A DNA stretch of 64,000 nt, from the NCBI GenBank assembly GCA_963763775.1, contig CAVXPZ010000003.1, forward strand, positions 768,001 to 832,000, given 5' to 3'. Position 1 is the first letter of the stretch, and each line of letters begins with the position of its first letter. Under the pieces are notes generated by a model that made no database searches, was not told the origin of the DNA, and saw only the letters and a list, made by a program, of their open reading frames with translations. The position numbers and the translations under genes were made by a program. This stretch comes from an uncultured Chloroflexia bacterium (GTDB lineage: Bacteria; Chloroflexota; Limnocylindria; Limnocylindrales; CSP1-4). This document shows, one piece after another, positions 1 to 64,000 of this stretch.

Positions 1-323
1 ATCGGCTGGCCGGCCGCCTGGAGCTCCGCGCGAAGACTCGGGTACAGCGACCGAGCCCAGGTGCCCGCCTCGTGCATGACCCCGAGGCCGTGAGTGAACC
101 GCGAGTGCTCGGCGGTGGGGAAGACCCAGCGAGCGCTCTGGAGCTGGCTGATCCGCCGGAGTCGCTGGACCCACGCGGTGTCCAGCAGGTCCTGTTCGGC
201 GACGTCTTCGTCGGCGAGCCCGGCCGCAGCGGACTCGGCGGCGGTGAGGCGCTTCGTGAGGTCGATGTACCCGTGGATCGGGTCCGAGATCAGGTTGACC
301 GCGATGAAGCGCCGCGTGCGCAC
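1..323 (-). CDS. HD-domain phosphohydrolase (COG1078/YdhJ, SAMHD1-like), 5' part; runs off window
   Basis: My translation from GTG at 323: VRTRRFIAVNLISDPIHGYIDL...LLDTAWVQRLRRISQLQSARWVFPTAEHSRFTHGLGVMH, the family signature (DPxHG, QRLRRIxQL, HSRFxHxLG). Not in the ORF track. Confidence 0.85.
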   Translation of the reverse strand, partial: MRTRRFIAVNLISDPIHGYIDLTKRLTAAESAAAGLADEDVAEQDLLDTAWVQRLRRISQLQSARWVFPTAEHSRFTHGLGVMHEAGTWARSLYPSLRAELQAAGQP

Positions 324-327
324 CGGG

Positions 328-1101
328 TCAGGGGACCCGTAACCGCAGTTCCGGGGACCAGCTGCCGATGTTGCCGGCCCGGTCCCGGGCGCGGACACGC
401 AGGCCATAGGTGTGCCCGCCCGAAAGACCGCCCCACGCTCTCGACGTGGCTGTGGTGTTCCGCGCGACGGTCCGCCACGGACCCGACCCGACGCGGGTCT
501 GGACGTCGAACGATCTCAGCCCGGCAGTGTGCGTCTGGAGGACCGGATCCGACCCATGCCACGACCATCTGGCCTGGCTGCCGTTGGTCGAGAGCCCGTC
601 GATCTTGGCCCCGGGTTTCGTCATGTCCCGCGATTCGGTGAAGATCAGCGAGCCGAACGTCTTGTTGCCGCTGGCGCGATACGCGAGCCCGACGCCGATG
701 TAGTTGTAGGTCGGGCTGAGGATCAACTTCCAGTGCATCGGACTCGCCTTCCACATCCGGAAGAGGTCGCTGATGGCGGCCTGTCCGCGGCGTGTCCTCG
801 TGTACCCGATGTCCTCGCCATACCCGTACCACGGCACGTTCCTGGCCTTGAGCTGGGACGCGATGCTGCCCGCCACGGAATGGCTCAGGACGTTCGTCGA
901 GGCCATCCGCGCGGCACGGTACCCGGCGATCGCCCACGGTCCGGAGGCGTAGCGCAAGGGCTTCAGTCCGTGCTCCGTTCGAGCCCCGTTGATCATGTCC
1001 ATGAGGTCACGTTCGAGGTCGAAATTGGAGGTCGCCGCCTGGGCGGGATGGGCCGAGACGGTCAGGGCAAGGACGGCCAACAGGCCTGCGAGCACTTTCA
1101 T
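328..1101 (-). CDS. Secreted CAP/SCP-domain protein with C-terminal FN3-like domain
   Basis: Signal peptide; INGAR..HGL, GEDIG, WKASPMHWKLIL, IGVG motifs; YGLRVRARDRAGN..WS tail. TACCAT -10 six nt upstream. Confidence 0.85.
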   Translation of the reverse strand: MKVLAGLLAVLALTVSAHPAQAATSNFDLERDLMDMINGARTEHGLKPLRYASGPWAIAGYRAARMASTNVLSHSVAGSIASQLKARNVPWYGYGEDIGYTRTRRGQAAISDLFRMWKASPMHWKLILSPTYNYIGVGLAYRASGNKTFGSLIFTESRDMTKPGAKIDGLSTNGSQARWSWHGSDPVLQTHTAGLRSFDVQTRVGSGPWRTVARNTTATSRAWGGLSGGHTYGLRVRARDRAGNIGSWSPELRLRVP

Positions 1102-2100
1102 CTAGGGATGGTAACGGCTCGCGGCCCTTCTGTGTGTGGCCCCCACATCCGCCCGGAGACCGGGCGGTTCGAGGACCTCGACATCGTCGCCCCAGGACAG
1201 GATCCAGAGCCGGATCTCGATGGTCCCGGCGACCGTCGCACGCCATCGGAGGGACCCGTCGGGCTCGGTCGAGACCGCCTGCGTCGGGTGCCAGACCGTC
1301 TCGCTGACGCGTGCCGCGACCCCTGGCGTGAAGCGCAGGACGATGTCGGTCGCGGGCTGGTCCGCGATGATGTCCCACGCTCGGCGCAGCTCCGCGGTGG
1401 TCCCTGCGGGGTCCGGCGCATCGAACGACTGCGGCGTCAGCGACACCGATTCGATGCGCTCGATCTTGAACGTCCGGATCGCCTCGCGCTCCTCGTCGAA
1501 CCCGATCAGGTAGAGCGCGTGCGTCTGCAGCGACGGCTCGATGAGGTACGGCCGGACCGTCGCCTTGCGCGGCTTCGCCCCACCCTCGTACCGGGCCGGC
1601 CGGTAGTGGATGGTCACGACGCGGCGCTCCGCCCAGGCCTTGGTCAGCAGCCGGACATGTCCGGCGAAATCGGGGTCCCGAGGCGCCATCGTCATGACGT
1701 CGAGCGTCCGCTCGACGTACTCCGCGAGGGCCGGTGGCAGGCCCACCGCCAGCTTCTCGAAGGCGGCCGCGAGGTCGGGGTCGTACTTGTCCGCGTAGCG
1801 GACCATCAGGCGGGCGGACAGGACCACGGCCATGGCCTCGGCCTGGGTCAGCTTGAGCGGTGGGAGGAACGCCTTCTCCTGGTCGATGCCCCAGCGGCCG
1901 CCGTCGGCCCAGACGGGGACGATCTCCTCGTCGATGGCCTTGAGGTCGCGGTACACGGTCCGCACCGACATCCCCACCCGCTCGGCCAGCTCGGCCGTGC
2001 GCATGCCGTCCGGGTGCGCCTGGAGGAGGCCCATCAGCCGGGTCATGCGGGCGAGGCGGTCGCGCTTGGCGCCGTGCCGCTCGGACTCGTCGTGGGTCAT
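1102..2100 (-). CDS. HTH-WYL-WCX transcriptional regulator (YafY/PafBC-like)
   Basis: ELAERVGMSVRTVYRDL HTH; VRPY..LYLIGFD..RTFKIERI WYL; WILSWGDDVEVLEPPGLR WCX. ATG at 2100 overlaps the upstream stop (ATGA). Confidence 0.92.
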   Translation of the reverse strand: MTHDESERHGAKRDRLARMTRLMGLLQAHPDGMRTAELAERVGMSVRTVYRDLKAIDEEIVPVWADGGRWGIDQEKAFLPPLKLTQAEAMAVVLSARLMVRYADKYDPDLAAAFEKLAVGLPPALAEYVERTLDVMTMAPRDPDFAGHVRLLTKAWAERRVVTIHYRPARYEGGAKPRKATVRPYLIEPSLQTHALYLIGFDEEREAIRTFKIERIESVSLTPQSFDAPDPAGTTAELRRAWDIIADQPATDIVLRFTPGVAARVSETVWHPTQAVSTEPDGSLRWRATVAGTIEIRLWILSWGDDVEVLEPPGLRADVGATHRRAASRYHP

Positions 2101-3350
2101 GACGCCGGAGGATAGACGGTCAGGGCGCGGTCCCGTTCCGTCGCCGCGAGCCGGACCTGGATCTCGGCCGTCAGCCCGTCCGGGTCGATGCCCGACGCCT
2201 CGCCGCTCGCGCTCCCGATGACCTGGCCGAGCTGGCCGTCCATGAAGACCCAGTAGTCGAGCTGCCCGCGCCAGCGGTGGAGGTCCGCGTCGCCGACCAG
2301 CAGGCGGACCTGGGGGAACGCGGACTGGAACGTCTTGCCGTCGACCGCGACCCGGCACCGACGCGCCCGGGCCCCCTCGATCACGTCCACCCCGCGATCC
2401 TCGGCGGTCGCCCGGTTCCCGGCGGTGAGGGCGGTGGCGAGCACCTGCATGTCGATGGACTCGTCGGTCACCCGCGTCGGGTCGGTTCGCGCCCACGGTC
2501 GACCCGGGTCGCGCCACCACGTGCTCTCGCCGATCCGGGCGGCGCCGGCCTGCCCGAGCCGCTCGTCCGTGGCGACGTACGCCGACCAGCGGAAGTCGTC
2601 ACCGGAGCGGACCCCGCCGCCCTGCACGCTGCCGATCGGTCGCAGATCCATGGAGCCGGTGAGATCGATGTCGAGCGCGGCGTCCGGGCCGGCGGCGAGT
2701 GGACCGTCGCACAGGGGCGGTTCGCCCGCCGGGTCGGTCGGCCCGAAGCGGGACGACGCGGGGACCGTCCCGCGCACGGCCAGCTCGTTGGCGACGGCCG
2801 CGCCGGTGAACAGGAGCGCCGACCCGACGGTCAGCAGGACGGCGATGAACGCCCCGTCGACGAACCGCCGGCGTCGCAGGGCCGTCGCGCCGCGTAGCCG
2901 CCGGCTGATGCCGAGGCCGCTGAACAGGCTGGTCGCCAGCAGCGCCAGGATCCAGGGGTAGGCCGCCTCGAGCGACGGCAGCAGGGTCTGCGAGCCAAGG
3001 GCCTGGAGCTGCTGGATCAGCCCGGTGATGGAGGGCAGGAGACACAGCAGGGCGCCGATCCCGAGCCAGATCATCGCGGCGAACGCGTGGCTCCCGCGCG
3101 TGACCGGCGGCCACACCGTGCCCGCCACCGCGATGAGGATCGGGATCGCCATCGTCAGCCCGACGAGGACGTCGAGCGGGCCGCCGGGTCGGTAGGCGAG
3201 GAGCACGAGGCCGAACGCGACCGTCCAGCCCGCCACGAGGGCCGTACCGACCAACCGCAACTCGAACCGCCGGACCCGCACGCTCGCGAGTCTACCGGCC
3301 AGGCCGGGCACCGGCGCCCGGTGCGTCGACGCAAGTACCGGGGCACCCAT
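2097..3350 (-). CDS. Multi-pass membrane protein with extracytoplasmic C-terminal domain
   Basis: About five hydrophobic helices then a soluble domain; start uncertain. Confidence 0.65.
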   Translation of the reverse strand: MGAPVLASTHRAPVPGLAGRLASVRVRRFELRLVGTALVAGWTVAFGLVLLAYRPGGPLDVLVGLTMAIPILIAVAGTVWPPVTRGSHAFAAMIWLGIGALLCLLPSITGLIQQLQALGSQTLLPSLEAAYPWILALLATSLFSGLGISRRLRGATALRRRRFVDGAFIAVLLTVGSALLFTGAAVANELAVRGTVPASSRFGPTDPAGEPPLCDGPLAAGPDAALDIDLTGSMDLRPIGSVQGGGVRSGDDFRWSAYVATDERLGQAGAARIGESTWWRDPGRPWARTDPTRVTDESIDMQVLATALTAGNRATAEDRGVDVIEGARARRCRVAVDGKTFQSAFPQVRLLVGDADLHRWRGQLDYWVFMDGQLGQVIGSASGEASGIDPDGLTAEIQVRLAATERDRALTVYPPAS

Positions 3351-3601
3351 GACCGCCGGGTCATCGCGGGTGCCGCCGTCCCGGCAGGAACATGCGCGGA
3401 CCGCACCCAAGCGGACCGTGAAACACACAGCCACGGGCACGGGGGATCGATTGCGTCATGGCCGGACAGGCACCGCGCGGATCACGGGGACACGGGCGAC
3501 CATCTCGCCGCGCCTCGTCCTGGGCGGCTCCCTCGCCGTCCGTGGCCGCGCCTGGTCCCGCCTCCACCTCGCCCAGCCGGCGGACGACACGCGAACGGCC
3601 G

Positions 3602-3814
3602 ATGACCCCCGCGACCCGGCGGACGTTTCGATCGCTGACGGCCCTCGGCATGACGCCTGAGGAAGCCGCCAACCTGACCGCCTTCCTGTGCGGCCTCCCC
3701 GTGGAAGGCACGCACTGGTCGATCCGGCAGGTCAACCAGCTCCTCTTCCTTCGCGAACTCCGACGGACCGGGCGGTTCGGCCGGATGGACGGGCGGTCAG
3801 CCCGCCCGCACTGA
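3602..3814 (+). CDS. Small hypothetical protein (~70 aa; may extend upstream)
   Basis: MTPATRRTFRSLTALGMTPEEAANLTAFLCGLP..WSIRQVNQLLFLREL, protein-like composition and codon usage. Confidence 0.55.
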   Translation: MTPATRRTFRSLTALGMTPEEAANLTAFLCGLPVEGTHWSIRQVNQLLFLRELRRTGRFGRMDGRSARPH

Positions 3815-3829
3815 CCCTTCGTATCGACC

Positions 3830-3912
3830 GGCCCCGACGGCGAATCCCTCCTCCCGTCGTCAGGGCCACTCCGTCGAAGCGGCGCCGAGCCTCCTCCCGG
3901 CGCCGCTTCGGC
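3830..3912 (+). ncRNA. Two hairpins with CCUCCUCCC loops (cuckoo-like / anti-SD RNA candidate)
   Basis: Stems 3830-3842/3855-3867 and 3873-3887/3898-3912, each with CCTCCTCCC in or closing the loop. Confidence 0.55.
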
Positions 3913-4073
3913 ACGTCAGGCGCGGGCGACGGCACCGGTCACGCGCCGTGGGCGAGACGGTGGGGTCTAGGGTGGTTTAGTGTTGTCGACTGAGCGCGCC
4001 CGCCGTGTCAGTCCAACGGGTCTCGGGGCCCGACTGACAGGCATCTGCCGTTCCGGCTCGAAGGAGCGGATCC

Positions 4074-4737
<664 letters not shown>

Positions 4738-4836
4738 TCCGGGCACGTCGATCAGGCCGGCCGGCGTAGCCGTCCGGCCACGCTCCTCGGCGCCGCTTCG
4801 GCGCGCCAGGGCCCGGCGCTTGGGTACCATCGGCCG

Positions 4837-5664
4837 ATGAGCCGACCCGTCATCACCTTCACCACCGATTTCGGTCCTGCTGCACCGGCCGTCTGCCGCG
4901 GCGTGATGTTCCGGATGTGCCCCGACGCCAACATCATCGATGTCAACCACCAGGTCCCGCGCTACTCCATCCGCGACGGGGCCGGGACGCTGGTGTTCGC
5001 GCTGCCGCACATGCCCGTCGGCACCCATGTGGCGGTCGTGGACCCAGGTGTCGGGACCGAACGTCTGCCCGTTGCTCTGAAGGTCGCTCGGGGCGACGTC
5101 CTCATCGGCCCGGACAACGGCTTGCTGATCGCGGCCGCGGACGCGCTCGGCGGGGTCGTGGAGGCGCGGGCCATCGAGAACCGTGACCTGATGCTCCCGG
5201 TCGTCACCTCGAGCTTCCATGGGCGCGACATCTTCGCGCCCGTCGCCGGTCACCTCGCCGCCGGGGCGCCGTACGAATCGGTGGGGCCGACGATCGCCAT
5301 CGACGGCCTCACCCGGCTGCCCGAGGTCCGCCCTGTGATCGGCGACGGCGTCCTGGACACGACCATCGTCCACGTCCTGATCTACGGCAACGTGACGTTC
5401 GCCGGGACGCCGGCCGACCTCGAGGCCGCGATCGGCCCGCTGGTCGCCGGACGACCACTCCTGCTCGAGTTCGCGCCGCACGGGTCATCGCCGGCCATCG
5501 TCGAGCGGACGATCTGGGAACGGACCTTCGGCCAGGTGCCGCTCGGCGCGTCGCTGCTGATGGCCGATTCGGAGGGGCATCTGTCGCTCGCCGACAACCA
5601 GGGCGATGCCGCCAAACGCCTCGGTCTCGCCCTGGACCGACCCGTCCGGATCCGGCCGGCCTGA
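4837..5664 (+). CDS. SAM hydrolase / SAM-dependent halidase family (DUF62), paralog 1
   Basis: TTDFG, VVDPGVG, GPDNG, SSFHGRDIFAP motifs. Confidence 0.92.
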   Translation: MSRPVITFTTDFGPAAPAVCRGVMFRMCPDANIIDVNHQVPRYSIRDGAGTLVFALPHMPVGTHVAVVDPGVGTERLPVALKVARGDVLIGPDNGLLIAAADALGGVVEARAIENRDLMLPVVTSSFHGRDIFAPVAGHLAAGAPYESVGPTIAIDGLTRLPEVRPVIGDGVLDTTIVHVLIYGNVTFAGTPADLEAAIGPLVAGRPLLLEFAPHGSSPAIVERTIWERTFGQVPLGASLLMADSEGHLSLADNQGDAAKRLGLALDRPVRIRPA

Positions 5665-5669
5665 CCCGG

Positions 5670-6497
5670 ATGGCCGGGCCGTTCATCTCGTTCCTGACCG
5701 ACTTCGGCGGCGCGTTCGCCCCGGCCATCTGCCGGGGCGTCCTCTGGTCGATCGCGCCGGACGCGCGGATCCTCGATCTCACGCATGCCGTGCGGCCGTT
5801 CGCGGTCCGCGACGGGGCGTTCCTGCTGTCGCAGGCCGTCGGGTACCTGCCGGTCGGGGTGCACCTGGCCGTCGTCGACCCCGGTGTCGGGACGGCGCGG
5901 CGGCCCATCGCCATCCGGACCGTCCGCGGGGACCATCTGGTCGGGCCGGACAACGGGCTGCTCCGCCCGGCAGCCGAGGTGCTCGGCGGTATCGACGAGG
6001 CCCGCGAGCTGACCAACGACGACCTGTTCCTGCCCCGGGTCTCCAGCACGTTCCACGGCCGCGACCTGTTCGCCCCCGTCGCGGCGCACCTCGCGATGGG
6101 CGTGCCGTTCGAGTCGGTCGGCCCGACCGTGGACCCGGCCTCGCTCGCGGCGCTGGTCCTGCCGGTCCCGGCGGTGCGCGACGGCGGTCTCGACTCGGCG
6201 GTGCTGTTGATCGACCCGTTCGGGAACACCCGGATCGCCGGGCAGCGCGAGGACCTCGAGCGGGTCACCGGGCCGCTCGCGCCGGGGCGGCCGCTGCGGC
6301 TGGCCTTCGCGAACGGGACGACCGTCGAGATGCCGTGGGCGACGACCTTCGGCGAGCGGGCCGTCGGCGAGGCGATGGTCTTCCTCGACGCGGAGAACGA
6401 GGGCCTTGGGATCGCGGTGAACCAGGGGTCGGCCGCGGCGCGGTTCGGGCTCGCGCCGGACGACGTCGTCCGCATCGAGCCGGTCGACCGCCCGTGA
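5670..6497 (+). CDS. SAM hydrolase / SAM-dependent halidase family (DUF62), paralog 2
   Basis: LTDFG, VVDPGVG, GPDNG, STFHGRDLFAP, IDPFGN, AVNQG. Confidence 0.93.
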   Translation: MAGPFISFLTDFGGAFAPAICRGVLWSIAPDARILDLTHAVRPFAVRDGAFLLSQAVGYLPVGVHLAVVDPGVGTARRPIAIRTVRGDHLVGPDNGLLRPAAEVLGGIDEARELTNDDLFLPRVSSTFHGRDLFAPVAAHLAMGVPFESVGPTVDPASLAALVLPVPAVRDGGLDSAVLLIDPFGNTRIAGQREDLERVTGPLAPGRPLRLAFANGTTVEMPWATTFGERAVGEAMVFLDAENEGLGIAVNQGSAAARFGLAPDDVVRIEPVDRP

Positions 6498-8272
6498 CCG
6501 AGGTGACGACGTCGGCCGATCCGTCGGCGCCAGCGACGACGGCCCCATCCGATCCGCCGACGGCGACCGTGCCGCTCGTCGAGGTCAGCGGGCTCACGTT
6601 CCGCTATCGGCGCGCCACCGAGCCGGCGATCCGCGACGTCTCGATCACCGTCCACCCGGGCGAGGTCATCCTGGTCGCCGGTCCCTCGGGCTGCGGCAAG
6701 AGCACGCTCATCCGGGCGATCAACGGCCTGATCCCGCACGCGTACCCGGGCGAGATCTCGGGCGAGGTCCGCGTCGCCGGCGAGCTGACCGGGGACATCA
6801 AGCTTCGCGATATCGCGCGGACGATCGGGACCGTGCTCCAGGACCCGGCGAAGCAGATCGTCGGTGCGACCGTCGAGTCCGAGCTCGCGTTCGGTCCGGA
6901 GAACATGGGTGTCCCGCGGGCCGAGATGCGGGAGCGGATCGACCAGGTCGCGGCACGGGCCGGGATCGAGCCGCTGCTCGGTCGCGAGACCCACGCGCTG
7001 TCGGGTGGCGAGCGACAGCTGCTGGCCGTCGCGGGGATCCTGATGATGCAGCCGCGGCTGTACGTGGTCGATGAGCCGTTGGCGAACCTTGATCCGGTGA
7101 CCGCGGAGCGCCTGCTGCAGCTGCTCCGGGCCCTCGCCGACGGCGGCGACGCGGTCCTCATCGTCGAGCATCGGGTCGAGGAAGCGCTCGACCTGCGGCC
7201 CGACCGCGTCCTCTACCTCGAAGAGGGCCGGACCCGCTATCTCGGCGCCGTCGAAGGGTTCCTCGCCATCGCCGACCCGCGGGCCGTCAAGCTGCCATTC
7301 GACGTCATCCTCCAGCACGTCCGCGACCATCCCGAAAGCGCCAGCGACACCGAGCCGTCGGTGGCGCCGACAGCCGTGTCGACCGATCCCTCATCCATGT
7401 CTCTGAGTCGCCTCGAATTCCGAGACGTCCATGCCGCGATCGACGATCACGAGATCCTGCGTGGCGTCGATGCGCGCCTCGGCGCCGATGAGGTCGTCGC
7501 GATCCTCGGTCCGAACGGCTCCGGCAAGACGACCTTGTTCCGGACGGCGATGCGGCTGCTCGGCGTGACGGCCGGGACCATCCTCATCGACGAAACGCCG
7601 TTGGGCGACCGAAAGACCGCGCAGCTCGCGACCGAGTTCGGCTACGTCTTCCAGAGCCCGAGCCAGATGCTGTTCTCGCGGACGGTCGAGGAGGAGGTCC
7701 TCTTCGGGCCTCGGAATCTCAAGCGCGATCCGACGACGTTCGAGGCGCTCCTCGCCGACTGCCTGCAGCGGACGTCGCTGGATGCGGTCGAGGACATCCG
7801 CGAACGACCGCCGCTGGCGCTGTCGTTCGGCCAGCAGAAGCGCCTCGCGCTGGCCATCGCGCTCGCCCTCCGCCCGCCGACCCTCATCCTCGACGAGCCG
7901 TCGGCCGGCCAGGATCATCAGACGGCCAACGCCTTCATGCGGGCGGTCGTCGCGATCCCCGGGCTTCGCAGCCTGTATCTCGTGACCCACGACGTCGACC
8001 TTGCATTGACGTATGCAGACCGTATCCTCTTGTTCAGGGACGGCCGGGTCGTGGCCGACGGTCCCCCGATCGATGTGATCGCGGATGCAGATCGCTGGCG
8101 CGCCTGCAACCTTCGATCCACATCGCTCATGCAGGCCAACCTTCGGTATGGCGTACCGCAGGAGGGATTCCTGGATGCCGAGACACTCGCACGCCGGATC
8201 ATCGCCCTTGGTCCGGATGCGCGCCGGCGATCGGAAGGAGGCCCGGGCGAGGAGCTATTGACCGAGCACTGA
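6494..8272 (+). CDS. ECF transporter duplicated ATPase (A-A' fusion)
   Basis: Two Walker A (GPSGCGKST, GPNGSGKTT), LSGGE and LSFGQ signatures; GTG start overlaps the upstream TGA. Confidence 0.92.
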   Translation: MTEVTTSADPSAPATTAPSDPPTATVPLVEVSGLTFRYRRATEPAIRDVSITVHPGEVILVAGPSGCGKSTLIRAINGLIPHAYPGEISGEVRVAGELTGDIKLRDIARTIGTVLQDPAKQIVGATVESELAFGPENMGVPRAEMRERIDQVAARAGIEPLLGRETHALSGGERQLLAVAGILMMQPRLYVVDEPLANLDPVTAERLLQLLRALADGGDAVLIVEHRVEEALDLRPDRVLYLEEGRTRYLGAVEGFLAIADPRAVKLPFDVILQHVRDHPESASDTEPSVAPTAVSTDPSSMSLSRLEFRDVHAAIDDHEILRGVDARLGADEVVAILGPNGSGKTTLFRTAMRLLGVTAGTILIDETPLGDRKTAQLATEFGYVFQSPSQMLFSRTVEEEVLFGPRNLKRDPTTFEALLADCLQRTSLDAVEDIRERPPLALSFGQQKRLALAIALALRPPTLILDEPSAGQDHQTANAFMRAVVAIPGLRSLYLVTHDVDLALTYADRILLFRDGRVVADGPPIDVIADADRWRACNLRSTSLMQANLRYGVPQEGFLDAETLARRIIALGPDARRRSEGGPGEELLTEH

Positions 8273-8314
8273 CTCGATATCTCCTTCATCTGACATCCAT
8301 CCTCGGGAGGAAGC

Positions 8315-8889
8315 ATGTCCACCATGACCGCGCAACCCAGTCGCAATCGGCTCTGGGAAGTGACCTCGCGAACCATCGTCTATTCGCCGCCATCGGCGCG
8401 GCCCTCTACGGGATCCTGCTCGTCGCCCAGATCCCGATCCCGGGCAGTACCGTGTCCGTTCGTCCGGCCTTCGCCCTCGTGCCGTTCTTCGGCTACGCGT
8501 TCGGGCCGATCGTCGGCTTCTTCACCGGCCTCGTCGGTAACGGGATCGGCGACCAGATCTCCGGCTGGGGTGCCCTGACCTCGTGGAACTGGAGCATCGC
8601 CAACGGGCTCGTCGGCCTGATCGCCGGCCTTGCCCCGCTGTATCTCGCCAGCTGGGTCGCCGGCAACATCCGACAGCGTGCGATCGGCGGCGCCATCGCC
8701 GGCTCCATCGGCGTGGTCGTCGGCTTCCTGTTCGTCTTCACGGACATCGTGCTCAATGGCTACGACTTCGGGACGGTCCTCACGACCGAGTACCTCCCGG
8801 TCATCATCGGCGACCTGATCGGCACGATCATCCTGGTGCCGATCCTCGTCTACGCCTGGGAACCCGTGAAGGAGCGTCTCGGTCGCTGA
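8315..8889 (+). CDS. ECF transporter S component (frameshift ~8385)
   Basis: GGAGG SD; ..VTSRTIVY then shifted frame AAIGAALYG..VRPAFAL..FGPIVGFFTGLVGN..SWNWSIANG, typical UPF0397-like S component. Confidence 0.8.
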
Positions 8890-8907
8890 CCGGCGCCCTC
8901 CCCGCGC

Positions 8908-9766
8908 ATGAATATCGCTCCGCGATATCTGGGCCGAGGGTCGTGGCTTGCCCGCCGCGACCCTCGCGTCCTGATCCTCGTCATCGTCTTCTTCATCTTC
9001 ACGGTGCTGCAGGTCTGGGACGGGCGTGTCGTCTTCGCGCTCCTGCTCGTTTCGATCGGTCTACTACCGCGCCGCCGGTATCCCGTGGCGGCAGATCCGT
9101 CGGAACTGGGCGGTCGTCTTCGTGTTCATCGGCTTCCTCGTGACCGTGAACACGATCATCGCCGGCGGCGACGTCCAGGGGATCCCGGCGTCCGAGACCA
9201 ACGTCCTCTTCTACATGCCCATCTTCGGAACGCCGATCTCCGCGCAGTCGATCAGCCTCGCCGTCACCCAGCTGATGCGCTACCTCGCGATGGCCACGGT
9301 CGGCTTCCCGCTGGCCTTTGCCGTCGCGCCGGCCGACTTCGGCGTGGCGTTCCACCGGCTCGGCGTCCCGGAGAAGTTCGCCTACGGCATCGACCTGACC
9401 TTCCGGTTCCTGCCCTCGCTCGCGGCTGACCTGCAGACGACCGCGGACGCCCAACGGATCCGCGGGTTCGACTGGACCGAGGGGGCGACCGGGGTCCTCG
9501 GTCGGCTGCGACGATCCGTGCCGGTGGTGGTCCCGACCGTGATCAACGCCATCGCCGGCGCCGAGGACACCATCGATGCGATGGACCTGCGCGGGTTCGG
9601 GACCTCGCGGCGGACGTGGCTTCGGCACCTCGTCTATGAGCGGATGGACTTCCTCGTGATCGGCTTCTTCGCTGCCCTGCTCGTGATCATCACGATCCTC
9701 GGGTTCATGGGGATCACGTCAGTGCTGTGGACCCCGCCGTTCCTCATCGACCTCGCCAACCGATAG
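8908..9766 (+). CDS. ecfT: ECF transporter transmembrane T component (frameshift ~9060)
   Basis: SWLARRDPRV N-terminus; FRFLPSL, AQRIRG, AMDLRGF conserved motifs. Confidence 0.85.
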
Positions 9767-9787
9767 GCGGACGGTCCCGGGCCGCGC

Positions 9788-10539
9788 TCAACGATGCGAG
9801 GCGGGCCCGCGAGCGGCGTCGACGAAGACCGAGAACAGCCGCTCGAACGCGCGCGGCGTCGACTCCGTCCGCTCCGGATGGCATTGGACGCCGATGATGA
9901 ACCGGCCATCGGCGGCCTCGAGCCCCTCCACGATCTCGCCGGCCGGGCTGGACGCCCACGCGCTCGCGACCAGTCCCGGCGCCAGGTCGGCGGCGCGCAC
10001 CGCCTGGTGGTGGTACGAGTTGACTGAGAGCGCGCCACCACGGGCGTTCGTCGGGAAGAGGATCCGCGTCAGCCGACTCCCCGGTGCCGGGCGCAGCGGA
10101 TGGGTCGCGGCCGGCCCGTGCCCCCAGCCTGGCCCGGCGTGACCGGCGACGTCCTGCAGGAGTGTCCCGCCCGCGAAGACGTTGATCGCCTGCAGCCCGC
10201 GACAGATCCCGAGTACGGGCAGCGTTCCGGGCCATCGCCGCCGCCCACGCTTCGGCCTCCAGCGGCATCCCGATCGGGCTGGAGGTCCGTGGCGCCGGCC
10301 ACCGGCCGGCCATACCGCGCCGGATCCATGTCCGCGCCGCCACTCAGCAGCAGCCCGTCCATGGCCGCGAGTGCCGCGGCGCGAGGGCCCGCCGCGCTCG
10401 AGGCATCGAGGAGGACCGGTCGGCCGCCGGCGCGTTCGATCGCCGCCGCGTACAGCTCGTTCTTGCGCGTCGTGATGTCCGGCTCGCTGGTCGCCGCCGG
10501 GGCCGCGACGGTGACGACGATGGACGGGGTCGCCGGCAT
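9788..10539 (-). CDS. Peptidase C26 / gamma-glutamyl-gamma-aminobutyrate hydrolase family (frameshifted)
   Basis: DGLLLSGGADMDPARY, GICRGLQAINV in an alternate frame, YHHQAV, GVQCHPE. Confidence 0.82.
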
Positions 10540-10541
10540 GC

Positions 10542-11039
10542 TCAGGCGCTCGGCGACGGGGTCGGCGCGGGTGTCGTGGTCGGCTTCGGCGTCAACGTGG
10601 GCAGGGCTTCGGGATCGACCTGGGCGTTCGGGACGAGGACGAGCTCCCAGCCGACCTCGAGCCGGTCCGGGCGGTACTTCGTCGACTCCGGGTCCAACGA
10701 CGGATACGTCACGCGGTTCCAGTAGCTGATGCTCAGGGCGGTCGTCTTGAACTGCTTCGCGATCCTGGCGAGCGTGTCCCCCCGCTTGACCTTGTAGGTC
10801 GCGAACGACGGCCCCGGCGTGGGCGTCGGCCGGAAGAACGAGGGCGTCGGGCTCGGCCCGGTCGGGATCGATCCGGACGGGGAGGGGGACGACCCGTCGG
10901 CCGTCGCGGCGCTCTGGCTTTGGCGGAACGCGGGCTCGGGCACGCAGGCCCAGAGCGCCAGCGTCAGCGACACCAGCGCGAGCTTCACCACCCCGGAGGA
11001 CCGCGATCGTCGCATCGTCGTCGGGTCATGGTGACGCAT
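10542..11039 (-). CDS. LysM domain lipoprotein-like protein
   Basis: LWAC lipobox-like; YKVKRGDTLARIAKQFKTT..WN..LEVGWELVL LysM. Confidence 0.8.
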   Translation of the reverse strand: MRHHDPTTMRRSRSSGVVKLALVSLTLALWACVPEPAFRQSQSAATADGSSPSPSGSIPTGPSPTPSFFRPTPTPGPSFATYKVKRGDTLARIAKQFKTTALSISYWNRVTYPSLDPESTKYRPDRLEVGWELVLVPNAQVDPEALPTLTPKPTTTPAPTPSPSA

Positions 11040-11055
11040 CCGCGTCTCGCGAGCC

Positions 11056-13986
11056 TCAGTCGGTCGAGGTCGTCGGGTCGATCGGCGTCGGGGACTGGAG
11101 CGAGACCTCGGCCGCGAGCGCGGAGCCTTCGGCCGCGGTCGCGATGCGATCGCGCCCGCCGCGCTTCGCGACGAAGCAGGCACGGTCCGCGGCCAGGAGC
11201 ACGGACGTCGCGTCGAGCCCGTCGGCCGGATACGTCGCGATCCCGATCGAGGCACTGACTCCGTGGCCGGCCGTCTTCACGGATTGCGACGCCCGCTCGG
11301 CGACGAGCATGGCACCGGTCGCCTCGGTTCCCGGGAGGAGGAACGTGAACTCGTCGCCGCCGTATCGGAAGATCAGGTCGCTGTCGCGGCCGGCGCGGAC
11401 GAGCGCCGTCGAGATGTCGCGCAGCAGTCGGTCCCCGGCCTGGTGGCCGAGGCTGTTGTTGACGTTTCGGAAGTCGTCCAGGTCGAGCATGATCAGGCTG
11501 AACGGCAGGCCGGCGTGGACGGCCCGGCCGAGGCGGTCCTCGAACGTGCCGTGGTTCAGCAGACCGGTCAGGTCGTCGGTCTGCGCGCGGAGTTCGAGGC
11601 CGCGGAACGCCTCCGCGTTCTGGAGCGCGATGGAGACCTGCGCGGCGAACAGCTGGATGAGCTCGAATTCGTCGTCGGCGAAGGTGTTGCCCACACCGAG
11701 TCGCTCGACCGTCAGGACGCCGATCGCGCCATCACGGCCGCGGAGCGGGACGACGACCAGGCTGCCGTCCTGCGACTCCTCCTCGCCGAAGTGGTTGACC
11801 CGCGAGTCGTGCCGCTCGTCGGCGATGTACGTCGGCTCGTTGTGCTCGACGACCCAGGTCGCGATCCCGGTCTCGCCCGGCTCCCACGGCAACAGGTAGC
11901 TCTTGGCATGGACGCCCCGGGCGGTCAGCGGCGTGAGGAGGGCCGTCGTCGGGTCGATGACCTCGATCGCGATGTTGTCGCAGGCGACGAGGCCGCCGAG
12001 CCGCTCGGTGATGGTCTCGAGGACATCGCGGCCGTCGAACGTGGTCAGGATCGACTCGGTGATCTGGAGGAGTTCGCGCTGGCCGCGCACCTGCCGTTCG
12101 AGCGCCGCGCTCTGCTCGCGCAGCCGCTCGGTGGTGTCGGCGTTCGCCATCGCCTGCGCGGCGAAGCTCGCATAGATCACGAGGAGTCGCAGGTCGTCGT
12201 CCGTGAACTGCTCTAGTCCGAGCTTCGAGAGGACGAGCACGCCCATCACCCGATCGTCGAAGGTCATCGGGGCGAGCAGCATCGACTCGTCGAGGTCGTC
12301 CTCGGTCCCCGGGATCGTGTTGGCCCGCGGGTCCTTGGCGGCGTCGCCGAGGTTCTGGGCCACGCCGTGCTCGGCCACCCACCCGGTGATGCCCTCGCCG
12401 AGCTTGACCCGCAGCTGGTCCGGGGTCTCGTCGACGTACTCGCCGACCTGGCCCTTCATCGCGACCGGGATGAGGTCCGTCCCGGTCAGGCGGTAGACGC
12501 GGACGTTGTGGTAGTCGATGAGCTGTCGGAGCTCGGTGGCGATGGCCAGGCCGATCTCGTGGACGTCCGACAGGCGATTGAGTCGCGTCCCGAGCTGCTG
12601 GATGGACTGCAGCTGCGCCGCCCACGACGCCATCTGCTGGTAGTCCTGGGCTGCCCGGATCGCGACGCTCGCCTGGGTCGCGAGGGCCTCCATCGTGTCG
12701 AGGTCCCCCTCCGACCACGCGTGCGGCCGGTCGTGGTACACGTTGAGCAGGCCGAGGAGGTGGTCGCCCTCCAGCAGCGGCGCGGCGCAGATCGTGTCGA
12801 ACCCCTCCTGGATGATCGCGGCCCGCAGCTCCGCGCCGCGCGGGTCATTGCGGTACCCCACGGCGAACAGCGGCTGTCGGGCCGCCACGGCGGCGGCGGG
12901 GAGCGACCCGGGGCGGAGTTCGCGGATGTGAGCGAGATAGGTGCCCGAGAGGCCCCGGCTCACCTCGGCCACGGTGGTGCCGTCGGGACGCCGCAGATAG
13001 ACCGCGCCACGGTCGCCCTCGAACAGGACCATCGCGTGCTGGACCAGCCCGGACAGGATCCGGTCGAGGTCGAGGCGGCTCCCGATGTCCGTCGAGACAC
13101 GCCGGAGCGCGTCCGAGCGGTGGAGCTGGCGAGCCGTCTCCTCGCCGCGCTTCGCGAGCGACGTCACGGTCCCGATGCCGTCGGCCACCACCGAGACCAC
13201 TTCGAGGTCGTACGCGGAGAACCGCGCGCGCCGATCCGCGGCAAGGTGCAGGACGCCCCACGGCTCGTCGAGACCGGGGATGACCGCCGCGATCTCGATG
13301 CGACCGCCGGGCAGGAGTGGCAGCGGGCCGGGCCCCGGTTCGTGGCCGGTCGTCGCCCGACCGCGACCACGACCCACGACGGCGTCCGCGAGGGCGGCGC
13401 CCAGGACGCCGAACGCGCGCGGCCGATCGATGAGGTGGTCGTGCGACACGCCCTCGGCCCACGCCGTGACCCGGGGCACGAGGCGATCGCCGCGCAGCTC
13501 CCAGATGGCCGCGAGATCGTGCCCGCCCGCGTCACGGATCGCCTCGGCGGCACGGGTGAGGTCGGTCTCGAGGTCGCCGCTATCGACGGCGAGGCGGGTG
13601 ATCACGTCGATCAGGGCAAGGTCGGCGATCTGCCGATCGTCGGCCAGCGGGTCCGGCTCGCGCGGGATCGGCGGGGCGGCCTGGGCGCGGCGATCCGTGG
13701 GGCTCGCGAGCGGGATCCGGGCGAGCGGTCCGCCCCGTCGGCCGCCGGGGCCGGCGCGAGGCGGCCATGGGGCCGTCGACTCGGATCCGGCCTCGGCCGC
13801 GGCGAGGAACCGCTGGAGGTCGGTCAGCCGGTAGCGTCGGTCGCCACGCGGATTGATCCGGTAGTAGCGAAGCCGGCCGGCGTCACTCCACGCCCGGACC
13901 GTGTTCGGGTGCACCCCCAGCAGGCGGGCGGCCTTGGTGACGGTCAGCGTCGCGTCCGTAGGTCGGGATGGAAGGGCCGTGCTCAC
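11056..13986 (-). CDS. Diguanylate cyclase: N-terminal MerR/BldC-like HTH + multiple GAF domains + GGDEF
   Basis: TVTKAARLLGVHPNTVRAW..GDRRYR; about four GAF repeats; DDLTGL, RDSD I-site, RYGGDEF. Confidence 0.92.
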   Translation of the reverse strand: MSTALPSRPTDATLTVTKAARLLGVHPNTVRAWSDAGRLRYYRINPRGDRRYRLTDLQRFLAAAEAGSESTAPWPPRAGPGGRRGGPLARIPLASPTDRRAQAAPPIPREPDPLADDRQIADLALIDVITRLAVDSGDLETDLTRAAEAIRDAGGHDLAAIWELRGDRLVPRVTAWAEGVSHDHLIDRPRAFGVLGAALADAVVGRGRGRATTGHEPGPGPLPLLPGGRIEIAAVIPGLDEPWGVLHLAADRRARFSAYDLEVVSVVADGIGTVTSLAKRGEETARQLHRSDALRRVSTDIGSRLDLDRILSGLVQHAMVLFEGDRGAVYLRRPDGTTVAEVSRGLSGTYLAHIRELRPGSLPAAAVAARQPLFAVGYRNDPRGAELRAAIIQEGFDTICAAPLLEGDHLLGLLNVYHDRPHAWSEGDLDTMEALATQASVAIRAAQDYQQMASWAAQLQSIQQLGTRLNRLSDVHEIGLAIATELRQLIDYHNVRVYRLTGTDLIPVAMKGQVGEYVDETPDQLRVKLGEGITGWVAEHGVAQNLGDAAKDPRANTIPGTEDDLDESMLLAPMTFDDRVMGVLVLSKLGLEQFTDDDLRLLVIYASFAAQAMANADTTERLREQSAALERQVRGQRELLQITESILTTFDGRDVLETITERLGGLVACDNIAIEVIDPTTALLTPLTARGVHAKSYLLPWEPGETGIATWVVEHNEPTYIADERHDSRVNHFGEEESQDGSLVVVPLRGRDGAIGVLTVERLGVGNTFADDEFELIQLFAAQVSIALQNAEAFRGLELRAQTDDLTGLLNHGTFEDRLGRAVHAGLPFSLIMLDLDDFRNVNNSLGHQAGDRLLRDISTALVRAGRDSDLIFRYGGDEFTFLLPGTEATGAMLVAERASQSVKTAGHGVSASIGIATYPADGLDATSVLLAADRACFVAKRGGRDRIATAAEGSALAAEVSLQSPTPIDPTTSTD

Positions 13987-14073
13987 GAGACTCTGTAGCA
14001 AGAAATGTGAAGTCGACGCGGCGAGCCTACCAAGCTCACAGTTCTTGCCAATAGTCCGAAGGTCCCGGGACGG

Positions 14074-14313
14074 TCAGCCCGTGCGGCGGCCACCCGACAG
14101 GCGGATGTAGACGAGGGTGACCACCAGCGTCCCCACGCCGATGGCCAGCACGGCCAACAGGGCGAACGCCGGGTCGCCGACGAGTCCGGGTCCCTGCCCG
14201 GAGCTGCGGGGGTCGCCGCCGGTGCCCGGGGTCGGACTGGCGGCCAGGACGGCACCGACGGTGGCGAGGCTGAGCGCGACGGCCACGACGGCCGCCGCGG
14301 CGGCGCCGATCAC
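14074..14313 (-). CDS. Small two-helix membrane/secreted protein
   Basis: Two hydrophobic segments with a Gly/Pro linker and basic tail. Confidence 0.55.
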   Translation of the reverse strand: MIGAAAAAVVAVALSLATVGAVLAASPTPGTGGDPRSSGQGPGLVGDPAFALLAVLAIGVGTLVVTLVYIRLSGGRRTG

Positions 14314-14328
14314 GTCGGCGAACGGATC

Positions 14329-15042
14329 TCACAGCACGAGGTCGGCGATGGCCCAGATGATGCCGATCGTCAGCAGGACCATCGCGGCGCCGAGGCTGAT
14401 GGCGGCCGCCAGCGGACGGCGCGACCCGCTGCCCGCCAGGACCCGCATCGCCTCGTCGGGCTCGAGCGTGCTCAGGACCAGCGGACGGCCGAGTCCCGCG
14501 GTCATGCGCGGCTCGCCGTCCGGGCCGACCGTCGGCATCCCCAGCACGAGGGCGTGCTCGACCGAGGAGACCTGGTCGACGCGGAGGCGGACCGGCGTGG
14601 CCGGGGCGGTGCCGGCCGGGACGCGGTCGGGCGCGTCCGCGGCCGTGCCCACGGACTCGCGCGGGATGACGACGAGGCCGTCGTCGAGGGCGTCGGCATC
14701 GATGTCGATCCCATCGAGCCCCTCGCGGACCTGGAACGCGACGGTCTCGCGCCGCTCGTCGATGACGCGCCAGTCCTTGCCGTCGCGCAGTTCCAGACGT
14801 GTCCGCCGCAGGACGAGCGGGCGATGCGCGTCGTCCTCGAACTCGTCCTCGGCGTCGATCCGGCCGCTGATCCGCACGTAGCGTGACGGCCCGGCCGCGG
14901 CGGCGATGGCATCGGCGACGGACACCGCGGGCGTCGTCGTCAGGAGCCGGCCCACGCGATATCGCGGGCCGAACGAGCGGAGGATCGACGCGCCGATGGC
15001 GAGCGCGATGAGGCCGGCGACGATGGGGATGAGGGAGGTCAC
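14329..15042 (-). CDS. Membrane-anchored hypothetical protein (possibly GIDE-like)
   Basis: N- and C-terminal TM helices around a beta-rich domain; TATCAT -10 seven nt upstream of GTG. Confidence 0.6.
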   Translation of the reverse strand: MTSLIPIVAGLIALAIGASILRSFGPRYRVGRLLTTTPAVSVADAIAAAAGPSRYVRISGRIDAEDEFEDDAHRPLVLRRTRLELRDGKDWRVIDERRETVAFQVREGLDGIDIDADALDDGLVVIPRESVGTAADAPDRVPAGTAPATPVRLRVDQVSSVEHALVLGMPTVGPDGEPRMTAGLGRPLVLSTLEPDEAMRVLAGSGSRRPLAAAISLGAAMVLLTIGIIWAIADLVL

Positions 15043-15364
15043 GGCGGCGATGATAGCGCCGGGCATGGAAAGGCCCGAAGGAACCTACCCGACACGTGGG
15101 CGTTGATGCGATCGCCGCCGTTAGTGTCGCTCGACCCCTCCGGGCTGACATCCACGATACGGTGCCCGCCCGCACCGACGCAATGGAGATGTCCACCACT
15201 TCGCGTCGACACCACTGGGTTATCCACCGGCCGTCCACAGTCGGAGCCGCGTGGTGGGCGGTCGGCCGGCTCGCGCTCCGATCGCCTCGCGCACTCGCGC
15301 ACGCCTGCGTGGGCGTGCGACTCGCGAGTTCGGCGCTGCCGCGTGCCGGCCACCCGCCCGCGGA

Positions 15365-15935
15365 TCAGGCGGCAGAGCGACCGGTCGCGGGGTCCAGGGC
15401 GTTGAGCTGGCCGTCGTAGCTGGTGAGGACGAGGCGGCCGCCGATGAGTTCGGCGGCGGTGACGACGTCGGAGTGGGCGAGACGCCAGGCGACGGTGCCG
15501 TCGGACTCGATGGCGAACGTCTCGAGTTCGCCCTGGACGATGACGTGCGGCCATCGCGACGAGCCGATGAGGGCCACGATCGGCGTCGCCGAGCGGTGCT
15601 CCCAGGCCGGCTCACCGGTCGCCGTCGCGAGGCCGAACGTGTGGAACCCGTAGCTCACGACCAGCAGTCCGGCCGTGTCCCAGTGGACGGCCCGGGGCTC
15701 GTCGGAGATCGTCGAGGCGAAGCGGGCGGTCCACGCTCCGCGCGGCCCTTCGAGCCGGAGTTCGGCCCGGCAGAGCGGCTCGGGTCGGCGGCGACACGCG
15801 GTCCGAGATCGACGACCGTGCCGCCCACCTCGGAGAGGGCGAAGACCGCTCGCCGCTGCCGCTGCCGCCCCATCGCCATCGGGCGCGCAGCCCGCCGGGG
15901 TAGGTGATCGTCGCGTTCCGCGGTTCGGCGGTCAC
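15365..15935 (-). CDS. Hypothetical protein with PQQ-like beta repeats (frameshifted)
   Basis: ATGEPAWEH, DGTVAWRL, SYDGQLNALDPATG repeats; GTG overlaps the ybaK stop. Confidence 0.55.
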
Positions 15936-16565
15936 GCGCTGGGGGCGGTCTCGGCGGATCGGTCGGAGGTCGCCGCGTCGGGCTCGCCATCGGCGGCCGC
16001 GTCGCCGCCCGCCGAGTCGCCTCCGCCGCCCGACGCCTCGGGCTCGCGCGCGGGCTCGGGGGCCGGCCGCTCCTCGGTGATCGGCGCGACGGTCGCGTTG
16101 GCGAGGATCCGGAGCGTCCCCGGTGGGACCGGGAAGACGGCCGTCGGGAGACCCGCCGCCGCCCACACGACCTGGTAGCGGCCGAGGTCCGGGTCCATGA
16201 CGACGCGGACCGGGCGGATGTGGCCGATCGGCGGGATCCCGCCGATGACGAAGCCGGTGAGGTCGTTCGCCTCGCGGGCGGTCGCCCGCCGGATGTCCTG
16301 CTCCCCGGTGACCGCGGCGAGCCGCGCCAGGTCGACGCGGTTCGGACCGGAGACGAGGGCGAGGATCGGCTCGAGGCCGTCGTCGCCCGGGGCGGCGAAC
16401 ACGAGGGACTTCACGATCTGGCCGAGCTCCGCGCCGACCGCGGCCGCGGCTTCCTGCGCGGTGTGGGTCGACTCGTCGAACACGCGTGACCTCGAGGGTC
16501 ACGCCCTTGCGCGCCGCGGCCTCGATGACGCGGCGGACGGCGGGATGGTCGAGCGGGTCGGGCAC
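15932..16565 (-). CDS. YbaK/EbsC aminoacyl-tRNA deacylase family (frameshift ~16485)
   Basis: THTAQEAAAAVGAELGQIVKSLVF, TGFVIGGIPPIGH, VWAAAG. Confidence 0.88.
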
Positions 16566-16604
16566 GGCGCGGAGTCTAGCATCGGACCGGGTAGCATCGA
16601 CCCG

Positions 16605-17293
16605 ATGCACGCCCTGGTCCTCGCCGACGGTGACGCCCCGGTCCGGGCGACCCTCGACGCTGCCTGGCCCGGCTGGGCGGACGGCGTGGGGTTCGTCGTG
16701 GCGGCGGACGGCGGGGCGCGACACGCGGCTGCGCTCGAGGTCGCGATCGACCTGTGGGTCGGCGACGGCGATTCGCTCGGCCCGGACGGTCTCGCCGCGG
16801 CTCGAGGCGGATGGCGTCCCGATCGAGCTCGCCCGGACCGACAAGGACGAGTCGGACACGGAACTCGCGGTCCGGGCCGCGATGCGACATGCCCCCGACG
16901 CGATCGTCGTCGTCGGCGCCGTCGGCGGAGCCCGGCTCGATCATGCGCTGGCGAACATCGGTCTGCCGGCGCTCGCGATCGTCGCCGGGGTGCCGGTCAT
17001 CCTCCTGACCGAGTCGGCCAGGGTCGGATGGCTGACCGGCCCGGGCGTGGACGGCACCGCGGCGACCTGGCCGTTCGTCGGCGGACCTGGCGGGCTCGTC
17101 TCGCTGCTGCCGATGGCGGTCGGGCGTGGACGGCGTGACCACCGACGGCCTCCAGTACCCGCTTCGCGACGAGCCGCTGCCGGCCGGCTCCACCCGCGGC
17201 CTCTCGAACGTCATCGAGCGCGCGGGCGCCGAGGTCACGCTCCGGTCGGGCTCCCTGCTCGTCATCGAATCGCCTGCTACGCTCCGGGCATGA
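16605..17293 (+). CDS. thiN: Thiamine diphosphokinase (frameshifted)
   Basis: AADGGA, VGDGDS, DKDESDTELA, GGARLDH, GLQYPL..TRGLSN spread over three frames. Confidence 0.85.
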
Positions 17294-17776
17294 GCATCCC
17301 GCAACCCGGCGATATCGCGCCGGACATCGCCCTGCCGGACGAGACCGGCACCATCCATCGACTGGCCGACCAGCGCGGCCGCTGGACGATCGTCTACTTC
17401 TACCCGAAGGACGACACCCCCGGCTGCACGGTCGAGGCCTGCGAGTTCCGCGACGCGAACACGACGATCCACGAGCGCGGCGCCGACGTCTGGGGGATCT
17501 CGCCCGCAGGGCTCGGGCAGCAAGCGGGCGTTCCGCGAGAAGTTCGAGTTGCCGTTCACGCTGCTCGCCGACGAGCGCCATGAAGTGGCCGAGGCCTACG
17601 GCTCGTGGGTCGAGAAGATGAACTACGGGAAGACGTACATGGGGACCGCCCGGACGACCTTCCTCGTGGACCCGGACGGCCGGATCGCCCGAACGTGGCC
17701 CAAGGTGAAGCCCGAGGGTCATGCCGCGGATGTGCTCGCGACGCTCGACGAACTCCAGGCGGTGCGGGCCGGGTGA
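17290..17776 (+). CDS. bcp: Peroxiredoxin BCP/PrxQ (frameshift ~17510)
   Basis: YFYPKDDTPGCTVEACEFRD; LPFTLLAD..YGKTYMGTARTTFLVD..KVKPEGHA. Confidence 0.9.
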
Positions 17777-17864
17777 CGGAGCGGAGGCGATTGAGACTTC
17801 GCTCGTGGGGGGAGACGAGCGAAGCCTCGGCCGGAAGGGTACTGCCGCGTCATGCCCGGTGCAA
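17775..17864 (-). ncRNA. Candidate sRNA: sigma70 promoter followed by a 14-bp hairpin with CUCCCCCC loop
   Basis: Minus strand TTGCAC(17864-17859)-N17-TACCCT(17841-17836); hairpin 17828-17793 starts at the predicted +1. Confidence 0.45.
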
Positions 17865-17929
17865 GACGCGTCGTCGAGTTTCGCAAACGTCCCGCGAGGC
17901 TCGTCGGCCACTGCCTGCGATGGCTGCGC

Positions 17930-18707
17930 ATGACCGAGCCGACGAGCGATCCCGCGGCGCCGCCGGCGAACGAGCCGCACGCGTGGCGCCCTGAGCGGTT
18001 CATGGTGATCGCCGCCCATCCCGACGACGCGGAGTTCGGGCCGGCCGGGACGGCCGCGCGCTGGATCGACCAGGGCGCCGACGGCTGGCTGGTGTGCTGC
18101 ACGAGTGGCGACCAGGGCGGGGAGGACCCCGACGCCGACCCGATCGAGCTCGGTGCGCTGCGCGAGCGCGAGCAGCGGGCGGCGGCCGAGGTGATCGGCT
18201 ACGACGGGGTCTCGTTCCTCCACCATCCGGACGGCGGACTCGCCAACGACCTCGCCCTCCGCGAGCAGCTCGTCCGCGAGATCCGGACCTTCCGGCCGGA
18301 TGCCGTCTTCGCCACCGACCCCGAGGCGCTCTTCTACGACGACGGCGGCGTGAACCACACCGACCATCGGGCGGCCGGGTTCGCGGCGGTCGACGCGGTC
18401 TACCCCGCGGCCCGCAATCCGATGGCGTTCCCGGCGCTGGCCCGCGGCGGGTCTCGGGGCCCACCGCGTCCGCCGCCTGTACCTGTTCTGGTCGAACCGA
18501 CCCACCGTCTGGGTGGACATCTCGACGACCTTCGATCGCAAGGTGGACGCGCTGCGGGCGCACGCCAGCCAGATCAAGGATCCGGGCGGGCTCGGCGAGC
18601 GGATGCGCGAGTGGGCCGCCGAGGAGGGCAAGGCGATCGGCGTCGATGCCGCCGAGGCCCTTCGCTTGATCGTCATCGATGACGACGAGGACGAGGGTCC
18701 GGGCTGA
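17930..18707 (+). CDS. PIG-L family deacetylase (frameshift ~18460)
   Basis: AHPDDAEF, TSGDQG, REREQRAAA, NHTDH, VDIS..RKVDALRAHASQ. Confidence 0.88.
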
Positions 18708-18719
18708 GCCTGAAGCGCC

Positions 18720-20595
18720 TCAGGCGCCGTCGAGCAGCAGCGGCCGCACGCGGCCCCACTCGTTCCACAGGTCGGCGAGGCCGTCCGCCCGGCGTCCGAG
18801 GAGGGCCACCAGCTCGCTCAGGCTGAGGTCGCCGGCGGTCTGGGCGAGATGCTCGTCCGCCGCGACCGACACGTCGCGGTACAGCTCGGCCATCTCGGTC
18901 TCGGTGGGCCACGAGCGCATCCGCATCGGGTCGAGCCCGGCATACCCGAGCGCCAGCGACAGGTCGCGTTGGGATGGGACCCGCTCGTCGGCGAACCCGC
19001 CGAGCCCATCGAAGCGGTGGCCGAGCGAGGCCAGCGCCTGCGAGATCTCGCGATCCTGGACCAGGGTGAACGTGCCCCAGAACGGGTGCTCGGTCGGGAA
19101 CACGAGAGCACCGGCCTCGATGCTGACCGCGACGACCGCGTCGACGAGGTTGCTCAACGTCAGCTGCCAGCGCCGCCGCGCGACGGGATCCTCGCCCGCG
19201 AGGCGATCGACGAGGGCGATGAGCGCCGTCCGGTCGCCGCGGACCAGGCGGAAGATCGTGGGCGTCCCGCCGCCGCTGAGCGCTGCGGCCAGCGGCTGAT
19301 CGTCCTCGTTCGAGGGACCCGGGCGCTCCACCCATGGCGCCGCCGGGATCGGCTCGACGACGCCCGCGGCGGACCGCTCGTCGCACTCGGCGAGTGACTG
19401 GCGTGCGGCGAGGCAGGCCGCCTCCGCCTGCTCGGCCGCGATCCGGACCGCATCCGCCTCGAGCGCCATGCGCTCGAGCGAGGCCCCCAGGTTGGTGGCG
19501 GCCATTCGCTCGCGCTTGGCCGTGGCCGCGGCGGCGCGCGCCGTGCTGTTGACGTCGTTGATCTCGACCAGCCAGTCCCGGGCGGCCGCCTCGGCGTCCT
19601 CGGCCGACTTCGCGCCGTTGTAGGCGGTCCGGAACCGCGCCTGCGCGGCCTCCTTCTCGCGGCGGACGGCGCGCGCATCCGCGATCGCGGCGGCGGCGTC
19701 GGCCTTGGACATGTGGTCGTCGTAGGTGCGCTGGGCGAGTCGCACGGCATCGGCCGCCTCGGTCGCGCCGGCGCGCGCCCGGACCGCGAGGCCGCACCGT
19801 TCCGCGGCGATCCGCCGTTCCCCGGCGCACGGGTCGCTCGTGTCGAGGACCGCGTCGATCCCGGCGCCGTCACCGCTCCCGGCGGCACCAGCGCCGGCCG
19901 CGCCCGCGGAGCCACCCGACCCGCTCGCCGTGCCGTCGGCCGGGCGCCTGCGGCCCGTCCGCGCCGCCCGGCGCCGCGTTCTCGGCGACGGGTCGTTCGA
20001 GGACGGCGATCGCCGTCCCGATCCGGAGCGGTTCGGCTTCCAGTGCGGGCGAGCCCTCGGGATCCGCCCCGTCGACGGACCCGGTGCCGCTCGAACGCAT
20101 CACGGACGTCACGGCGCTCACCCCCAGTGCGGCCAGGACGGGATCGTCGCCGCCGTCCACGGGGATGCCGACGAGCGAGCCGACGGGCCCGGTGGTGCCG
20201 CCCGGATCGGCGAGCGGGTAGGTCGGCCCGATCACGCGCTGCATCGATGGCCCGCCCTGGGCGGTCGATCCCACGGCCATGGAGGCGGTCGCGAACACCG
20301 GAACGCCGGGGCCGGACCGAACGCTCGTTCGACGTTCGACGGTTCGGTCGGCCATGGGGACCTCGGTAAGGCGACGGTCCGCGGGACCGCCGCGAGCGGG
20401 TTCGGCACCGGCGGTCATGAACGCGTCGTCCGACAGCGTCGACGGGCGGCGTCGTGGGATGGCATCCGTCTCCACGATCACGCGAACCGGTCGCGGAACG
20501 GGGGGTCGGGCTCGCAACACCTCGACGAGGGCGGCGCCACTGGCGATCCCGAGCACGAGGCCCAGGGCCAGGAAGGTGAATTCGCTGGCGGTCAC
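18720..20595 (-). CDS. Large hypothetical protein: N-terminal TM, low-complexity linker, coiled coil, globular C-terminus (frameshifted)
   Basis: ORFs 19870..20595 and 18720..19745 are collinear and protein-like. Confidence 0.55.
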
Positions 20596-20727
20596 GCTGC
20601 CCGCATCTCTCGGCTCGACTCCCTCCGAGTCACGGCGGTTGCCCGAGGCAGCGTAGCTGCGAGATCGGGCACCGTCAACTCGCGCGGAACGTCCCGGACC
20701 TCACTCTCGGGCCGCGGTCGGGGCTCT

Positions 20728-20757
20728 TTGCAGGGGCGGAGACGCGGATGGTAGATT
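20728..20757 (+). promoter_or_regulatory. sigma70-type promoter of the bc-complex operon
   Basis: TTGCAG-N18-TAGATT with extended TG. Confidence 0.5.
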
Positions 20758-20827
20758 CGCCTCGACGGCCGCCTGCCGCTCTTCAGCCTGCGCTCGACCC
20801 CCTCCGAAGGGAAAGGCACGACCCCGC

Positions 20828-22663
20828 TTGGCCATCGACTCGCCACAGGAATTCCTCGTCCAGCCCGTCGACGCCTCCTGGCTCCAGTGCAACATCGAGT
20901 GCCAGGAAGCGTGCCCGGTCGGGACCAACTGCCGCGGCTACCTCAATCTCGCGGCGGAAGGCCGCTTCGAGGAGGGGTACATCCTGTCGCGCGACCCGAA
21001 CCCGGTCGCGGCCATGTGCTCGTACGTCTGCTCTGCCCCGTGCGAACGCGCCTGCCGGCGCGGCGACATCGACCGCCCGCTCGCGATCCGGGCGATGAAG
21101 CGGTTCCTCGTCGAGTGGCACGAGGCGTCCGGGATCCCCGACGTCATGCCCCAGATCACGGCGCGCGAGGAGCGCGTCGCGGTGGTGGGCGCCGGACCGT
21201 CCGGTATCGCCGTCGCCCGCGAGCTCGCGACGAAGGGCTACCAGGTCACCGTCTTCGACAGCCTCCCCTACGGCGGCGGCACGATGCTCATCGGCGTCCC
21301 GGCGTTCCGCCTCCCGCGCGAGGCCATCGAGATGGACGTGCGGCTGGTCGAGCGGCTCGGCGTCAAGTTCGTGTTCGACACGACGATCGGCAAGGACATC
21401 CCCTTCGACCAGCTCCAGCGCGACTTCGACGCGATCGCGATCACCGCGGGCGCGATGGACGCGGTGGCGCTCGACATCCCGGGCTCCGAGCTCGAGGGTG
21501 TCGACTACGGCGTCGACTTCATGAAGAAGGCGAACCTCGGCCAGCCGCTCGAGGTCGGGACCGACGTGGTCGTCATCGGCGGCGGCTACACCGCGATGGA
21601 CTGCTCGCGCACGAGCCTGCGCCATGGCGCCGAGCGCGTGTCGATCGTCTACCGCCGCACGCGCTCCGAGCTCGTCGTCGACGAGGAGGAGCTGGGCGAG
21701 ACCGAGCGCGAAGGCGTGCGCATGGAGTTCCTCGCCAGCCCGATCGAGATCGTCGGCGAGGACGGCAAGGTCGCCGGCGTCAGGTTCATCCGGAACCGCC
21801 TCGGCGAGCCGGACGCGTCCGGCCGGCGCTCGCCGATCCCGATCGAAGGCTCAGAGTTCATCATCCCGGCCCAGACGGTGATCCCGGCTGTCTCCCAGGC
21901 GGCGGATCTGACCTTCCTCCCGATCGAAGCGAAGTTCGAGATCAACCGCGGCCGGGTCAAGGTGGACCCCGCGACCTACGCCTCCAACGTCAAGGGCGTC
22001 TTCGCCTGCGGCGACTTCGTGACCGGCCCGACGACGCTCATCGAGGCGGCGGGCCACGGCAAGAAGTGCGCGTACGCGATCGACCGCTATCTCTCCGGCC
22101 GCACGGACGTGACGGTCGCGGCGAACGTCAAGATCACCAGCTCGTGGCGCCACGACATGCCGGAGTTCTACGACGTCCTGCCTCGCCAGCACATCCCGAT
22201 GGTGCCGCTCTCGGCGCGGATGCCCTCGACCGAGCCGGTCGTCAACTTCAACACCCCGGTCGAGCTGGGCTACGACGCCACCGGTGCGGTCGCCGAGTCG
22301 ACCCGCTGCCTGATGTGCAACTACAACATCTGGTTCGACCCGTTCCGCTGCGTCCTCTGCGGCGCGTGTGCGGATGTCTGCCCCGAGGGCGTCATCCACA
22401 TGGTCGACATCAACGCGCTCAAGTCCGAGGGGCTCCTCCCCGAGCTCGAAGAGGCCTACGGCTGGGACCAGGGCGGCGCCATGATCCTTGACGAGGAGCG
22501 CTGCATCCGCTGCGCACTCTGCGTCAAGCGGTGCCCGTTCGACGCCATTACGATGGAGCGGTTCGAGCTGCAGGAGATCTCGACCGACGGCCGGCTCTAT
22601 AAGGAGTCGTACCGAGACGCGCAACTCGCCGGGACGCCCGGCGTGGCAGGAGGAGCCCGGTGA
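20828..22663 (+). CDS. GltD/NfnB/DsrL-like FAD/NAD(P)H oxidoreductase with C-terminal 2x[4Fe-4S] ferredoxin
   Basis: CQEACP..CSYVCSAPCERAC; GAGPSG; GGGYTAMD..YRRT; RCLMC; two CxxCxxCxxxCP. Confidence 0.92.
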   Translation: MAIDSPQEFLVQPVDASWLQCNIECQEACPVGTNCRGYLNLAAEGRFEEGYILSRDPNPVAAMCSYVCSAPCERACRRGDIDRPLAIRAMKRFLVEWHEASGIPDVMPQITAREERVAVVGAGPSGIAVARELATKGYQVTVFDSLPYGGGTMLIGVPAFRLPREAIEMDVRLVERLGVKFVFDTTIGKDIPFDQLQRDFDAIAITAGAMDAVALDIPGSELEGVDYGVDFMKKANLGQPLEVGTDVVVIGGGYTAMDCSRTSLRHGAERVSIVYRRTRSELVVDEEELGETEREGVRMEFLASPIEIVGEDGKVAGVRFIRNRLGEPDASGRRSPIPIEGSEFIIPAQTVIPAVSQAADLTFLPIEAKFEINRGRVKVDPATYASNVKGVFACGDFVTGPTTLIEAAGHGKKCAYAIDRYLSGRTDVTVAANVKITSSWRHDMPEFYDVLPRQHIPMVPLSARMPSTEPVVNFNTPVELGYDATGAVAESTRCLMCNYNIWFDPFRCVLCGACADVCPEGVIHMVDINALKSEGLLPELEEAYGWDQGGAMILDEERCIRCALCVKRCPFDAITMERFELQEISTDGRLYKESYRDAQLAGTPGVAGGAR

Positions 22664-23388
22664 GTTTCCTCGAGCGGGTGGACCAGACCATCCGCCGGAG
22701 CCCGGTGTGGCGGTCGATCTTCCGCCAGCCGTACCCCCGCGACGAGCGCTCGCGCGCCTACGCGGTGATGAACAACGTCTTCCTGCACATCCACCCGGTG
22801 CGCGTCCGCCAGCACGCGGTCAAGTTCGCCTACACGTTCTGCCTGGGCGGGCTCAGCTTCTTCCTGTTCCTGGTCCTGACCGTGACCGGCGTGTACCTGA
22901 TGTTCTTCTACGTGCCGAGCGCCACGCAGGCCTACACGAACATCCTCGAGATCCAGAGCCAGGTCGTGTTCGGGCTGCTCACCCGCAACGTCCACCGGTG
23001 GGCCGCCCACCTGATGGTCTTCTTCGTGTTCCTGCACATGATGCGGGTCTTCTACCACGGCGCCTACAAGCCGCCGCGCGAGTTCAACTGGGTCGTCGGC
23101 GTGGTCCTGCTGTTCCTCACGATCATGCTGTCGTTCACCGGCTACCTGCTCCCGTGGGACCAGATCGCCTACTGGGCCATCACCATCGGCACGAACATGG
23201 GCGGCTACGCGCCGCTGTTCAACACGCCGACCAAGCTGATGCTCCTCGGCGGCCTCGAGGTCGGCCAGAACACGCTGCTGCGCTTCTACGTGCTCCACAT
23301 CATGGTGTTCCCGCTCGTGGCCGCCATCTTCCTGGCGGTCCACTTCTGGCGCATCCGCAAGGACGGAGGCATCAGCGGCCCGCTATGA
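22660..23388 (+). CDS. petB: Cytochrome b6-type N-terminal subunit of Rieske/cytb complex
   Basis: FCLGG, RNVHRWAAH, FLHMMRV, FTGYLLPWDQ, RFYVLH..AVHF..IRKDGGISGPL. Confidence 0.92.
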   Translation: MSFLERVDQTIRRSPVWRSIFRQPYPRDERSRAYAVMNNVFLHIHPVRVRQHAVKFAYTFCLGGLSFFLFLVLTVTGVYLMFFYVPSATQAYTNILEIQSQVVFGLLTRNVHRWAAHLMVFFVFLHMMRVFYHGAYKPPREFNWVVGVVLLFLTIMLSFTGYLLPWDQIAYWAITIGTNMGGYAPLFNTPTKLMLLGGLEVGQNTLLRFYVLHIMVFPLVAAIFLAVHFWRIRKDGGISGPL

Positions 23389-23510
23389 CCGCCATCTGCT
23401 TCGTTGTCGCCTGCGCGCCTCGCTCACGCACCTCGAAGTGCGCTCGCTCCGGTGCTCAGCTCCGCCTTGCGTCTGACGGTCCTATCGGCCCACTCGGATT
23501 CGCAGCATGA
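23385..23510 (+). other. ATGA-bounded 41-codon micro-ORF / MIRU-like insert between petB and petD
   Basis: ATG overlaps the petB stop and TGA overlaps the petD start; non-GC3 codon usage; internal palindromic pieces. Confidence 0.55.
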
Positions 23511-24109
23511 GCGACGTGAAGGCGCCGCCCGAGAAGCGCGAAGTGCTGCCGGTCGATCCGACCCGTCGGACCGAGATCGACAAGCAGCGCGTCCCGATGT
23601 CGGCGCGGCCGTACCGGTTGCTCGCGCTCGTCAAGCAGGATGCCGTCGTCCGCGTCCAGAAGGAACCGGACGACACGGTCATGACCTGGCCGCACCTGCT
23701 CACGATCGAGTTCCTCGCGGCCGGCATGATGAGCATCTTCCTGCTGCTGATGGGCCTGATCATCAACGCCCCGCTCGAGGAACTGGCGAACGGCAACGTG
23801 ACGCCGGCGGTGGCCAAGGCCCCGTGGTACTTCCTCGGATTGCAGGAGCTGCTCGCCTACTTCCACCCGACGGTGTCCGGCGTCCTCGTGCCGACGTTCG
23901 TGCTGGTGGGCGCCGCCCTCATCCCGTTCATCGACCGCGCCAACATCCACACGATCCGACCGTCGGAGCGCAAGACCGCGGTCGCGCTCTTCACGCTGTT
24001 CTGCATCCTCGGCCTGACGCTGACGTTCGTCGGCATCTTCTTCCGAGGCCCCGGCTACACCTTCATCATCCCGTACGTCACGGCCCCCGGCGTCTACTTC
24101 GCCCTATGA
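23507..24109 (+). CDS. petD: Rieske/cytb complex subunit IV
   Basis: TWPHLL, APLEELAN..TP..AKAPWYFLGLQELL, IPFIDR..RPSERK. Confidence 0.88.
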   Translation: MSDVKAPPEKREVLPVDPTRRTEIDKQRVPMSARPYRLLALVKQDAVVRVQKEPDDTVMTWPHLLTIEFLAAGMMSIFLLLMGLIINAPLEELANGNVTPAVAKAPWYFLGLQELLAYFHPTVSGVLVPTFVLVGAALIPFIDRANIHTIRPSERKTAVALFTLFCILGLTLTFVGIFFRGPGYTFIIPYVTAPGVYFAL

Positions 24110-24134
24110 CCGCAACCCGAAGGATCCCCTCGCG

Positions 24135-24809
24135 ATGAGCAACTACCACGTCGAACCGGCCGCCAAGCCCGCCGCCCTCACGAAGGAGGCGATCAAGAGC
24201 CTGCGCAAGGAGCAGGTCCAGGGCATCTCGCGGCGGCAGCTCATGCGCACCGCCATCGGTGCCGGGATCGGGCTGTGGCTCCTCGAGGTGACCGCCGGAA
24301 CGCTCGCGTTCATCTGGCCGAACCTCTCGGGCGGCTTCGGCGCCCCGATCGAGATCGGCACGCTCGAGATCGTCAAGGCCCAGAACTCCCAGCTGCCCAT
24401 CGGCGACGGCTTCCCGGCGTACTACTCCGAGGCCCGGGCGTTCGTGATCCTCTACAACCCCGGCCAGCAGGAGTTCCTGCCCGGTGAGGACACGACGGGC
24501 AACGGCCAGGCGCTCAACGTCCGCGCGCTCTACCAGCGCTGCCCGCACCTCGGCTGCAAGCCGAACCCGTGCCAGAAGAACTTCTGGTTCGAGTGTCCGT
24601 GCCACGGCTCGCGCTACGACCGGCTCGGCCAGAAGGCCGACGGACCGCAGTACGGACCGGCGCCGCGGAGCATGGACCGCTTTTCGATCACCGTGAGCAG
24701 CGGGGGCGTGCTCACCATCAACACCGGCAAGATCACGCTCGGCCCGCTGCCGATCGCGCTCGGCCAGCCGGGGCTCATCCCGCCCCTCTCGCCCACGGGC
24801 TGCATCTGA
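24135..24809 (+). CDS. Rieske iron-sulfur subunit
   Basis: Tat-like SRRQLM + TM; CPHLGC and CPCHGSRY; GPAPRSM. Confidence 0.93.
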   Translation: MSNYHVEPAAKPAALTKEAIKSLRKEQVQGISRRQLMRTAIGAGIGLWLLEVTAGTLAFIWPNLSGGFGAPIEIGTLEIVKAQNSQLPIGDGFPAYYSEARAFVILYNPGQQEFLPGEDTTGNGQALNVRALYQRCPHLGCKPNPCQKNFWFECPCHGSRYDRLGQKADGPQYGPAPRSMDRFSITVSSGGVLTINTGKITLGPLPIALGQPGLIPPLSPTGCI

Positions 24810-24854
24810 CGCCGTGACCGACCTGGACCGACGAATGACCCGCCGAGGAGATCG

Positions 24855-25949
24855 ATGAGCGACACGCCCGGACGCGAGCCCGAGGAGCGTCTGCCCGCGA
24901 CCCGGCCGTCCGGTGACGTGGCGCCCGTCGAGGCCGCGCCGGTCGAGCGGTTCAGCTCGTCCGCGTCCACGCGAAGCGTGGAGCTCTCGCCGGAACGAGC
25001 CGCGCAGGTCGTCCGACAGTCGTCGAACGCCCGCTGGGTCGGGTTCCTGGCCGTCGTCGTCGTGATGCTGTTCGTGGCGATCTACTGGTTCTACGAGGTC
25101 GGCACGCCGCTCGGCATGTCCGAGTCGCGGCTGGACCAGGACGCCACGAACCAGGCCGTGGTCAACGTCGAGCGCGGCTACAACGTGTTCGAGGCGAACT
25201 GCGCGCGTTGCCACGGCGCCAATGGCGAGGGTGGCATCGGACCGAAGCTCAACGATCAGGAAAAGCTGTACCAGCACCTCAACGCGAACTACCTGAACAC
25301 CGTGCTGACGGCCGGTGGCCGATACGTCTGCGGCGACGCCAAGTCGCTCATGCCGGTCTGGTCGAACACGGCCACGCCGCCCGGGCCGCTGAACTACCGT
25401 CAGATCCAGGAGGTCATCGCGTTCATCCGCGCGACGGACGAGGTGACCTACACGATCCGCGACCCCGAACTCGGGACACCCGAGGTGGACCCGGTGACCG
25501 GCAAGGTCAAGACGTTCCAGGGCTGGGTCGACCCGAACTACCAGCCGGCGCCCGATGCCACGCCGTTCCCGGCCTGCTGGAAGGACCAGTTCACGACGCC
25601 GTCCGCCGCGCCGTCGGCCTCGGCCGGGGCGTCAGGTGGTCCGATCGCGTCGCCGACGACCGCCCCCACCGGCACGACGATCCCGCTCACCGCGCAGGGC
25701 ATCGCGTTCACCTCGACCGAGCTCACGGCCCCGGCGAACCAGGCCTTCTCCATCGAGTTCGACAACCAGGACGTCGGCGTCCCGCACAACGTCGCCATCC
25801 AGGACTCGACCGGGCAGTTCGTCTTCAAGGGCGAGACCTTCCCGGGGATCGCCAAGCAGGACTACGCCGTCTCGCCGCTCACGGCCGGGACGTACACCTT
25901 CGTGTGCACGGTGCACGCGAACATGAAGGGCACGCTGACGGTTCAATGA
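24855..25949 (+). CDS. Membrane-anchored cytochrome c fused to a C-terminal cupredoxin
   Basis: TM helix, CARCH, ..LMPVW; PT/A linker; HNVAI..YTFVCTVHANMKG type-1 Cu ligands. Confidence 0.9.
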   Translation: MSDTPGREPEERLPATRPSGDVAPVEAAPVERFSSSASTRSVELSPERAAQVVRQSSNARWVGFLAVVVVMLFVAIYWFYEVGTPLGMSESRLDQDATNQAVVNVERGYNVFEANCARCHGANGEGGIGPKLNDQEKLYQHLNANYLNTVLTAGGRYVCGDAKSLMPVWSNTATPPGPLNYRQIQEVIAFIRATDEVTYTIRDPELGTPEVDPVTGKVKTFQGWVDPNYQPAPDATPFPACWKDQFTTPSAAPSASAGASGGPIASPTTAPTGTTIPLTAQGIAFTSTELTAPANQAFSIEFDNQDVGVPHNVAIQDSTGQFVFKGETFPGIAKQDYAVSPLTAGTYTFVCTVHANMKGTLTVQ

Positions 25950-25994
25950 TCGGCGGTCGGTCCGTCGGATCGACCGGATGAGGATGGGAGGACG

Positions 25995-27440
25995 ATGGCG
26001 CAGCAGGCGCTCACACCCGGGATGACGGTTCCGCGGAAACGGGCCATGTTCGGCCTGCTCGACGCGGACGGTTGGGGTTGGGCGTCGGTCAAGGCCTTCG
26101 TCTGGATGGTGTTCATCATCATCATCCTCGGCTACATCCCTGACCGCGCGTACTACTTCACGGTCGGGCGCACGGTCGACCTCGGGGTCCTGGTCTGGTC
26201 GCCGATCAACCTCTGCCCGCCGACCAACGGCTCACTCCCGTGCCCGGCGCCCCTCGGCGCCGTCGTGCCGTGGGAGACCTCGCCGCCGCAGCTGGCGCTC
26301 CCGGCCGCGCGGACCGATGGCTCGATCGTCCAGGTCGGGACCAAGCTGCTGTACATCGGCGGCAGCGATGGGACCGCGGCCAAGCCCGACGTGTACGTCG
26401 CGGAGACGACCGGGACCGGGAACTTCGACAAGTGGGTCCCCGGGCCGTCGCTGCCCGTGGCCCGCTCCGACGCCTCTGCGATCTACGTCGCCGGCAAGAT
26501 CTACCTGCTGGGCGGCAAGGACGAGACGGGCGCCCCGACGGACACGGTCTTCGTCCTCACGCCGAACGCCAGCGGCGACCTCGGGGAGTGGGCCCCGGCC
26601 GACAAGCTGAAGTTGCCCGAAGCGCGCTACGGCACGGCCGCGACCGCCACCGCGGACGGTCTGCTGCTGATCGGCGGTTCGAACGCCGCCGGGCCGGTGG
26701 CGACCACCTGGAAGTCCCTCCTCGACAAGCAGGGCGCGCTCGGGGATTGGGACACCCAGGCGCCGCTCGTCCACCCGCAGTCCGACGGGGCGGCGGCGGT
26801 CGCCGGTAACTACATCTGGTACTTCGGCGGGCACGATGCGACGGGGCCGGTGGGCGCCGTCCAGCGCGGCACGCTCGGGCTGGCGGCCGCCGAAGGTTTC
26901 CCCGAGAACCCCGACGAGGGCAAGCTCGTCCAGTGGGCGATCAGCGACGCCTCCAACCTGCCGGCCGCCCGCGACGATCCGGTCGCCTGGTCGAACCAGG
27001 GGATCCTGTATGTCGCCGGCGGCTCGGACGCGAACGGCCTCCAGAAGGAGCTCTACTGGGCCCCTCCGACCGCCGACGGCGCGATCTCCGAGTGGAAGCA
27101 CCTCGACGTCAGCGACCTGCCGTATCCGCTGGCCGGCGGCGCCGCGCTCGTGAACGGCCCGGCCGCCACGATCGTCGGCGGGACGACGCCGGACGGCGTC
27201 ATCGCCTCGAGCCTACGGGGGAACGCCGCGCCGCAGGCGCCGTTCTTCCGGCTCGGCCTGCTCGGCGCGACCGTCCCGGGTCTCACGATCCAGGGCGAGA
27301 TCGGCCAGCAGCTCGGCTACCTGAACGCGGCCGGCGCGGGCACCGTCGACTTCATCATCCTGATCCTGATCGGCGTGGCGTTCGCCCACAAGGAGCAGAC
27401 CAAGGCCCTCTTCGCGAGATTGTTCCGCCGCAAGCGGTAG
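25995..27440 (+). CDS. Membrane-anchored Kelch-repeat beta-propeller protein
   Basis: Repeats LYIGG, YLLGG, LLIGG, WYFGG, YVAGG, IVGG with LPxAR/W spacing; TM at both ends. Confidence 0.82.
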   Translation: MAQQALTPGMTVPRKRAMFGLLDADGWGWASVKAFVWMVFIIIILGYIPDRAYYFTVGRTVDLGVLVWSPINLCPPTNGSLPCPAPLGAVVPWETSPPQLALPAARTDGSIVQVGTKLLYIGGSDGTAAKPDVYVAETTGTGNFDKWVPGPSLPVARSDASAIYVAGKIYLLGGKDETGAPTDTVFVLTPNASGDLGEWAPADKLKLPEARYGTAATATADGLLLIGGSNAAGPVATTWKSLLDKQGALGDWDTQAPLVHPQSDGAAAVAGNYIWYFGGHDATGPVGAVQRGTLGLAAAEGFPENPDEGKLVQWAISDASNLPAARDDPVAWSNQGILYVAGGSDANGLQKELYWAPPTADGAISEWKHLDVSDLPYPLAGGAALVNGPAATIVGGTTPDGVIASSLRGNAAPQAPFFRLGLLGATVPGLTIQGEIGQQLGYLNAAGAGTVDFIILILIGVAFAHKEQTKALFARLFRRKR

Positions 27441-27546
27441 GGTCGGCGCTGGCCAAGTGCTCCCGTCCGTGGCGGTTCCGGCCTGGCCGTCCGACCCGCA
27501 CGTTCCGACCCCGCGCCCCGGGCCCCGGGCCCCTCTCACTTCCTGC

Positions 27547-27606
27547 CAGATGCCACTCAGGCGAGCACTGGTCAGCGTTTCTCTGACAGATGCCACTCAG
27601 GCGAGC
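27547..27606. repeat. 20-bp direct repeat x2 (period 40)
   Basis: cagatgccactcaggcgagc at 27547 and 27587. Confidence 0.75.
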
Positions 27607-27823
27607 CGTTGACGAGATCCCAGGCTCGGAGCGAGCGTGGCCCACGCTCATCCACGACCCACCGACGACTCGGATGGCGGCGATCCCATGACGATGGCCC
27701 GCCTGATGAGCACTTGGCAGGAACTCGGGTCGGCGGCGACCCACCGCGTTGCGCGAATCGGTGGCGTCACGCCGACCCGCGGGCCCGCGTCGCTGTCGCG
27801 CCGACCCGCGCCGCAGACCGGCG

Positions 27824-28192
27824 TTACGCCGGGACGTCGCCCTCGCCGGGTTCCAACGCTCCGCGACGGACCGGCAGCCCGGCTCGTTCCCACGCGTCCA
27901 TGCCACCAGCCACGTTGACCACGTCCGTGCGGCCGGTGCGAACGAGGTAGCTCGTCACCGACGCGGACCGTCCGCCGACGTGGCAGATCACGAGCAGTGG
28001 CCGATCAGCCGGGACATCGTCGAGCCGCGCCATGAACACGGACGTCGGGATCAGCACCGCGCCTTCGGCGCGCACCGTCTGGAACTCACCGGGCTCCCGG
28101 ACATCGAGCAGCACCGGGTGCGACGGATCCTCGCGCAGCCGGCGTTCGGCTTCCGCGACGTCGATGGTCGGCACGGCACCGGGCAGGGTCAT
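27824..28192 (-). CDS. Rhodanese-like domain protein
   Basis: LLDVREPGEF, ICHVGGRS, NVAGGMDAW. Confidence 0.9.
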   Translation of the reverse strand: MTLPGAVPTIDVAEAERRLREDPSHPVLLDVREPGEFQTVRAEGAVLIPTSVFMARLDDVPADRPLLVICHVGGRSASVTSYLVRTGRTDVVNVAGGMDAWERAGLPVRRGALEPGEGDVPA

Positions 28193-28665
28193 CGGGCTCT
28201 CCTCACGAGGGTCGGGGGTGGAAGGGTCGGACCGTCGGGATGGGCCGCGAGGTCCGCGAGGCGGAGATCGATCTCGAGGATGAGGGCCGGGACATCGACG
28301 TCGAGCCCGCCCGCGCCGCCCGCGCCCGCCGCCCGGCCCGCGCCGACACCCGCGACCCCCTCGGCCAGCCTGTCCCGTGCCCCAACCAGGTTCTTCTCGA
28401 TGCCGGGCGGGTTCCCACGCACCTCGTGGACGTACGCCGCAGCCAGTTTGATCAGGCCCTGGAGCACCGATCGCTCGGCCGGGTCCGCGCTCCCCATCCA
28501 GGCTGGCTCCAGCAGCTCGTGCGCCTCGAAGTAGTCGCCGCGGTCGTACGCGTCCAGCCCGTCCCGGACCGCGGCCACACGCACGTCAAGCGGCAGGGGC
28601 CGGTATGCCTTGGCGCGTCCATCGGCGCCGAGGATCGTCGCGGGCGCCTCCGGCCGGCCGGTCAC
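28189..28665 (-). CDS. DUF309 domain protein
   Basis: YFEAHELLEPAW..QGLIKLAAA. Confidence 0.85.
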   Translation of the reverse strand: MTGRPEAPATILGADGRAKAYRPLPLDVRVAAVRDGLDAYDRGDYFEAHELLEPAWMGSADPAERSVLQGLIKLAAAYVHEVRGNPPGIEKNLVGARDRLAEGVAGVGAGRAAGAGGAGGLDVDVPALILEIDLRLADLAAHPDGPTLPPPTLVRRAR

Positions 28666-29108
28666 ACCAGCTCGCTGAGAGGCTGCCGGCCGCCGAACCC
28701 CGACTCCAGATCGTGCCAGAAGCCGACCTCGGCCTCGCCGAGCTTCCAGCACAGCCAGATCTGGCGGCCGTTGACGAGCGCCGGGAAGTCCACCAGCCCG
28801 TCGGGGATGTCGCGGAGGGTGATGCCCATCGCCTCGATGCGCGCGACGCCGGCCGCCATCTGGTCGATCAGGCCCTGCATCCGAAGTCGCGCGAGGCGCA
28901 GCTCGTCGGCGGCCACCGCGGCCGGCGTGGGCTCGGTGGGGGTCGCGAGGGACGCCGGCGCACCGGCCGCATCGGGATCGGGATGCGCGGCGAGCACCTC
29001 GTCGCGGAGGCGGACGAGATCGGCGCGCTGGCCTGCGAGCGTCGCCAGGATGTCCCGGAGGTCCGGCAGGGCGGCGTTGGCGTCATCGATGTCGTAGAAG
29101 TGCGTCAC
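28662..29108 (-). CDS. DUF2203 domain protein
   Basis: GLVDFPA..LCWKLGE..FWH..GFGGRQPL. Confidence 0.87.
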   Translation of the reverse strand: MTHFYDIDDANAALPDLRDILATLAGQRADLVRLRDEVLAAHPDPDAAGAPASLATPTEPTPAAVAADELRLARLRMQGLIDQMAAGVARIEAMGITLRDIPDGLVDFPALVNGRQIWLCWKLGEAEVGFWHDLESGFGGRQPLSELV

Positions 29109-29196
29109 GGAGCGGCGATTCTAGCCGGACTCGTCGCGTACCATCGAAGCGGAAGGGGCGATGGGACCGCCGACCTGATCGGCGAAGGAGGAGAGC

Positions 29197-30120
29197 ATGC
29201 GCCGGGTCTTCCTGTGGGCCGCCCGGAATCGATGGCTGAAGGCGCACCTGCCGCGACTCGGCTTCATGCGTCGCGCGGTCCGGCGGTTCATGCCGGGCGA
29301 GACCATGGACGAGGCGATCGCGGCCGCTGCACCGCTCGAGGCCGCCGGCATCCGCACGATGTACACCCGGCTCGGGGAGAACCTCGAGAGCCTGGCCGAG
29401 GCCGACGACGTCGTCGCGCACTACGTCGAACTGATCGACCGGATCGCCGCCGCGGGCTACCACGGCGAGGTGTCGGTGAAGCCGACCCAGCTCGGCCTCG
29501 ACGAGGACGCCGACGTCTGCCTCGCGCACCTCGTGCGCCTCGCCGAGCACGCGGCCGCCGCCGGCTCCTACCTCTGGATCGACATGGAGGGCAGCGCCTA
29601 CCGCGAGGCGACGATCAGCCTCTACGAGCGCCTGCGGGCGACGCAGCCGAAGACGGGGATCTGCCTCCAGGCCTACCTCCGCAGCACCGCCGACGACCTG
29701 ACGCGACTGCTTCCGCTCGACCCCGCCGTGCGGTTGGTGAAGGGCGCCTACGACGAGCCCGAGTCGATCGCCTATCGGGACAAGCGCGCCGTCGATTCGA
29801 ATTACGCGGCGCTGGCGGTCCGGTTCCTCCTCGAGGGACGCGGCCGGTCGATGCGGCTCGGGCTGGGAACGCATGACGTGGGGCTCATCGAGCAGATCGC
29901 CGCGACCGTCGAGCCGTCGGGGGTCGCCCGGGACGGCTTCGAGATCGAGATGCTCTACGGCATCCGGGCCAACGAGCAGCAGCGGCTCGCCAAGGCCGGC
30001 TACCGCGTCCAGGTGCTCATCGCCTACGGCGAGCACTGGTACCCGTGGTACATGCGTCGCCTCGCCGAGCGACCCGCGAACGTCTGGTTCGCCCTCCGCC
30101 AGATGATCCCGTCGCGGTAG
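29197..30120 (+). CDS. Monofunctional proline dehydrogenase
   Basis: SVKPTQLG, IDMEGS, LQAYL, RLVKGAY, GTHD, EMLYG, YMRRLAERPAN. Confidence 0.93.
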   Translation: MRRVFLWAARNRWLKAHLPRLGFMRRAVRRFMPGETMDEAIAAAAPLEAAGIRTMYTRLGENLESLAEADDVVAHYVELIDRIAAAGYHGEVSVKPTQLGLDEDADVCLAHLVRLAEHAAAAGSYLWIDMEGSAYREATISLYERLRATQPKTGICLQAYLRSTADDLTRLLPLDPAVRLVKGAYDEPESIAYRDKRAVDSNYAALAVRFLLEGRGRSMRLGLGTHDVGLIEQIAATVEPSGVARDGFEIEMLYGIRANEQQRLAKAGYRVQVLIAYGEHWYPWYMRRLAERPANVWFALRQMIPSR

Positions 30121-30169
30121 CGACCGACGCGAAGCCCGGTCGGTTCGGCCGCTCAGGTACGCTGTCGGT

Positions 30170-30244
30170 GGGCCGGTAGCTCAGCGGTAGAGCACGGGAC
30201 TTTTAATCCCTTGGTCGTGGGTTCGAATCCCACCCGGCTCGCCA
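30170..30244 (+). tRNA. tRNA-Lys (TTT)
   Basis: Cloverleaf GGGCCGG/CCGGCTC, anticodon loop CTTTTAA, GTTCGAATC, encoded CCA. Confidence 0.95.
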
Positions 30245-30370
30245 GGCCCTGCCCCGCCCGGCCCGACGCTCGCTGGCGGTGCTCGGCGATGTCGTAGAGC
30301 TCCAGGGTCGTCGTCGAAGGTGGTTCTCAGGTCAGTGTTCGGCATGTCCGCTCGTACGGCAGCGACCCTG

Positions 30371-30799
30371 CTAGACGTACGACGCGTCCGCGTAGTCCCA
30401 GGCGCGGATGACCGTCGGCACGATCCGGACGATGATGCCGCCGTCGAGCAGGTAATCGTCGACCGTCGCGCCCGGGTCGTGCGCCTCGACGTAGCGGCGG
30501 ACGATCTGTGGGCCAAGAGTGCCGTAGTCGTCAGTCGAGGTCTGGCCCTCGCCTCGGACCTCGATGCCTCGGTACGGCTGCTCGTCCTCGGCGACGAGGA
30601 TCGTGCAGCGCGGGTCGCGCGCGAGCATCGACACCTTGCGGTCGCCGCCGGGGAACTGGACGTAGAACGTGCCGTCCCGGAACAGGTGCCAGACCGGCGT
30701 CAGGAGGATCGAGCCATCCTGCCGGTGCAGCCCCAGGACGGCATTCAGCGGCCGATCGAGCAGATCGCCAAGGTCGCTCGGCTGGAGGTTCCGGCGCAC
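30371..30799 (-). CDS. PPOX-class (pyridoxamine 5'-phosphate oxidase-like, possibly F420-dependent) oxidoreductase
   Basis: DGS..TPVW..RK..LARDPR..YRGIEVRG..IVRIVP..AWD. Confidence 0.85.
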   Translation of the reverse strand: MRRNLQPSDLGDLLDRPLNAVLGLHRQDGSILLTPVWHLFRDGTFYVQFPGGDRKVSMLARDPRCTILVAEDEQPYRGIEVRGEGQTSTDDYGTLGPQIVRRYVEAHDPGATVDDYLLDGGIIVRIVPTVIRAWDYADASYV

Positions 30800-30886
30800 G
30801 ACACGAGTGTAGGCACGACGCGCGGACGGTACCGTGGCAAGCCCAGCGTGGTCAGTCGGTCGGATGGATGGTGAGGAGGGGATCCG

Positions 30887-31207
30887 ATGGGGACATGGAC
30901 GCGCAGTTCGGCGCCGCCGGACGCTGCGGAGGTGCTCGGGGCGGTCTCGATCTTCGAGCGGCCGGCGGGGCCGGACCAGCTCATCGTGCTGTACCTGACA
31001 CCCGACACCGGGGCGCAGGTGGATCCGGCGGTCATGTATGCGGCCGTCGCGGAGGACGCGGCCATCCGGGCCGGCGCCGGCTGGCGGATCATCTCCACCG
31101 ACTCGCTGTCGTACCGGCAGATGGGGACCGCGGGGAACATCCTGTTCCAGAGCGGCGGCCAGTACAGCACGCAGGCCGCCGTGTCGGTCGTCTTCGAGCG
31201 CCGCTAG
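30887..31207 (+). CDS. Hypothetical protein
   Basis: GAGGAGG SD, 106-aa ORF with GC3-biased codons. Confidence 0.6.
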   Translation: MGTWTRSSAPPDAAEVLGAVSIFERPAGPDQLIVLYLTPDTGAQVDPAVMYAAVAEDAAIRAGAGWRIISTDSLSYRQMGTAGNILFQSGGQYSTQAAVSVVFERR

Positions 31208-31360
31208 CGTCGGTCCGCCGGCCGGACGGCCGGACGGCCCGAAGGCTCCGTGACCCTCGGCCCTCGCAGACCTTGCGCGGCCATGGAAGAATCGACGGAG
31301 CCCGCGTGACAGGCCGCTCGGTTCGCCGCCTGACGAGGGCGGAGCATGCGGTAGCCCACC

Positions 31361-32308
31361 ATGCGCATCCGACGCGGCCTGCTGTTCGCCGGCCTCTTCT
31401 TCATCCCGGTCGGCGTGATGACCCTGCTGGTCCGCGCCGGCACGATCAGTGCCGCGTCCCTCGCGGACGTGTGGCGGTTCTGGCCGCTCGTCCTGATCGG
31501 CATCGGGATCGCGCTGCTCCTCGGGCGAAGCCGGGCCGCCTCGGTCGGGATCGCCATCGCCGCGCTGGTGCTCGGCATCCTGGTCGGCAGCGCGATCGCC
31601 TCGAACGGCGACTGGATCGCGACCTTCTCCCAGTGCGGCTCCACGACCGCTGACTCGGAGCAGATCGACCGGAACGGCGCCTTCACCGCGTCGGCGACCA
31701 TCGACCTGAAGCTGCGATGCGGGACCGCCACGCTGACGACCGGGCCGGGAGATGCGTGGGGGCTCCAGGCGCGATACGACGGGGCACCGCCGACGGTCGA
31801 CGAGGCGCCCGATCGACTCCAGGTGCAGGTCCCCGACGGCTCGGGCGTGCGCCGCAACGACTGGACGATCACCGCCCCGACGGGCCGGTTCAGCGTGCTG
31901 CGCGTCGCGTCGAACGCCGCGACCGGCTCGTTCACCCTTGCCGGTGCCACGCTCCAGGGCGTCACGGTGCAGGCGAACGCCGGCGACATCCTCGTGGACG
32001 GCGCTGACGCCACGATCGGCGACATCGACGTCGACATCAACGCCGGCCGGGCCCGCGTCACGCTGGCCGGCACGACCGAAGGCCGCCTCCATGTCAACGC
32101 CGGGGCGATCGACCTGTGCGTTCCGCCGGACGCGAACCTGACGTTCGATGTCGCCGACCAGCTGACCTTCGTGACCAACCTCGCGGACCGCGGACTGCAG
32201 CAGGACGGCACCACGTGGACCCGTACCGGGTCCGGCGGGACGATCACGCTACGGATCGACGGCAACGCCGCGAGCTTCACGCTCGACCCCGAAGGAGGCT
32301 GTCGATGA
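31361..32308 (+). CDS. LiaF/DUF5668-like TM domain + DUF4097-like beta-solenoid
   Basis: WRFWPLVLIGIGIALL; repeated NA(G/A)x motifs. Confidence 0.75.
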   Translation: MRIRRGLLFAGLFFIPVGVMTLLVRAGTISAASLADVWRFWPLVLIGIGIALLLGRSRAASVGIAIAALVLGILVGSAIASNGDWIATFSQCGSTTADSEQIDRNGAFTASATIDLKLRCGTATLTTGPGDAWGLQARYDGAPPTVDEAPDRLQVQVPDGSGVRRNDWTITAPTGRFSVLRVASNAATGSFTLAGATLQGVTVQANAGDILVDGADATIGDIDVDINAGRARVTLAGTTEGRLHVNAGAIDLCVPPDANLTFDVADQLTFVTNLADRGLQQDGTTWTRTGSGGTITLRIDGNAASFTLDPEGGCR

Positions 32309-32871
32309 ACGACCACCTGTATCGATCCCGCGACGACCGGATGATCGCCGGCGTGGCCGGCGGGCTCGCCGAACTGTGGGACGCCGACCCGTCGTTGATC
32401 CGGATCGCCTGGGCCTTGCTGATCGTGCTGACCGGCGGGATCGCCCTGCTCGTCTACATCATCATGGCCATCGTCGTGCCCGAGGAGGACGCCGTCCCGT
32501 GGATGGCGACGACCGCGGTGCCGCCATCGCCGGAGGCGCCAGCGGCCGGATCGACACCGGCCGCCGCCTCGGCCCCGATCACGGTCGCGGCGGCCCCGAT
32601 CGCCTCCGCCCCACCGCTCGACCGCCGGGCCGCCCGCCGAGCGGCTCGTGCCGCCCGTCGCGAGGCCCGCCGAGCCCGCGGCGGTGACCGCACCCCCGGT
32701 CTCGTCATCGGCGGGATCCTGATCGTCCTCGGGAGTGTCTTCCTGCTCCGCGAGTGGCTGCCGGCGTTCGATGTCGACTGGATCTGGCCGCTGATGCTCG
32801 TCGGACTCGGGGTCGTGCTCCTGGTCTTCGCGTTCACCCGCGATGACCATGCCGGCGGATCGGTCGGATGA
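32305..32871 (+). CDS. PspC domain membrane protein
   Basis: LYRSRDDRMIAGVAGGLAE..DPSLIRI..YIIMAIVVPEE; C-terminal WP-containing TM pair. Confidence 0.9.
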   Translation: MNDHLYRSRDDRMIAGVAGGLAELWDADPSLIRIAWALLIVLTGGIALLVYIIMAIVVPEEDAVPWMATTAVPPSPEAPAAGSTPAAASAPITVAAAPIASAPPLDRRAARRAARAARREARRARGGDRTPGLVIGGILIVLGSVFLLREWLPAFDVDWIWPLMLVGLGVVLLVFAFTRDDHAGGSVG

Positions 32872-33839
32872 CGGCGTCCCGTCGCGGCGCCGTCACGGGC
32901 GCCACGTGGCTGATCGGCCTGGGGGTCGTGTTCCTGCTCCGCGAGGCGATGGGCTGGACGTGGGGCGAGGCCTGGCCGCTCTTCGTGATCCTCGTCGGCG
33001 TGGCGACCTTCATCTCCACGCTCATCAGCTGGCACGCGAGCTTTGCCGGCCTTTGGTCCTTCACGTGGCCCGTCGCGTGGACCGTAGGCGGCATCGTGCT
33101 GCTGCTGAGCACGACCGGCCGCCTCAGCCAGGGGCCGGGCGAGACCATCAACGAGTACTGGCCGTGGGTGGCGATCGTGATCGGAGTCTGGTTCCTCATC
33201 GGCGCGTTCATCCCGGTGGGCCGTGGTCCGACGGAGCAGGTCTCGATCCCGCTCCAGGCCGCTCCGGACGCGCAGGTGCGGATCCGCTTCGGGGCGGGCC
33301 AGCTGACCGGACGGACGGCGGCGCCCGGGACCCTCGTCGAGGGGACGTTCGAGGGCGGCGTCCGCCAGCGGACCAGTGGGCCGAACCGGCTCGAACTCGA
33401 GCAGGACACGACCTATGGGCTGCCCTGGCTCGACCACGGCTCGAACTGGGATGTCGGCCTGACCGCCGAGGTCCCGCTCGACCTGCGCCTCGACACGGGC
33501 GCAAGCCGCGTCGTGCTGGACCTGCGCGGCCTCCGGCTCCGGGACCTCGAGCTCCATACGGGCGCCAGCGACACGCGCGTGCTGCTGCCGCGGGCCGCGG
33601 GCGCGACCACGGTCCGCGCCGAGTCCGGGGCCGCGTCGCTCACGCTCGAGGTGCCGGCCGGCGTCGCCGCGCGCATCCGGACCCGGATGGCGATCGGCAG
33701 CAGCCAGGTCGATGAGGCACGGTTCCCGCGCACGGCGACCGGCTTCGAGTCGATCGACTACCCGAACGCCGCCAACCGCATCGACATCGACGTCTCGGGC
33801 GGGGTGGGCTCGGTCAAGATCATCGGCGGCGCCCCCTAG
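32868..33839 (+). CDS. LiaF-like membrane protein with C-terminal beta-solenoid
   Basis: WP-containing TM repeats; TGAS/SGA repeats. Confidence 0.75.
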   Translation: MTASRRGAVTGATWLIGLGVVFLLREAMGWTWGEAWPLFVILVGVATFISTLISWHASFAGLWSFTWPVAWTVGGIVLLLSTTGRLSQGPGETINEYWPWVAIVIGVWFLIGAFIPVGRGPTEQVSIPLQAAPDAQVRIRFGAGQLTGRTAAPGTLVEGTFEGGVRQRTSGPNRLELEQDTTYGLPWLDHGSNWDVGLTAEVPLDLRLDTGASRVVLDLRGLRLRDLELHTGASDTRVLLPRAAGATTVRAESGAASLTLEVPAGVAARIRTRMAIGSSQVDEARFPRTATGFESIDYPNAANRIDIDVSGGVGSVKIIGGAP

Positions 33840-34082
33840 CCGTCGCGCGGGCGCACCGGCGACCACGTCGTCGGTGTCGGTCACGCTCGATCGACACCCG
33901 CGTGCAACCGTGGGAGCCGTTCCCCCGCGACTCGCTACCGAAGCGACACCTTGTCGGTCCTGCGACGGGGCCGCTCACGACCCCGTGCAATTCGTAGCCT
34001 CCTGATCACGCCTCGATCTGGCGTCGAGGCCCGCTCGATAGGGAGCGCGTCCGGGGCCGGACGCGTCGCGGAGGACGAATCG

Positions 34083-35303
34083 ATGGATACGGGCAATACC
34101 GCCTGGATGCTGATGTCCACGGCGCTCGTCATGATCATGTTGCCGGGGCTGGCGCTGTTCTATGGCGGCCTGGTCCGTCGCAAGAACGTCCTTTCGACGA
34201 TCATGCACAGCTTCTTCGGCCTGGCGATCGTGAGCATCGTCTGGGTGGTCATCGGGTTCAGCCTGGCGTTCGGCTCGGACGTCGGCGGTCTCGGCCTCAT
34301 CGGCGGCCCCGAGTTCGCGTTCTTCAACGGCGTCGGCCAGGATCCGAGCCCGATCTATGGCACGACGATCCCGTTCCTGCTCTTCGCGGCGTTCCAGCTG
34401 ATGTTCGCGGCGATCACGCCGGCGCTCATCACCGGCGCCTTCGCCGAGCGCAAGCGCTTCAGCGCCTTCGTCCTCTTCACGATCCTCTGGTCCGTCCTCA
34501 TCTACTCCCCGATCGCGCACTGGGTCTGGTCCGTCGACGGCTGGCTCTTCAAGCTGGGTGCCCTTGACTTCGCGGGCGGCACCGTCGTCCACATCAGCTC
34601 TGGCGTCTCGGCGCTGATCGTCGCGATCCTCATCGGTCGCCGCGTCGTCAACGGCGAGAGCATGGAGCCGCACGACGTGCCGATGACCGTCCTCGGCGCC
34701 GGTCTGCTCTGGTTCGGCTGGTTCGGCTTCAACGCCGGGTCCGCGCTGACCGCGGGCGGCCTGGCGGCGAGCGCCTTCGTCGTCACGAACATCGCCGCCG
34801 CCGCGGCCACGATCACGTGGGTCGGCGCGAGCTACCTCCACAAGGGCAAGGTCAGCGTCGTCGGGGCCGCCTGCGGTGCCGTCGCCGGCCTGGTCGCGAT
34901 CACCCCGGCGTCGGGCTTCGTCACCGTCGGTGGCGCGCTCATCATCGGCCTCGTGGCCGGCGGCCTCTGCTACAGCGCCACGCTCCTCAAGGCCCGCATC
35001 AAGGTCGACGACGCGCTGGACGTCTTCGCGGTCCACGGCGTCGGCGGCATGTTCGGCGCCATCGCGACCGGCATCTTCGCCAGCTCCACGGTCCAGGCGG
35101 CCTACAGCGGCCTGATCGACGGCAACCCGGCGCAGGTCGGGATCCAGCTCGTCGCGGTCGCGGCGACGATCGGTTACGCGGTGGTCGGCACGTTCGTGAT
35201 CGTCAAGGTCGTCGACTTCATCCTCGGGATGCGCGTCACCTCCACCCAGGAAGAGGCCGGCCTCGACATCGCGGTCCACGGGGAGGCGGCCTACCAGCCC
35301 TAA
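34083..35303 (+). CDS. amtB: Ammonium transporter
   Basis: DTGNTAW, PGLALFYGG, DFAGGTVVH, LWFGWFGFNAGS, DDALDVFAVHG, HGEAAY. Confidence 0.96.
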   Translation: MDTGNTAWMLMSTALVMIMLPGLALFYGGLVRRKNVLSTIMHSFFGLAIVSIVWVVIGFSLAFGSDVGGLGLIGGPEFAFFNGVGQDPSPIYGTTIPFLLFAAFQLMFAAITPALITGAFAERKRFSAFVLFTILWSVLIYSPIAHWVWSVDGWLFKLGALDFAGGTVVHISSGVSALIVAILIGRRVVNGESMEPHDVPMTVLGAGLLWFGWFGFNAGSALTAGGLAASAFVVTNIAAAAATITWVGASYLHKGKVSVVGAACGAVAGLVAITPASGFVTVGGALIIGLVAGGLCYSATLLKARIKVDDALDVFAVHGVGGMFGAIATGIFASSTVQAAYSGLIDGNPAQVGIQLVAVAATIGYAVVGTFVIVKVVDFILGMRVTSTQEEAGLDIAVHGEAAYQP

Positions 35304-35448
35304 CCCGGGCGGGCGTCGCCGGCCGCGGATCGCGAGGTCCGCCGGTCCGACCGACGCCCACTCGATCCCTCGCGACTTCCACGACCGGCCGCCGCCGACC
35401 AACCTCCTCGCGGCGACCGGTCGTTCACCCCTCTCCGGAGACCAGGCC

Positions 35449-38400
35449 ATGGCGACAGCCCCTCTCTACGAGTCGCGGTTCGAGCACGACGCGTGTGGCG
35501 TCGGGTTCGTGGCGGACGCCGGCGGGCGGTCCAGGGACCGCGTGCTGCCGCTGGCGCTCTCGGGGCTGGCCGCGCTCGGTCATCGCGGCGCGTTCGGCGC
35601 TGACGGCGAGTCGAGCGACGGGGCCGGGGTCGCCCTGCCCCTGGATCGGTCCGTGCTGGCGCTGCTAGGCGGACCTGACGCCGCCGCTCGCAAGCCCGGC
35701 ATCGTGTTCGCCTTCCTGCCGCGCGGGCGGGGCACAGCACGCCGAGGGCGCGCGCTTGTGGAGGCGGCGCTCGCGGAGACCGGCCTGACGTCCGTTCGCT
35801 GGCGCGACGTCCCGTTCGATGCCGCCGCGCTCGGCGCGGCTGCGGCGGAGTCCATGCCCGTGTTCGCGCAGGCGATCGTCGAGCGACCCGTCGCGCCGGA
35901 TGGACGGCCCGCCACGGACGACGCCTTCGAGCGGCAGCTGATCGTCGCGCGCCGCCGCCTCGAGACCGCGGTCCGTGCGGCCGGCCCGGCGATGGCCGAC
36001 CTGTCCGTCCCGTCCGCCTCGTGTCGGACGATCGTCTACAAGGGCCTCGTCACCGGGGCGCGGCTGCCGCAGCTGTTCCCCGACCTGCGGACGCCGCTCA
36101 CGGTCGGATACGCGGTCTTCCACCAGCGATATGCGACGAATACCCACCCGGTCTGGCGGCTTGCCCAGCCGTTCCGCTCGATCGCCCACAACGGCGAGAT
36201 CAACACGGTCCGCGGCAACCGCGAGCAGGTCCGTGGACGGACCCGCGACCAGGGCGCCAAGGCGGTCGCCGACGACCTGCTGGCCGCCGGCCCGCTGCTG
36301 TCCCCAGACGGGTCCGACTCGCTCTCGCTCGATGAGGCCCTCGAGCTGCTGACGACCACGGGCTGGGACCTCACGCCGGCCCTGCTGGCGTCGATCCCCG
36401 AGGCCCTCGCCCTCCGGCGAGCCCCGCACCCGCACGTCGCGACCCTGCGCCGGCGCACGGCCGGGTTCCTGGCGCCGTGGGACGGCCCGGCGGCGATCGT
36501 GTTCGCGGACGGCGTCCGCGTCGGTGCGCTCGTCGACCGCAACGGCCTGCGGCCGGCGTCCTTCGCCATCACGCGAGACCGTTTGGTCGTCGCGGCCTCC
36601 GAGGCGGGGGCCATCCCGCTCGACCCGTCCGAGACCGTCCGCCGTGGCCGCCTTGGCCCGGGCGAGCTGTTGCTGGTCGAGCCCGGCCGGCGGGCCATCT
36701 ACGAGGACACCGACGCGAAGGCCCATGCCCTGCGCTCGCTCCCGATCCACGACGCCCCGCGGCCGATGTTCGAGGACCGCGTGGAGACGGCCGCCGCCGC
36801 CCTCGAGCACGAGACCGTGCCGCTCACGCCACCGCTCCGGCACCTCGCCGGGTTGGACGCGGAGCGGGCGCGCCTCGACATCAAGACGATGGCGCTGGAG
36901 GCGCACGAGCCGCTGTGGAGCATGGGTGACGACACGCCGACGCCCGGCCGCGGTCGGCTCGACCGACCCGTCGCCGATCACCTCCGCCAGGCGTTCGCGC
37001 AAGTCACGAACCCCGCGATCGACCCCGAGCGGGAGCGCATCGTGATGGACCTCCGCGTGGAGCTCGGCCGACGCCCGGCCCTTCTCGGCGGTCCGCCGCG
37101 CGGTCCGAAGAGCCTGCGGCTGGCCCGGCCCGTGGTCGCGGACCTCGATGGCCTCATCGATGTGGCACGAGACGGTGGTCGCCGGGTGAAGCGACTGGCG
37201 GCGACGTGGCCGGCGAGCGATGGCCCGAGCGGGCTGGAGGCGGCGCTGGATCGCCTCGCCGCCGCGGCCGTGGCCGCCTCGGAGGCCGGGGCCGAGATCC
37301 TGCTGCTCAGCGACGACGACTTCTCGTTCGGGCGGCTGCCGATCCCGTCCATCCTGGCGGCCGGGGCTGTCCACGCGGCCCTCACCGATGCCGGCCTGCG
37401 CGGCCGGACGGACCTCGTGGTCGACGCGGCCGACGTCCTCGATGTCCACGGGATGGCGATGCTCCTGGCCGTCGGTGCCACCGCGGTCCATCCGCGACTG
37501 GCCATCGAGCTTGCGGCCGAGCTGGCCGGCACGCGCGGGGCGGAGACCGTCACCCCGGCCGACGCGATCGGGAACCTCGTCACGGCCTTCGAGGCCGGGC
37601 TCCGCAAGACCCTCGCCCGGATGGGGATCAGCGCTGTCGCGTCCTACATCGGCGGCGCGCTCATCGACGTGATCGACCTCGACGCGAGCGTCGTCGCGCG
37701 CTGCTTCCCGATGGCGGCCGCGTGGCCAGGCCGGACCACCTTCGACGACCTGGCGGCGCGGCAGCTCCGGCGTGCCGAAGCGTCGGCCGCCATCACGCCG
37801 CCGGCACCCGGCCGCGAGCCACGGCTGCCCGACCCAGGCTGGGCGCGATTCCGCGCCGACGGGGAGGCGCACCTCTTCTCCCCGAAGATCGCCACCGAGA
37901 TCACGACGCTCGCCACCACCGACGACCCGGCCGGCATCGATGCCGCGCTCGAGCGCTACCGCGCGACGCTGGCCCGCGGCGCCACTGACCGGGCGGTGCC
38001 GCGCGACGAGCTGCGCGTGCGTCGCGTCGCGGCCCCGGTCGCGCTCGACGAGGTCGAGGACGCCCGCAGCATCGTGCGGCGGTTCGTCGTGTCCGCGATG
38101 AGCGTCGGGCGCGCTGTCGCCCGAGGCGCACCAGGCGCTGACCATCGGGATCCAGCGCGCCGGCGGTGCGGCGAACACCGGCGAGGGCGGGGAAGACCCG
38201 GCCTGGTACGTCAACGGGCCGGACGGACGCCGTCGGGACGCGCGCATCAAGCAGGTCGCCTCGGCGCGGTTCGGCGTGACCGCGCGCCTACCTCGCGCGA
38301 GCGGACCAGCTCGAGATCAAGATCGCCCAGGGCTCGAAGCCGGGCGAGGGCGGCCAGCTCCCGGGCCGCAAGGCCACGGCGTACATCGCCGCGCTTCGGC

Positions 38401-40045
38401 GCGGCCAGCCCGGCCAGAGCTACATCAGCCCGCCGCCGCACCACGACATCTACTCGATCGAGGACCTCGCGCAGCTCATCGCCGACCTCCGCGCCATCAA
38501 CCCGGGCGCCCGGATCGGCGTGAAGCTCGTGTCGAGCCGCGGCGTCGGGACGATCGCGGCCGGCGTGGCCAAGGCCGGCGCCTCGTATATCCACCTGTCC
38601 GGGCATGCCGGCGGGACCGGGGCGTCGCCCCTGTCCTCGATCAAGCACGTCGGCGCGCCGTGGGAACTCGGCCTCGCCGAGGTCCACCAGGTCCTGCTCC
38701 GCAACGGGCTGCGCGACCGTGTCGCGCTCCGCTCCGACGGCGGCCTCCAGACGGGCCGCGACCTGCTCGTCGCCGCGCTGCTCGGTGCCGAGGAGTTCGC
38801 GTTCGGGACCGCGGCGCTCGTGGCGATCGGCTGCGACATGGCCCGCCAGTGCCATCTCGACACGTGCCCGACGGGCATCGCGACCCAGCGCGAGGACCTG
38901 CGGGCCAAGTTCGCCGGCACGCCCGAGGACGTCGTGCGCTACTTCACCGCGATCGCCGAGGACCTGCGCCGCGAGCTCGCGGCCGTGGGCGCCCGGTCCG
39001 TGGGCGAGGTCATCGGCGAGAGCCGGCGCCTGCTGACGCCGATCCCCGCCGCCCGGGCCGAGCTCGCGCCCGTCATCGGCGCCGCGCCGTGGGGCGCCAC
39101 GCCGGCTCGCCGTTCCGACCCTGCGAGCGCCGGCCGCGACGTCCGCCACGCGCCCGCGTCCGTGCTGGAGGCCGGGATCGCGACCGCGTTCCGCGGCCAG
39201 GGTTCCGTGACCGCCACGGGACTGCGCCTCACGACCGCGGACCGCTCGTTCGGGGCGGCCCTCACCGGCGCGCTCGAGCGCGGCGACCTGCGCGGCCCGG
39301 TCCAGCTGGAGCTTCGGGGCGCCGCCGGCCAGTCGTTCGGGGCGTTCGCCTCGCCCGGCATCGAGCTGCGGCTCGTCGGCCAGGCCAACGACTACGTCGG
39401 CAAAGGCCTCTCGGGCGGCTCGATCACGATCGCCCCGGAGGCGGACCTCGCGGCCAACCCCGCCAGCGAGGCCATCGCCGGGAACACCGTGCTGTACGGC
39501 GCCACCAGCGGCCGGCTCCATCTCGTGGGTCGGGCGGGGATGCGCTTCGCGGTCCGCAACTCCGGCGCCGAGGCGGTCGTGGAGGGTATCGGCCCGCACG
39601 GCTGCGAGTACATGACGGGTGGCGTGGTCGTCGTCCTCGGTCCGGTCGGGCGCCAACTTCGGCGCCGGGATGACGGGTGGCCGGGCGTACCTGTACGACC
39701 CGACCGGGCCGCCATGCCGCGGCCCTCGCCGACGGCAGCGTCGCCGCGGTCCGCCTCGGCGCGGTCCTCGCCGAGCGCGAGGACGGGTCGGCGCGCCTCG
39801 CCGAGCTTCGCCGGCTGCTCGAGGACCATCGGGCCGCGGGCTCCGCGCTCGCCGCACGACTCCTCGCGGAGTCGGACCTGCCCGCGGCGATCTGGCTCGT
39901 GGAGCCGGTCGTGGCCGCGGTGGCGATCCCCGTGGCCATCCCGGTCGTGGCGTCGCCGCAACCGGACCGCAACCCCACCGTCGCCGGACCGATGCCGACC
40001 GTCCAGCCGCCGCTTCCTACCCTAGACAGTCCAGCCCATCGATAG
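35449..40045 (+). CDS. gltB: Glutamate synthase large subunit (several frameshifts, ~38110-39720)
   Basis: [75 protein letters not shown]. Confidence 0.93.
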
Positions 40046-40061
40046 CCGGAAGGTCGCCGCG

Positions 40062-40283
40062 ATGATCCACCCGTCCGATCCCGAGCTCCGCGGTCAGATC
40101 GCCGTCCGCGACGGTCACGGCGCTCCCGTCACGTGTGCCGCGTGCGGCTGTCGCCTGTCGCCGACCGGCGAGGCCTGGTTCCACTTCAATCCGCTGGGCG
40201 GCCGCGATGCCCGCGGTTGTCGGGTCAACTGCGCCGACGCGGCGCACGACGTCAGCGGCCAGCCGATCGCCGTCGCCGTCTAG
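40062..40283 (+). CDS. Small Cys/His-rich putative metal-binding protein
   Basis: CAACGC..H..CRVNC..H in 73 aa; GGAAGG SD. Confidence 0.6.
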   Translation: MIHPSDPELRGQIAVRDGHGAPVTCAACGCRLSPTGEAWFHFNPLGGRDARGCRVNCADAAHDVSGQPIAVAV

Positions 40284-40359
40284 CGACGCCCGGGCGCCCT
40301 CACCGCGAGTGGCGCCCCATCGATCGAACGCACGCCGGCCGTCAGGCCGGCGTCGTGAT

Positions 40360-41067
40360 TCAGCTCTCGACCACGATCCGGTAGCCGACGCCCCGGACGG
40401 CGACCACGTGCGGTCCGCCGGCCGCCTCGACCTTGGCGCGCAGTCGCGCGAGGTGCGGCTTCAGCCAGAGCAGGTCCGGGTCGGTCTCGGCCGGCCAGCC
40501 GGCCCGCGCCAGCTGGAGGTGCGGGACGATGTCGCCGTTCGCCCGCACGAGCGCCTCGAGCAGCCGGAACTCGGTGGGCGTGAGCGTCAGCGGGGTCTCG
40601 CCGACGCGAGCCTCGTGACGGCCCGGCTCCAGGACGAGCGGCCCGGCCTCGAGCGGTCCGCCGGTCGACCCACCGACGCCGCTGCGGTCGACGCGCCGCA
40701 TGATCGCGGCGATGCGAGCCAGCAGCTCGGCCTTGCCGAACGGCTTCGTGAGGTAGTCGTCGGCGCCGAGTCCGAGCGCGCGGACCTTCGCCGCCTCGCC
40801 GCTCTCGCCCGACACGATCATGATCGGCGCCTGGCCGACGGCGCGCATCTGGCCGGCGACGCTGAAGCCGTCCGGCCCCGGCATCGCGAGATCCAGCAGG
40901 ACGAGGTCCGGGTGCTCCTCGCGGAACCGCTTGACGGCGGTCAGCCCGTCGTACGCGGTGATGACCTGGTGGCCTTCCGTGCCGACCAGCGCGGTGACGG
41001 CGCCGACCATGGCCGGGTCGTCATCGACGACGAGGATCCGGAGTGGGCGGGTGCTCATGGTGATCAT
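40360..41067 (-). CDS. OmpR/KdpE-family response regulator
   Basis: VVDDD, LLDLAMP, GADDYLTKPF, LTPTEF, VRGVGY. Confidence 0.94.
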   Translation of the reverse strand: MITMSTRPLRILVVDDDPAMVGAVTALVGTEGHQVITAYDGLTAVKRFREEHPDLVLLDLAMPGPDGFSVAGQMRAVGQAPIMIVSGESGEAAKVRALGLGADDYLTKPFGKAELLARIAAIMRRVDRSGVGGSTGGPLEAGPLVLEPGRHEARVGETPLTLTPTEFRLLEALVRANGDIVPHLQLARAGWPAETDPDLLWLKPHLARLRAKVEAAGGPHVVAVRGVGYRIVVES

Positions 41068-41085
41068 GGTCCTCTCGATCCTGGT

Positions 41086-42393
41086 TCAGACCGCCACAGC
41101 GGCGGGAAGTGCGACGACGAAACGGGCGCCGGTCGTGCGAGCGGGCTCGCACCACAGTCGGGCGCCCATGGATTCACCGAGACGTTTGGCGGCGTACAGC
41201 CCGATGCCGGAGCCGCGAGCCGTGTGCGTGTCGCGACGGGCGTACGGCTCGAAGATGCGCTCGCGCCATTCCTCCGGGATCCCGGGGCCCTCGTCGCTGA
41301 CACCGAGCTGGACGACGCCTTCCATGAGCGCCCAGTCGATGGTGATCGTCGTCCCGGGCGGCGCGTACTTCACCGCGTTCTCGACCAGGTGCTCGAGGAT
41401 CTGCCGGAGCCGCGGCGGGTCGGCGAGGGCCTGGAGCCGCGGCGTCGGACGCACGTCGACCTGGTGGTTGGCGAGCAGCGGCTTCACGAAGCGGAGCACC
41501 TCGAGGACGCTCGCCTCGATGTCGACCGGGACCACCGCGGCGGCGTCCTCGGGGACGACGCGGACGGACGCGAGGATCGAGTCCACCAGGCGATCGAGGC
41601 GCTCCACCTGCTCGAGCGTCGCCCGGTGCCACTGGGCGCGGGTATCGCGGCGGATGATGTCGCGCGACTGGCGACCGACGAGCGGCGGCTCCTCGGCGAG
41701 GAGGTCCGTGTAGGCGCGGACCACGGCGAGGGGCGTGCGGAGCTCGTGGGTCACGAGGGCGATGAGCTCGCTCCGAGCCTCGTCGATGGCCTTGAGCGCC
41801 TCGACGCGCGCTTCCGCCTCGCTCTGCTGACGGCCCTTCTCGACGATCCCGGCCAGCAGGTCCGCGACGGCACTCAGCTGGTCGACGTCGGCCGTGGCGA
41901 AGTCTCGCGGCTGCTCCGTCTGGACGTTGAGCACCCCGACGGTCTGGTCGTGCCAGGTCAGCGGCACCGACAGCATCGAGGCCACGAACCGGCGCTGGTC
42001 GATGCCGCGGACCCACAGGAACCGCGGATCCGCCTTGACGTCCGGGATCACGAGCGGGCGCTGCGACGCGGCCACCCGGCCCGTGACGCCCTCGCCGAAC
42101 GGGACGCGGGCGCGGCCGATCTGGTAGCGGTCGAGGCCGTTCGTCGCCGCGAGCGTCAGGTACGCTCCATCACGGTCGAGCAGATACAGGGAGGAGACGT
42201 CCGCGTGCAGCGCGTCCCGCGTCCCGTCGACGACGGTCCCGAGCAGCTCATCCCACGTTCTCGCGGTGGTCGCCAGCCGCAGGACCTGGTGGAGGAAGCG
42301 CAGTTGGTCGAGCTGGTCGGGCGCCTTCGCGCGCGCCGTCGGACCGACGGGGGTCGAGCGATCGGAGGCGGACCTGGCACTCGGCATGGCCAT
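41086..42393 (-). CDS. Soluble GAF-domain sensor histidine kinase
   Basis: GAF (LAATNGL..GEGVTG..GVLNVQ); HELRTPL; ENAVKY; DEGPGI; GSGIGL; no TM. Confidence 0.92.
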   Translation of the reverse strand: MAMPSARSASDRSTPVGPTARAKAPDQLDQLRFLHQVLRLATTARTWDELLGTVVDGTRDALHADVSSLYLLDRDGAYLTLAATNGLDRYQIGRARVPFGEGVTGRVAASQRPLVIPDVKADPRFLWVRGIDQRRFVASMLSVPLTWHDQTVGVLNVQTEQPRDFATADVDQLSAVADLLAGIVEKGRQQSEAEARVEALKAIDEARSELIALVTHELRTPLAVVRAYTDLLAEEPPLVGRQSRDIIRRDTRAQWHRATLEQVERLDRLVDSILASVRVVPEDAAAVVPVDIEASVLEVLRFVKPLLANHQVDVRPTPRLQALADPPRLRQILEHLVENAVKYAPPGTTITIDWALMEGVVQLGVSDEGPGIPEEWRERIFEPYARRDTHTARGSGIGLYAAKRLGESMGARLWCEPARTTGARFVVALPAAVAV

Positions 42394-42409
42394 CACCTTA
42401 CAAGCGTAG

Positions 42410-42453
42410 GGAAGGTTCGCCCCGAGAAAGGTTGCGGTGAGGGAAAGGTTGCG
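42410..42453. promoter_or_regulatory. Direct repeats GAAAGGTTGCG in the divergent kinase/ppc promoter
   Basis: Exact copies at 42426 and 42443, degenerate copy at 42410. Confidence 0.5.
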
Positions 42454-42482
42454 ACCCGGTCCGGTCCGCAACGTGGGGCCGC

Positions 42483-45282
42483 GTGAGTACCGCCCCGCGC
42501 CGCCGATCGTCGGTCGAGGTCCGCCCCGAGCCGGGCGGGATCGGGACCGCCGGCGCGCACGACACGCTCGCGACCGAGGTGCGGCTGCTCGGCTCGCTGC
42601 TCGGCCAGGTGGTCGTGGAGCAGGCCGGGCCGGAGATCTTCGACCTCGTGGAGCGCATCCGGCGGCGGGCCATCGCGCTGCGTCAGGACGACGATCCCGA
42701 GGAGCGCGCCAAGCTCGACGCCGACCTCGCCGAGCTCGACCTGGAGACGGCCGAGGCGGTCATCACGGCGTTCGCGCTCTACTTCCAGCTGGTGAACCTG
42801 GTGGAGGCGCGCGGGCGAGTGCGGGCGCTGCGACGCCGCGAGCGGGCCGCCCGGGACGGCATCCTCGACGACTCGCTGGCCGAGGCCGTCGCCGAGCTCC
42901 GCAAGCAGGGACGGTCCGACGAAGACCTCGATGCGCTCATCCGGTCGCTCTCGATCTCGCTCGTCCTGACGGCGCACCCGACGGAGGCGCGGCGCCGGAC
43001 CGCGCTCGTGGCGTTGCGCCGCTGCGCGCTGCTCCTCGAGCGGCTCGACGACCCGCGGCTGACGCGGTCGGAGGACCGCGACGTCCGCCGCCGCCTGCGC
43101 GAGGAGATCACGCTCCTGTGGCGGACGTCCGACCTGCGGACGGTGGCGCCCTCGCCGCTCGATGAGGCGCGAACCGCCATGGCGTTCTTCGACGGGACGC
43201 TGTTCACGCTGGTCCCGCGGCTGTACCGCGTGCTCGACGGGGCGCTGGACCCGGTCTCGACCCGGCGCAGCGTCTCGGGCGCGGCCACGGACGCCGGCCG
43301 GACCGGGACGCGGCCGCCGCGCGTCGGGCCGTACCTGCACTGGGGCAGCTGGATCGGGAGCGACCGCGACGGCAACCCGGGCGTCACCGCCGACATCACG
43401 GAGCGCACGATCCGGATCCAGTCCGACCACATCCTGCACGGCTACGAGGCCGTGGCCACCCGGCTCATGCAGACCGTGGCCGCGGCCACCACCGCGGACC
43501 TCGTCGCCCGCCCGCTCGCGAACCGGCTCGCCCGCGATGCCGAGGAGCTCCCCGAGACCGATCGCCAGCTCCGCCGTCGATTCCCCGAGGAGCCGTACCG
43601 GCAGCGGTTCGGGTTCATGGCCGAACGGCTGCGGCGGACGCGAGCCGCGCTGACCGGCGAGCCTGCGCCTCGCTCGGGTCGGTACGCGACAGCCGCCGAG
43701 TTGGACGAGGAGCTCCTCGAACTCCAGGAAGCGCTGGCGGCGGACGGCCTCGCGCGGGTCGCCTGGGGCGAGGTAGCCGACTTCCGCTGGCAGGTCGGCA
43801 CGTTCGGGTTCCACCTGGCGTCGCTCGAGGTCCGGCAGCACGCGTCCGTCCATCGCGCGGCCCTCGAGGCACTGCGGGCCGGCGTCCCGGGGTCGACCGA
43901 GGTCGCCGCCGAGGTGCCGCTCGAGGAGGTCCTCGGCACCTTCGCGGCCATCGCCGCGATCCAGGCGCATCACGGCGTCGATGCCTGCCACCGCGTCATC
44001 GTCAGCTTCACGTCGGCCGCCCAAGACGTGATCGACGTGCTGGAGCTGGCCCGGATCGGCGTCGGGGAAGACGCCCCGCCGCCGGTGCTGGACGTCATCC
44101 CCCTGTTCGAATCGTCCGACGCGCTGCTCACGGCCGGCCCGATCCTCGCGGCGTTGCTGGGCGATCCTGCGTATCGGGCGCACCTGGCCGCGCGCGGCGA
44201 CCGCCAGGAAGTGATGCTCGGGTACTCGGACTCCAACAAGGAATCGGGGTTCCTGGCGGCCGCCTGGATGCTCCATCTCGCGCAGTCAGGGCTGGTCGAG
44301 GTCGCCAGGCGGGAAGGGCATCGAGCTGACGCTCTTCCATGGGCGCGGCGGCGCCATCGGCCGTGGTGGCGGGCCGACCAACCGGGCGATCCTCGGGCAG
44401 GCGCCCGGGTCGGTGGACGGCCGGCTCAAGCTCACGGAGCAGGGCGAGGTCATCGCCGCGCACTACTCCGACCCGGTCATCGCGCGACGGCATCTCGAGC
44501 AGGTCTCGGCGGCCGTGCTGCTCGCGTCGACCCCGGAGCACGACGCATCGCTCGCCGGATCCGTAGCGCTGGCGACGCCGATCATGGACGAGCTCTCGGC
44601 GACCTCCCGGGCCGCGTATCGCGCACTCGTCCACGACGACCCGGGCTTCGCCGCATTCTTCCGCGACATCACGCCGATCGCGGAGCTGGCCGGCCTGCGT
44701 CTTGGATCGCGTCCGGCGGCCCGAGGACGCTCCGAGGGCGCGCCGTCCATCGACAGCCTCCGGGCGATCCCCTGGACGTTCGCGTGGACGCAGTCCCGGA
44801 TCAACCTCCCGGGCTGGTACGGGCTGGGAACGGCGCTCGAGGCCTATCGGGTGGCGCACGGGGAGGCCGGCCTCGACGCGGTGGCGCGGCTCGCGCGCGA
44901 CTGGCCGTTCCTGCGGAGCCTCCTCGACAACGCCGAGATGAGCCTCGCCAAGGCGGACATGGGCGTCGCCCGGCTGTACGCGGGGCTCGCGAACGGCGAG
45001 GGCGATGCGCGTCGCTGGGCCGCGATCGAGACCGAATACCACCGGACCGTGACCCTCCTGCGGCGGGTGACCGGCCGGGAGCGGCTGCTCGACGAGGCCC
45101 CGGTGCTCCAGCGGTCGATCGCCCTGCGGAACCCGTACGTCGATTCCCTGTCCGAGCTCCAGGTCCGGCTGCTGGCCCGCCTCCGCTCCCTGCCTGCCGG
45201 CGATCCGGAACGAGGACGCGTGCTGCGGCTCGTGCAGCTCACCGTGAACGGCGTGGCGGCCGGGCTCCAGACGACCGGCTGA
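42483..45282 (+). CDS. ppc: Phosphoenolpyruvate carboxylase (frameshift ~44320)
   Basis: VLTAHPTE, SWIGSDRDGNP, QEVMLGYSDSNK, LFHGRGG, LRAIPW, IALRNPYVD, AAGLQTTG. Confidence 0.95.
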
Positions 45283-45294
45283 GGCTGGCAGCCC

Positions 45295-45850
45295 GTGGAT
45301 CATGCGGATCATGTCGGGTTGCTCCGCGCAGGCGTGCCGTCGCCGGGCGGGACGTGGGCCGACATCGGGGCGGGGGAGGGGGCCTTCACCCTCGCGCTCG
45401 CGGACCTGCTCGGGCCCGGCGCGACCATCGTCGCCGTCGACCGCGACGCGGGATCCCTCCGCACCAACGCCCGGGCCGTCGCGGCGAGGTTCCCGGCGAC
45501 GTCGCTCGAGACGGTGGTCGGGGACCTGACCGGGCCGCTCGACCTCCCGTCCCTCGATGGGCTCGTCGCCGCGAACAGCCTGCACTTCGTCGCGCGTGAT
45601 CGGCAGGTCTCGGTCGTCCGCGGCCTGGCGGCGCTCGTCCGCCCCGGCGGGACGTTCCTGGTCGTCGAGTACGACGCCGACCGCGGCAATCCGTGGGTGC
45701 CGAACCCCTTCTCGTTCGCGTCGTGGGAGCGTCTGGCGGTCGCCGCGGGGTTGGCCGAGACGCGGTTGATCGGCCGCGTGCCGAGCCGGTTCCTCGGGGC
45801 GATCTACGCGGCCGCGAGCGTCGTGCCGGGAGGCGCAACCGGACCGCTGA
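45295..45850 (+). CDS. Class I SAM-dependent methyltransferase (3' end uncertain)
   Basis: WADIGAGEGAF, VAVDRD, ANSLHF, RPGG..VEYD; no clean stop. Confidence 0.8.
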
Positions 45851-46018
45851 GCGCGTGGCGGTCGGCGCACGCCTCGTCGGGCGGAGCGTCCTCACGACCC
45901 TCTCAGAGGCCGTCGCCAAGGTCCGGTGCAGGTTCGTCCAGGGGAGGGCCACCCGGGGGCCGCCGATGGATCGAACGTGACCCGCGTCATCACGAAGGAC
46001 CTGCACAAGGAGAAGTCC

Positions 46019-46369
46019 ATGGAGTACACCTACGCGCCGATCGAGCCGATCGAGCCGACGGCGTCGGCCCTGCCGGCGCCGTCGGAGGTGGTCGCTCCCG
46101 CGGCGACCCGACTCGGCGGGACCCGTCGGGCCGTCATCACCGCGGCGGTCTCGGCCCTGCTCCTCGTGGGCGGGGGCGTGGCCGCCGTGTCGGCCGCCAG
46201 CCCGGCGCCGTCGACCGCACCGGGCGTCACCGCGCCGTCCGGCGGTGGGACGGCCCCCGGTGGGACCCCGCACGCCGGTCGGTCGACCGCGAACTGCCCG
46301 AACATGGGCGGCAGCGGTGGATCGAGCGGCTCGTCCGGGACCACCCCGGCGCCGACCCCGGCCACCTAG
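46019..46369 (+). CDS. Small secreted/TM Pro-Ser-Gly-rich protein
   Basis: AAGGAG SD, one TM/signal segment, CPNM motif. Confidence 0.6.
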   Translation: MEYTYAPIEPIEPTASALPAPSEVVAPAATRLGGTRRAVITAAVSALLLVGGGVAAVSAASPAPSTAPGVTAPSGGGTAPGGTPHAGRSTANCPNMGGSGGSSGSSGTTPAPTPAT

Positions 46370-46473
46370 GCCGATCGAACCTGGCGGCTCGCTTCGGCGG
46401 GCCGTCAGGTCGACGTCCTGACCCATGGTGGAAGATGGCACCGTCCACCACGACCCCTGCGAGGCGCGCATCG

Positions 46474-47382
46474 ATGCCCGACCGAGCGTCCTTCACGATC
46501 GACCCGATGGGTCCGTTCTCCCTCGCGGAGGCGGCGATGTTCGGGTTCGGCCAGCGGCACGAGACCCGGTTCGACGGCACGATGCGCCTCGCCTTCTGCG
46601 TCGACGGGTACCGCGCGCAGGTCGGCGTCGCGGTCACGCAGGACGAGGCCGGTCTCGTCCACGGCGCGATCGCCGAGGGCGCCGTCGGTCAGCCGTCGGT
46701 CGAGGCCGTCCGCGCGCAGGTCGCCCGCGTGCTCTCGATCGACCACGACGCCGCCGGGTACGTGGCCGTGGGCGACCGCGACCCGGTCATCGCTCGGCTG
46801 CTCGCTGCCGCGCCGGGTCTGCGACCGCCGCTGTTCTACTCGCCGTACGAGGCTGCCCTCTGGGCCGTCCTGAGCGCCCGACGTCCCGCGGCCACCGCCG
46901 AGGCGTGGCGTAGACGGCTCTCGCAGACGCTCGGCGCGGCGGCCACGGTCGCGGGCACCGAGATGTGGGCCGTCCCCCAGCCGGCACGGATCGTGGACGC
47001 CGGCGCCGGCCGGATCGCCTCGGAGACCGGCGTGGACGCCACGCGCGCCGAGCGGGTCGTCGCCGTCGCCGAGGCGGGCCTCGACGGGCGACTCGATGCC
47101 GGGCGGCTCGCCGCCATGGACGTGGACGCGGCTCGGGCGAGCCTGCGGACGATCCCGGGCATCGGCCCGTTCTACGCCGACCTCATCCTGATCCGGGCGA
47201 CCGGGATCACCGACCTGCTGCCGACGAACGAACCGCGGATGCTCGCCCTCATCGGCGAGCTCTACGACCTCGGCGGGCCGGCGACGGTCGCCCAGGCCGA
47301 GGCGATCGCCGGAACGTGGCGCCCGTGGCGCACGTGGGTCGCGGTGCTGGTGCGCGCGGCGGGTCCGCGAGTCCTCGGCTAG
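46474..47382 (+). CDS. alkA: DNA-3-methyladenine glycosylase II (HhH-GPD)
   Basis: PGLRP..SPYEA..IPGIGPF..WRPWRTW. Confidence 0.82.
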   Translation: MPDRASFTIDPMGPFSLAEAAMFGFGQRHETRFDGTMRLAFCVDGYRAQVGVAVTQDEAGLVHGAIAEGAVGQPSVEAVRAQVARVLSIDHDAAGYVAVGDRDPVIARLLAAAPGLRPPLFYSPYEAALWAVLSARRPAATAEAWRRRLSQTLGAAATVAGTEMWAVPQPARIVDAGAGRIASETGVDATRAERVVAVAEAGLDGRLDAGRLAAMDVDAARASLRTIPGIGPFYADLILIRATGITDLLPTNEPRMLALIGELYDLGGPATVAQAEAIAGTWRPWRTWVAVLVRAAGPRVLG

Positions 47383-47416
47383 CCCGCGTCGGTCAGGCGC
47401 TGAGTCGCGCCGCCTC

Positions 47417-48616
47417 TCAGCCCGCGAGTCGACGGGCGAGGGCGGCCCCGAGCCGCTCGTAGTCGGCGGGCTCGTTGTAGCGCTGCGCGGAGATCCGCAT
47501 GAGGACCTGCCCGGGAGCTGCGCCCACGGCCGATCGAGCGGCCGGCACCGGCCAGCCACCGATCGGGACCTCGATGCCGTCCTCGTCGTACAGGGCCGTG
47601 GCCAGGTCGAGCGCCGCGCGGTCGGTCGTCACGCCGGGCAGCGGGATCGCCGCCATCGACCCGAGCATCGAGGCAGGCGCCGGGGCCTCGATCCCCAGCG
47701 CGGCGCAGACCGTGTCGCGGCCGGCCGAGACCACGCGGTGGTTCGTCGCCATGACCTCCGGCCATCCGCCGGGAACCTGTGCGCCCATCCAATCGATGGC
47801 GGCGGGCAGCGTCAGATAGGCGGTCGGGTCGGCGGTCCCGGTCCAATCGAACTCGTGGCGGAACCGGGTCCGGTCGTCCGTCAGCGGCGCGTTCGACCCG
47901 TGCGAGATCACCAGGGGCCGGACCGAGTCGCGCAGGTCCGCACGGACCCAGAACACGCCGGCGCCCTTCGGCGCGCACGGCCACTTGTGGCCGTTGCCGG
48001 TCCAGTAGGCGGCACCGAGCGCGTCGACGTCGACCGGCACCATCCCCGGGGCGTGCGCCGCGTCCACCAGCGTCTCGATGCCGCGTGCGGCGAACTCACG
48101 GACGAGCCGCTCCACGGGGAAGACCAGGGCCGTCGGGCTCGTGATGTGGCTGATCACCAGGAGCCGCGTGCGGGACGTGATCGCTGCGAGGTGGGCGTCC
48201 ACGACCTCGTCCTCGCTCGCGATCGGGAACGGGACCGGCGCGACCACGACGGCCGCCCCGGCCGGTGTCGCCACGGCTCGCATCGCGTTGATCGTCGCGT
48301 TGTACTCGTGGTCGTTGGTGAGCAGCTCGTCCCCCGGCTGGAGGCTGAGGCTTCGGAGGGCCGTGTTCACCCCGGCCGTGGCATTCGGCACGAACGCGAT
48401 CCCTTCGGGGTCCGCGTGCAGGAACGCCCCGACGGCCTCGCGCGCCTCGCCGAGCCGCGCGTCGAGCTCGCGTGTCAGGAACCGGATCGGCTCCGCCTCG
48501 AGCCGGTCGCGCCACTCGCGCTGGACGGCCAGCACGTCGGTCGGGCACGCGCCGTACGACCCGTGGTTCAGGAAGACGATGTCGGGTCGGAGCTGCCAGC
48601 CCAGATCGGTACGCAT
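47417..48616 (-). CDS. PLP-dependent class V aminotransferase (isopenicillin N epimerase/EgtE-like)
   Basis: FLNHGSYGA, HITSPTA, VDAAHAPG, GNGHKW, RISAQ. Confidence 0.9.
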   Translation of the reverse strand: MRTDLGWQLRPDIVFLNHGSYGACPTDVLAVQREWRDRLEAEPIRFLTRELDARLGEAREAVGAFLHADPEGIAFVPNATAGVNTALRSLSLQPGDELLTNDHEYNATINAMRAVATPAGAAVVVAPVPFPIASEDEVVDAHLAAITSRTRLLVISHITSPTALVFPVERLVREFAARGIETLVDAAHAPGMVPVDVDALGAAYWTGNGHKWPCAPKGAGVFWVRADLRDSVRPLVISHGSNAPLTDDRTRFRHEFDWTGTADPTAYLTLPAAIDWMGAQVPGGWPEVMATNHRVVSAGRDTVCAALGIEAPAPASMLGSMAAIPLPGVTTDRAALDLATALYDEDGIEVPIGGWPVPAARSAVGAAPGQVLMRISAQRYNEPADYERLGAALARRLAG

Positions 48617-48654
48617 CGGTGGGTCGTTGCCTCGCTGTCCTTCGGATGGTCGAT

Positions 48655-49014
48655 CTAGGAGGGGTCGTGTGGCTGGTCGGGCGGGGTGACGTCCTTCACG
48701 GGTCGCCCGTCCGCACCCGGACCGTCCTTGCCGCCGCGACGTCCGCCTGACCCCCCGCGGCCGCGTGTCAGGAACCGGCCGACTCGGTCCGGCGCCGCGA
48801 CGAATGGCGCGAGGTACGCGAGGATCAGGATCGGCACGACGAACCGGGCGCCGATCGGGCGGATGGCGACGAACATCGCGAAGAGCCAGAGGATGACCGC
48901 GTAGGTGCCGACGGCGACCGAGGTCAGCCCGGCGAGCTGGAGGCGTCGCGCGGGCAGCAGGACGAGCAGCGCCACGACCAGCCCGAGACCGAGCAGCCAG
49001 GGCGCCGGGAGCAC
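48655..49014 (-). CDS. Small membrane protein
   Basis: Three hydrophobic segments, C-terminal KDVTPPD. Confidence 0.6.
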   Translation of the reverse strand: MLPAPWLLGLGLVVALLVLLPARRLQLAGLTSVAVGTYAVILWLFAMFVAIRPIGARFVVPILILAYLAPFVAAPDRVGRFLTRGRGGSGGRRGGKDGPGADGRPVKDVTPPDQPHDPS

Positions 49015-49023
49015 GTCAGCGGC

Positions 49024-49875
49024 TCAGCGATCGGTAGCGGCGGATGCCGAGCGGCGCGAAGATCGCGACGATGACGATGACCCAGATGATCGTGACGAGG
49101 ATCGGCTGCTGGGTCGCCGGGCGAGTCGGCCGCGAGGACCGACGGGTTCGGGTTGCCCCACAGCTCGCGGAGCGACACGGTCAGCGTGCTCACCGGGTTC
49201 CACACCGCGAACGGCTGCAGCCAGTCGGGCAGCGCCGCGAGCGGCACGAAGGCGGTCGAGACGAACGTGATCGGGAAGAGGATGGTGAACGAGACCTGCT
49301 GCGCGACTTCGACCGACGGGACCGACGCCCCGAGCCAGATCCCGATCCACGACATCGCGAAGGCGAAGAGCAGGAGCAACGCGACGCCTTCGAGGAGCGC
49401 GACGATCCCGTTGTGGATCGTCCAGCCGACCGCGAAGCCGGTCACCATCGAGGACGACGAGGATGCCGGCGTTGTACACGACATCGGCGACGGACCGGCC
49501 GGTCAACACCGCCGAGCGGGCCATCGGCAACGAGCGGAACCGGTCGACGATGCCCTTGTTGATGTCGTCGCACATCCCGATGGCGGTGGTCGCCGCCGCG
49601 AAGACGATGGTCTGGGCGAAGATGCCCGGCATCAGGTACTCGCGGTAGGCCGATGGACCCGAGTAGCCGGGCAGCGCGATCGCGCCGCCGAACACGAACG
49701 CGAACAGCAGCACGAACATGATCGACTGGAAGATCGCGAAGATCGCGAGCTCCGGGATGCGCGGGATCCGCTTGAGGTTCCGCCAGGTGATGATCAGCCC
49801 GTCCGCGACCGCGCCGCGGAGGCCGCCAGCCGGGACCGGGGCGCCGGTCGTCGTGGGTCGCGTGGCCGCGGTCAT
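49024..49875 (-). CDS. ABC-2 permease, DrrB-like (frameshifted)
   Basis: EYLMPGIFAQ, DRFRSLPMARSAVLTGR, LPDWLQPFAVWNPVS. Confidence 0.88.
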   Translation of the reverse strand: MTAATRPTTTGAPVPAGGLRGAVADGLIITWRNLKRIPRIPELAIFAIFQSIMFVLLFAFVFGGAIALPGYSGPSAYREYLMPGIFAQTIVFAAATTAIGMCDDINKGIVDRFRSLPMARSAVLTGRSVADVVYNAGILVVLDGDRLRGRLDDPQRDRRAPRRRRVAPALRLRDVVDRDLARGVGPVGRSRAAGLVHHPLPDHVRLDRLRAARGAARLAAAVRGVEPGEHADRVAPRAVGQPEPVGPRGRLARRPSSRSSSRSSGSSSSSRSSRRSASAATDR

Positions 49876-50849
49876 GCGACCGCCTCCGTGCGCGCTCTTC
49901 GGCCCGCGTGGCCGGTGAGCGACAGGAACACGTCGTCGAGCGTCGGCCGGCGGATGCCGATGTCGTCGATCCCGATGGATGCCTCGTCGAGGTCGCGGAC
50001 GACCTGGACGAGCCGCGTCGCGCCGCCGTGGGCCGGGACGGTCAGGCGGCGGGTGTGCTCGTCGACGCTGGTCTGTGCGTCGCCGGACCGATCGAGGATC
50101 TCGACCGCCTTGGGGATGTCCGCCCGGTCGCGGACGACCACCTCGATGCGCTCGCCGCCGACCTGGCGCTTGAGCTCGTCCGCGGTCCCGCGCGCGATGA
50201 TCTTCCCGTGATCGACGACCGCGATCGTGTCGGCGAGCTCGTCGGCCTCTTCGAGGTACTGCGTCGTGAGGAGCAGCGTCGTCCCGTCGCGGACGAGGCC
50301 ACGGATGACGTCCCACATGCCGAGGCGGCTGCGCGGGTCCAGGCCGGTCGTGGGCTCGTCGAGGAACAGCAGCCGCGGTCGTCCGATGAGCGCGCTCGCC
50401 AGGTCGAGGCGTCGGCGCATGCCGCCGGAGTAGGTCTTGACCGTGCGGTCGGCGGCGTCGGTCAGCTCGAACTGCTCGAGGAGCTCGGTGGCGCGGTGCT
50501 TCGACTCGGCGCTCGCGAGCTGGTACAGCCGGCCGAACATCCAGAGGTTCTCGCGGGCCGTGAGGTTCTCGTCCACCGCGGCGTACTGCCCCGACAGCCC
50601 GATGACCGACCGGATCTGGTTGGCCTGGGTGGCGACGTCGAAGCCGGCCACCGAGGCACGGCCCGCGTCCGGCTTCAACAGGGTCGCGAGGATCCGGACC
50701 GTGGTCGTCTTGCCGGCGCCGTTGGGGCCGAGCAGGCCGAGGACGGTGCCCTCGTCCACGGTCAGGTCGACGCCGTCGAGGGCACGGACCTCGTTCTTGC
50801 GGCTGCGGTAGACCTTGACGAGGCCTTCCGCGTCGATCGCGTGGGTCAT
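49872..50849 (-). CDS. ABC ATP-binding protein, DrrA-like
   Basis: GPNGAGKTT, YSGGMRRRLDLA, DEPTTGLDP, PTLDDVFL. Confidence 0.93.
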   Translation of the reverse strand: MTHAIDAEGLVKVYRSRKNEVRALDGVDLTVDEGTVLGLLGPNGAGKTTTVRILATLLKPDAGRASVAGFDVATQANQIRSVIGLSGQYAAVDENLTARENLWMFGRLYQLASAESKHRATELLEQFELTDAADRTVKTYSGGMRRRLDLASALIGRPRLLFLDEPTTGLDPRSRLGMWDVIRGLVRDGTTLLLTTQYLEEADELADTIAVVDHGKIIARGTADELKRQVGGERIEVVVRDRADIPKAVEILDRSGDAQTSVDEHTRRLTVPAHGGATRLVQVVRDLDEASIGIDDIGIRRPTLDDVFLSLTGHAGRRARTEAVA

Positions 50850-51006
50850 CCATCAGCCTTTCGTGGCGGCCCGGAGCGTGGTCGGGCGGTCGTCTCGAGG
50901 GGGAGGTCGAAGTATACGGCTCGTCCTGTGCCGCGCACCCCGCCGCCCGGCTCGCCCCGGTGGCGCTAGGCTCGACGGACCGTCCCGTCGTCGATCTGGA
51001 CCCCAC

Positions 51007-52305
51007 ATGACCAGCGCCCTGCATCCGGCCCGCCTCACTGCCTGGCTCACCCAGTGGCAAGCCATCGTGCCGCTGCTGGTGGCCGAGTTCGTGGTGTGGC
51101 TGGGGTTCGGCGGCCTGCTCCCGGTCCTGCCCATCTACTTCACCGAGCAGGGCGTCGATCTTGCGACCCTCGGCCTCGTGATCGCCGCTTGGCCCGCGGC
51201 CCGACTGGTGAGCGAGCCGATCTTCGGCTGGGTCGCCGACCGCACCGCGCGCGTGCCCCTCATGGTCATCGGCCTGGTCGCGACGGGCGTCTTCGGCGCG
51301 CTCCCGCTCATCCTGACCACGCCCCTCGCGTTCGTGCTGCTCCGCGCGGGAGCGGGGCTGAGCGCAGCCATGTACGACCCCGCGGCCCGAGGACTCCTCA
51401 CGGACGCGACGCCACCGGGCAAGCGCGGCGAGGCGTTCGGGCTGTACGGGGCGGCGCAGATGGGCGGGCTCCTGATCGGCCCGGCGATCGGCGCGTTCGG
51501 GGCCTCCCACTTCGGCGGGATCGGGTTCGTGTTCGTGTTCAGCGCCGTGGCGGCGTTCGCGTCGGCGCTCCTGATCGCGCTGCGCGTCCACGAGGCCCCC
51601 GGCCGGACGCACCCGGCGCCGTCGCCGGACTCGACGGAGTTCCCGCCCGACTCCGCCGCGCTCGCCCGTCGGGCGGCGGACGACATCGATGCCGACCGGG
51701 CCCGAGTCGCCGATGCCGGCGCCCCGTCGTCGCTCTGGAACCGCGGGTTGATCGCCGTCATCGTCATCAACGCCGGAGGTTATTACGCGGGCGGCACGTA
51801 CGAGGTCATCTGGAGCCTGTTCCTGTCCGGGCTCGGTGCCGATCTTGCGTTCGTTGGGCTGACCTTCGCGATGTTCGGCCTGCCGGTCCTCCTCTTCTCG
51901 CCGCTCGCGGGCAAGATCGTCGACCGACGCGGGTCCTTCGCCTTCATCATCGTCGGCTCCCTGCTGCCCGCGATCTGCGGGATCCTGTACACGCGCCTCG
52001 AGTCGCCGGAGCCGGCCGTGCTGCTCATCCTCGTGGAGGCGACCGGGTTCGCCTTCCTGAACCCGGCGCTCTACGCGGTGGTCGCGGCCAATTCCCCGCC
52101 GGGCCGGTCGTCGACCGCGCAGGGGCTGTTCGGGGCGGCGGGAACGCTCGGGTTCATCGTGGCGTCGCTCGGCGCCGGGGTCCTCGCCGAGCGCGATATC
52201 CTCCTGCCGTTCTACGTGTTCTCGACCGTGCTGCTCTCGTCGCTGGTGGTCGGCCTGATCATCGGCGGCCCCCGACTTCGAGGTCGGCCCGCCGTCGTCG
52301 TTTGA
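51007..52305 (+). CDS. MFS transporter
   Basis: About 12 TM; GWVADRTAR and GKIVDRRG motif A. Confidence 0.9.
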   Translation: MTSALHPARLTAWLTQWQAIVPLLVAEFVVWLGFGGLLPVLPIYFTEQGVDLATLGLVIAAWPAARLVSEPIFGWVADRTARVPLMVIGLVATGVFGALPLILTTPLAFVLLRAGAGLSAAMYDPAARGLLTDATPPGKRGEAFGLYGAAQMGGLLIGPAIGAFGASHFGGIGFVFVFSAVAAFASALLIALRVHEAPGRTHPAPSPDSTEFPPDSAALARRAADDIDADRARVADAGAPSSLWNRGLIAVIVINAGGYYAGGTYEVIWSLFLSGLGADLAFVGLTFAMFGLPVLLFSPLAGKIVDRRGSFAFIIVGSLLPAICGILYTRLESPEPAVLLILVEATGFAFLNPALYAVVAANSPPGRSSTAQGLFGAAGTLGFIVASLGAGVLAERDILLPFYVFSTVLLSSLVVGLIIGGPRLRGRPAVVV

Positions 52306-52335
52306 CCGAACGGGGTCCGGCGACTACCATCCGCG

Positions 52336-52410
52336 GGCGGGGTGGAGCAGCGGCAGCTCGTCGGGCTCATAACCCGAAGGTCACTGGTTCGAATCCAGTC
52401 CCCGCAACCA
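52336..52410 (+). tRNA. Initiator tRNA-fMet (CAT)
   Basis: Anticodon stem with three G-C pairs (TCGGG-CTCATAA-CCCGA), unpaired 1:72, encoded CCA. Confidence 0.93.
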
Positions 52411-52423
52411 ACGCGCCCACCAT

Positions 52424-52452
52424 GAGACCCGGTCGATGGACCGGGTTTCTTG
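52424..52452 (+). terminator. Hairpin terminator after tRNA-fMet
   Basis: gagacccggtc-gatg-gaccgggtttc-ttg. Confidence 0.65.
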
Positions 52453-52605
52453 ATTCCGCGACCGGTCCGTGCGGCGCGGTCCCAGCCCCCGAGACGGAGA
52501 GCGGGTATCCTCACCCGCGTCGTCGGCCGATCTCCCTGTTCGGGACGAGTCCGACGCTGGACAGGAGGCGTCACGGCGCTGCCTCGCGCGGCGTCCTTGC
52601 ACCCG

Positions 52606-54183
52606 ATGGATCACGACGACCCTTCCCCGGACCCCGACGCGACCGAAGTCAGCAGCCTCGAGCCCGAGCCGGAGCTCTACGCCCCCGCACCACCCGGCGA
52701 CGACGAAGCTTCTGGGTGGGGCGCGGACGAGGCTGAGCCGGCGCCGCCGACCGGCCTGCGCTCGTCGCGGACCCTCGCGGCGATCCTCTCGTTCTTCATC
52801 CCGGGCACCGGTCAGCTCCTGACGGGCCGCGTCCTGGCCGGGCTGCTCTTCCTCTCGCCGGTCATCGTCGCGGTCATCGCGGCCGTGGTCGCCTCGGGCG
52901 GCGACAAGGGCAAGCTCCTTGGCTACCTCGTGCAGCCGAGCGTGCTCCTGGCGATCGCCGCGCTCGACGGCCTGCTGTTCCTGTGGCGCGCCATCGCGAT
53001 CATCGACGCCTGGTGGGGCCGCGGCTCACGCGCGCCGAAGTCGGTCGTCTCGGTCATCACCCTCCTGCTGCTGCTCGTGGTCACGGGCGCGACCCACTAC
53101 GTGATCGGCTCGCAGGTCCTCGCGGCCCGGGACACCGTGGACGCGGTCTTCGCGACGTCGGACGACGGCGGCGACGACGGCTTCGGGGTGATCCCTGACC
53201 CGACCCCGACACCCGCGCCCACGCCGACACCGAAGCCCGGCGACACCGCGGCCCCGACCGCAGCGCCGACCCCGACACCCGAACCGACACCGCGCCCGGG
53301 ACCGCTCGCGGACGGGCGTCTCGACGTGCTGCTGGTCGGCGGAGACGCCGGTCCGGGAAGGTGGAGCCTGCGGACCGACACGCTCATCGTCCTGAGCGTG
53401 GATGCGCAGACCGGCGACTCAGCCCTCTTCTCGATCCCGCGCAACATGGTCAACGTCCCGCTGCCCAAGGAGAGCCGCGGCGCCTTCAAGTGCCGCTGCT
53501 ACCCGCAACTGATCAACAGCCTGTATGTATATGCCTCAGGACACCCCGGGCAGTTCCCCGGCAACGACGACATCCGCGGGTTGCGGGCGGTCCAGATGGC
53601 GATCGGCACGCTGGTCGGGCGACAGCTCGACGGCATGGTCGTCGTCAAGCTCCAGGGGTTCGTCAAGCTCATCGACGCCATCCACGGGATCACCGTGACC
53701 GTCCCGCGCTCGATCCACGACGACCGCTACCCGCTCGAGAACGGCACCGGCTACGTGACGGTGAACATCCGGTCGGGGAAGCAGCACATGAACGGCCACA
53801 AGGCGCTCATGTACGCGCGGTCGCGGCATCAGGATTCGGACTACGGCCGGATGCAGCGCCAGCAGACCGTGATCTCGGCGATCGGCAAGAAGCTGCTCAA
53901 GGAGCCGCTCGTCATCCGCCTGCCGGACCTGCTCAAGATCGCCAAGGACAACCTCTGGACCAACCTCAAGACCAGGGACCTGCCGGACCTCGCGGCCCTG
54001 GCCGAGCAGGTCGACCTGGGGGCGATGCGCAAGTACCGGTTCGTCCCGCCGCGCTACCCGGAGTACCTGAATGGCGCCACGATCAAACAGATCCGGGCGC
54101 TCGTCGGGCACGTGTTCGACCACGCCGAGCCGCTCGACCGCCCGACCCCGCGCCCGACGGCGACGCCGACACCGACCCCATGA
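52606..54183 (+). CDS. LCP (LytR-CpsA-Psr) family wall-polymer ligase
   Basis: LLVGGD, RTDTLIV, SIPRN, ALMYARSR..SDYGRMQRQQ. Confidence 0.92.
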   Translation: MDHDDPSPDPDATEVSSLEPEPELYAPAPPGDDEASGWGADEAEPAPPTGLRSSRTLAAILSFFIPGTGQLLTGRVLAGLLFLSPVIVAVIAAVVASGGDKGKLLGYLVQPSVLLAIAALDGLLFLWRAIAIIDAWWGRGSRAPKSVVSVITLLLLLVVTGATHYVIGSQVLAARDTVDAVFATSDDGGDDGFGVIPDPTPTPAPTPTPKPGDTAAPTAAPTPTPEPTPRPGPLADGRLDVLLVGGDAGPGRWSLRTDTLIVLSVDAQTGDSALFSIPRNMVNVPLPKESRGAFKCRCYPQLINSLYVYASGHPGQFPGNDDIRGLRAVQMAIGTLVGRQLDGMVVVKLQGFVKLIDAIHGITVTVPRSIHDDRYPLENGTGYVTVNIRSGKQHMNGHKALMYARSRHQDSDYGRMQRQQTVISAIGKKLLKEPLVIRLPDLLKIAKDNLWTNLKTRDLPDLAALAEQVDLGAMRKYRFVPPRYPEYLNGATIKQIRALVGHVFDHAEPLDRPTPRPTATPTPTP

Positions 54184-54240
54184 TCCATCGCCCGACCCGC
54201 CCGCGATCGAGTGCTTGGCCCGCCCGCGATCGGGGCAGCG

Positions 54241-54334
54241 TTGGACGGATCGGGTCGAATCCGCTAGAGTGATCAGCACAAGAACGCCTTTTCCTTGAAC
54301 CCCGGGCCCGACCACCCGGGGTTCTTCCTTTTCC
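54241..54334 (+). ncRNA. Candidate ~55-nt sRNA with own promoter and terminator
   Basis: TTGGAC-N18-TAGAGT (54241-54270); hairpin gaaccccggg/cccggggttc 54297-54324 then ttcctttt. Confidence 0.45.
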
Positions 54335-54405
54335 GGACGCCGCGGACGTCGCGGACATCGCGGACCAGACGGCGCGTGCCGTCCCTCGCGTGTCGTCCCT
54401 CCGGC

Positions 54406-54528
54406 CGGGTACTGCCAGTACCCGACTCGCGACGCGTTCCTCGTGGTCGCCCACCGGATCGACAGGCCGCGGTCGGAATCGCGCCGGGTCCACGCTCGGC
54501 TGTTCGGGAACCGGCACTGACGGTTGCC
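54406..54528. repeat. 123-bp imperfect palindromic element, copy A
   Basis: Blocks GTACTGCCAGTACCCG / CTCGTGG / CGAC / CCACGCTC / GGnACTGAC at fixed spacing. Confidence 0.85.
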
Positions 54529-54650
54529 GCCCACGATGGCGATGGACTGTGCTGCCGCTCGTTGCGCGTCATGGGGTCGGACCCAGACCTCGCGGACGCG
54601 ACGAGGGACCCCGGCCCCAGGCCGAGGTCCCTCTGACGCGCCGGGATCCC

Positions 54651-55947
54651 CTATGGCGCGAGTCGCTGGTGGCTCGGATAGCTGTGGGAATCCCAAGGCG
54701 TTGGCTTCGACGCACCCGTCGCAGGGTCCCAGAGCACCTGCGCCGAGCGGTTGCCGTTCGCATCGGTCGTCGTCCCGAGGATCACCGAATCGTCGGGTGC
54801 CCACGCCCACGCGGAGCAACACGCCCCCTCGACATCGCCGGCGTACTGCATCTCGATGCCCGGCCCGCTGCCGTCGGCCGGGATCGCGACCATGCGGGCC
54901 CCAGCGAACCCGCTGCCATAGCCTCGGATCATCGCGAGCCGCTTGCTGTCGTTGGACCAGGCGAAGCCCGCGTTCCAGTGCTCGGACGAGTCCACGACGA
55001 TGTCATGCGTGCCATCGGCGTGCATGACGTGCATCCGGGCGGAGACGTCGTCCGAGTCCTGCCACGCGTTGTAGGTCAGGAGGGTGCCATCGGGCGAGAA
55101 GACCGGACGGTTCATCGAGCCGACGGGGTCCGCCGGCACGATCGGTCGCAGATGGGATCCGTCAGGGCGAACGGCGTAGATCGCGTCGCGGTCGCCGACG
55201 TAGCGAGTCCCGACGAACGCGATCTCGTCGCCGAGTGGTGCTCGATACGACGGGTCGACGGCGATCATCCCGACGTTGACCTGGTGGAATGCGGTCCCAT
55301 CCGACCGGGCGATGAACATCGCGGGCTCCGTCGGAGCCGATACCGGCGGCGACGCGCGCTGTCCCGCCGATCAGGATCTCCATCCCGTCGGGCGAGAACG
55401 CATACGAGTCGAGGGTCAGGAATTCGCTCGGCGTGACCCGCGTGAGGCCGCTGCCGTCGGGTCCCACCACGTATAGCGACGTGCCGCCGGAATCGGTCTT
55501 GCGGGCGAAGGCGATCTTCGTGCCGTCGAGCGACCAGCGAGGTTCCGTGTCGGTCGTGGCACCGGTCACGATGGCCGTGGTCTGGCCGGTGACCTGGTCT
55601 CCGACGTAGATGTCGCCATCCCGTTCGAACGCGATCAGGCCGTTCGCGGCCGGGCCGAATGGTGACGGCAGTCGGTGCGGCAAGGCCCCGACGACCACGA
55701 TCGTGCCCACGAGGAGGGCGAGGAGGACGAGCGCCACGCCGAGGGTCCGCCACGGAAGCCCTGGGACGCGGACGCGCTCGCTTGCGATGTCTGCCATGGG
55801 AAGCCACCTTCCTGGGAACGTCCAGGCGGGCCGCTGGCGCGTGCCGGCGGTCCGGCGGACGATGTCGTCTCGGTAGGGGAGCTCCGGCTGGAGATAGAGG
55901 TCCAGCAGGAGATCGGGGAGGGCGCGTTCGATTCGATCGGTCGTCAT
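54651..55947 (-). CDS. Anti-sigma-like membrane protein 1 with TolB/PD40 beta-propeller (frameshift ~55330)
   Basis: RQRPAW..RWLPM N-domain, TM, NGLIAF, WSLDG/FSPDG repeats; ATGA-coupled to sigma. Confidence 0.78.
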
Positions 55948-56507
55948 GCGACCTGCCCTCCGGTCACGGTGGCCCGGGCCGGTGTGGTCTCGGCTGCGGC
56001 CGTCGCTCGCATCGCGGCGAGTGCGTAGTGCAGCCGGGACTTCGCGGTCCCGAGCGGGATCCCCAGGGATGCGGCCACCTCCTGCAGCGGCATCCCCAGC
56101 AGGTAGTGCATAGCGACGACCGCTCGGTGCCCCGGGTCCAGGCGTCCGAGCGCTTGGTCGACGAGGTCGCGGTCGGCGAGGGCACCGGCGATGTCCGCGC
56201 CGGACGGCATGTCGATCGGGGTGAGCTCGACCTCGATCGCGCGCCGCCGTCGCCGGCGGAGGAGGTCGAGGCAGGAGTTGACGGTCAGCTTGTGGAGCCA
56301 GCCGTCGAATCGGTCAGGGTCACGAAGGCCCGGCAGGTCTCGCCAGGCCCGGATGAGGGCCTCCTGGACCGCATCGCGCGCGAGCTCGGGGTCCCGGAGG
56401 ATGAGGCGAGCGGCCGCGTCCAGCCGCGCGAGGCGCAGGTCGACGAGATCGGCGAAGGCGTCATGATCGCCTCGCTTCGCTCGTTCGACGCGGTCTCGCT
56501 GGTCCAC
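55944..56507 (-). CDS. ECF sigma factor 1
   Basis: ARDAVQEALIRAWRDLPGLRDPDRFDGWL; EVAASLGIPLGTAKSRLH. Confidence 0.93.
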   Translation of the reverse strand: MDQRDRVERAKRGDHDAFADLVDLRLARLDAAARLILRDPELARDAVQEALIRAWRDLPGLRDPDRFDGWLHKLTVNSCLDLLRRRRRRAIEVELTPIDMPSGADIAGALADRDLVDQALGRLDPGHRAVVAMHYLLGMPLQEVAASLGIPLGTAKSRLHYALAAMRATAAAETTPARATVTGGQVA

Positions 56508-56554
56508 GGTCGCCTCGGTCTTCGGCACGGCTCGTGGTGGTCGTGCTCGAAGGG

Positions 56555-56582
56555 TATGGCGCCGCCGTCGCGCGAAAGGTTC
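56555..56582 (-). promoter_or_regulatory. ECF-type promoter GAAC-N17-CGCCATA
   Basis: Same motif precedes all four sigma genes. Confidence 0.75.
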
Positions 56583-56617
56583 AACGGCCCGGTCGACGGG
56601 TCCACCTACCCACGGGC

Positions 56618-56740
56618 CGGGTACTCCAAGTACCCGTTTCGCGACGTCTTCCTCGTGGTCGCCCACCGGATCGACACGCGGCTGTCGGAATCGCGACTCG
56701 TCCACGCTCGGAAGTCCGGGAACCGGGACTGACCGTTGCC
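56618..56740. repeat. 123-bp imperfect palindromic element, copy B
   Basis: Ungapped match to copy A (about 106/123 by hand count). Confidence 0.88.
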
Positions 56741-56818
56741 TCGAGGGCGGCAATGTCGTCGACAGCGCGGGACCCCGACCCTCAGGCCGGGGTTCCGCCC
56801 GTTTTGGAGGACCGGTGG

Positions 56819-58108
56819 TCAGTGCGCGATGCGCTGCCAGTTCGGATACGAGGCGTCGGTCCAGGGGAGCGGCTTCGCAGGCCCGCCCTTCGGGTCGAGG
56901 AGCATCGCGTTGCTGCGTGTCCCGTTGGATTCGGGAAGGAGCAGGATCGACGAGTCGTCCGGTGCCCAGTCGATCCGGCAACAGCCTGGCGTCGGTCCGG
57001 TCTCGGTGACCTTTCCGGTCTTCACGTCGATGATCGCGTACGGCGCGGACATGTCGACCCCGGGGTCGGTGCGTCGCAACCGCTGGACGGCGATGCGAGT
57101 CCCGTCGTTGGACCAGATGGGCCAGGCGGTCAGCCAGTAGTTCGGGTCCGCCCCGAGCTCGCGGCGTCCGGTGCCATCGGCGTTCATCACGTACAGGCGC
57201 ATCGTGCCCGTGGCGTCGTCCGACTCCGGGAACGCGATCTGCGACCCGTCTGGCGAGTACCGCGGTTCGCGGAGCGTGTACTGGAGGTTGCCGCTCGTGG
57301 CGGGCGGGATCAACGGATGCAGGTCGCTGCCGTCCGCGTTCATCACGTAGAGCCCGACCTTGTCGAGGACCTGGCCGCGGAAGAGGATCTCGTTGCCGGT
57401 CGGCGGGCGGAAGACCGGGACGTCCACGTCGATCCCGCTCGTCAAGGTCTTGGGCGGGTCGATCCCGGCGCCGTCGTAGGTCACCACATCGGCGATCGCC
57501 TGGTCCGAGGTGGACGCGACGATATCGCCAGTTGGCGTCCAGTCCCACCAGTTCGGCGAGGCCAGGGGATCGGGCGTGATGGCATGCACGTTGGTGCCGT
57601 CGGCGTTCATCGCCATGATCCGGAAGAAGCTCCCGTTCCCGATGTCCGGTTGTCGCTGGAACGCGATCTGCGTCCCGTCGCGAGAGAAGACCGGCTCGAC
57701 GTCCGTGGTGTCGCCGCCAAGGATCAGTCGTGACTGTCCCGTCACCGGGTCGCCGACATAGATGTCGCCGTTGATGGCGTAGGGGATGACGCCGTTGGCG
57801 GCCGGGCCGAACGGCGCCGGGAGGCGTCGCTGCTGCGAGCCGGCGACCAGCAGGACGCCGACGATCAGGGCCAGCACGAGCAGCGCGACGGCGATCATCC
57901 GCCACGGGGCCCTGGGCGTGTACGCCCGCTCTTGGGTGATGTCAGCCATGGGGAGCCACCTTTCGGGGAACGTCCACGAGGGACGTTGCGGTCGGGACGA
58001 GGCACGCTCGATGGCGGCCTCGAGGTAGTCGGGGGTACGGGCGTCCGCGAGCTCGTCGAAGAGCCCAGCAAGGACGCGGTCGGCTCGGGAGGAACGATCC
58101 ATGGTCAT
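56819..58108 (-). CDS. Anti-sigma-like membrane protein 2 with TolB/PD40 beta-propeller
   Basis: PQRPSW..RWLPM, TM, FSRDG/YSPDG/WSNDG/WAPDD repeats. Confidence 0.82.
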   Translation of the reverse strand: MTMDRSSRADRVLAGLFDELADARTPDYLEAAIERASSRPQRPSWTFPERWLPMADITQERAYTPRAPWRMIAVALLVLALIVGVLLVAGSQQRRLPAPFGPAANGVIPYAINGDIYVGDPVTGQSRLILGGDTTDVEPVFSRDGTQIAFQRQPDIGNGSFFRIMAMNADGTNVHAITPDPLASPNWWDWTPTGDIVASTSDQAIADVVTYDGAGIDPPKTLTSGIDVDVPVFRPPTGNEILFRGQVLDKVGLYVMNADGSDLHPLIPPATSGNLQYTLREPRYSPDGSQIAFPESDDATGTMRLYVMNADGTGRRELGADPNYWLTAWPIWSNDGTRIAVQRLRRTDPGVDMSAPYAIIDVKTGKVTETGPTPGCCRIDWAPDDSSILLLPESNGTRSNAMLLDPKGGPAKPLPWTDASYPNWQRIAH

Positions 58109-58671
58109 CCGACCGGCCCTCCGAGTGCGGCCGCGCCTGCGGACGTGACCTCGTCGATCGAGACAGCGGAGCGCATGGCCCCGAGCGATCGATGGAGACG
58201 CGATTTCGCCGTCCCGATCGGGATCCCGAGCGTGGCGGCGACTTGAGGCAATGGCATGTCGACGTAGAGATGCAGGACGACGACGGCGCGCGCTTCCGGC
58301 TCGAGCCGAGCGAGCACGCGGTCGAGCAGATCGCGTTCCGCGATCCGGCCGGCGTCGTCCTGCGTGGGAAGGTCGTTGATCTCGGTGAGCTCGACTTCGA
58401 TCACGCGTCGCCGGCGCTTGCGGATGAGGTCGATGCAGGCGTGCGCCACGAGGCTGTGCAGCCAGTGGTCGAACGTCGCGGGGTCGCGCAGCCCCGGCAG
58501 GCTGCGCCAGGCCCGGATCAGGGTCTCCTGGACGGCGTCCTGGGCCAGTTCCGGGTCACGGAGGATGAGGCGAGCGGTGGCGTCCAGGCGCGCACCGGAC
58601 GCGCGGGCGAGTTCAGCGAAGGCTTGCCGGTCGCCTCGCTGTGCCCGTTCCACGAGTCCGTGCTGGTCCAC
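58105..58671 (-). CDS. ECF sigma factor 2
   Basis: AQDAVQETLIRAW; GIPIGTAKSRLHR. Confidence 0.93.
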   Translation of the reverse strand: MDQHGLVERAQRGDRQAFAELARASGARLDATARLILRDPELAQDAVQETLIRAWRSLPGLRDPATFDHWLHSLVAHACIDLIRKRRRRVIEVELTEINDLPTQDDAGRIAERDLLDRVLARLEPEARAVVVLHLYVDMPLPQVAATLGIPIGTAKSRLHRSLGAMRSAVSIDEVTSAGAAALGGPVG

Positions 58672-58720
58672 GATCGCCTCTCGGCTTTCGGCGCGACCTG
58701 GATAGCCGCGTTCGATAGCC

Positions 58721-58749
58721 TACGGCGCTGGTGTCGGCCCGGAAGGTTC
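58721..58749 (-). promoter_or_regulatory. ECF-type promoter GAAC-N18-CGCCGTA
   Basis: Variant of the shared motif. Confidence 0.65.
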
Positions 58750-58792
58750 CCAGTTCCCTTCCGGGCCGGAGGTTCAGGGCGGTGGGTCGGCG

Positions 58793-60098
58793 TCAGGGGC
58801 CGACGCGCTGCCAACTGCCCTCGCCGCTTGCGGACCACGGCATCTCGGTCACGCGTCCCGTGGCCGGGTCGGCGAGAACGTGACGCGCCGTGGGGGTGTC
58901 CGCATCGAGGCTGCCGAGTAGCGACGCGTCGTCCGGCGACCACGACCAGCCACCGCCGCAGGTCCCGCCGCCGATCTCCGGGCAGACGAGTTCCACGGAC
59001 CCACCGGTTCCGTCGATCGATACCACCGCGGACCGATCGTTCGAGAAGTCAGGCGCGTACCCGCGGTCCACGATCATCCGGGTGGAGTCGTTCGACCACG
59101 CCCCGGGGCTGATGTGGACAGCCCCGGGGTCCGAGCCAACGAGATGGTCGCCCGTCCCGTCGGCCGCCATGACGTGCGCCTGGGAGCTGCTTCCGTCGAC
59201 ATTCGGGTCGAACTTGCCATACGAGACCCATCGGCCGTCGGGGGACCACCTCGCGCCGTAGATGTCGGATGTGGACGACGGTTCGATCAGGGTCCGATGG
59301 GCGCCAGTGTCCAGGTCGAACACCGACAGACTACGCGATGCCGCCACCAGGGAGTCGTTCCGTCACCAGGACCTGCGAACCGTCGGTCGGGCGATAGGCC
59401 GGTGCCTCGACCTCGTCGACATCTGTCGGGAGCTGCACATCGACGGTCTTCGGGGGGCGGGAGCCATCGCTGGCGACCTCGAAGAGCCGCGCTTGCCCGT
59501 CGATCAGGGCGGTCACGAGAAGGCCGCGACCATCCGGCGAGAACGTCCAGTCGAGCAACGCATCGACCGGATCCGGGGTCACCCTGGCCAGTCCGGTCCC
59601 GTCGGTCTTCACGACGAAGATCGCCAGATCGCCTGAAGTGACCTGGCGCTTGAAGGCCACATGCGTACCGTCGGCGGAGTACACGGGCAGAGAGTCCGAC
59701 TCCGGGCCACCGACGAGCACTTGCGTCTTCGTCGTGGCAGGGTCAAGGGTCAGGATGTCGCCCGCCCCTTCGAAAGCGATCAGACCGTTGTGAGCGACGC
59801 CGAATGGCGGTGGCAGTTTCGGCTGCTGTGCGCCGATGAAGGCCACGGTGCCGGCGACGAGGAGCGCAAGGGTGACGAGGGCGAGCGCGATCATGCGCCA
59901 CGGCATTCGCGGGGCGAACGCCCCGGTCCGGGTGATGTCAGCCATGGGGATCCACCTTTCGGGGAACGTCCACGCAGGGCGCTGCCGCATCCGGCCGGTC
60001 TGCGAGAAGACGTCGTCGAGGTATTCGGGGGTGGGACCCATCGCCAGGTCGGTCAGGATGGACGGAAGGCCGCGCTCGAGGCGCTCGGGGGTGGTCAT
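58793..60098 (-). CDS. Anti-sigma-like membrane protein 3 with TolB/PD40 beta-propeller (frameshift ~59345)
   Basis: MTTPERLERGLP..RQRPAW..RWIPM, TM, YSADG/FSPDG/WSPDG repeats. Confidence 0.8.
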
Positions 60099-60655
60099 GC
60101 GACCTGCCCTCCCTGGACGGGCGATGGGGCGAGTGGCTCCGGCCCGATCGCGATGCGCATCTCGCCGAGGGCGCGATGGAGTCGCGACTTGACCGTGCCG
60201 ATGGGGATGCCGAGGGTCGTCGCGACATCCGTCAGCGGCAGCCCCAGGAAGTAGTGCAGGACGACGACCGCGCGAGTGTCCGGGTCGAGCCGCCCCATGG
60301 CGGCATCGACCAGGTCGCGGTCGGCGATGGCGGACGAGGCGTCGGCCACGGTCGGGGGATCGATCGGCGAGATCTCGACCTCGATCGGCCGTCGTCGACG
60401 GCGGCGGACCAGGTCGAGACACGCGTTGATGGTCAGGCGGTGGAGCCAGGCGTCGAACCGCTCGGGGTCACGCAACCGCGGGAGGTCGCGCCAGGCTCGG
60501 ATGAGGGCCTCCTGGACCGCGTCGCGGGCCAGCTCCGGATCCCGGAGGACGAGGCGGGCGACCTGGTCCAGTCGCGTGACGGCGTCGCGGGCGAGCTCGG
60601 TGAAGGCGTCATGCTCGCCTCGCCTCGCCCGTTCCACGAGTGCCCGCTGGTCCAC
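60095..60655 (-). CDS. ECF sigma factor 3
   Basis: ARDAVQEALIRAW; GIPIGTVKSRLHR. Confidence 0.93.
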   Translation of the reverse strand: MDQRALVERARRGEHDAFTELARDAVTRLDQVARLVLRDPELARDAVQEALIRAWRDLPRLRDPERFDAWLHRLTINACLDLVRRRRRRPIEVEISPIDPPTVADASSAIADRDLVDAAMGRLDPDTRAVVVLHYFLGLPLTDVATTLGIPIGTVKSRLHRALGEMRIAIGPEPLAPSPVQGGQVA

Positions 60656-60705
60656 GGTCGCCTCGGCTCTGTGTGGCGACGGCCCCGATGGCCGCGCTCA
60701 CAGGG

Positions 60706-60733
60706 TATGGCGTCGATGTCGCGGTTTCGGTTC
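60706..60733 (-). promoter_or_regulatory. ECF-type promoter GAAC-N17-CGCCATA
   Basis: Shared motif. Confidence 0.75.
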
Positions 60734-60753
60734 TTGGACGGGAGGCGGCTCCC

Positions 60754-60876
60754 TGGGTACTGCCAGTACCGGTTTCCGCATGAGTCTCTCGTGGAGTGCA
60801 GCGGGATCGACACTGGATCGGTCGTTTCGATGAGTGGCCACGCTCGGATGTGCGACACGTGGTACTGCCGGTACCG
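60754..60876. repeat. 123-bp imperfect palindromic element, copy C
   Basis: All conserved blocks align ungapped to A/B although the spacers have diverged. Confidence 0.82.
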
Positions 60877-60955
60877 CGGCGACTGGACGTGCCAGGACGG
60901 CGGGCCCCCAAGCCCGCCGCCCTGTCCGGCGTAAACGACGATCGACCTGGTCGGC

Positions 60956-62179
60956 CTACGACGCCGGTGGCGTCGGCAGCGCGTCGAGGAACCGGACGCT
61001 GTCGAGGACGGACCGGTCGGTGAGGTTCTGGCCGCTCTCGGTCACGGCGCCCTCGAAGACGAGCGTGTGACCGTTCACCTCGGTGATGACGATCGGCCAT
61101 GCGTCGCCCCCGATGTCGCTCGCCCACTTCCAGCCTGGGTCGGCATGCTGGGTCCATTGGAGGACCAGGTTGGTCTCGCCGTTGTCGGGATTGGTCCAGC
61201 AAGGCTTCGGGACGACCTTGCCGGCGATGTCCACGATGACGGCCCGGTGGCCGTCGACCGTGGTCTCGCGCTCGTTCGTCAGATCCAACCCGGATGACGG
61301 ACTGCGGAGGAACGCGACGAACGGGTCGATGCCGCGCTCGAGGACCTTGGTCCCCTTCTTGTCATCGCAGAAGTCGTTGAACCCATCCGGGTCTTGCCAA
61401 GCCTTGAACGTGGCGTCGCCCGATGGGGTGTCGGCGGTGATGACCCCGTTGCCACCCCCGCCGAGCCACACGCCCGACGGCAGCGTGAAGGAGAAGAAGG
61501 GATCGAACCCTGCAGCGACGAGCGGCCCGCCGTGGCTGTCGTGGCTCCCGGAACGGATCCACGTCCCCGGGACCATCGCGGCGCGGATCTTGCAGGGATC
61601 GTCGACGGGATCCAGGGTCAGCCAGACCCCATCGGTCGAGATGGACCAACGGTAGTGGGCGACATCGCCGGTGTGGCAGCCGCCGATCGCCCCGGTCGAG
61701 GTGAGCTCGATGACACCAGGGCTCGTCTCGCGCACGCGGGCGGGCGCGGTCCCGCTGATCGCGAAATCAGGCGCTTTCGGATCGCCATTGAGCGCTCCGA
61801 ACTGGAGCACCGACGCCGGGCCTTGGGCGATCGGGGAGTCGCGCAGGGGCGCCAGCCACCCCCCGACGAGGTCGCTCGGCAGGGGCTGCGGACTCGGACT
61901 CGGAGTTGCGGTGGGCGCGCCGACGCTCTGACTCGATCGACTGAAGAGGAACGCGCCGCCGAGGATCGCCACGATCGCGATCGCGACGATGGCGAGGGCC
62001 GGCCGGCTCGAGATGGCAGGCATGGTTGAGAACCACCTTCCTGGGGTCGCCCAGGCAGGCCGCTGACGCGAACGGGCGGTCTGCCCGAGGATGTCGATGA
62101 AGTAGTCGGGGGTGGGCTCGTCGGCCAGGTCCGCCAGGGCGATCGGCAGATCTCGTTCGAATCGATCGATCGGGGTCAT
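60956..62179 (-). CDS. Anti-sigma-like membrane protein 4 with non-propeller, Cys-containing ectodomain
   Basis: MTPIDRFERDLP..RQRPAW..GRW, TM, then a domain lacking PD40 repeats. Confidence 0.78.
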   Translation of the reverse strand: MTPIDRFERDLPIALADLADEPTPDYFIDILGQTARSRQRPAWATPGRWFSTMPAISSRPALAIVAIAIVAILGGAFLFSRSSQSVGAPTATPSPSPQPLPSDLVGGWLAPLRDSPIAQGPASVLQFGALNGDPKAPDFAISGTAPARVRETSPGVIELTSTGAIGGCHTGDVAHYRWSISTDGVWLTLDPVDDPCKIRAAMVPGTWIRSGSHDSHGGPLVAAGFDPFFSFTLPSGVWLGGGGNGVITADTPSGDATFKAWQDPDGFNDFCDDKKGTKVLERGIDPFVAFLRSPSSGLDLTNERETTVDGHRAVIVDIAGKVVPKPCWTNPDNGETNLVLQWTQHADPGWKWASDIGGDAWPIVITEVNGHTLVFEGAVTESGQNLTDRSVLDSVRFLDALPTPPAS

Positions 62180-62739
62180 GCCAGCCGTCCTTCCGTGACC
62201 AGGTTCGACTCGGTCGCGGGACCGACGCCGACCGTGCTGCGAAGCACGCCGATCGATCGGTGCAATCGCGACTTCGCGGTGCCCAAGGGGATCCCGAGGG
62301 TGCCCGCCACCTCCGGCAGCGGCATCCCCAGGTAGTAGTGCAGGACGACGACCGCTCGCCATTCGGGCTCCAAGGCCCGGAGGCCGCGGTCGAGGAGTTC
62401 TCGGTCGATGATCTGCGACGAGGCATCGGCGACGCTCGGCTGGTCGAGGACGGTCAGTTCCACCTCGATGGGTCGGCGCCGGCGATGCCTCGCAGCATCG
62501 ATGCAGGCGTGGACGGTGAGCCGATGCAACCACGCGTCGAACTTCTCGGGATCACGAAGCCCCGGAAGGTCTCGCCAGGCTCGCATCATCGCGTCCTGGA
62601 CCGCGTCCCGTGCGAGTTCGCGGTCCCGGAGGATGAGGCGTGCGGCCGCGTCCAGGCGCACGATGGCCGCGCCGGCCAGCACGGCGAAGGCGTCGTGATC
62701 GCCTCCCCGCGCTCGCTCGACGAGGTCTCGCTGGTCCAC
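62176..62739 (-). CDS. ECF sigma factor 4
   Basis: ARDAVQDAMMRAW; GIPLGTAKSRLHR; GTG start at 62739 by homology. Confidence 0.93.
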   Translation of the reverse strand: MDQRDLVERARGGDHDAFAVLAGAAIVRLDAAARLILRDRELARDAVQDAMMRAWRDLPGLRDPEKFDAWLHRLTVHACIDAARHRRRRPIEVELTVLDQPSVADASSQIIDRELLDRGLRALEPEWRAVVVLHYYLGMPLPEVAGTLGIPLGTAKSRLHRSIGVLRSTVGVGPATESNLVTEGRLA

Positions 62740-62791
62740 GGTCGCCTCGGCTGTTGTGGGCGGCGCCACCAGGGTGGTTGCGCTCACAGGG

Positions 62792-62819
62792 TATGGCGAC
62801 CGCGTTTGGTGAATCGTTC
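62792..62819 (-). promoter_or_regulatory. ECF-type promoter GAAC-N17-CGCCATA
   Basis: Shared motif. Confidence 0.75.
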
Positions 62820-62860
62820 CCGGGGTGCGCGAACAGCCCCGCGGTGCCGTAGCGGCTCCG

Positions 62861-62982
62861 ACGTTCCTGCCAGTACCCGTTTCGCGATGAACGCCTCGTG
62901 GTCGAGCGCCAAAACGACGGGACGGCGCCGATCCAGTCGCGGACCACGCTCAGATCTTGAGATCCCGGTACTGACAGGAACG
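62861..62982. repeat. 122-bp imperfect palindromic element, copy D
   Basis: Terminal IR gttcctgccagtacc/ggtactgacaggaac (14/15); inner cgtggtc/gaccacg. Confidence 0.82.
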
Positions 62983-63111
62983 GGGCCCGCCGCCGGGGGC
63001 ACGGACACGGGCCGAACCCGCGCGGTGGACAGCAAGCGGCCGGTCACGTAGCTGCGTGACCGGCCGCCCTGGAGGAAGAAGCGCGTCGGGTTCGCCGCGC
63101 CGCGGCGAGGG

Positions 63112-64000
63112 TTACTTGAAGACCATCGACGAGACGATCGGCAGCGAGTCCTGGGCCAGCACGTGGAACCGGCTCGGATCGGTCGAGTCGGCGTAGGCCA
63201 CGGCGAGGTCACCCCCGCCGATGTCGATCACCACGACCCGCATCTGTTCCTTGCCGGCGATCCCCCAGGTCGCCGCGGGGTCCGCGTCCTCCGCGGCAAG
63301 GAAGACCGAGGCCGGCTGGGGTTTCGGGTCGTCCTTGCAGCCCTGCTTCCAGCCGGGAGCGAGGCTGACATCGACCATCTGGGCCGGATGGCCACTGACG
63401 GTGATCGGTTTCGGCTGGGTCACCTGAAGGCTCGGCTGCGAGCGGATCCAGTCGATGTAGCCCTGCACCGTGTGATCGACGGAGGTGGCCGGCATCCTGG
63501 CGCAGTCCGCGTTGACCTGGTTCAGGACTGGCCGCGCCAATACCACGAGCTCCTCGAACTCCCCATTCGACAGTCCTTGGGCGCCGGCGCGCGCATAGTC
63601 CGAGGACGGCATGAGCACCAATTCGTTCGGCCAATCGCCGGAGTTGGCCCAGCCGTCCGGGACCGTGTAGGTGACGCCGCCATAGACCGGGTGCCACGAG
63701 GACCCCTTCAGCCGAGGATCGATGAACTGCGACGCGTAGGTCCCCGCCGCGAGGTCGCCCAGGCAGTTGTCCGTGGGATCCTTGCAAGCGGACTTGTGCC
63801 AGTCGCCGGCGATCCCGGCCACGCGCTTTGGACACGGGTCGTCGACGACGGTCAGGGTCAGGACGTTGCCCGCGATCGTCCAGGCGTAGTCGCCGGTGGA
63901 TCCGTCGGTGCAGCCGGCGCGGGCGGTCGAGCCGGTGACCAGGTGCAGTCGGCCCTCGCTCGGGCTCGATGCGCGAACGCTGAGCGCCGGAAGGCTCTGT
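63112..64000 (-). CDS. 3' part of a probable fifth anti-sigma-like protein (ectodomain related to protein 4)
   Basis: GC..Y.W.I..LTL..VDDPC..R..G.W, Y/FTxPxGW, TVxGHxA..VD, S..F shared with protein 4; runs off window. Confidence 0.7.
   Translation of the reverse strand, partial: QSLPALSVRASSPSEGRLHLVTGSTARAGCTDGSTGDYAWTIAGNVLTLTVVDDPCPKRVAGIAGDWHKSACKDPTDNCLGDLAAGTYASQFIDPRLKGSSWHPVYGGVTYTVPDGWANSGDWPNELVLMPSSDYARAGAQGLSNGEFEELVVLARPVLNQVNADCARMPATSVDHTVQGYIDWIRSQPSLQVTQPKPITVSGHPAQMVDVSLAPGWKQGCKDDPKPQPASVFLAAEDADPAATWGIAGKEQMRVVVIDIGGGDLAVAYADSTDPSRFHVLAQDSLPIVSSMVFK

Follow-up and report, generated by a model that had tools for sequence, protein, structure and literature searches.

Cyanobacterial and chloroplast b6f complexes carry bound FNR, and a ferredoxin-to-haem-cN route of cyclic electron flow has been proposed for them. 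Rieske/cytochrome b complexes that include an NAD(P) oxidoreductase have been described before (Kartal 2011/2013 and also Dibrova 2013, through PMC5600118; PMC12954380). The described examples are Kuste4569-4574 and Kustd1480-1485 of the anammox bacterium Kuenenia stuttgartiensis (Kartal 2011/2013 and de Almeida 2016, through passages of PMC5600118; Hauser et al. 2025, PMC12954380). Hauser et al. favor NAD(P)H production by these complexes, the Rieske potentials being +303 mV (Kuste4569) and +335 mV (Kustd1480). They call flow from NAD(P)H to quinone an "enormous energy loss" and name short-circuit quinone reduction at the N site as the main unsolved problem (PMC12954380).

The APWY clade of Kao & Hunte 2014 (PMC4122944) is, going by the relevant passages, the subfamily G of Dibrova 2013/2017 (PMC5600118) and includes b6-like cytochromes of the Geobacter ExtP/ExtQ type. 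In these passages Chloroflexi appear as an APWY-clade phylum (PMC4122944), Ktedonobacteria are placed in subfamily G, and subfamily-G cytochromes b are stated to be found together with large, Cys-rich oxidoreductases that bind NAD(P) (Dibrova et al., PMC5600118). The split cytochrome b of Ilumatobacter is listed there among carriers of PEWY or APWY with the motif unspecified (Kao & Hunte 2014, PMC4122944). Neither Limnocylindria nor the ferredoxin-only version described below is mentioned in the passages of the two papers on this clade.

A five-gene Rieske/cytochrome b operon

We analyzed a stretch of 64,000 nucleotides, here called the window, from a member of the Limnocylindria (Chloroflexota), a soil or freshwater bacterium. 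Positions 20828-25949 hold five co-oriented genes, running from a flavoprotein through cytochrome b6, subunit IV and a Rieske protein to a cytochrome c-cupredoxin fusion. The features are as follows.

20100..20827, no strand: non-coding gap of 728 nt upstream of the flavoprotein, presumed promoter region (GC3 frame analysis)
20828..22663, + strand: NADP(H)-type Fe-S flavoprotein, 611 aa, TTG start (Pfam, NCBIfam and PDB matches)
22660..23388, + strand: cytochrome b6-type subunit, 242 aa, GTG start (PF00033, 1.7e-44)
23507..24109, + strand: subunit IV, 200 aa (frame analysis; alignment of 35 sequences)
24135..24809, + strand: Rieske [2Fe-2S] subunit, 224 aa (PF00355, 3.4e-9)
24855..25949, + strand: membrane-anchored monohaem cytochrome c with type-1 copper cupredoxin, 364 aa (Pfam)
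25995..27440, + strand: Kelch beta-propeller protein, 481 aa, sixth co-oriented gene (Pfam Kelch families)

The reading frames of the operon have GC3 values of 0.91-0.96, and the genes are strong family matches rather than chance ORFs. The TGA of the flavoprotein and the GTG of cytochrome b overlap in G-TGA (22660-22663), preceded a few bases earlier by AGGAGG, and this GTGA couples the cytochrome b6 start to the flavoprotein stop in translation. The preliminary description had proposed a flavoprotein-led Rieske/cytochrome b operon, the GTGA overlap, and a flavoprotein with N-terminal Fe-S, FAD, a YRR NADP site and a C-terminal 2x[4Fe-4S] domain; the genes, the junction sequence, and Pfam together with motifs agreed with it on each point. 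Soil metatranscriptome contigs from two studies, 88-95% alike, span the flavoprotein/cytochrome b junction (X2 record 13, X5 record 27) and are only compatible with co-transcription. The upstream gap is faced by a divergent gene on the minus strand (18720-20099); a search of the gap for a sigma-70-like site found none, and an Rfam search gave no match. An ORF at 23404-24138 was rejected as subunit IV, being Arg/Pro-rich and in the wrong frame; the correct one is 23507-24109.

The flavoprotein consists of an N-terminal two-cluster [4Fe-4S] domain (Fer4_20, residues 19-101, 7.9e-17), FAD and NADPH Rossmann folds (Pyr_redox_2, 116-411, 1.8e-26), a linker, and a C-terminal ferredoxin-like 2x[4Fe-4S] domain (about residues 439-611, window 22142-22660; Fer4/Fer4_7 at 501-580). 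It lacks a hydrophobic segment. The YRR motif (Y275 R276 R277), common to E. coli GltD and the NfnB of the host genome, and the Cys residues are invariant in 35 orthologues. The top NCBIfam match, NF009410, scored 420 bits, under its cut-off of 516, and the top PDB matches were 9bov_A (3.9e-106), 9n5u_A "NfnA" (3.8e-105) and 8oh5_C StnC (4.5e-91). The StnC module oxidises NADPH and hands electrons singly along an Fe-S chain, and its K170 is the Lys that ligates the cluster closest to FAD (PDB 8oh5). K91 and R161 of the flavoprotein align with K170 and R239 of StnC; GltD and NfnB have Glu at position 91. A GltD-like fold, the N-terminal two-cluster domain, FAD and the NADPH site are shared with StnC/NfnA of Bfu type (8oh5, 9bov, 9n5u), NfnB (4ylf, 5jca) and GltD (2vdc, 6s6s), whereas the C-terminal 2x[4Fe-4S] domain distinguishes the flavoprotein from all of these. 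Unlike the StnC/NfnA systems, the host locus has no NuoG-like or FdhF-like part, and NfnA/StnAB partner genes are not nearby. Judged by its sequence, the flavoprotein is neither a true GltD nor an NfnB; it stands apart in the tree and under every curated family cut-off. The nuo operon of the host genome also holds a StnC-like module.

Cytochrome b6 carries the CLGG haem-cN motif (C61), the pairs His112/His126 and His213/His228 and an N-terminal HxHP, and matched spinach cytochrome b6 (6rqf_I) at 6.3e-52. It passed NF040969 cytb_ExtP (294.3 bits, cut-off 290). CxGG and HxHP are present in 80/80 cytochromes b, including relatives whose operon has no N-side partner. Subunit IV, with three hydrophobic segments judged by eye, scored under cut-off with both ExtQ (53.7 bits) and b6f subunit IV (19.4 bits). 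In 35 aligned sequences its Qo motif APWY (K104-A-P-W-Y108) is invariant, as are W61-P-H63 and E68 near the N side; His63 and Glu68 may correspond to the nearby His and the haem-cN Glu ligand of the anammox models (PMC12954380). In one family (f69) subunit IV has an insertion of ~60-85 aa. The APWY motif, the short cytochrome b with CxGG and the passed cytb_ExtP cut-off liken the host complex to the APWY clade/subfamily G, an assignment that rests on motifs and the NCBIfam score, not on placement in published trees. The Rieske protein begins with a twin-arginine/TM anchor (SRRQLM), and its two boxes read CPHLGC (I) and CPCHGSRY (II); the CxCHGSxY box occurs in 81/84 sequences. Searches of the host genome found no second functional cytochrome b and no NrfD/ACIII marker, and the operon complex is the organism's only complex-III-type respiratory enzyme.

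The fusion protein matched Cytochrom_C (8.6e-10) and Cupredoxin_1 (2e-11), its translation contains the haem motif CARCH and the type-1 copper motif C-T-V-H-A-N-M, and it is likely the electron exit on the outer side. Among the loci examined the cupredoxin part occurs in families f1 and f2 only. The genome carries a haem-copper oxidase (COX1), in line with the proposal of a likely aerobic host, as well as complex I. Since PntB and G6PD were found in 5/5 genomes sampled across the class, ordinary NADPH sources exist. In a quinone-pathway search of the host genome, which is 87% complete, MqnA gave 0 matches, and the scores for MenA-like (82.7, cut-off 102) and MenD (38, cut-off 244) were under cut-off.

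Conservation in the class and a ferredoxin-only counterpart

A flavoprotein orthologue was found in 105 of the 121 Limnocylindria genomes. Cytochrome b lies directly downstream on the same strand in 102 of these 105, the three exceptions lying at contig ends. The preliminary description had named a linkage that is not conserved, or grouping with true GltD, as grounds for giving up its reading; this synteny survey found the linkage conserved, and a quick tree and the failed GltD cut-offs set the flavoprotein apart from true GltD. The order flavoprotein-cytochrome b-subunit IV-Rieske-cytochrome c was seen at 9/10 loci in five families, the tenth being truncated by a contig end, and is kept across divergence down to ~47% identity. 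Streamlined genomes of family f2 (1.0-1.4 Mb) retain the flavoprotein gene (5/5). In genera g4 and g5 (8 genomes, 91-95% complete) flavoprotein and cytochrome b are both absent, having been lost jointly, and COX1 was not found in the four of these eight genomes tested.

Homologues of ~610 aa with the same architecture and 40-45% identity stand alone in other Chloroflexota, where none of 16 loci had cytochrome b, subunit IV or Rieske within 6 kb. Ktedonobacteria have the flavoprotein homologue and the b6 operon without linkage between the two. Proximity to cytochrome b genes is therefore not a requirement for the protein.

At 47 of the 56 loci from outside Limnocylindria, mostly labelled Acidimicrobiia/Actinomycetota (loci L087-L141), a 2x[4Fe-4S] ORF of ~137 aa lies directly upstream of a cytochrome b6 that is 59-66% identical to that of the host. 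The ORF matches solely flavoprotein residues ~445/501-602, with a pairwise E-value of 2e-13 against the C-terminal domain, and that domain was the best match in the host genome for all four ORFs tested. These operons share the cytochrome b6 clade, with subunit IV and Rieske next, but have the ferredoxin-like part alone, without a flavin or NADPH domain. Because this ORF alone takes the position of the flavoprotein upstream of cytochrome b6, the comparison points to the C-terminal domain as a putative docking unit. A literature search found no paper on ferredoxin-headed b6c operons of Acidimicrobiia, and the ferredoxin-only ORF upstream of cytochrome b6 is new here.

Comparison with known complexes and direction of electron flow

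The proposed kinship to anammox operons with an NAD(P) reductase held for the Rieske protein, whose best PDB matches were 9rk4_A (3.8e-10) and 9rk3_A (1.2e-9), i.e. Kuste4569 and Kustd1480; kinship was measured on this subunit, and flavoprotein and cytochrome b are likened by description only. The Rieske domains are nearest solved relatives, and both systems have a split b6-type cytochrome b with a haem-cN motif, a subunit IV, and, by description, an operon-encoded large cytoplasmic FAD/NAD(P) protein with four Fe-S clusters. In the anammox protein a Lys replaces the missing fourth Cys of the FAD-proximal cluster, and K91 is the host counterpart. Unlike anammox bacteria, the host is aerobic and has a haem-copper oxidase; its exit is one monohaem cytochrome c-cupredoxin fusion instead of multihaem cytochromes or an HAO-like partner, and its 200-aa subunit IV has three hydrophobic segments against five helices. 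With b6f the complex shares the b6-type core with haem cN and the notion that the N side is served by a partner linked to NADP(H)/ferredoxin, but the partner is operon-encoded and from a different protein family, photosynthesis is absent, and the Qo motif is APWY instead of PEWY.

The reading we prefer, with a probability of roughly 45%, is a quinol:cytochrome c/cupredoxin oxidoreductase with its own cytoplasmic NADPH dehydrogenase operating in the input direction. It would be a Rieske/cytochrome b complex of the b6 type, belonging to the APWY clade. Its NADP(H)-FAD flavoprotein, which has four [4Fe-4S] clusters, would dock by the C-terminal 2x[4Fe-4S] domain on cytochrome b6/subunit IV from the cytoplasmic (N) side and connect FAD through the clusters to haem cN/bN. 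Electrons would pass from NADPH via FAD, the four clusters and haem cN/bN to quinone at the N site. The dehydrogenase would thereby feed quinol, or else the second electron of the N site, into a Q cycle that is ordinary in other respects and ends at the cytochrome c-cupredoxin and then an aa3-type oxidase.

That the flavoprotein is a subunit at all is probable on sequence grounds. Counted for the preferred explanation were the class-wide linkage with its GTGA overlap, the shared absence in g4 and g5, the single cytochrome b, the ferredoxin-only ORFs, the Rieske kinship and the metatranscriptome contigs. Against this explanation we counted that the association rests on gene order and co-occurrence, together with the stand-alone homologues, the complex I already present and the quinone-pathway scores. 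If it is a subunit, NADPH input is somewhat the better supported direction, the remainder falling to quinol-driven NADP+ reduction; the preliminary description had allowed for either direction. Input was favored by core motifs that are the same in relatives without an N-side partner, the likeness of K91 to StnC, PntB and G6PD, the conserved His63/Glu68 and the StnC-like module of the nuo operon. Counted against it were the opposite argument of Hauser et al. for anammox (PMC12954380) and the Ser/Tyr H-bond pair of the Rieske protein, which is the same as in Kuste4569.

The opposite direction, as in the anammox proposal, is a serious though unlikely alternative. After bifurcation of quinol electrons at Qo, the low-potential one would reach FAD and NADP+ by way of haems bP/bN/cN and then the four clusters, and the oxidase would receive the high-potential one from Rieske through cytochrome c and the cupredoxin, making the complex a respiration-driven NADPH generator. 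Published work favors this mechanism for the nearest relatives known (PMC12954380); the host Rieske is nearest in the PDB to the proteins of +303 and +335 mV, its CPCHGSRY box retains both H-bond donors, and the cupredoxin domain at the exit hints at an acceptor of high potential. APWY also marks a clade for which passages of PMC4122944 propose non-standard operation. However, relatives without an N-side partner share the Rieske box, CxGG and HxHP; the core bears no mark of a re-tuned low-potential chain. The N-site His and Glu are conserved, and the short circuit at that site is the problem that Hauser et al. call unsolved (PMC12954380). The electron would presumably move against the membrane potential, and PntB and G6PD again count against this route.

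Less probable is a flavoprotein that is co-transcribed without being a subunit, either a soluble NADPH:ferredoxin-type oxidoreductase matched to aerobic respiration or a transient FNR/ferredoxin-like donor. The unlinked homologues of the same architecture (16 loci; Ktedonobacteria), the missing hydrophobic segment and the 351 representative-library clusters that match the C-terminal module (E<=1e-10), with proteins of ~600 aa in many cases, fit such a role. It is opposed by the stop/start overlap, the class-wide gene order, retention in the small f2 genomes, absence from the 8 genomes without cytochrome b, and the ferredoxin-like domain that holds the same position by itself in Acidimicrobiia. 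A role in redox sensing, regulation or assembly of the complex, for example gating the N site by the NADPH/NADP+ ratio, is improbable: the conserved linkage and the ferredoxin-only version agree with it, but a sensor would hardly seem to need an NADPH site together with FAD and four clusters whose ligands are all invariant.

That the flavoprotein is the true GltD small subunit of glutamate synthase, partnering the GltB at 35449-40025, can practically be dismissed: this GltB has no adjacent GltD, no GltD-type partner was found for it, and the fold and YRR motif would fit, but the GltD models were missed (TIGR01317, 204.5 bits, cut-off 447.7; TIGR01318, 259.4, cut-off 482.95), E. coli GltD falls outside the cytochrome b-linked and stand-alone clades, which join at SH-aLRT 93, and Lys91, the extra C-terminal domain and linkage to cytochrome b, not GltB, in 102/105 genomes all disagree. 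A GltB homologue is kept without the flavoprotein in 3/3 tested g4 genomes, the identity of 35-36% being a weak point.

The Kelch gene lies outside the range of the preliminary description, and its product is at most a candidate member of the complex. Loci of f1/f2 (L061-L063 and L065-L067 among others) have it downstream, whereas it is absent from f3/f69/f70 loci.

Gene content, expression and conservation of the operon

The G+C content of the window is about 72%, and most of its long open reading frames are therefore frame artefacts. A GC3 filter combined with Pfam searches singled out six co-oriented genes, the first of which encodes a GltD/NfnB-like iron-sulfur flavoprotein.

Genes of the Rieske/cytochrome b operon and the gene that trails it (window coordinates, strand, product and evidence)
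20828-22663, +, flavoprotein, 611 aa; Pfam Fer4_20 (residues 19-101), Pyr_redox_2 (116-411) and two Fer4 motifs (501-580)
22660-23388, +, cytochrome b; PF00033, 1.7e-44
23507-24109, +, subunit IV, 200 aa, a separate open reading frame; frame analysis and alignment
24135-24809, +, Rieske protein; CPHLGC and CPCHGSRY boxes
24855-25949, +, monohaem cytochrome c fused to a type-1 copper cupredoxin; Pfam, single CxxCH
25995-27440, +, Kelch propeller gene; Pfam

The operon claimed in the preliminary description is therefore confirmed, with the coordinates of subunit IV corrected to 23507-24109; the frame at 23404-24138 considered for this subunit was the wrong one. The GTG start of cytochrome b shares GTGA with the TGA of the flavoprotein gene (22660-22663) and is preceded by AGGAGG. 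Promoter, terminator and Rfam scans gave no signal exceeding shuffled expectation. Elsewhere in the window, the product of 11056-14001 on the minus strand (981 aa) joins a DNA-binding domain of excisionase type at its N-terminus to a GGDEF diguanylate cyclase domain at its C-terminus.

Short soil metatranscriptome contigs, which come from relatives as they are only 88-95% alike, cover the genes for the flavoprotein, cytochrome b and subunit IV. The flavoprotein/cytochrome b junction is bridged by two contigs from two studies (record 13 of contig set X2, record 27 of set X5; set X4 seems to repeat X2), each extending 31 nt or more to either side. Such contigs are no proof of a single transcript, and DNA carry-over is possible. 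RNA contig cover was absent at 25300-25650.

Conservation was followed in two samples. In a phylum sample of 301 genomes, 29 loci were examined with the genome under study left out; cytochrome b lies downstream of the flavoprotein gene in 25 of them, all in the class Limnocylindria, and the remaining four loci, from other families, have no cytochrome b downstream. The class sample held 121 genomes including our own. Cytochrome b was matched in 112 and the flavoprotein, at E<=1e-100, in 105. The preliminary description had allowed for a linkage that is not conserved; instead cytochrome b follows immediately on the same strand in 102 of these 105 genomes, the three exceptions being contig ends. 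Without the unpublished genomes among the 105 (G335, G355, G364 and G380) the linkage is 99/101. The order flavoprotein, cytochrome b, subunit IV, Rieske protein, cytochrome c was found across five families of the class (f1, f2, f3, f69 and f70) in nine of ten loci, and the tenth stops within cytochrome b at a contig end. Among the loci examined the cupredoxin domain is confined to f1 and f2; the Kelch gene trails the operon in those f1/f2 loci that reach that far and is absent from the f3, f69 and f70 loci.

Two genera of our genome's own family, g4 (seven genomes) and g5 (one genome), lack both flavoprotein and cytochrome b although 91-95% complete, and COX1 is missing in all four g4/g5 genomes tested. 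This joint absence indicates that the flavoprotein was lost along with the aerobic chain. The single COX1 gene of the genome under study lies on contig C3 (838950-840290), shortly past the end of the window; it is flanked by cupredoxin-domain paralogues of the C-terminus of the operon's cytochrome c-cupredoxin (45-60% identical; C3:836697-840663).

Our genome (3.3 Mb in four contigs, 87% complete) yielded neither a further functional cytochrome b nor an NrfD-type ACIII marker, and the operon encodes the only quinol:cytochrome c oxidoreductase found in it. An orphan cytochrome b6 copy on contig C1 (126723-127449) is 96% identical over residues 1-189 and 90% over the rest; its frame changes after residue 189, and genes for subunit IV and the Rieske protein are absent from its neighbourhood. 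Intact orphan copies, 88-90% identical, occur in three comparison genomes (G327, G357 and G330), the one in G330 adjoining VKOR, PCuAC and SCO1 genes. Apparent frameshifts in our genome affect this C1 copy, the glutamate synthase gene at window position 38520 and a NuoF-like gene; they presumably are assembly indels.

The membrane core and its anammox relatives

The haem ligands of cytochrome b, His112/126 and His213/228, have b6 spacing and are invariant in 35 orthologues; cytochrome b6 of b6f matches the protein at 6.3e-52. With four helices, two bis-His haem sites and a separate subunit IV it is a split cytochrome b. The predicted motif for covalent haem cN, CxGG (C61-L-G63-G64), is invariant in 35/35 sequences, and so, in a set of 35, is the Qo motif of subunit IV, where APWY replaces PEWY (K104-A105-P106-W107-Y108). 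The Rieske protein has the [2Fe-2S] boxes CxHxGC and CxCH in the form CPHLGC ... CPCHGSRY. NCBIfam places cytochrome b in cytb_ExtP (294.3 bits, cut-off 290), the type of the Geobacter ext operon. As judged from its Qo motif, the complex probably belongs to subfamily G, or the 'APWY clade' defined by Kao & Hunte (PMC4122944), who state that no member of the clade had been characterised.

A Rieske/cytochrome b operon with an NAD(P) oxidoreductase is of a kind already in print. Dibrova et al. (2017, PMC5600118) describe short subfamily G cytochromes b as occurring together with large oxidoreductases that bind NAD(P) and are rich in Cys, whose genes in some planctomycetes lie within the bc operon; their tree marks such gene proximity 'in many other cases'. 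The same paper cites de Almeida 2016 for the expression in Kuenenia stuttgartiensis of complexes with cytochrome b and an oxidoreductase subunit. Hauser et al. (2025, PMC12954380) report that all subunits of the Kuenenia complexes co-migrate, present Rieske domain structures for Kuste4569 (9rk4) and Kustd1480 (9rk3) with measured potentials of +303 and +335 mV, respectively, and place the reductase in AlphaFold3 models on the N side, above a modelled extra haem b.

Like these anammox complexes, our predicted one has an FAD- and NAD(P)-binding Fe-S protein encoded inside its Rieske/cytochrome b operon. The kinship is read from the Rieske domains: the best PDB matches of our Rieske protein are 9rk4 (3.8e-10) and 9rk3 (1.2e-9), the next being at 4.7e-7. 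In the anammox complexes the cytochrome c partners are multihaem and subunit IV has five helices; here there are one CxxCH with a cupredoxin and a subunit IV of 200 aa with three hydrophobic segments. In four loci of f69/f70 (L053, L054, L055 and L057) subunit IV is longer (260-286 aa); the hydrophobic stretch of about 60-85 aa inserted after the second helix recalls the five-helix subunit of the anammox models.

To our knowledge, complexes of this design have been discussed for more than a decade for slow-growing anammox bacteria only, and their activity has not been measured so far. Here the same design occurs in a class of aerobic bacteria common in soil and freshwater, where no other complex-III-type enzyme was found. 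Its exit side is much simpler, with one haem c and one copper domain, so that the five-gene unit is realistic to express and assay. Its value is that of a simple, aerobic test case. In a limited literature search, no paper turned up that treats respiration in Limnocylindria with such a complex.

Identity of the flavoprotein and its C-terminal unit

The flavoprotein keeps eight N-terminal cysteines, the YRR of its NADPH fold and two CxxCxxCxxxCP motifs unchanged throughout 35 orthologues; K91, a candidate cluster ligand, is invariant along with the N-terminal Cys set. The Cys residues and K91 could ligate four Fe-S clusters on a possible path between FAD and the membrane part. The closest solved relatives are 9bov_A (3.9e-106), 9n5u_A ('NfnA', 3.8e-105) and StnC (8oh5_C, 4.5e-91). 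These top-ranked structures are NADPH-binding subunits of Bfu-type transhydrogenases, and NfnB (4ylf_B, 3.1e-86) and then GltD (about 1e-64) follow. In a gap-free alignment K91 corresponds to StnC K170 and R161 to StnC R239, whereas E. coli GltD and the NfnB of our genome have Glu at the K91 position. StnC K170 is described as the Lys ligand of the FAD-proximal cluster, in a module that oxidises NADPH without bifurcation and passes single electrons to an Fe-S chain (PMC10482914). An AlphaFold2 model of the flavoprotein (35-row alignment) had a mean pLDDT of 59.1, with both Fe-S domains below 50.

The flavoprotein reached no curated NCBIfam cut-off; the highest score was 420 bits for NF009410 (cut-off 516). 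It is not GltD: it scored 204.5 bits for TIGR01317 (cut-off 447.7) and 259.4 bits for TIGR01318 (482.95), gltB lies 13 kb away, and the tree separates it from E. coli GltD. Nor is it NfnB (NfnL), with 322.8 bits for TIGR01316 against a cut-off of 471.75; the real NfnB of the genome scores 563.7 bits and sits elsewhere, on contig C1, with an NfnA-like neighbour (C1:87295-88575). In a quick maximum-likelihood tree of 32 sequences, with SH-aLRT support only and a careful search unfinished, the cytochrome b-linked flavoproteins form one clade (98). Its sister, joined at 93, is a clade of stand-alone Chloroflexota homologues (91). The own-genome NfnB and nuo-linked paralogues fall outside both, as does E. 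coli GltD, so that the grouping with true GltD for which the preliminary description had left room is not seen.

The glutamate synthase large subunit follows an AmtB gene (33951-40025; GltB at 35449-40025) as two open reading frames of 1024 and 501 aa meeting at 38520-38523, probably because of an assembly frameshift. Its flanks in the window hold no adjacent GltD-type gene, which a single-subunit, ferredoxin-type glutamate synthase would explain. No dsr genes, the context expected of a DsrL, were found in the flanks examined.

Other Chloroflexota commonly encode homologues of about 610 aa that have the same architecture and are 40-45% identical. These stand apart from cytochrome b, which was nearby in 0/16 loci (6-kb flanks), and the neighbours are unrelated genes. 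Two Ktedonobacteria, including the cultured Dictyobacter alpinus, have both a homologue and an APWY-type b6 operon, unlinked.

A cytochrome b profile scan over one genome per species was evaluated for its best 80 loci, which come from Chloroflexota and Actinomycetota only. The nearest named ones are Limnocylindrales, Limnocylindria or Ca. Limnocylindrus MAGs; likewise, proteins 87-95% identical to the flavoprotein carry labels such as 'Candidatus Limnocylindrales bacterium'. The flavoprotein is upstream in all 24 Limnocylindria loci, some copies being cut by contig ends or frameshifts. In 47 of the 56 other loci the gene directly preceding cytochrome b6 (59-66% identical) is an open reading frame of about 137 aa that carries CxxCxxCxxxCP twice. 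These loci (L087-L141) are mostly labelled Acidimicrobiia or Actinomycetota, and the protein (e.g. L087:6508-6924) shows the sequence 'TDANPPMPEF' in its N-terminal part and 'HGYGYGMRL' in its C-terminal part. The other nine comprise two contig-end starts, one lone cytochrome b and six loci of other Chloroflexota. We found no paper on the ferredoxin-headed Acidimicrobiia operon in a limited literature search.

The small protein matches the flavoprotein at residues ~445/501-602 only, and resembles it modestly there (33% identical across 86 aa, pairwise E 2e-13). In the reciprocal search the best own-genome match of all four open reading frames tested was the C-terminal domain of the flavoprotein, which outranked every other ferredoxin-like domain of the genome. 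Position and similarity thus suggest that the C-terminal domain is a unit belonging to the b6 complex, and that the flavoprotein is this ferredoxin-like unit fused to a StnC-like NADPH module. The Acidimicrobiia variant would then be a natural dissection of docking module and flavin module. Against a representative library the C-terminal module gave 1728 matches at E<=1e-3, all of them unnamed and many of them fragments. A NuoI-like identity is not claimed, the matches being generic for 2x[4Fe-4S] domains (TIGR01971, 39.6 bits, cut-off 113).

Direction of electron flow

The anammox-type proposal is that the complex makes NADPH. In its favour are the Rieske kinship with anammox, the cupredoxin exit domain and the Ser/Tyr box of the Rieske protein. 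As a marker of 'anammox-like energetics' this box was dropped because CxCHGSxY occurs in 81/84 Rieske boxes, including those of operons without an N-side partner. HxHP was dropped as well: our His43/His45 is reminiscent of Kuste4571, where His43 is a ligand of the extra haem b in the model, but HxHP and CxGG are present in 80/80 cytochromes b whatever the partner.

We lean, with modest confidence, towards NADPH input at the N site. The core motifs are the same in relatives without an N-side partner, and the core carries no mark of a re-tuned low-potential chain. His63 and Glu68 of subunit IV, invariant in the 35-sequence alignment, resemble the neighbouring His and the Glu ligand of haem cN in the anammox models; they suggest that the N site is functional, in which case it would short-circuit the reduction of NADP+. 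Sources of NADPH are at hand, PntB and G6PD being found in 5/5 genomes sampled across the class. The StnC-type module is a documented NADPH-oxidising entry point, and a related module in the genome's own nuo operon was counted on the same side. As to the quinone, whose type matters for the energetics, MqnA gave no match and MenA-like and MenD matches stayed below cut-off in the 87%-complete genome. A complex prediction from 35-row alignments, in which residues 439-611 of the flavoprotein were combined with two copies each of cytochrome b and of subunit IV (its residues 30-200), scored 0.07 and 0.01 (mark 0.32), a result which counts neither for nor against binding.

Tentatively, with a probability of about 0.3, we propose that the 2x[4Fe-4S] ferredoxin-like unit is an adaptor of APWY-clade b6 complexes that in Limnocylindria feeds NADPH into haem cN and N-site quinone. 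The adaptor would be general and cytoplasmic, standing alone in Acidimicrobiia and fused to the StnC-like NADPH flavoprotein in Limnocylindria, where NADPH electrons would pass through it straight to haem cN and the N-site quinone. If so, Mitchell's original Q cycle would have a living counterpart in this complex, which has its dedicated donor on the N side; with the Stn-type cassette of the complex I operon in the same genomes, the respiratory chain of abundant aerobes would tap the NADPH pool directly at two coupling sites. Either direction has consequences. Input would mean that b6-type complexes accept electrons from the cytoplasmic side, a point of interest for the old question whether cyclic flow in b6f runs from ferredoxin to haem cN; NADPH production would mean that Q-cycle bifurcation can make NADPH in aerobes.

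The nuo operon of the genome lies outside the window (locus L143, G000:C3:446000-465900) and has a non-canonical stretch between NuoH and NuoJ. This encodes a NuoE-like [2Fe-2S] domain, a NuoF-like protein (PF01512) whose gene is broken into two frames, and a protein of 1062 aa with Fer2_4, GltD-like and 2x[4Fe-4S]/NuoI-like parts. In another Chloroflexota genome of 1.7 Mb (G244, contig C69), a 1004-aa fusion of NuoH, a GltD-like flavoprotein and 2x[4Fe-4S] (L045:5842-8856) is encoded within a complex I operon, where its gene follows those for NuoC and NuoD and precedes a NuoL-like one.

Follow-up and report, generated by a model that had tools for sequence, protein, structure and literature searches.

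The window analysed here is a stretch of 64,000 nucleotides on contig C3 of the 3.3-Mb genome of an uncultured Chloroflexota bacterium. It carries four ECF sigma genes with Sigma70_r2 and Sigma70_r4_2 domains (ORFs 55944-56531, 58105-58671, 60095-60655, and 62176-62787; span 55944-62787), each followed by a fused anti-sigma-like/TM/extracytoplasmic partner gene, and a PD40 domain is present in the partner gene at 56819-58108. All the cassette genes are encoded on the minus strand. Four copies of an imperfect palindrome accompany this array, and their coordinates, measured from the outer 7-mers, are given without strand. Solo copy 1 (54408-54527, 120 bp) is located 3' of the final partner gene in the array, which is frameshifted, and is not followed by a sigma gene. 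Copy 2 (56620-56739, 120 bp) lies between the stop of the partner gene at 56819-58108 and a promoter-like motif, that of the sigma gene whose end is at approximately 56507-56531; copy 3 (60756-60875, 120 bp) between the stop of the partner gene 60956-62182 and the sigma gene 60095-60655; and copy 4 (62863-62981, 119 bp) between the stop of the gene 63112-63999 and the sigma gene 62176-62787, all of these genes being on the minus strand. Given this strand, each copy comes after the stop of a partner gene and, where another sigma gene follows, before the promoter-like motif of that gene, as the initial annotation had described; the sigma cassettes have promoter-like motifs of their own. That one cassette junction lacks the element has been confirmed by a genome scan and a sequence check, with no copy in 58672-58792 (121 bp, likewise without strand). 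The length of this junction resembles that of the element-free junctions (93-113 bp) in the congeneric genome G007, where four sigma cassettes are found in the same order without any element. The first 54 kb of the window are also free of copies, and the sole other nearby copy on C3 (752510-752652) is outside the window.

The four copies had initially been placed at 54406, 56618, 60754, and 62861, and alignment and nhmmer searches have confirmed them as real elements of about 120 bp. Their mean column identity is 74% over this length, and each one is matched against the whole genome with E-values of 1e-26 to 1e-30, which is far beyond chance. The invariant offsets proposed for five sequence blocks held, letter by letter, in the copies at 54406 and 60754, where all five are exact. 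The copy at 56618 has one mismatch in its first block (AAGTACC), its last block (GGGACTG) fitting the proposed GGnACTG; in the copy at 62861 the first three blocks are exact, and a length shorter by one base places the last two a single base earlier. Pairwise comparison of the genome copies showed copies 1 and 2 to be 86% identical and copy 4 to be closest to an unlinked copy at C3:752515 (70% identity); the outer arms of copy 4 (GTTCCTG/CAGGAAC) are complementary. In copies 1-3 every block is kept, although shuffled sequence folds just as well (z 0.09-0.29). The presence of 4 of the 17 genome copies within 8.6 kb is far from random (Poisson ~6e-5 genome-wide), and local spread or target preference are the only reasons that we can offer for it. 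The sigma and partner genes are neighbours of the element and lie outside the element proper. As a tandem array, the sigma cassettes are old and ordinary, and the repeat came into the gaps between them later.

The repeat family and its distribution

A profile search of the genome detected 16 strong copies and a weak one. All 16 are 118-122 bp long, with a mean identity of 59%, and a 15-bp palindromic box, G-NNN-CTG-N-CAG-N'N'N'-C, is found at both ends of every copy; the local hairpin noticed initially at the left end is real and is one half of this general pattern. Between the boxes there are inner blocks with constant spacing, namely CCTCGTGG or GAGCGTGG, ATCGAC-N8-GTCG, and CCACGCTC. The left and right boxes are mutually complementary and covarying, the terminal 7-mers covary between copies, and the covariation of the terminal helix among 42 sequences was 0.301 vs 0.176 in shuffles, none of 500 shuffles reaching the score. 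Overall, 78-81% of the cells are paired in the symmetric structure vs 22-48% when the partner is slid, and in the 42 sequences 78% vs 32-44%; the best pairing is that of the inner 7-mers (5.9 of 7). For 6 of the 16 copies, folding is much stronger than in shuffled sequence (z <= -2). Copies of one genome differ in the variable triplets of the box, which is difficult to reconcile with one HTH specificity unless the protein reads the CTG-N-CAG core alone, and a copy often has boxes of two different types at its left and right ends. Outside the elements, the genome search found the box at only seven places within 2 mismatches, none of them paired. Apart from one pair at 86%, no near-identical copies exist among those of the genome. 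No shared flank repeat or consistent target-site duplication was seen in the flanks read (those of 14 of the 16 copies), with exact ends that are not fixed because empty sites are not alignable in intergenic DNA. Locus L173 has tandem copies at a distance of 250 bp, too close for a gene to fit between them, and same-orientation pairs bracket one or two genes at L040, L054, and L172.

An association with sigma cassettes, which had been suspected from the window, was not borne out by the profile scan: three window copies are the only ones with an ECF sigma gene at a distance of about 100 bp, and the other 13 of the 16 copies are not beside one. No sigma-like ORF was found next to the element in the fetched flanks of 33 element loci from relatives either. 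The element is intergenic and adjacent to gene 3' ends; the flanking genes are convergent at 15 of 42 loci, tandem at 18, and divergent at 4, where the gene calls are doubtful in every case, the arrangement at the other 5 being undetermined. Its neighbours are diverse and include genes for GGDEF, MFS, Mur ligase, DUF2071, GNAT, and histidine kinase proteins, among others. With a narrower model (R1), the element was detected in 12 of 24 genomes of the same genus, in none of 16 sister-family genomes, and in none of 144 genomes of 48 other genera; a broader model (R2) detected it in 27 of 40 same-genus genomes. The family is one of genus-restricted, intergenic, imperfectly palindromic repeats of about 120 bp, patchy within the genus. 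The gene to the left of the copy at C1:1182179 is present in more than 20 relatives without the element. The host belongs to an uncultured soil and peat lineage of Chloroflexota, whose nearest named relatives are labelled Candidatus Limnocylindrales. For the CSP1-4 family within this group, raised transposase density and long intergenic spacers are reported in PMC13212565.

The gene flanked by the repeat

Only one gene of this genome (G000, C4:138665-139462) is flanked by two copies of the element, at 138450 and 139491. It is predicted to encode an XRE/C-protein-like HTH fused to a nuclease of the PD-(D/E)XK fold. Identity between the HTH and two controller proteins of R-M systems, C.AhdI and C.BclI, is 42-49%. 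The C-terminal domain has no sequence match in Pfam, NCBIfam or PDB, and its structural model (pLDDT 89.6, pTM 0.87) has the alpha-beta-beta-beta-alpha-beta core that, together with a D ... (D/E)xK motif (D116, E131, K133), is characteristic of the PD-(D/E)XK superfamily; residues E103, D116, E131, K133, and Q145 are the same in all 12 sequences. The best Foldseek matches (R2 endonuclease domain, AF1548, NucS, SduA, and Hjc) are all of the restriction-endonuclease fold, with modest support (E 3.8e-4 to 0.07, TM 0.3-0.44).

The gene and the element are associated across the genus. An element match (E<=1e-3) lies beside the gene in 18 of 32 genus homologue loci, on both sides in at least 10 of the 32, and 8 have no match. 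In 80 homologue loci from named MAG records, an R2 match (E<=0.01) was found in 57, nearly always within ~300 bp, and not in the other 23; 24 of the 80 have a copy on both sides of the gene. By nhmmer, 75 matches are located beside the gene vs 2 in 138.5 kb of farther flank. The two also co-occur across 40 relatives (both in 20, gene alone in 3, element alone in 7, neither in 10; Fisher p=0.005, not corrected for relatedness): no element was seen in 3 of the 23 genomes with the gene, and elements occur in 7 of the 17 that have no strong homologue, many of these genomes being 59-80% complete. The 1.3-kb element-gene module is missing from the syntenic site in three relatives (G017, G194, and G020). 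The flanking copies do not always point the same way with respect to the gene, and paralogous gene copies within one genome are only ~70% alike, and therefore there has been no recent burst. The gene appears to be a previously undescribed DNA-binding nuclease gene and the likely partner of the repeat, which its product might mobilise.

Searches of this genome, which is 87% complete, gave no match to the rve, DDE_Tnp_1, DDE_3, IS110, TnpB-type, Y1, and resolvase families, and the Y1 HUH transposase (PF01797) in particular was not detected. Of the recombinases that the initial annotation had proposed to look for, only tyrosine recombinases (PF00589) were detected, at four places, all on another contig (C1) and none on C3, with no PF00589 match within 100 kb of an element.

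Possible origins of the copies

The window copies are probably solo copies of a dispersed repeat with an HTH-nuclease partner, similar to REPIN/RAYT or MITE/IS systems and involving a different class of enzyme. A REPIN- or MITE-like nature had been among the initial suggestions and is the one that the evidence favours, with a partner that is not a known transposase. The HTH-nuclease would act in trans on the repeat, in the role that RAYT has for REPINs and the transposase for MITEs. An HTH dimer would read each terminal box, and the nuclease domain would cut the DNA there, as duplex, cruciform or hairpin. A multi-subsite protein-binding site, another of the initial suggestions, is plausible in view of the fixed spacing without indels at 59% identity and the HTH-nuclease gene tied to the element. 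Solo copies could have originated by mobilisation in trans, or by recombination between two gene-flanking copies, and those of the window may have settled in four of the five gaps between terminator and promoter in an ECF sigma array older than themselves, where they may add a hairpin between cassettes and would take no part in building or shuffling them. No movement of the element has been seen. More tentatively, and with considerable doubt on our part, this might be a new prokaryotic repeat/enzyme partnership, either a new transposon superfamily or a domesticated system similar to RAYT, in which a stand-alone HTH-PD-(D/E)XK protein reads 15-bp boxes exactly ten helical turns apart and cuts or resolves the extruded palindrome to copy or move it.

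It is unlikely that the copies are instead immobile host cis-elements, that is, hairpin terminators, insulators or stabilisers of mRNA ends kept by selection, or an operator set for the HTH protein, placed beside the gene of that protein only for autoregulation. The constant length without indels, the position 3' of genes and often between convergent genes, the strong folding of six copies, the lack of the seven searched enzyme families in this genome, and the place of each window copy between a partner-gene end and the next promoter-like motif are all in keeping with such a role; however, orthologous sites are not conserved (copies are missing beside the gene left of C1:1182179 in relatives, and from the whole G007 array), presence across the genus is patchy, copies 1-3 keep all blocks while folding like shuffles, and an operator of a regulon should lie in promoter regions and not, as the copies do, at gene ends. 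Alternatively, the solo copies could be scars of element-gene-element insertions reduced by recombination between the flanking copies, as in solo LTRs, with no mobilisation in trans. The loci with a copy on both sides of the gene, the single fixed length of solo copies, and the left and right boxes of different types, as in a recombinant, agree with this origin, which is nevertheless quite unlikely: many independent module insertions would be required, including four in one 8.6-kb array, the flanking copies sometimes differ in orientation, and no gene could fit between the tandem copies of L173.

A structured non-coding RNA family (a small RNA or a 3'-UTR element), with blocks as loops and arms as stems, is very unlikely. 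Although the terminal stem covaries, G-U pairs slightly exceed A-C on the aligned strand (78 vs 56), and some copies form long hairpins, no Rfam match overlaps the elements at the gathering score or at E<=10, the RNAalifold consensus is weak (-8.1 kcal/mol, covariation term +0.09), only the terminal triplets covary, the element lies in varying orientation to the gene upstream of it, and no conserved promoter was seen in the flanks. Finally, the proposal in the initial annotation of an attC-like site that assembles, excises or reorders sigma/anti-sigma cassettes has been largely refuted and is extremely improbable. The four same-orientation copies that punctuate the cassettes and the fixed-length imperfect palindrome would suit it, as would the same-orientation pairs around one or two genes at L040, L054, and L172. 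On the other hand, most copies are far from sigma genes, the copies have no RYYYAAC/GTTRRRY boxes (as noted from the start), no integrase is present on C3 and no serine recombinase in the genome, and the cassettes have their own promoter-like motif. Moreover, the sigma-cassette order is kept in a congeneric genome without the element, and therefore the attC-like reading fails. The initial annotation had held that copies scattered irrespective of sigma cassettes and a stable cassette order would count against it, and both have been found, the second at the level of species rather than strains.

Comparison with known repeats and mobile elements

The probable repeat/HTH-nuclease system shares several features with REPIN/RAYT systems as these are described in PMC3337134: extragenic palindromic repeats dispersed in tens of copies; a unit of two inverted arms capable of forming a hairpin, found here in 16-17 intergenic copies; a single protein-coding gene itself flanked by the repeat; the possibility of several divergent paralogues of this gene per genome; and long persistence without bursts of identical copies. 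In contrast, the partner here is an HTH plus PD-(D/E)XK-fold nuclease and not a Y1 HUH transposase, and REP sequences are of 20-40 bp with a GTAG or CGTC tag (named in PMC3733652), whereas this element is of ~120 bp with fixed inner blocks. As in MITE/IS pairs, a short non-coding element with terminal inverted repeats is found both by itself at numerous sites and as the borders of a unit that carries a gene, which some genomes have at a syntenic site and others lack. Unlike in these pairs, no target-site duplication was seen among copies with read flanks, the copies are 59% alike and not near-identical, the gene is flanked by whole 120-bp elements and not by short repeats, and no DDE, DEDD, HUH, serine or TnpB family that could provide a parent transposase was found in the genome.

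The PD-(D/E)XK fold has been linked to mobile DNA in TnsA of Tn7 and in the "putative transposase" families YhgA-like, PDDEXK_2, and DUF4420 (PMC3424549). These proteins and the endonuclease domain of R2 retrotransposons, one of the Foldseek matches, have the same nuclease fold and D...ExK motif as predicted here, and are a precedent for this fold at the ends or targets of mobile elements, although the 1.3-kb module encodes no TnsB-like or reverse-transcriptase partner, and its protein, with an XRE-type HTH, would act on its own. This class of enzyme is not established as a stand-alone transposase. Integron attC sites end in the inverse core and core boxes RYYYAAC ... GTTRRRY and are restricted to cassette arrays beside an intI tyrosine recombinase, the content and order of the cassettes differing among relatives; they resemble the window copies as fixed-length imperfect palindromes that punctuate gene cassettes in one orientation, and differ from them in that all copies here end in G-NNN-CTG-N-CAG-NNN-C without core boxes, no integrase is nearby, dispersal is genome-wide, and cassette order is stable.

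The spread and persistence of long palindromic intergenic repeats is a long-standing question. ERIC (enterobacterial repetitive intergenic consensus) and Correia elements are long imperfect palindromes of ~120-130 bp, intergenic in transcribed regions and of low or moderate copy number. Size class, imperfect palindrome, intergenic site, occurrence in either orientation, and low to moderate copy number are all shared with the repeat described here, which has no sequence relation to ERIC and belongs to a different phylum. To our knowledge, no partner protein is known for ERIC, nor for most long palindromic bacterial intergenic repeats, Correia and RPE included; in contrast, the present repeat has a clear candidate partner gene tied to it, whose product can be expressed and tested.

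The palindrome and its copies in the sigma-cassette array

Between the ECF sigma cassettes of the window (each a sigma gene with a partner gene that fuses anti-sigma-like, transmembrane and extracytoplasmic parts), an imperfect palindrome occurs at 54408-54527, 56620-56739, 60756-60875 and 62863-62981, as measured from the outer 7-mers. The four copies claimed in the initial annotation have been confirmed, at about 120 bp each, by their alignment (74% mean column identity) and by a profile run against the whole genome (3.3 Mb, 71% G+C, 87% complete, four contigs, with the window at C3:768001-832000), which returns each of them with E = 1e-26 to 1e-30. The same annotation placed five blocks at invariant offsets. 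In a letter-by-letter check this is exact for the copies that it starts at 54406 and 60754; the first block of the copy at 56618 contains a single mismatch, and the copy at 62861, being one base shorter, has its last two blocks one base closer to its start. Profile and covariance model scans agree with it in finding no element at one cassette junction (58672-58792) and none in the first 54 kb of the window. All cassette genes are on the minus strand, so that each copy follows the order partner stop, element, promoter-like motif of the next sigma gene, which bears out the position described earlier.

All 16 copies of the genome measure 118-122 bp, with a mean pairwise identity of 59%. Each end is formed by a 15-bp box, G-NNN-CTG-N-CAG-N'N'N'-C, whose triplets vary jointly among copies and species (GTA/TAC, TTC/GAA, CGC/GCG, TAG/CTA), and the box centres lie about 105 bp apart, by arithmetic ten turns of B-DNA. 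The inner blocks, symmetric about the centre, are CCTCGTGG, ATCGAC-N8-GTCG and CCACGCTC; in some copies the place of CCTCGTGG is taken by GAGCGTGG, which complements the right block exactly. The mutual complementarity attributed to the blocks holds, the inner 7-mers pairing best (5.9 of 7), followed by the outer ones (4.9) and by local pairing within one box (mean 4.6). When a hand-drawn symmetric structure was compared with 500 shuffles of 42 sequences, 78.0% of the cells were paired, vs 70.1 +/- 0.9 in shuffles (0/500 reach it) and 32-44% when the structure was slid, with a covariation score of 0.301 vs 0.176 (0/500), kinship among sequences being able to beat shuffles without any structure. 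In the 16 copies of this genome the paired cells reach 81.3%, vs 22-48% when slid. Covariation is confined to the terminal triplets, RNAalifold gives just -8.1 kcal/mol without covariation bonus, and the numbers of G-U and A-C pairs (78 vs 56) do not pick a strand. Compared with shuffles, folding is far better in six of the 16 copies (z <= -2, lowest -5.5) and no better in window copies 1-3 (z 0.09-0.29), where every block is kept; poor folding with intact blocks thus indicates that spacing and blocks are under stricter conservation than pairing.

No Rfam family matches the element. A small ORF running through it was ruled out, since conservation falls in contiguous palindromic blocks without a period of three, and the box was not accepted as a LexA-type or other operator, because its triplets vary and covary; outside elements the box hardly occurs. 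No consistent duplication of the flanks (target site) was found in the 14 of 16 copies whose flanks could be compared; one copy has GTCGC on both sides and the others nothing. As for the element ends viewed from empty sites, coding flanks align and the intergenic DNA is unalignable.

The window sigma genes encode Sigma70_r2 and Sigma70_r4_2 domains. The promoter-like motif, found 5' of three of the four (minus strand, 56540-56590, 60690-60740 and 62790-62840), reads on the gene strand TGAACC, AGAACC or GGAACG, about 18 bases and then CCATACCCT; it is kept in the orthologues of the related genome G007 (locus L188) and, judged by its sequence, looks like an autoregulated ECF promoter. At the sigma gene 58105-58671 the downstream half of the motif differs. 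One sigma partner has an anti-sigma-like N-terminus and a membrane span followed by PD40 repeats, and a search for related loci found no relatives of this protein; the closest named relatives of a window protein belong to MAGs labelled Candidatus Limnocylindrales (64% and 58%). In the partner genes 54651-55947 and 58793-60098 (minus strand) the reading frame breaks at about 55319-55340 and 59331-59347, leaving a pair of overlapping ORFs per gene that lie in different frames; these genes are either real pseudogenes or assembly indel errors; the partner gene 56819-58108 is intact. A G+C-rich hairpin followed by T-rich sequence (54290-54335), kept in G007, lies 3' of the LytR_cpsA_psr gene (52450-54183, plus strand) and is probably its terminator, facing the array. 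DNA contigs of four peat-metagenome runs over 52000-64000 include none that spans an element, their joints being paralogue noise, and the GC skew of the genome is too flat for placing an origin from which replication-strand bias could be read.

A dispersed, genus-restricted repeat independent of the sigma array

A profile built from twelve seeds finds the 16 copies on three contigs, and R1, the narrower covariance model, returns the identical 16 and a weak copy at C4:3528-3671. With the four window sigma proteins as tblastn queries, 40 sigma-like places were located in the genome. Only three window copies lie close to one (94-117 bp), the distance being 1.5 kb for the fourth and 1.2-322 kb for the other twelve. 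The proposed association with sigma-cassette boundaries is therefore not upheld by the genome scan, in which copies are dispersed and just three adjoin a sigma gene. The genes beside the other copies are mutually unrelated (GGDEF, MFS, Mur-ligase-like, DUF2071, GNAT, histidine kinase, polyketide cyclase-like and flavoprotein). Among 35 element loci scanned, a single one, from this genome, has a sigma-like ORF, and the relatives' element loci have none (0/33, several of them overlapping).

The array itself exists without the element. In G007, an LCP gene is followed by sigma cassettes in the order of the window, every window sigma matches best at the colinear position (74-77%, vs 66-72% for paralogues), and the junctions, of 93-113 bp, lack the element like the one empty junction of the window. 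Cassette order is thus not tied to the element; the cassettes predate the split between the two genomes and do not depend on the repeat. Another relative, G015, has a truncated left half of the element 5' of its sigma-58 orthologue, at the junction that carries no element in the window. Such gaps gain and lose elements, and the element is independent of the sigma array.

The clustering in the window is unusual, with 4 of 17 copies within 8.6 kb (expected 0.044; Poisson ~6e-5 over the genome). Three of the four window copies differ among themselves as much as unlinked copies do; the only close pair is formed by the two leftmost (86%), the other two being no closer to their neighbours than to unlinked copies, and the nearest copy to that at 62863 lies at C3:752515 (70%). 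Possible explanations are local spread, a preference for the terminator-to-promoter gaps of the array, or an ancient co-duplication with later loss in relatives. The initial annotation saw no recombinase in the window, and this stands: PF00589 is present on contig C1 only, and Resolvase, Y1 transposase, IS110, TnpB-type, rve, DDE_Tnp_1 and DDE_3 were not found in this genome, which is 87% complete.

Among relatives, R1 detects the element in 12 of 24 same-genus genomes and in none of 16 genomes of the sister family (about 1.1 Mb each). In a second survey (E<=1e-5, strict filters) it was found in 5 of 6 same-genus genomes and in 0/144 genomes from 48 other genera of the family. The broader model R2, built from 42 sequences, detects it in 27 of the 40 same-genus relatives scanned, giving as many as 56 matches (both strands counted), and in none of the other 13, including G007 and G012. 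The element is a dispersed, genus-restricted and length-constrained palindromic repeat.

Gene orientation was surveyed at 42 loci (16 from this genome, 26 from relatives) with a crude GC3-based gene caller. Of these, 15 have the element between convergent genes and 18 between tandem ones; the divergent arrangement is seen in 4, each time on doubtful overlapping calls, and 5 could not be assigned; a gene 3' end therefore adjoins the element nearly always, the orientation of the element relative to it being variable. Several loci are of separate interest. At C1:1182179, the left gene is kept in more than 20 relatives and synteny stops exactly at the element, the gene on its right being almost without counterpart in them. 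The element lies between Mur-ligase-like and DUF2071 genes both at C4:68491 (L038) and on contig C4 of G001 (L172), an arrangement by which it marks a rearranged spot; in L172, two copies in the same orientation bracket the DUF2071 gene and a kumamolisin-like protease gene. Another example is L173:4121-4651 (G008, contig C21), where 530 bp hold three tandem copies, of which the outer pair share 92% identity and the central one is partial. Finally, a nuclease gene of a different family, PDDEXK_1 (PF12705), at L054:3-1004 (G018, contig C165), ends 100 bp before an element, with a second one 1.1 kb further on.

A putative nuclease gene flanked by the element

One gene of this genome, C4:138665-139462, lies between two element copies, at distances of 89 and 29 bp. 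Its product has 265 residues, with HTH_3 at 14-61, and the N-terminal part matches controller proteins of restriction-modification systems by sequence (C.AhdI, E 2.9e-8; C.BclI) and 'Control_protein' in PADLOC. The full-length structure is predicted with pLDDT 85.4, and the C-terminal 191 residues (pLDDT 89.6, pTM 0.87) are predicted to form a helix, three strands, a helix and a strand. E103, D116, E131, K133 and Q145 are invariant in 12/12 sequences. The best Foldseek matches all have the restriction-endonuclease fold (E 3.8e-4 to 0.07, TM 0.3-0.44) and include the R2 retrotransposon endonuclease domain, AF1548, SduA, NucS/EndoMS, XisH and Hjc; by sequence, the domain is not covered by any match in Pfam, NCBIfam or PDB. 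The family (145 representative clusters at E<=1e-30, Atlas rows without names and mostly Chloroflexota) is publicly named only 'XRE-family transcriptional regulator'.

Many genomes of the genus carry strong homologues (48-62% identity), and the element is physically and tightly tied to them. At 32 homologue loci from the genus, R2 gives adjoining matches at E<=1e-3 in 18, weak ones only in 6 and none in 8, with 10 loci flanked on both sides. A second set of 80 loci was taken from named MAG records, all but two labelled Chloroflexota or Limnocylindrales, and probably overlaps the previous set in genomes; 57 of these loci have adjoining R2 matches at E<=0.01 and 23 none; nearly all 57 matches end 46-229 bp 5' of the gene start or begin within about 300 bp 3' of its end. 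By nhmmer, 39 of these loci have an upstream match, 36 a downstream match, 24 both and 29 none, with 75 matches counted beside the gene vs 2 in 138.5 kb of farther flank; homologue loci without an nhmmer match show flank-to-flank similarity in only 4 of 27 cases. Among 40 relatives, a strong homologue and the element are both present in 20 and both absent in 10; 3 carry just the gene and 7 just the element (Fisher p = 0.005, uncorrected for relatedness and genome incompleteness).

The module (element, gene, element) is present or absent at one syntenic site among species. In G017, G194 and G020, the GGDEF and MFS neighbours are kept and separated by 278, 149 and 226 bp, respectively, vs about 1.6 kb in this genome; the empty site of the latter two holds a short hairpin. 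Homologues have other gene contexts in other species and reach four or five per genome, some with stops, and copies within one genome are only about 70% alike, with no alignment beyond the gene. The box types of flanking copies match those of solo copies (not beside such a gene) in this genome and in G001, G002, G004, G008 and G016; in G023 they disagree with the three solo copies compared. The C4 module is also bracketed by short tandem repeats, whose units of about 20 bases number three on the left (L040:2865-2995) and two on the right (L040:4175-4325), outside the window and absent from the relatives' empty sites. Weaker full-length relatives of the protein (25-37% identity), several in every same-genus genome searched, element-free ones included, point by sequence to a larger paralogous family.

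Proposed mechanism and related systems

Controller proteins bind palindromic operators as dimers, and the predicted HTH-nuclease might likewise bind the terminal boxes as a dimer; the spacing of the box centres would set two bound dimers on one helix face. The predicted nuclease could then cut at the boxes, thereby copying or moving the repeat. Solo copies may instead be scars left by insertions of the module. In the openly accessible literature searched, neither this repeat nor an HTH-PD-(D/E)XK gene with flanking palindromic repeats is described, and palindromes and repeats go unmentioned in the main text of a recent publication about the lineage (PMC13212565). Proteins of the PD-(D/E)XK fold have precedents in mobile DNA, such as TnsA and several 'putative transposase' families (PMC3424549), and the closest known systems are the REPIN/RAYT (PMC3337134) and MITE/IS pairs.
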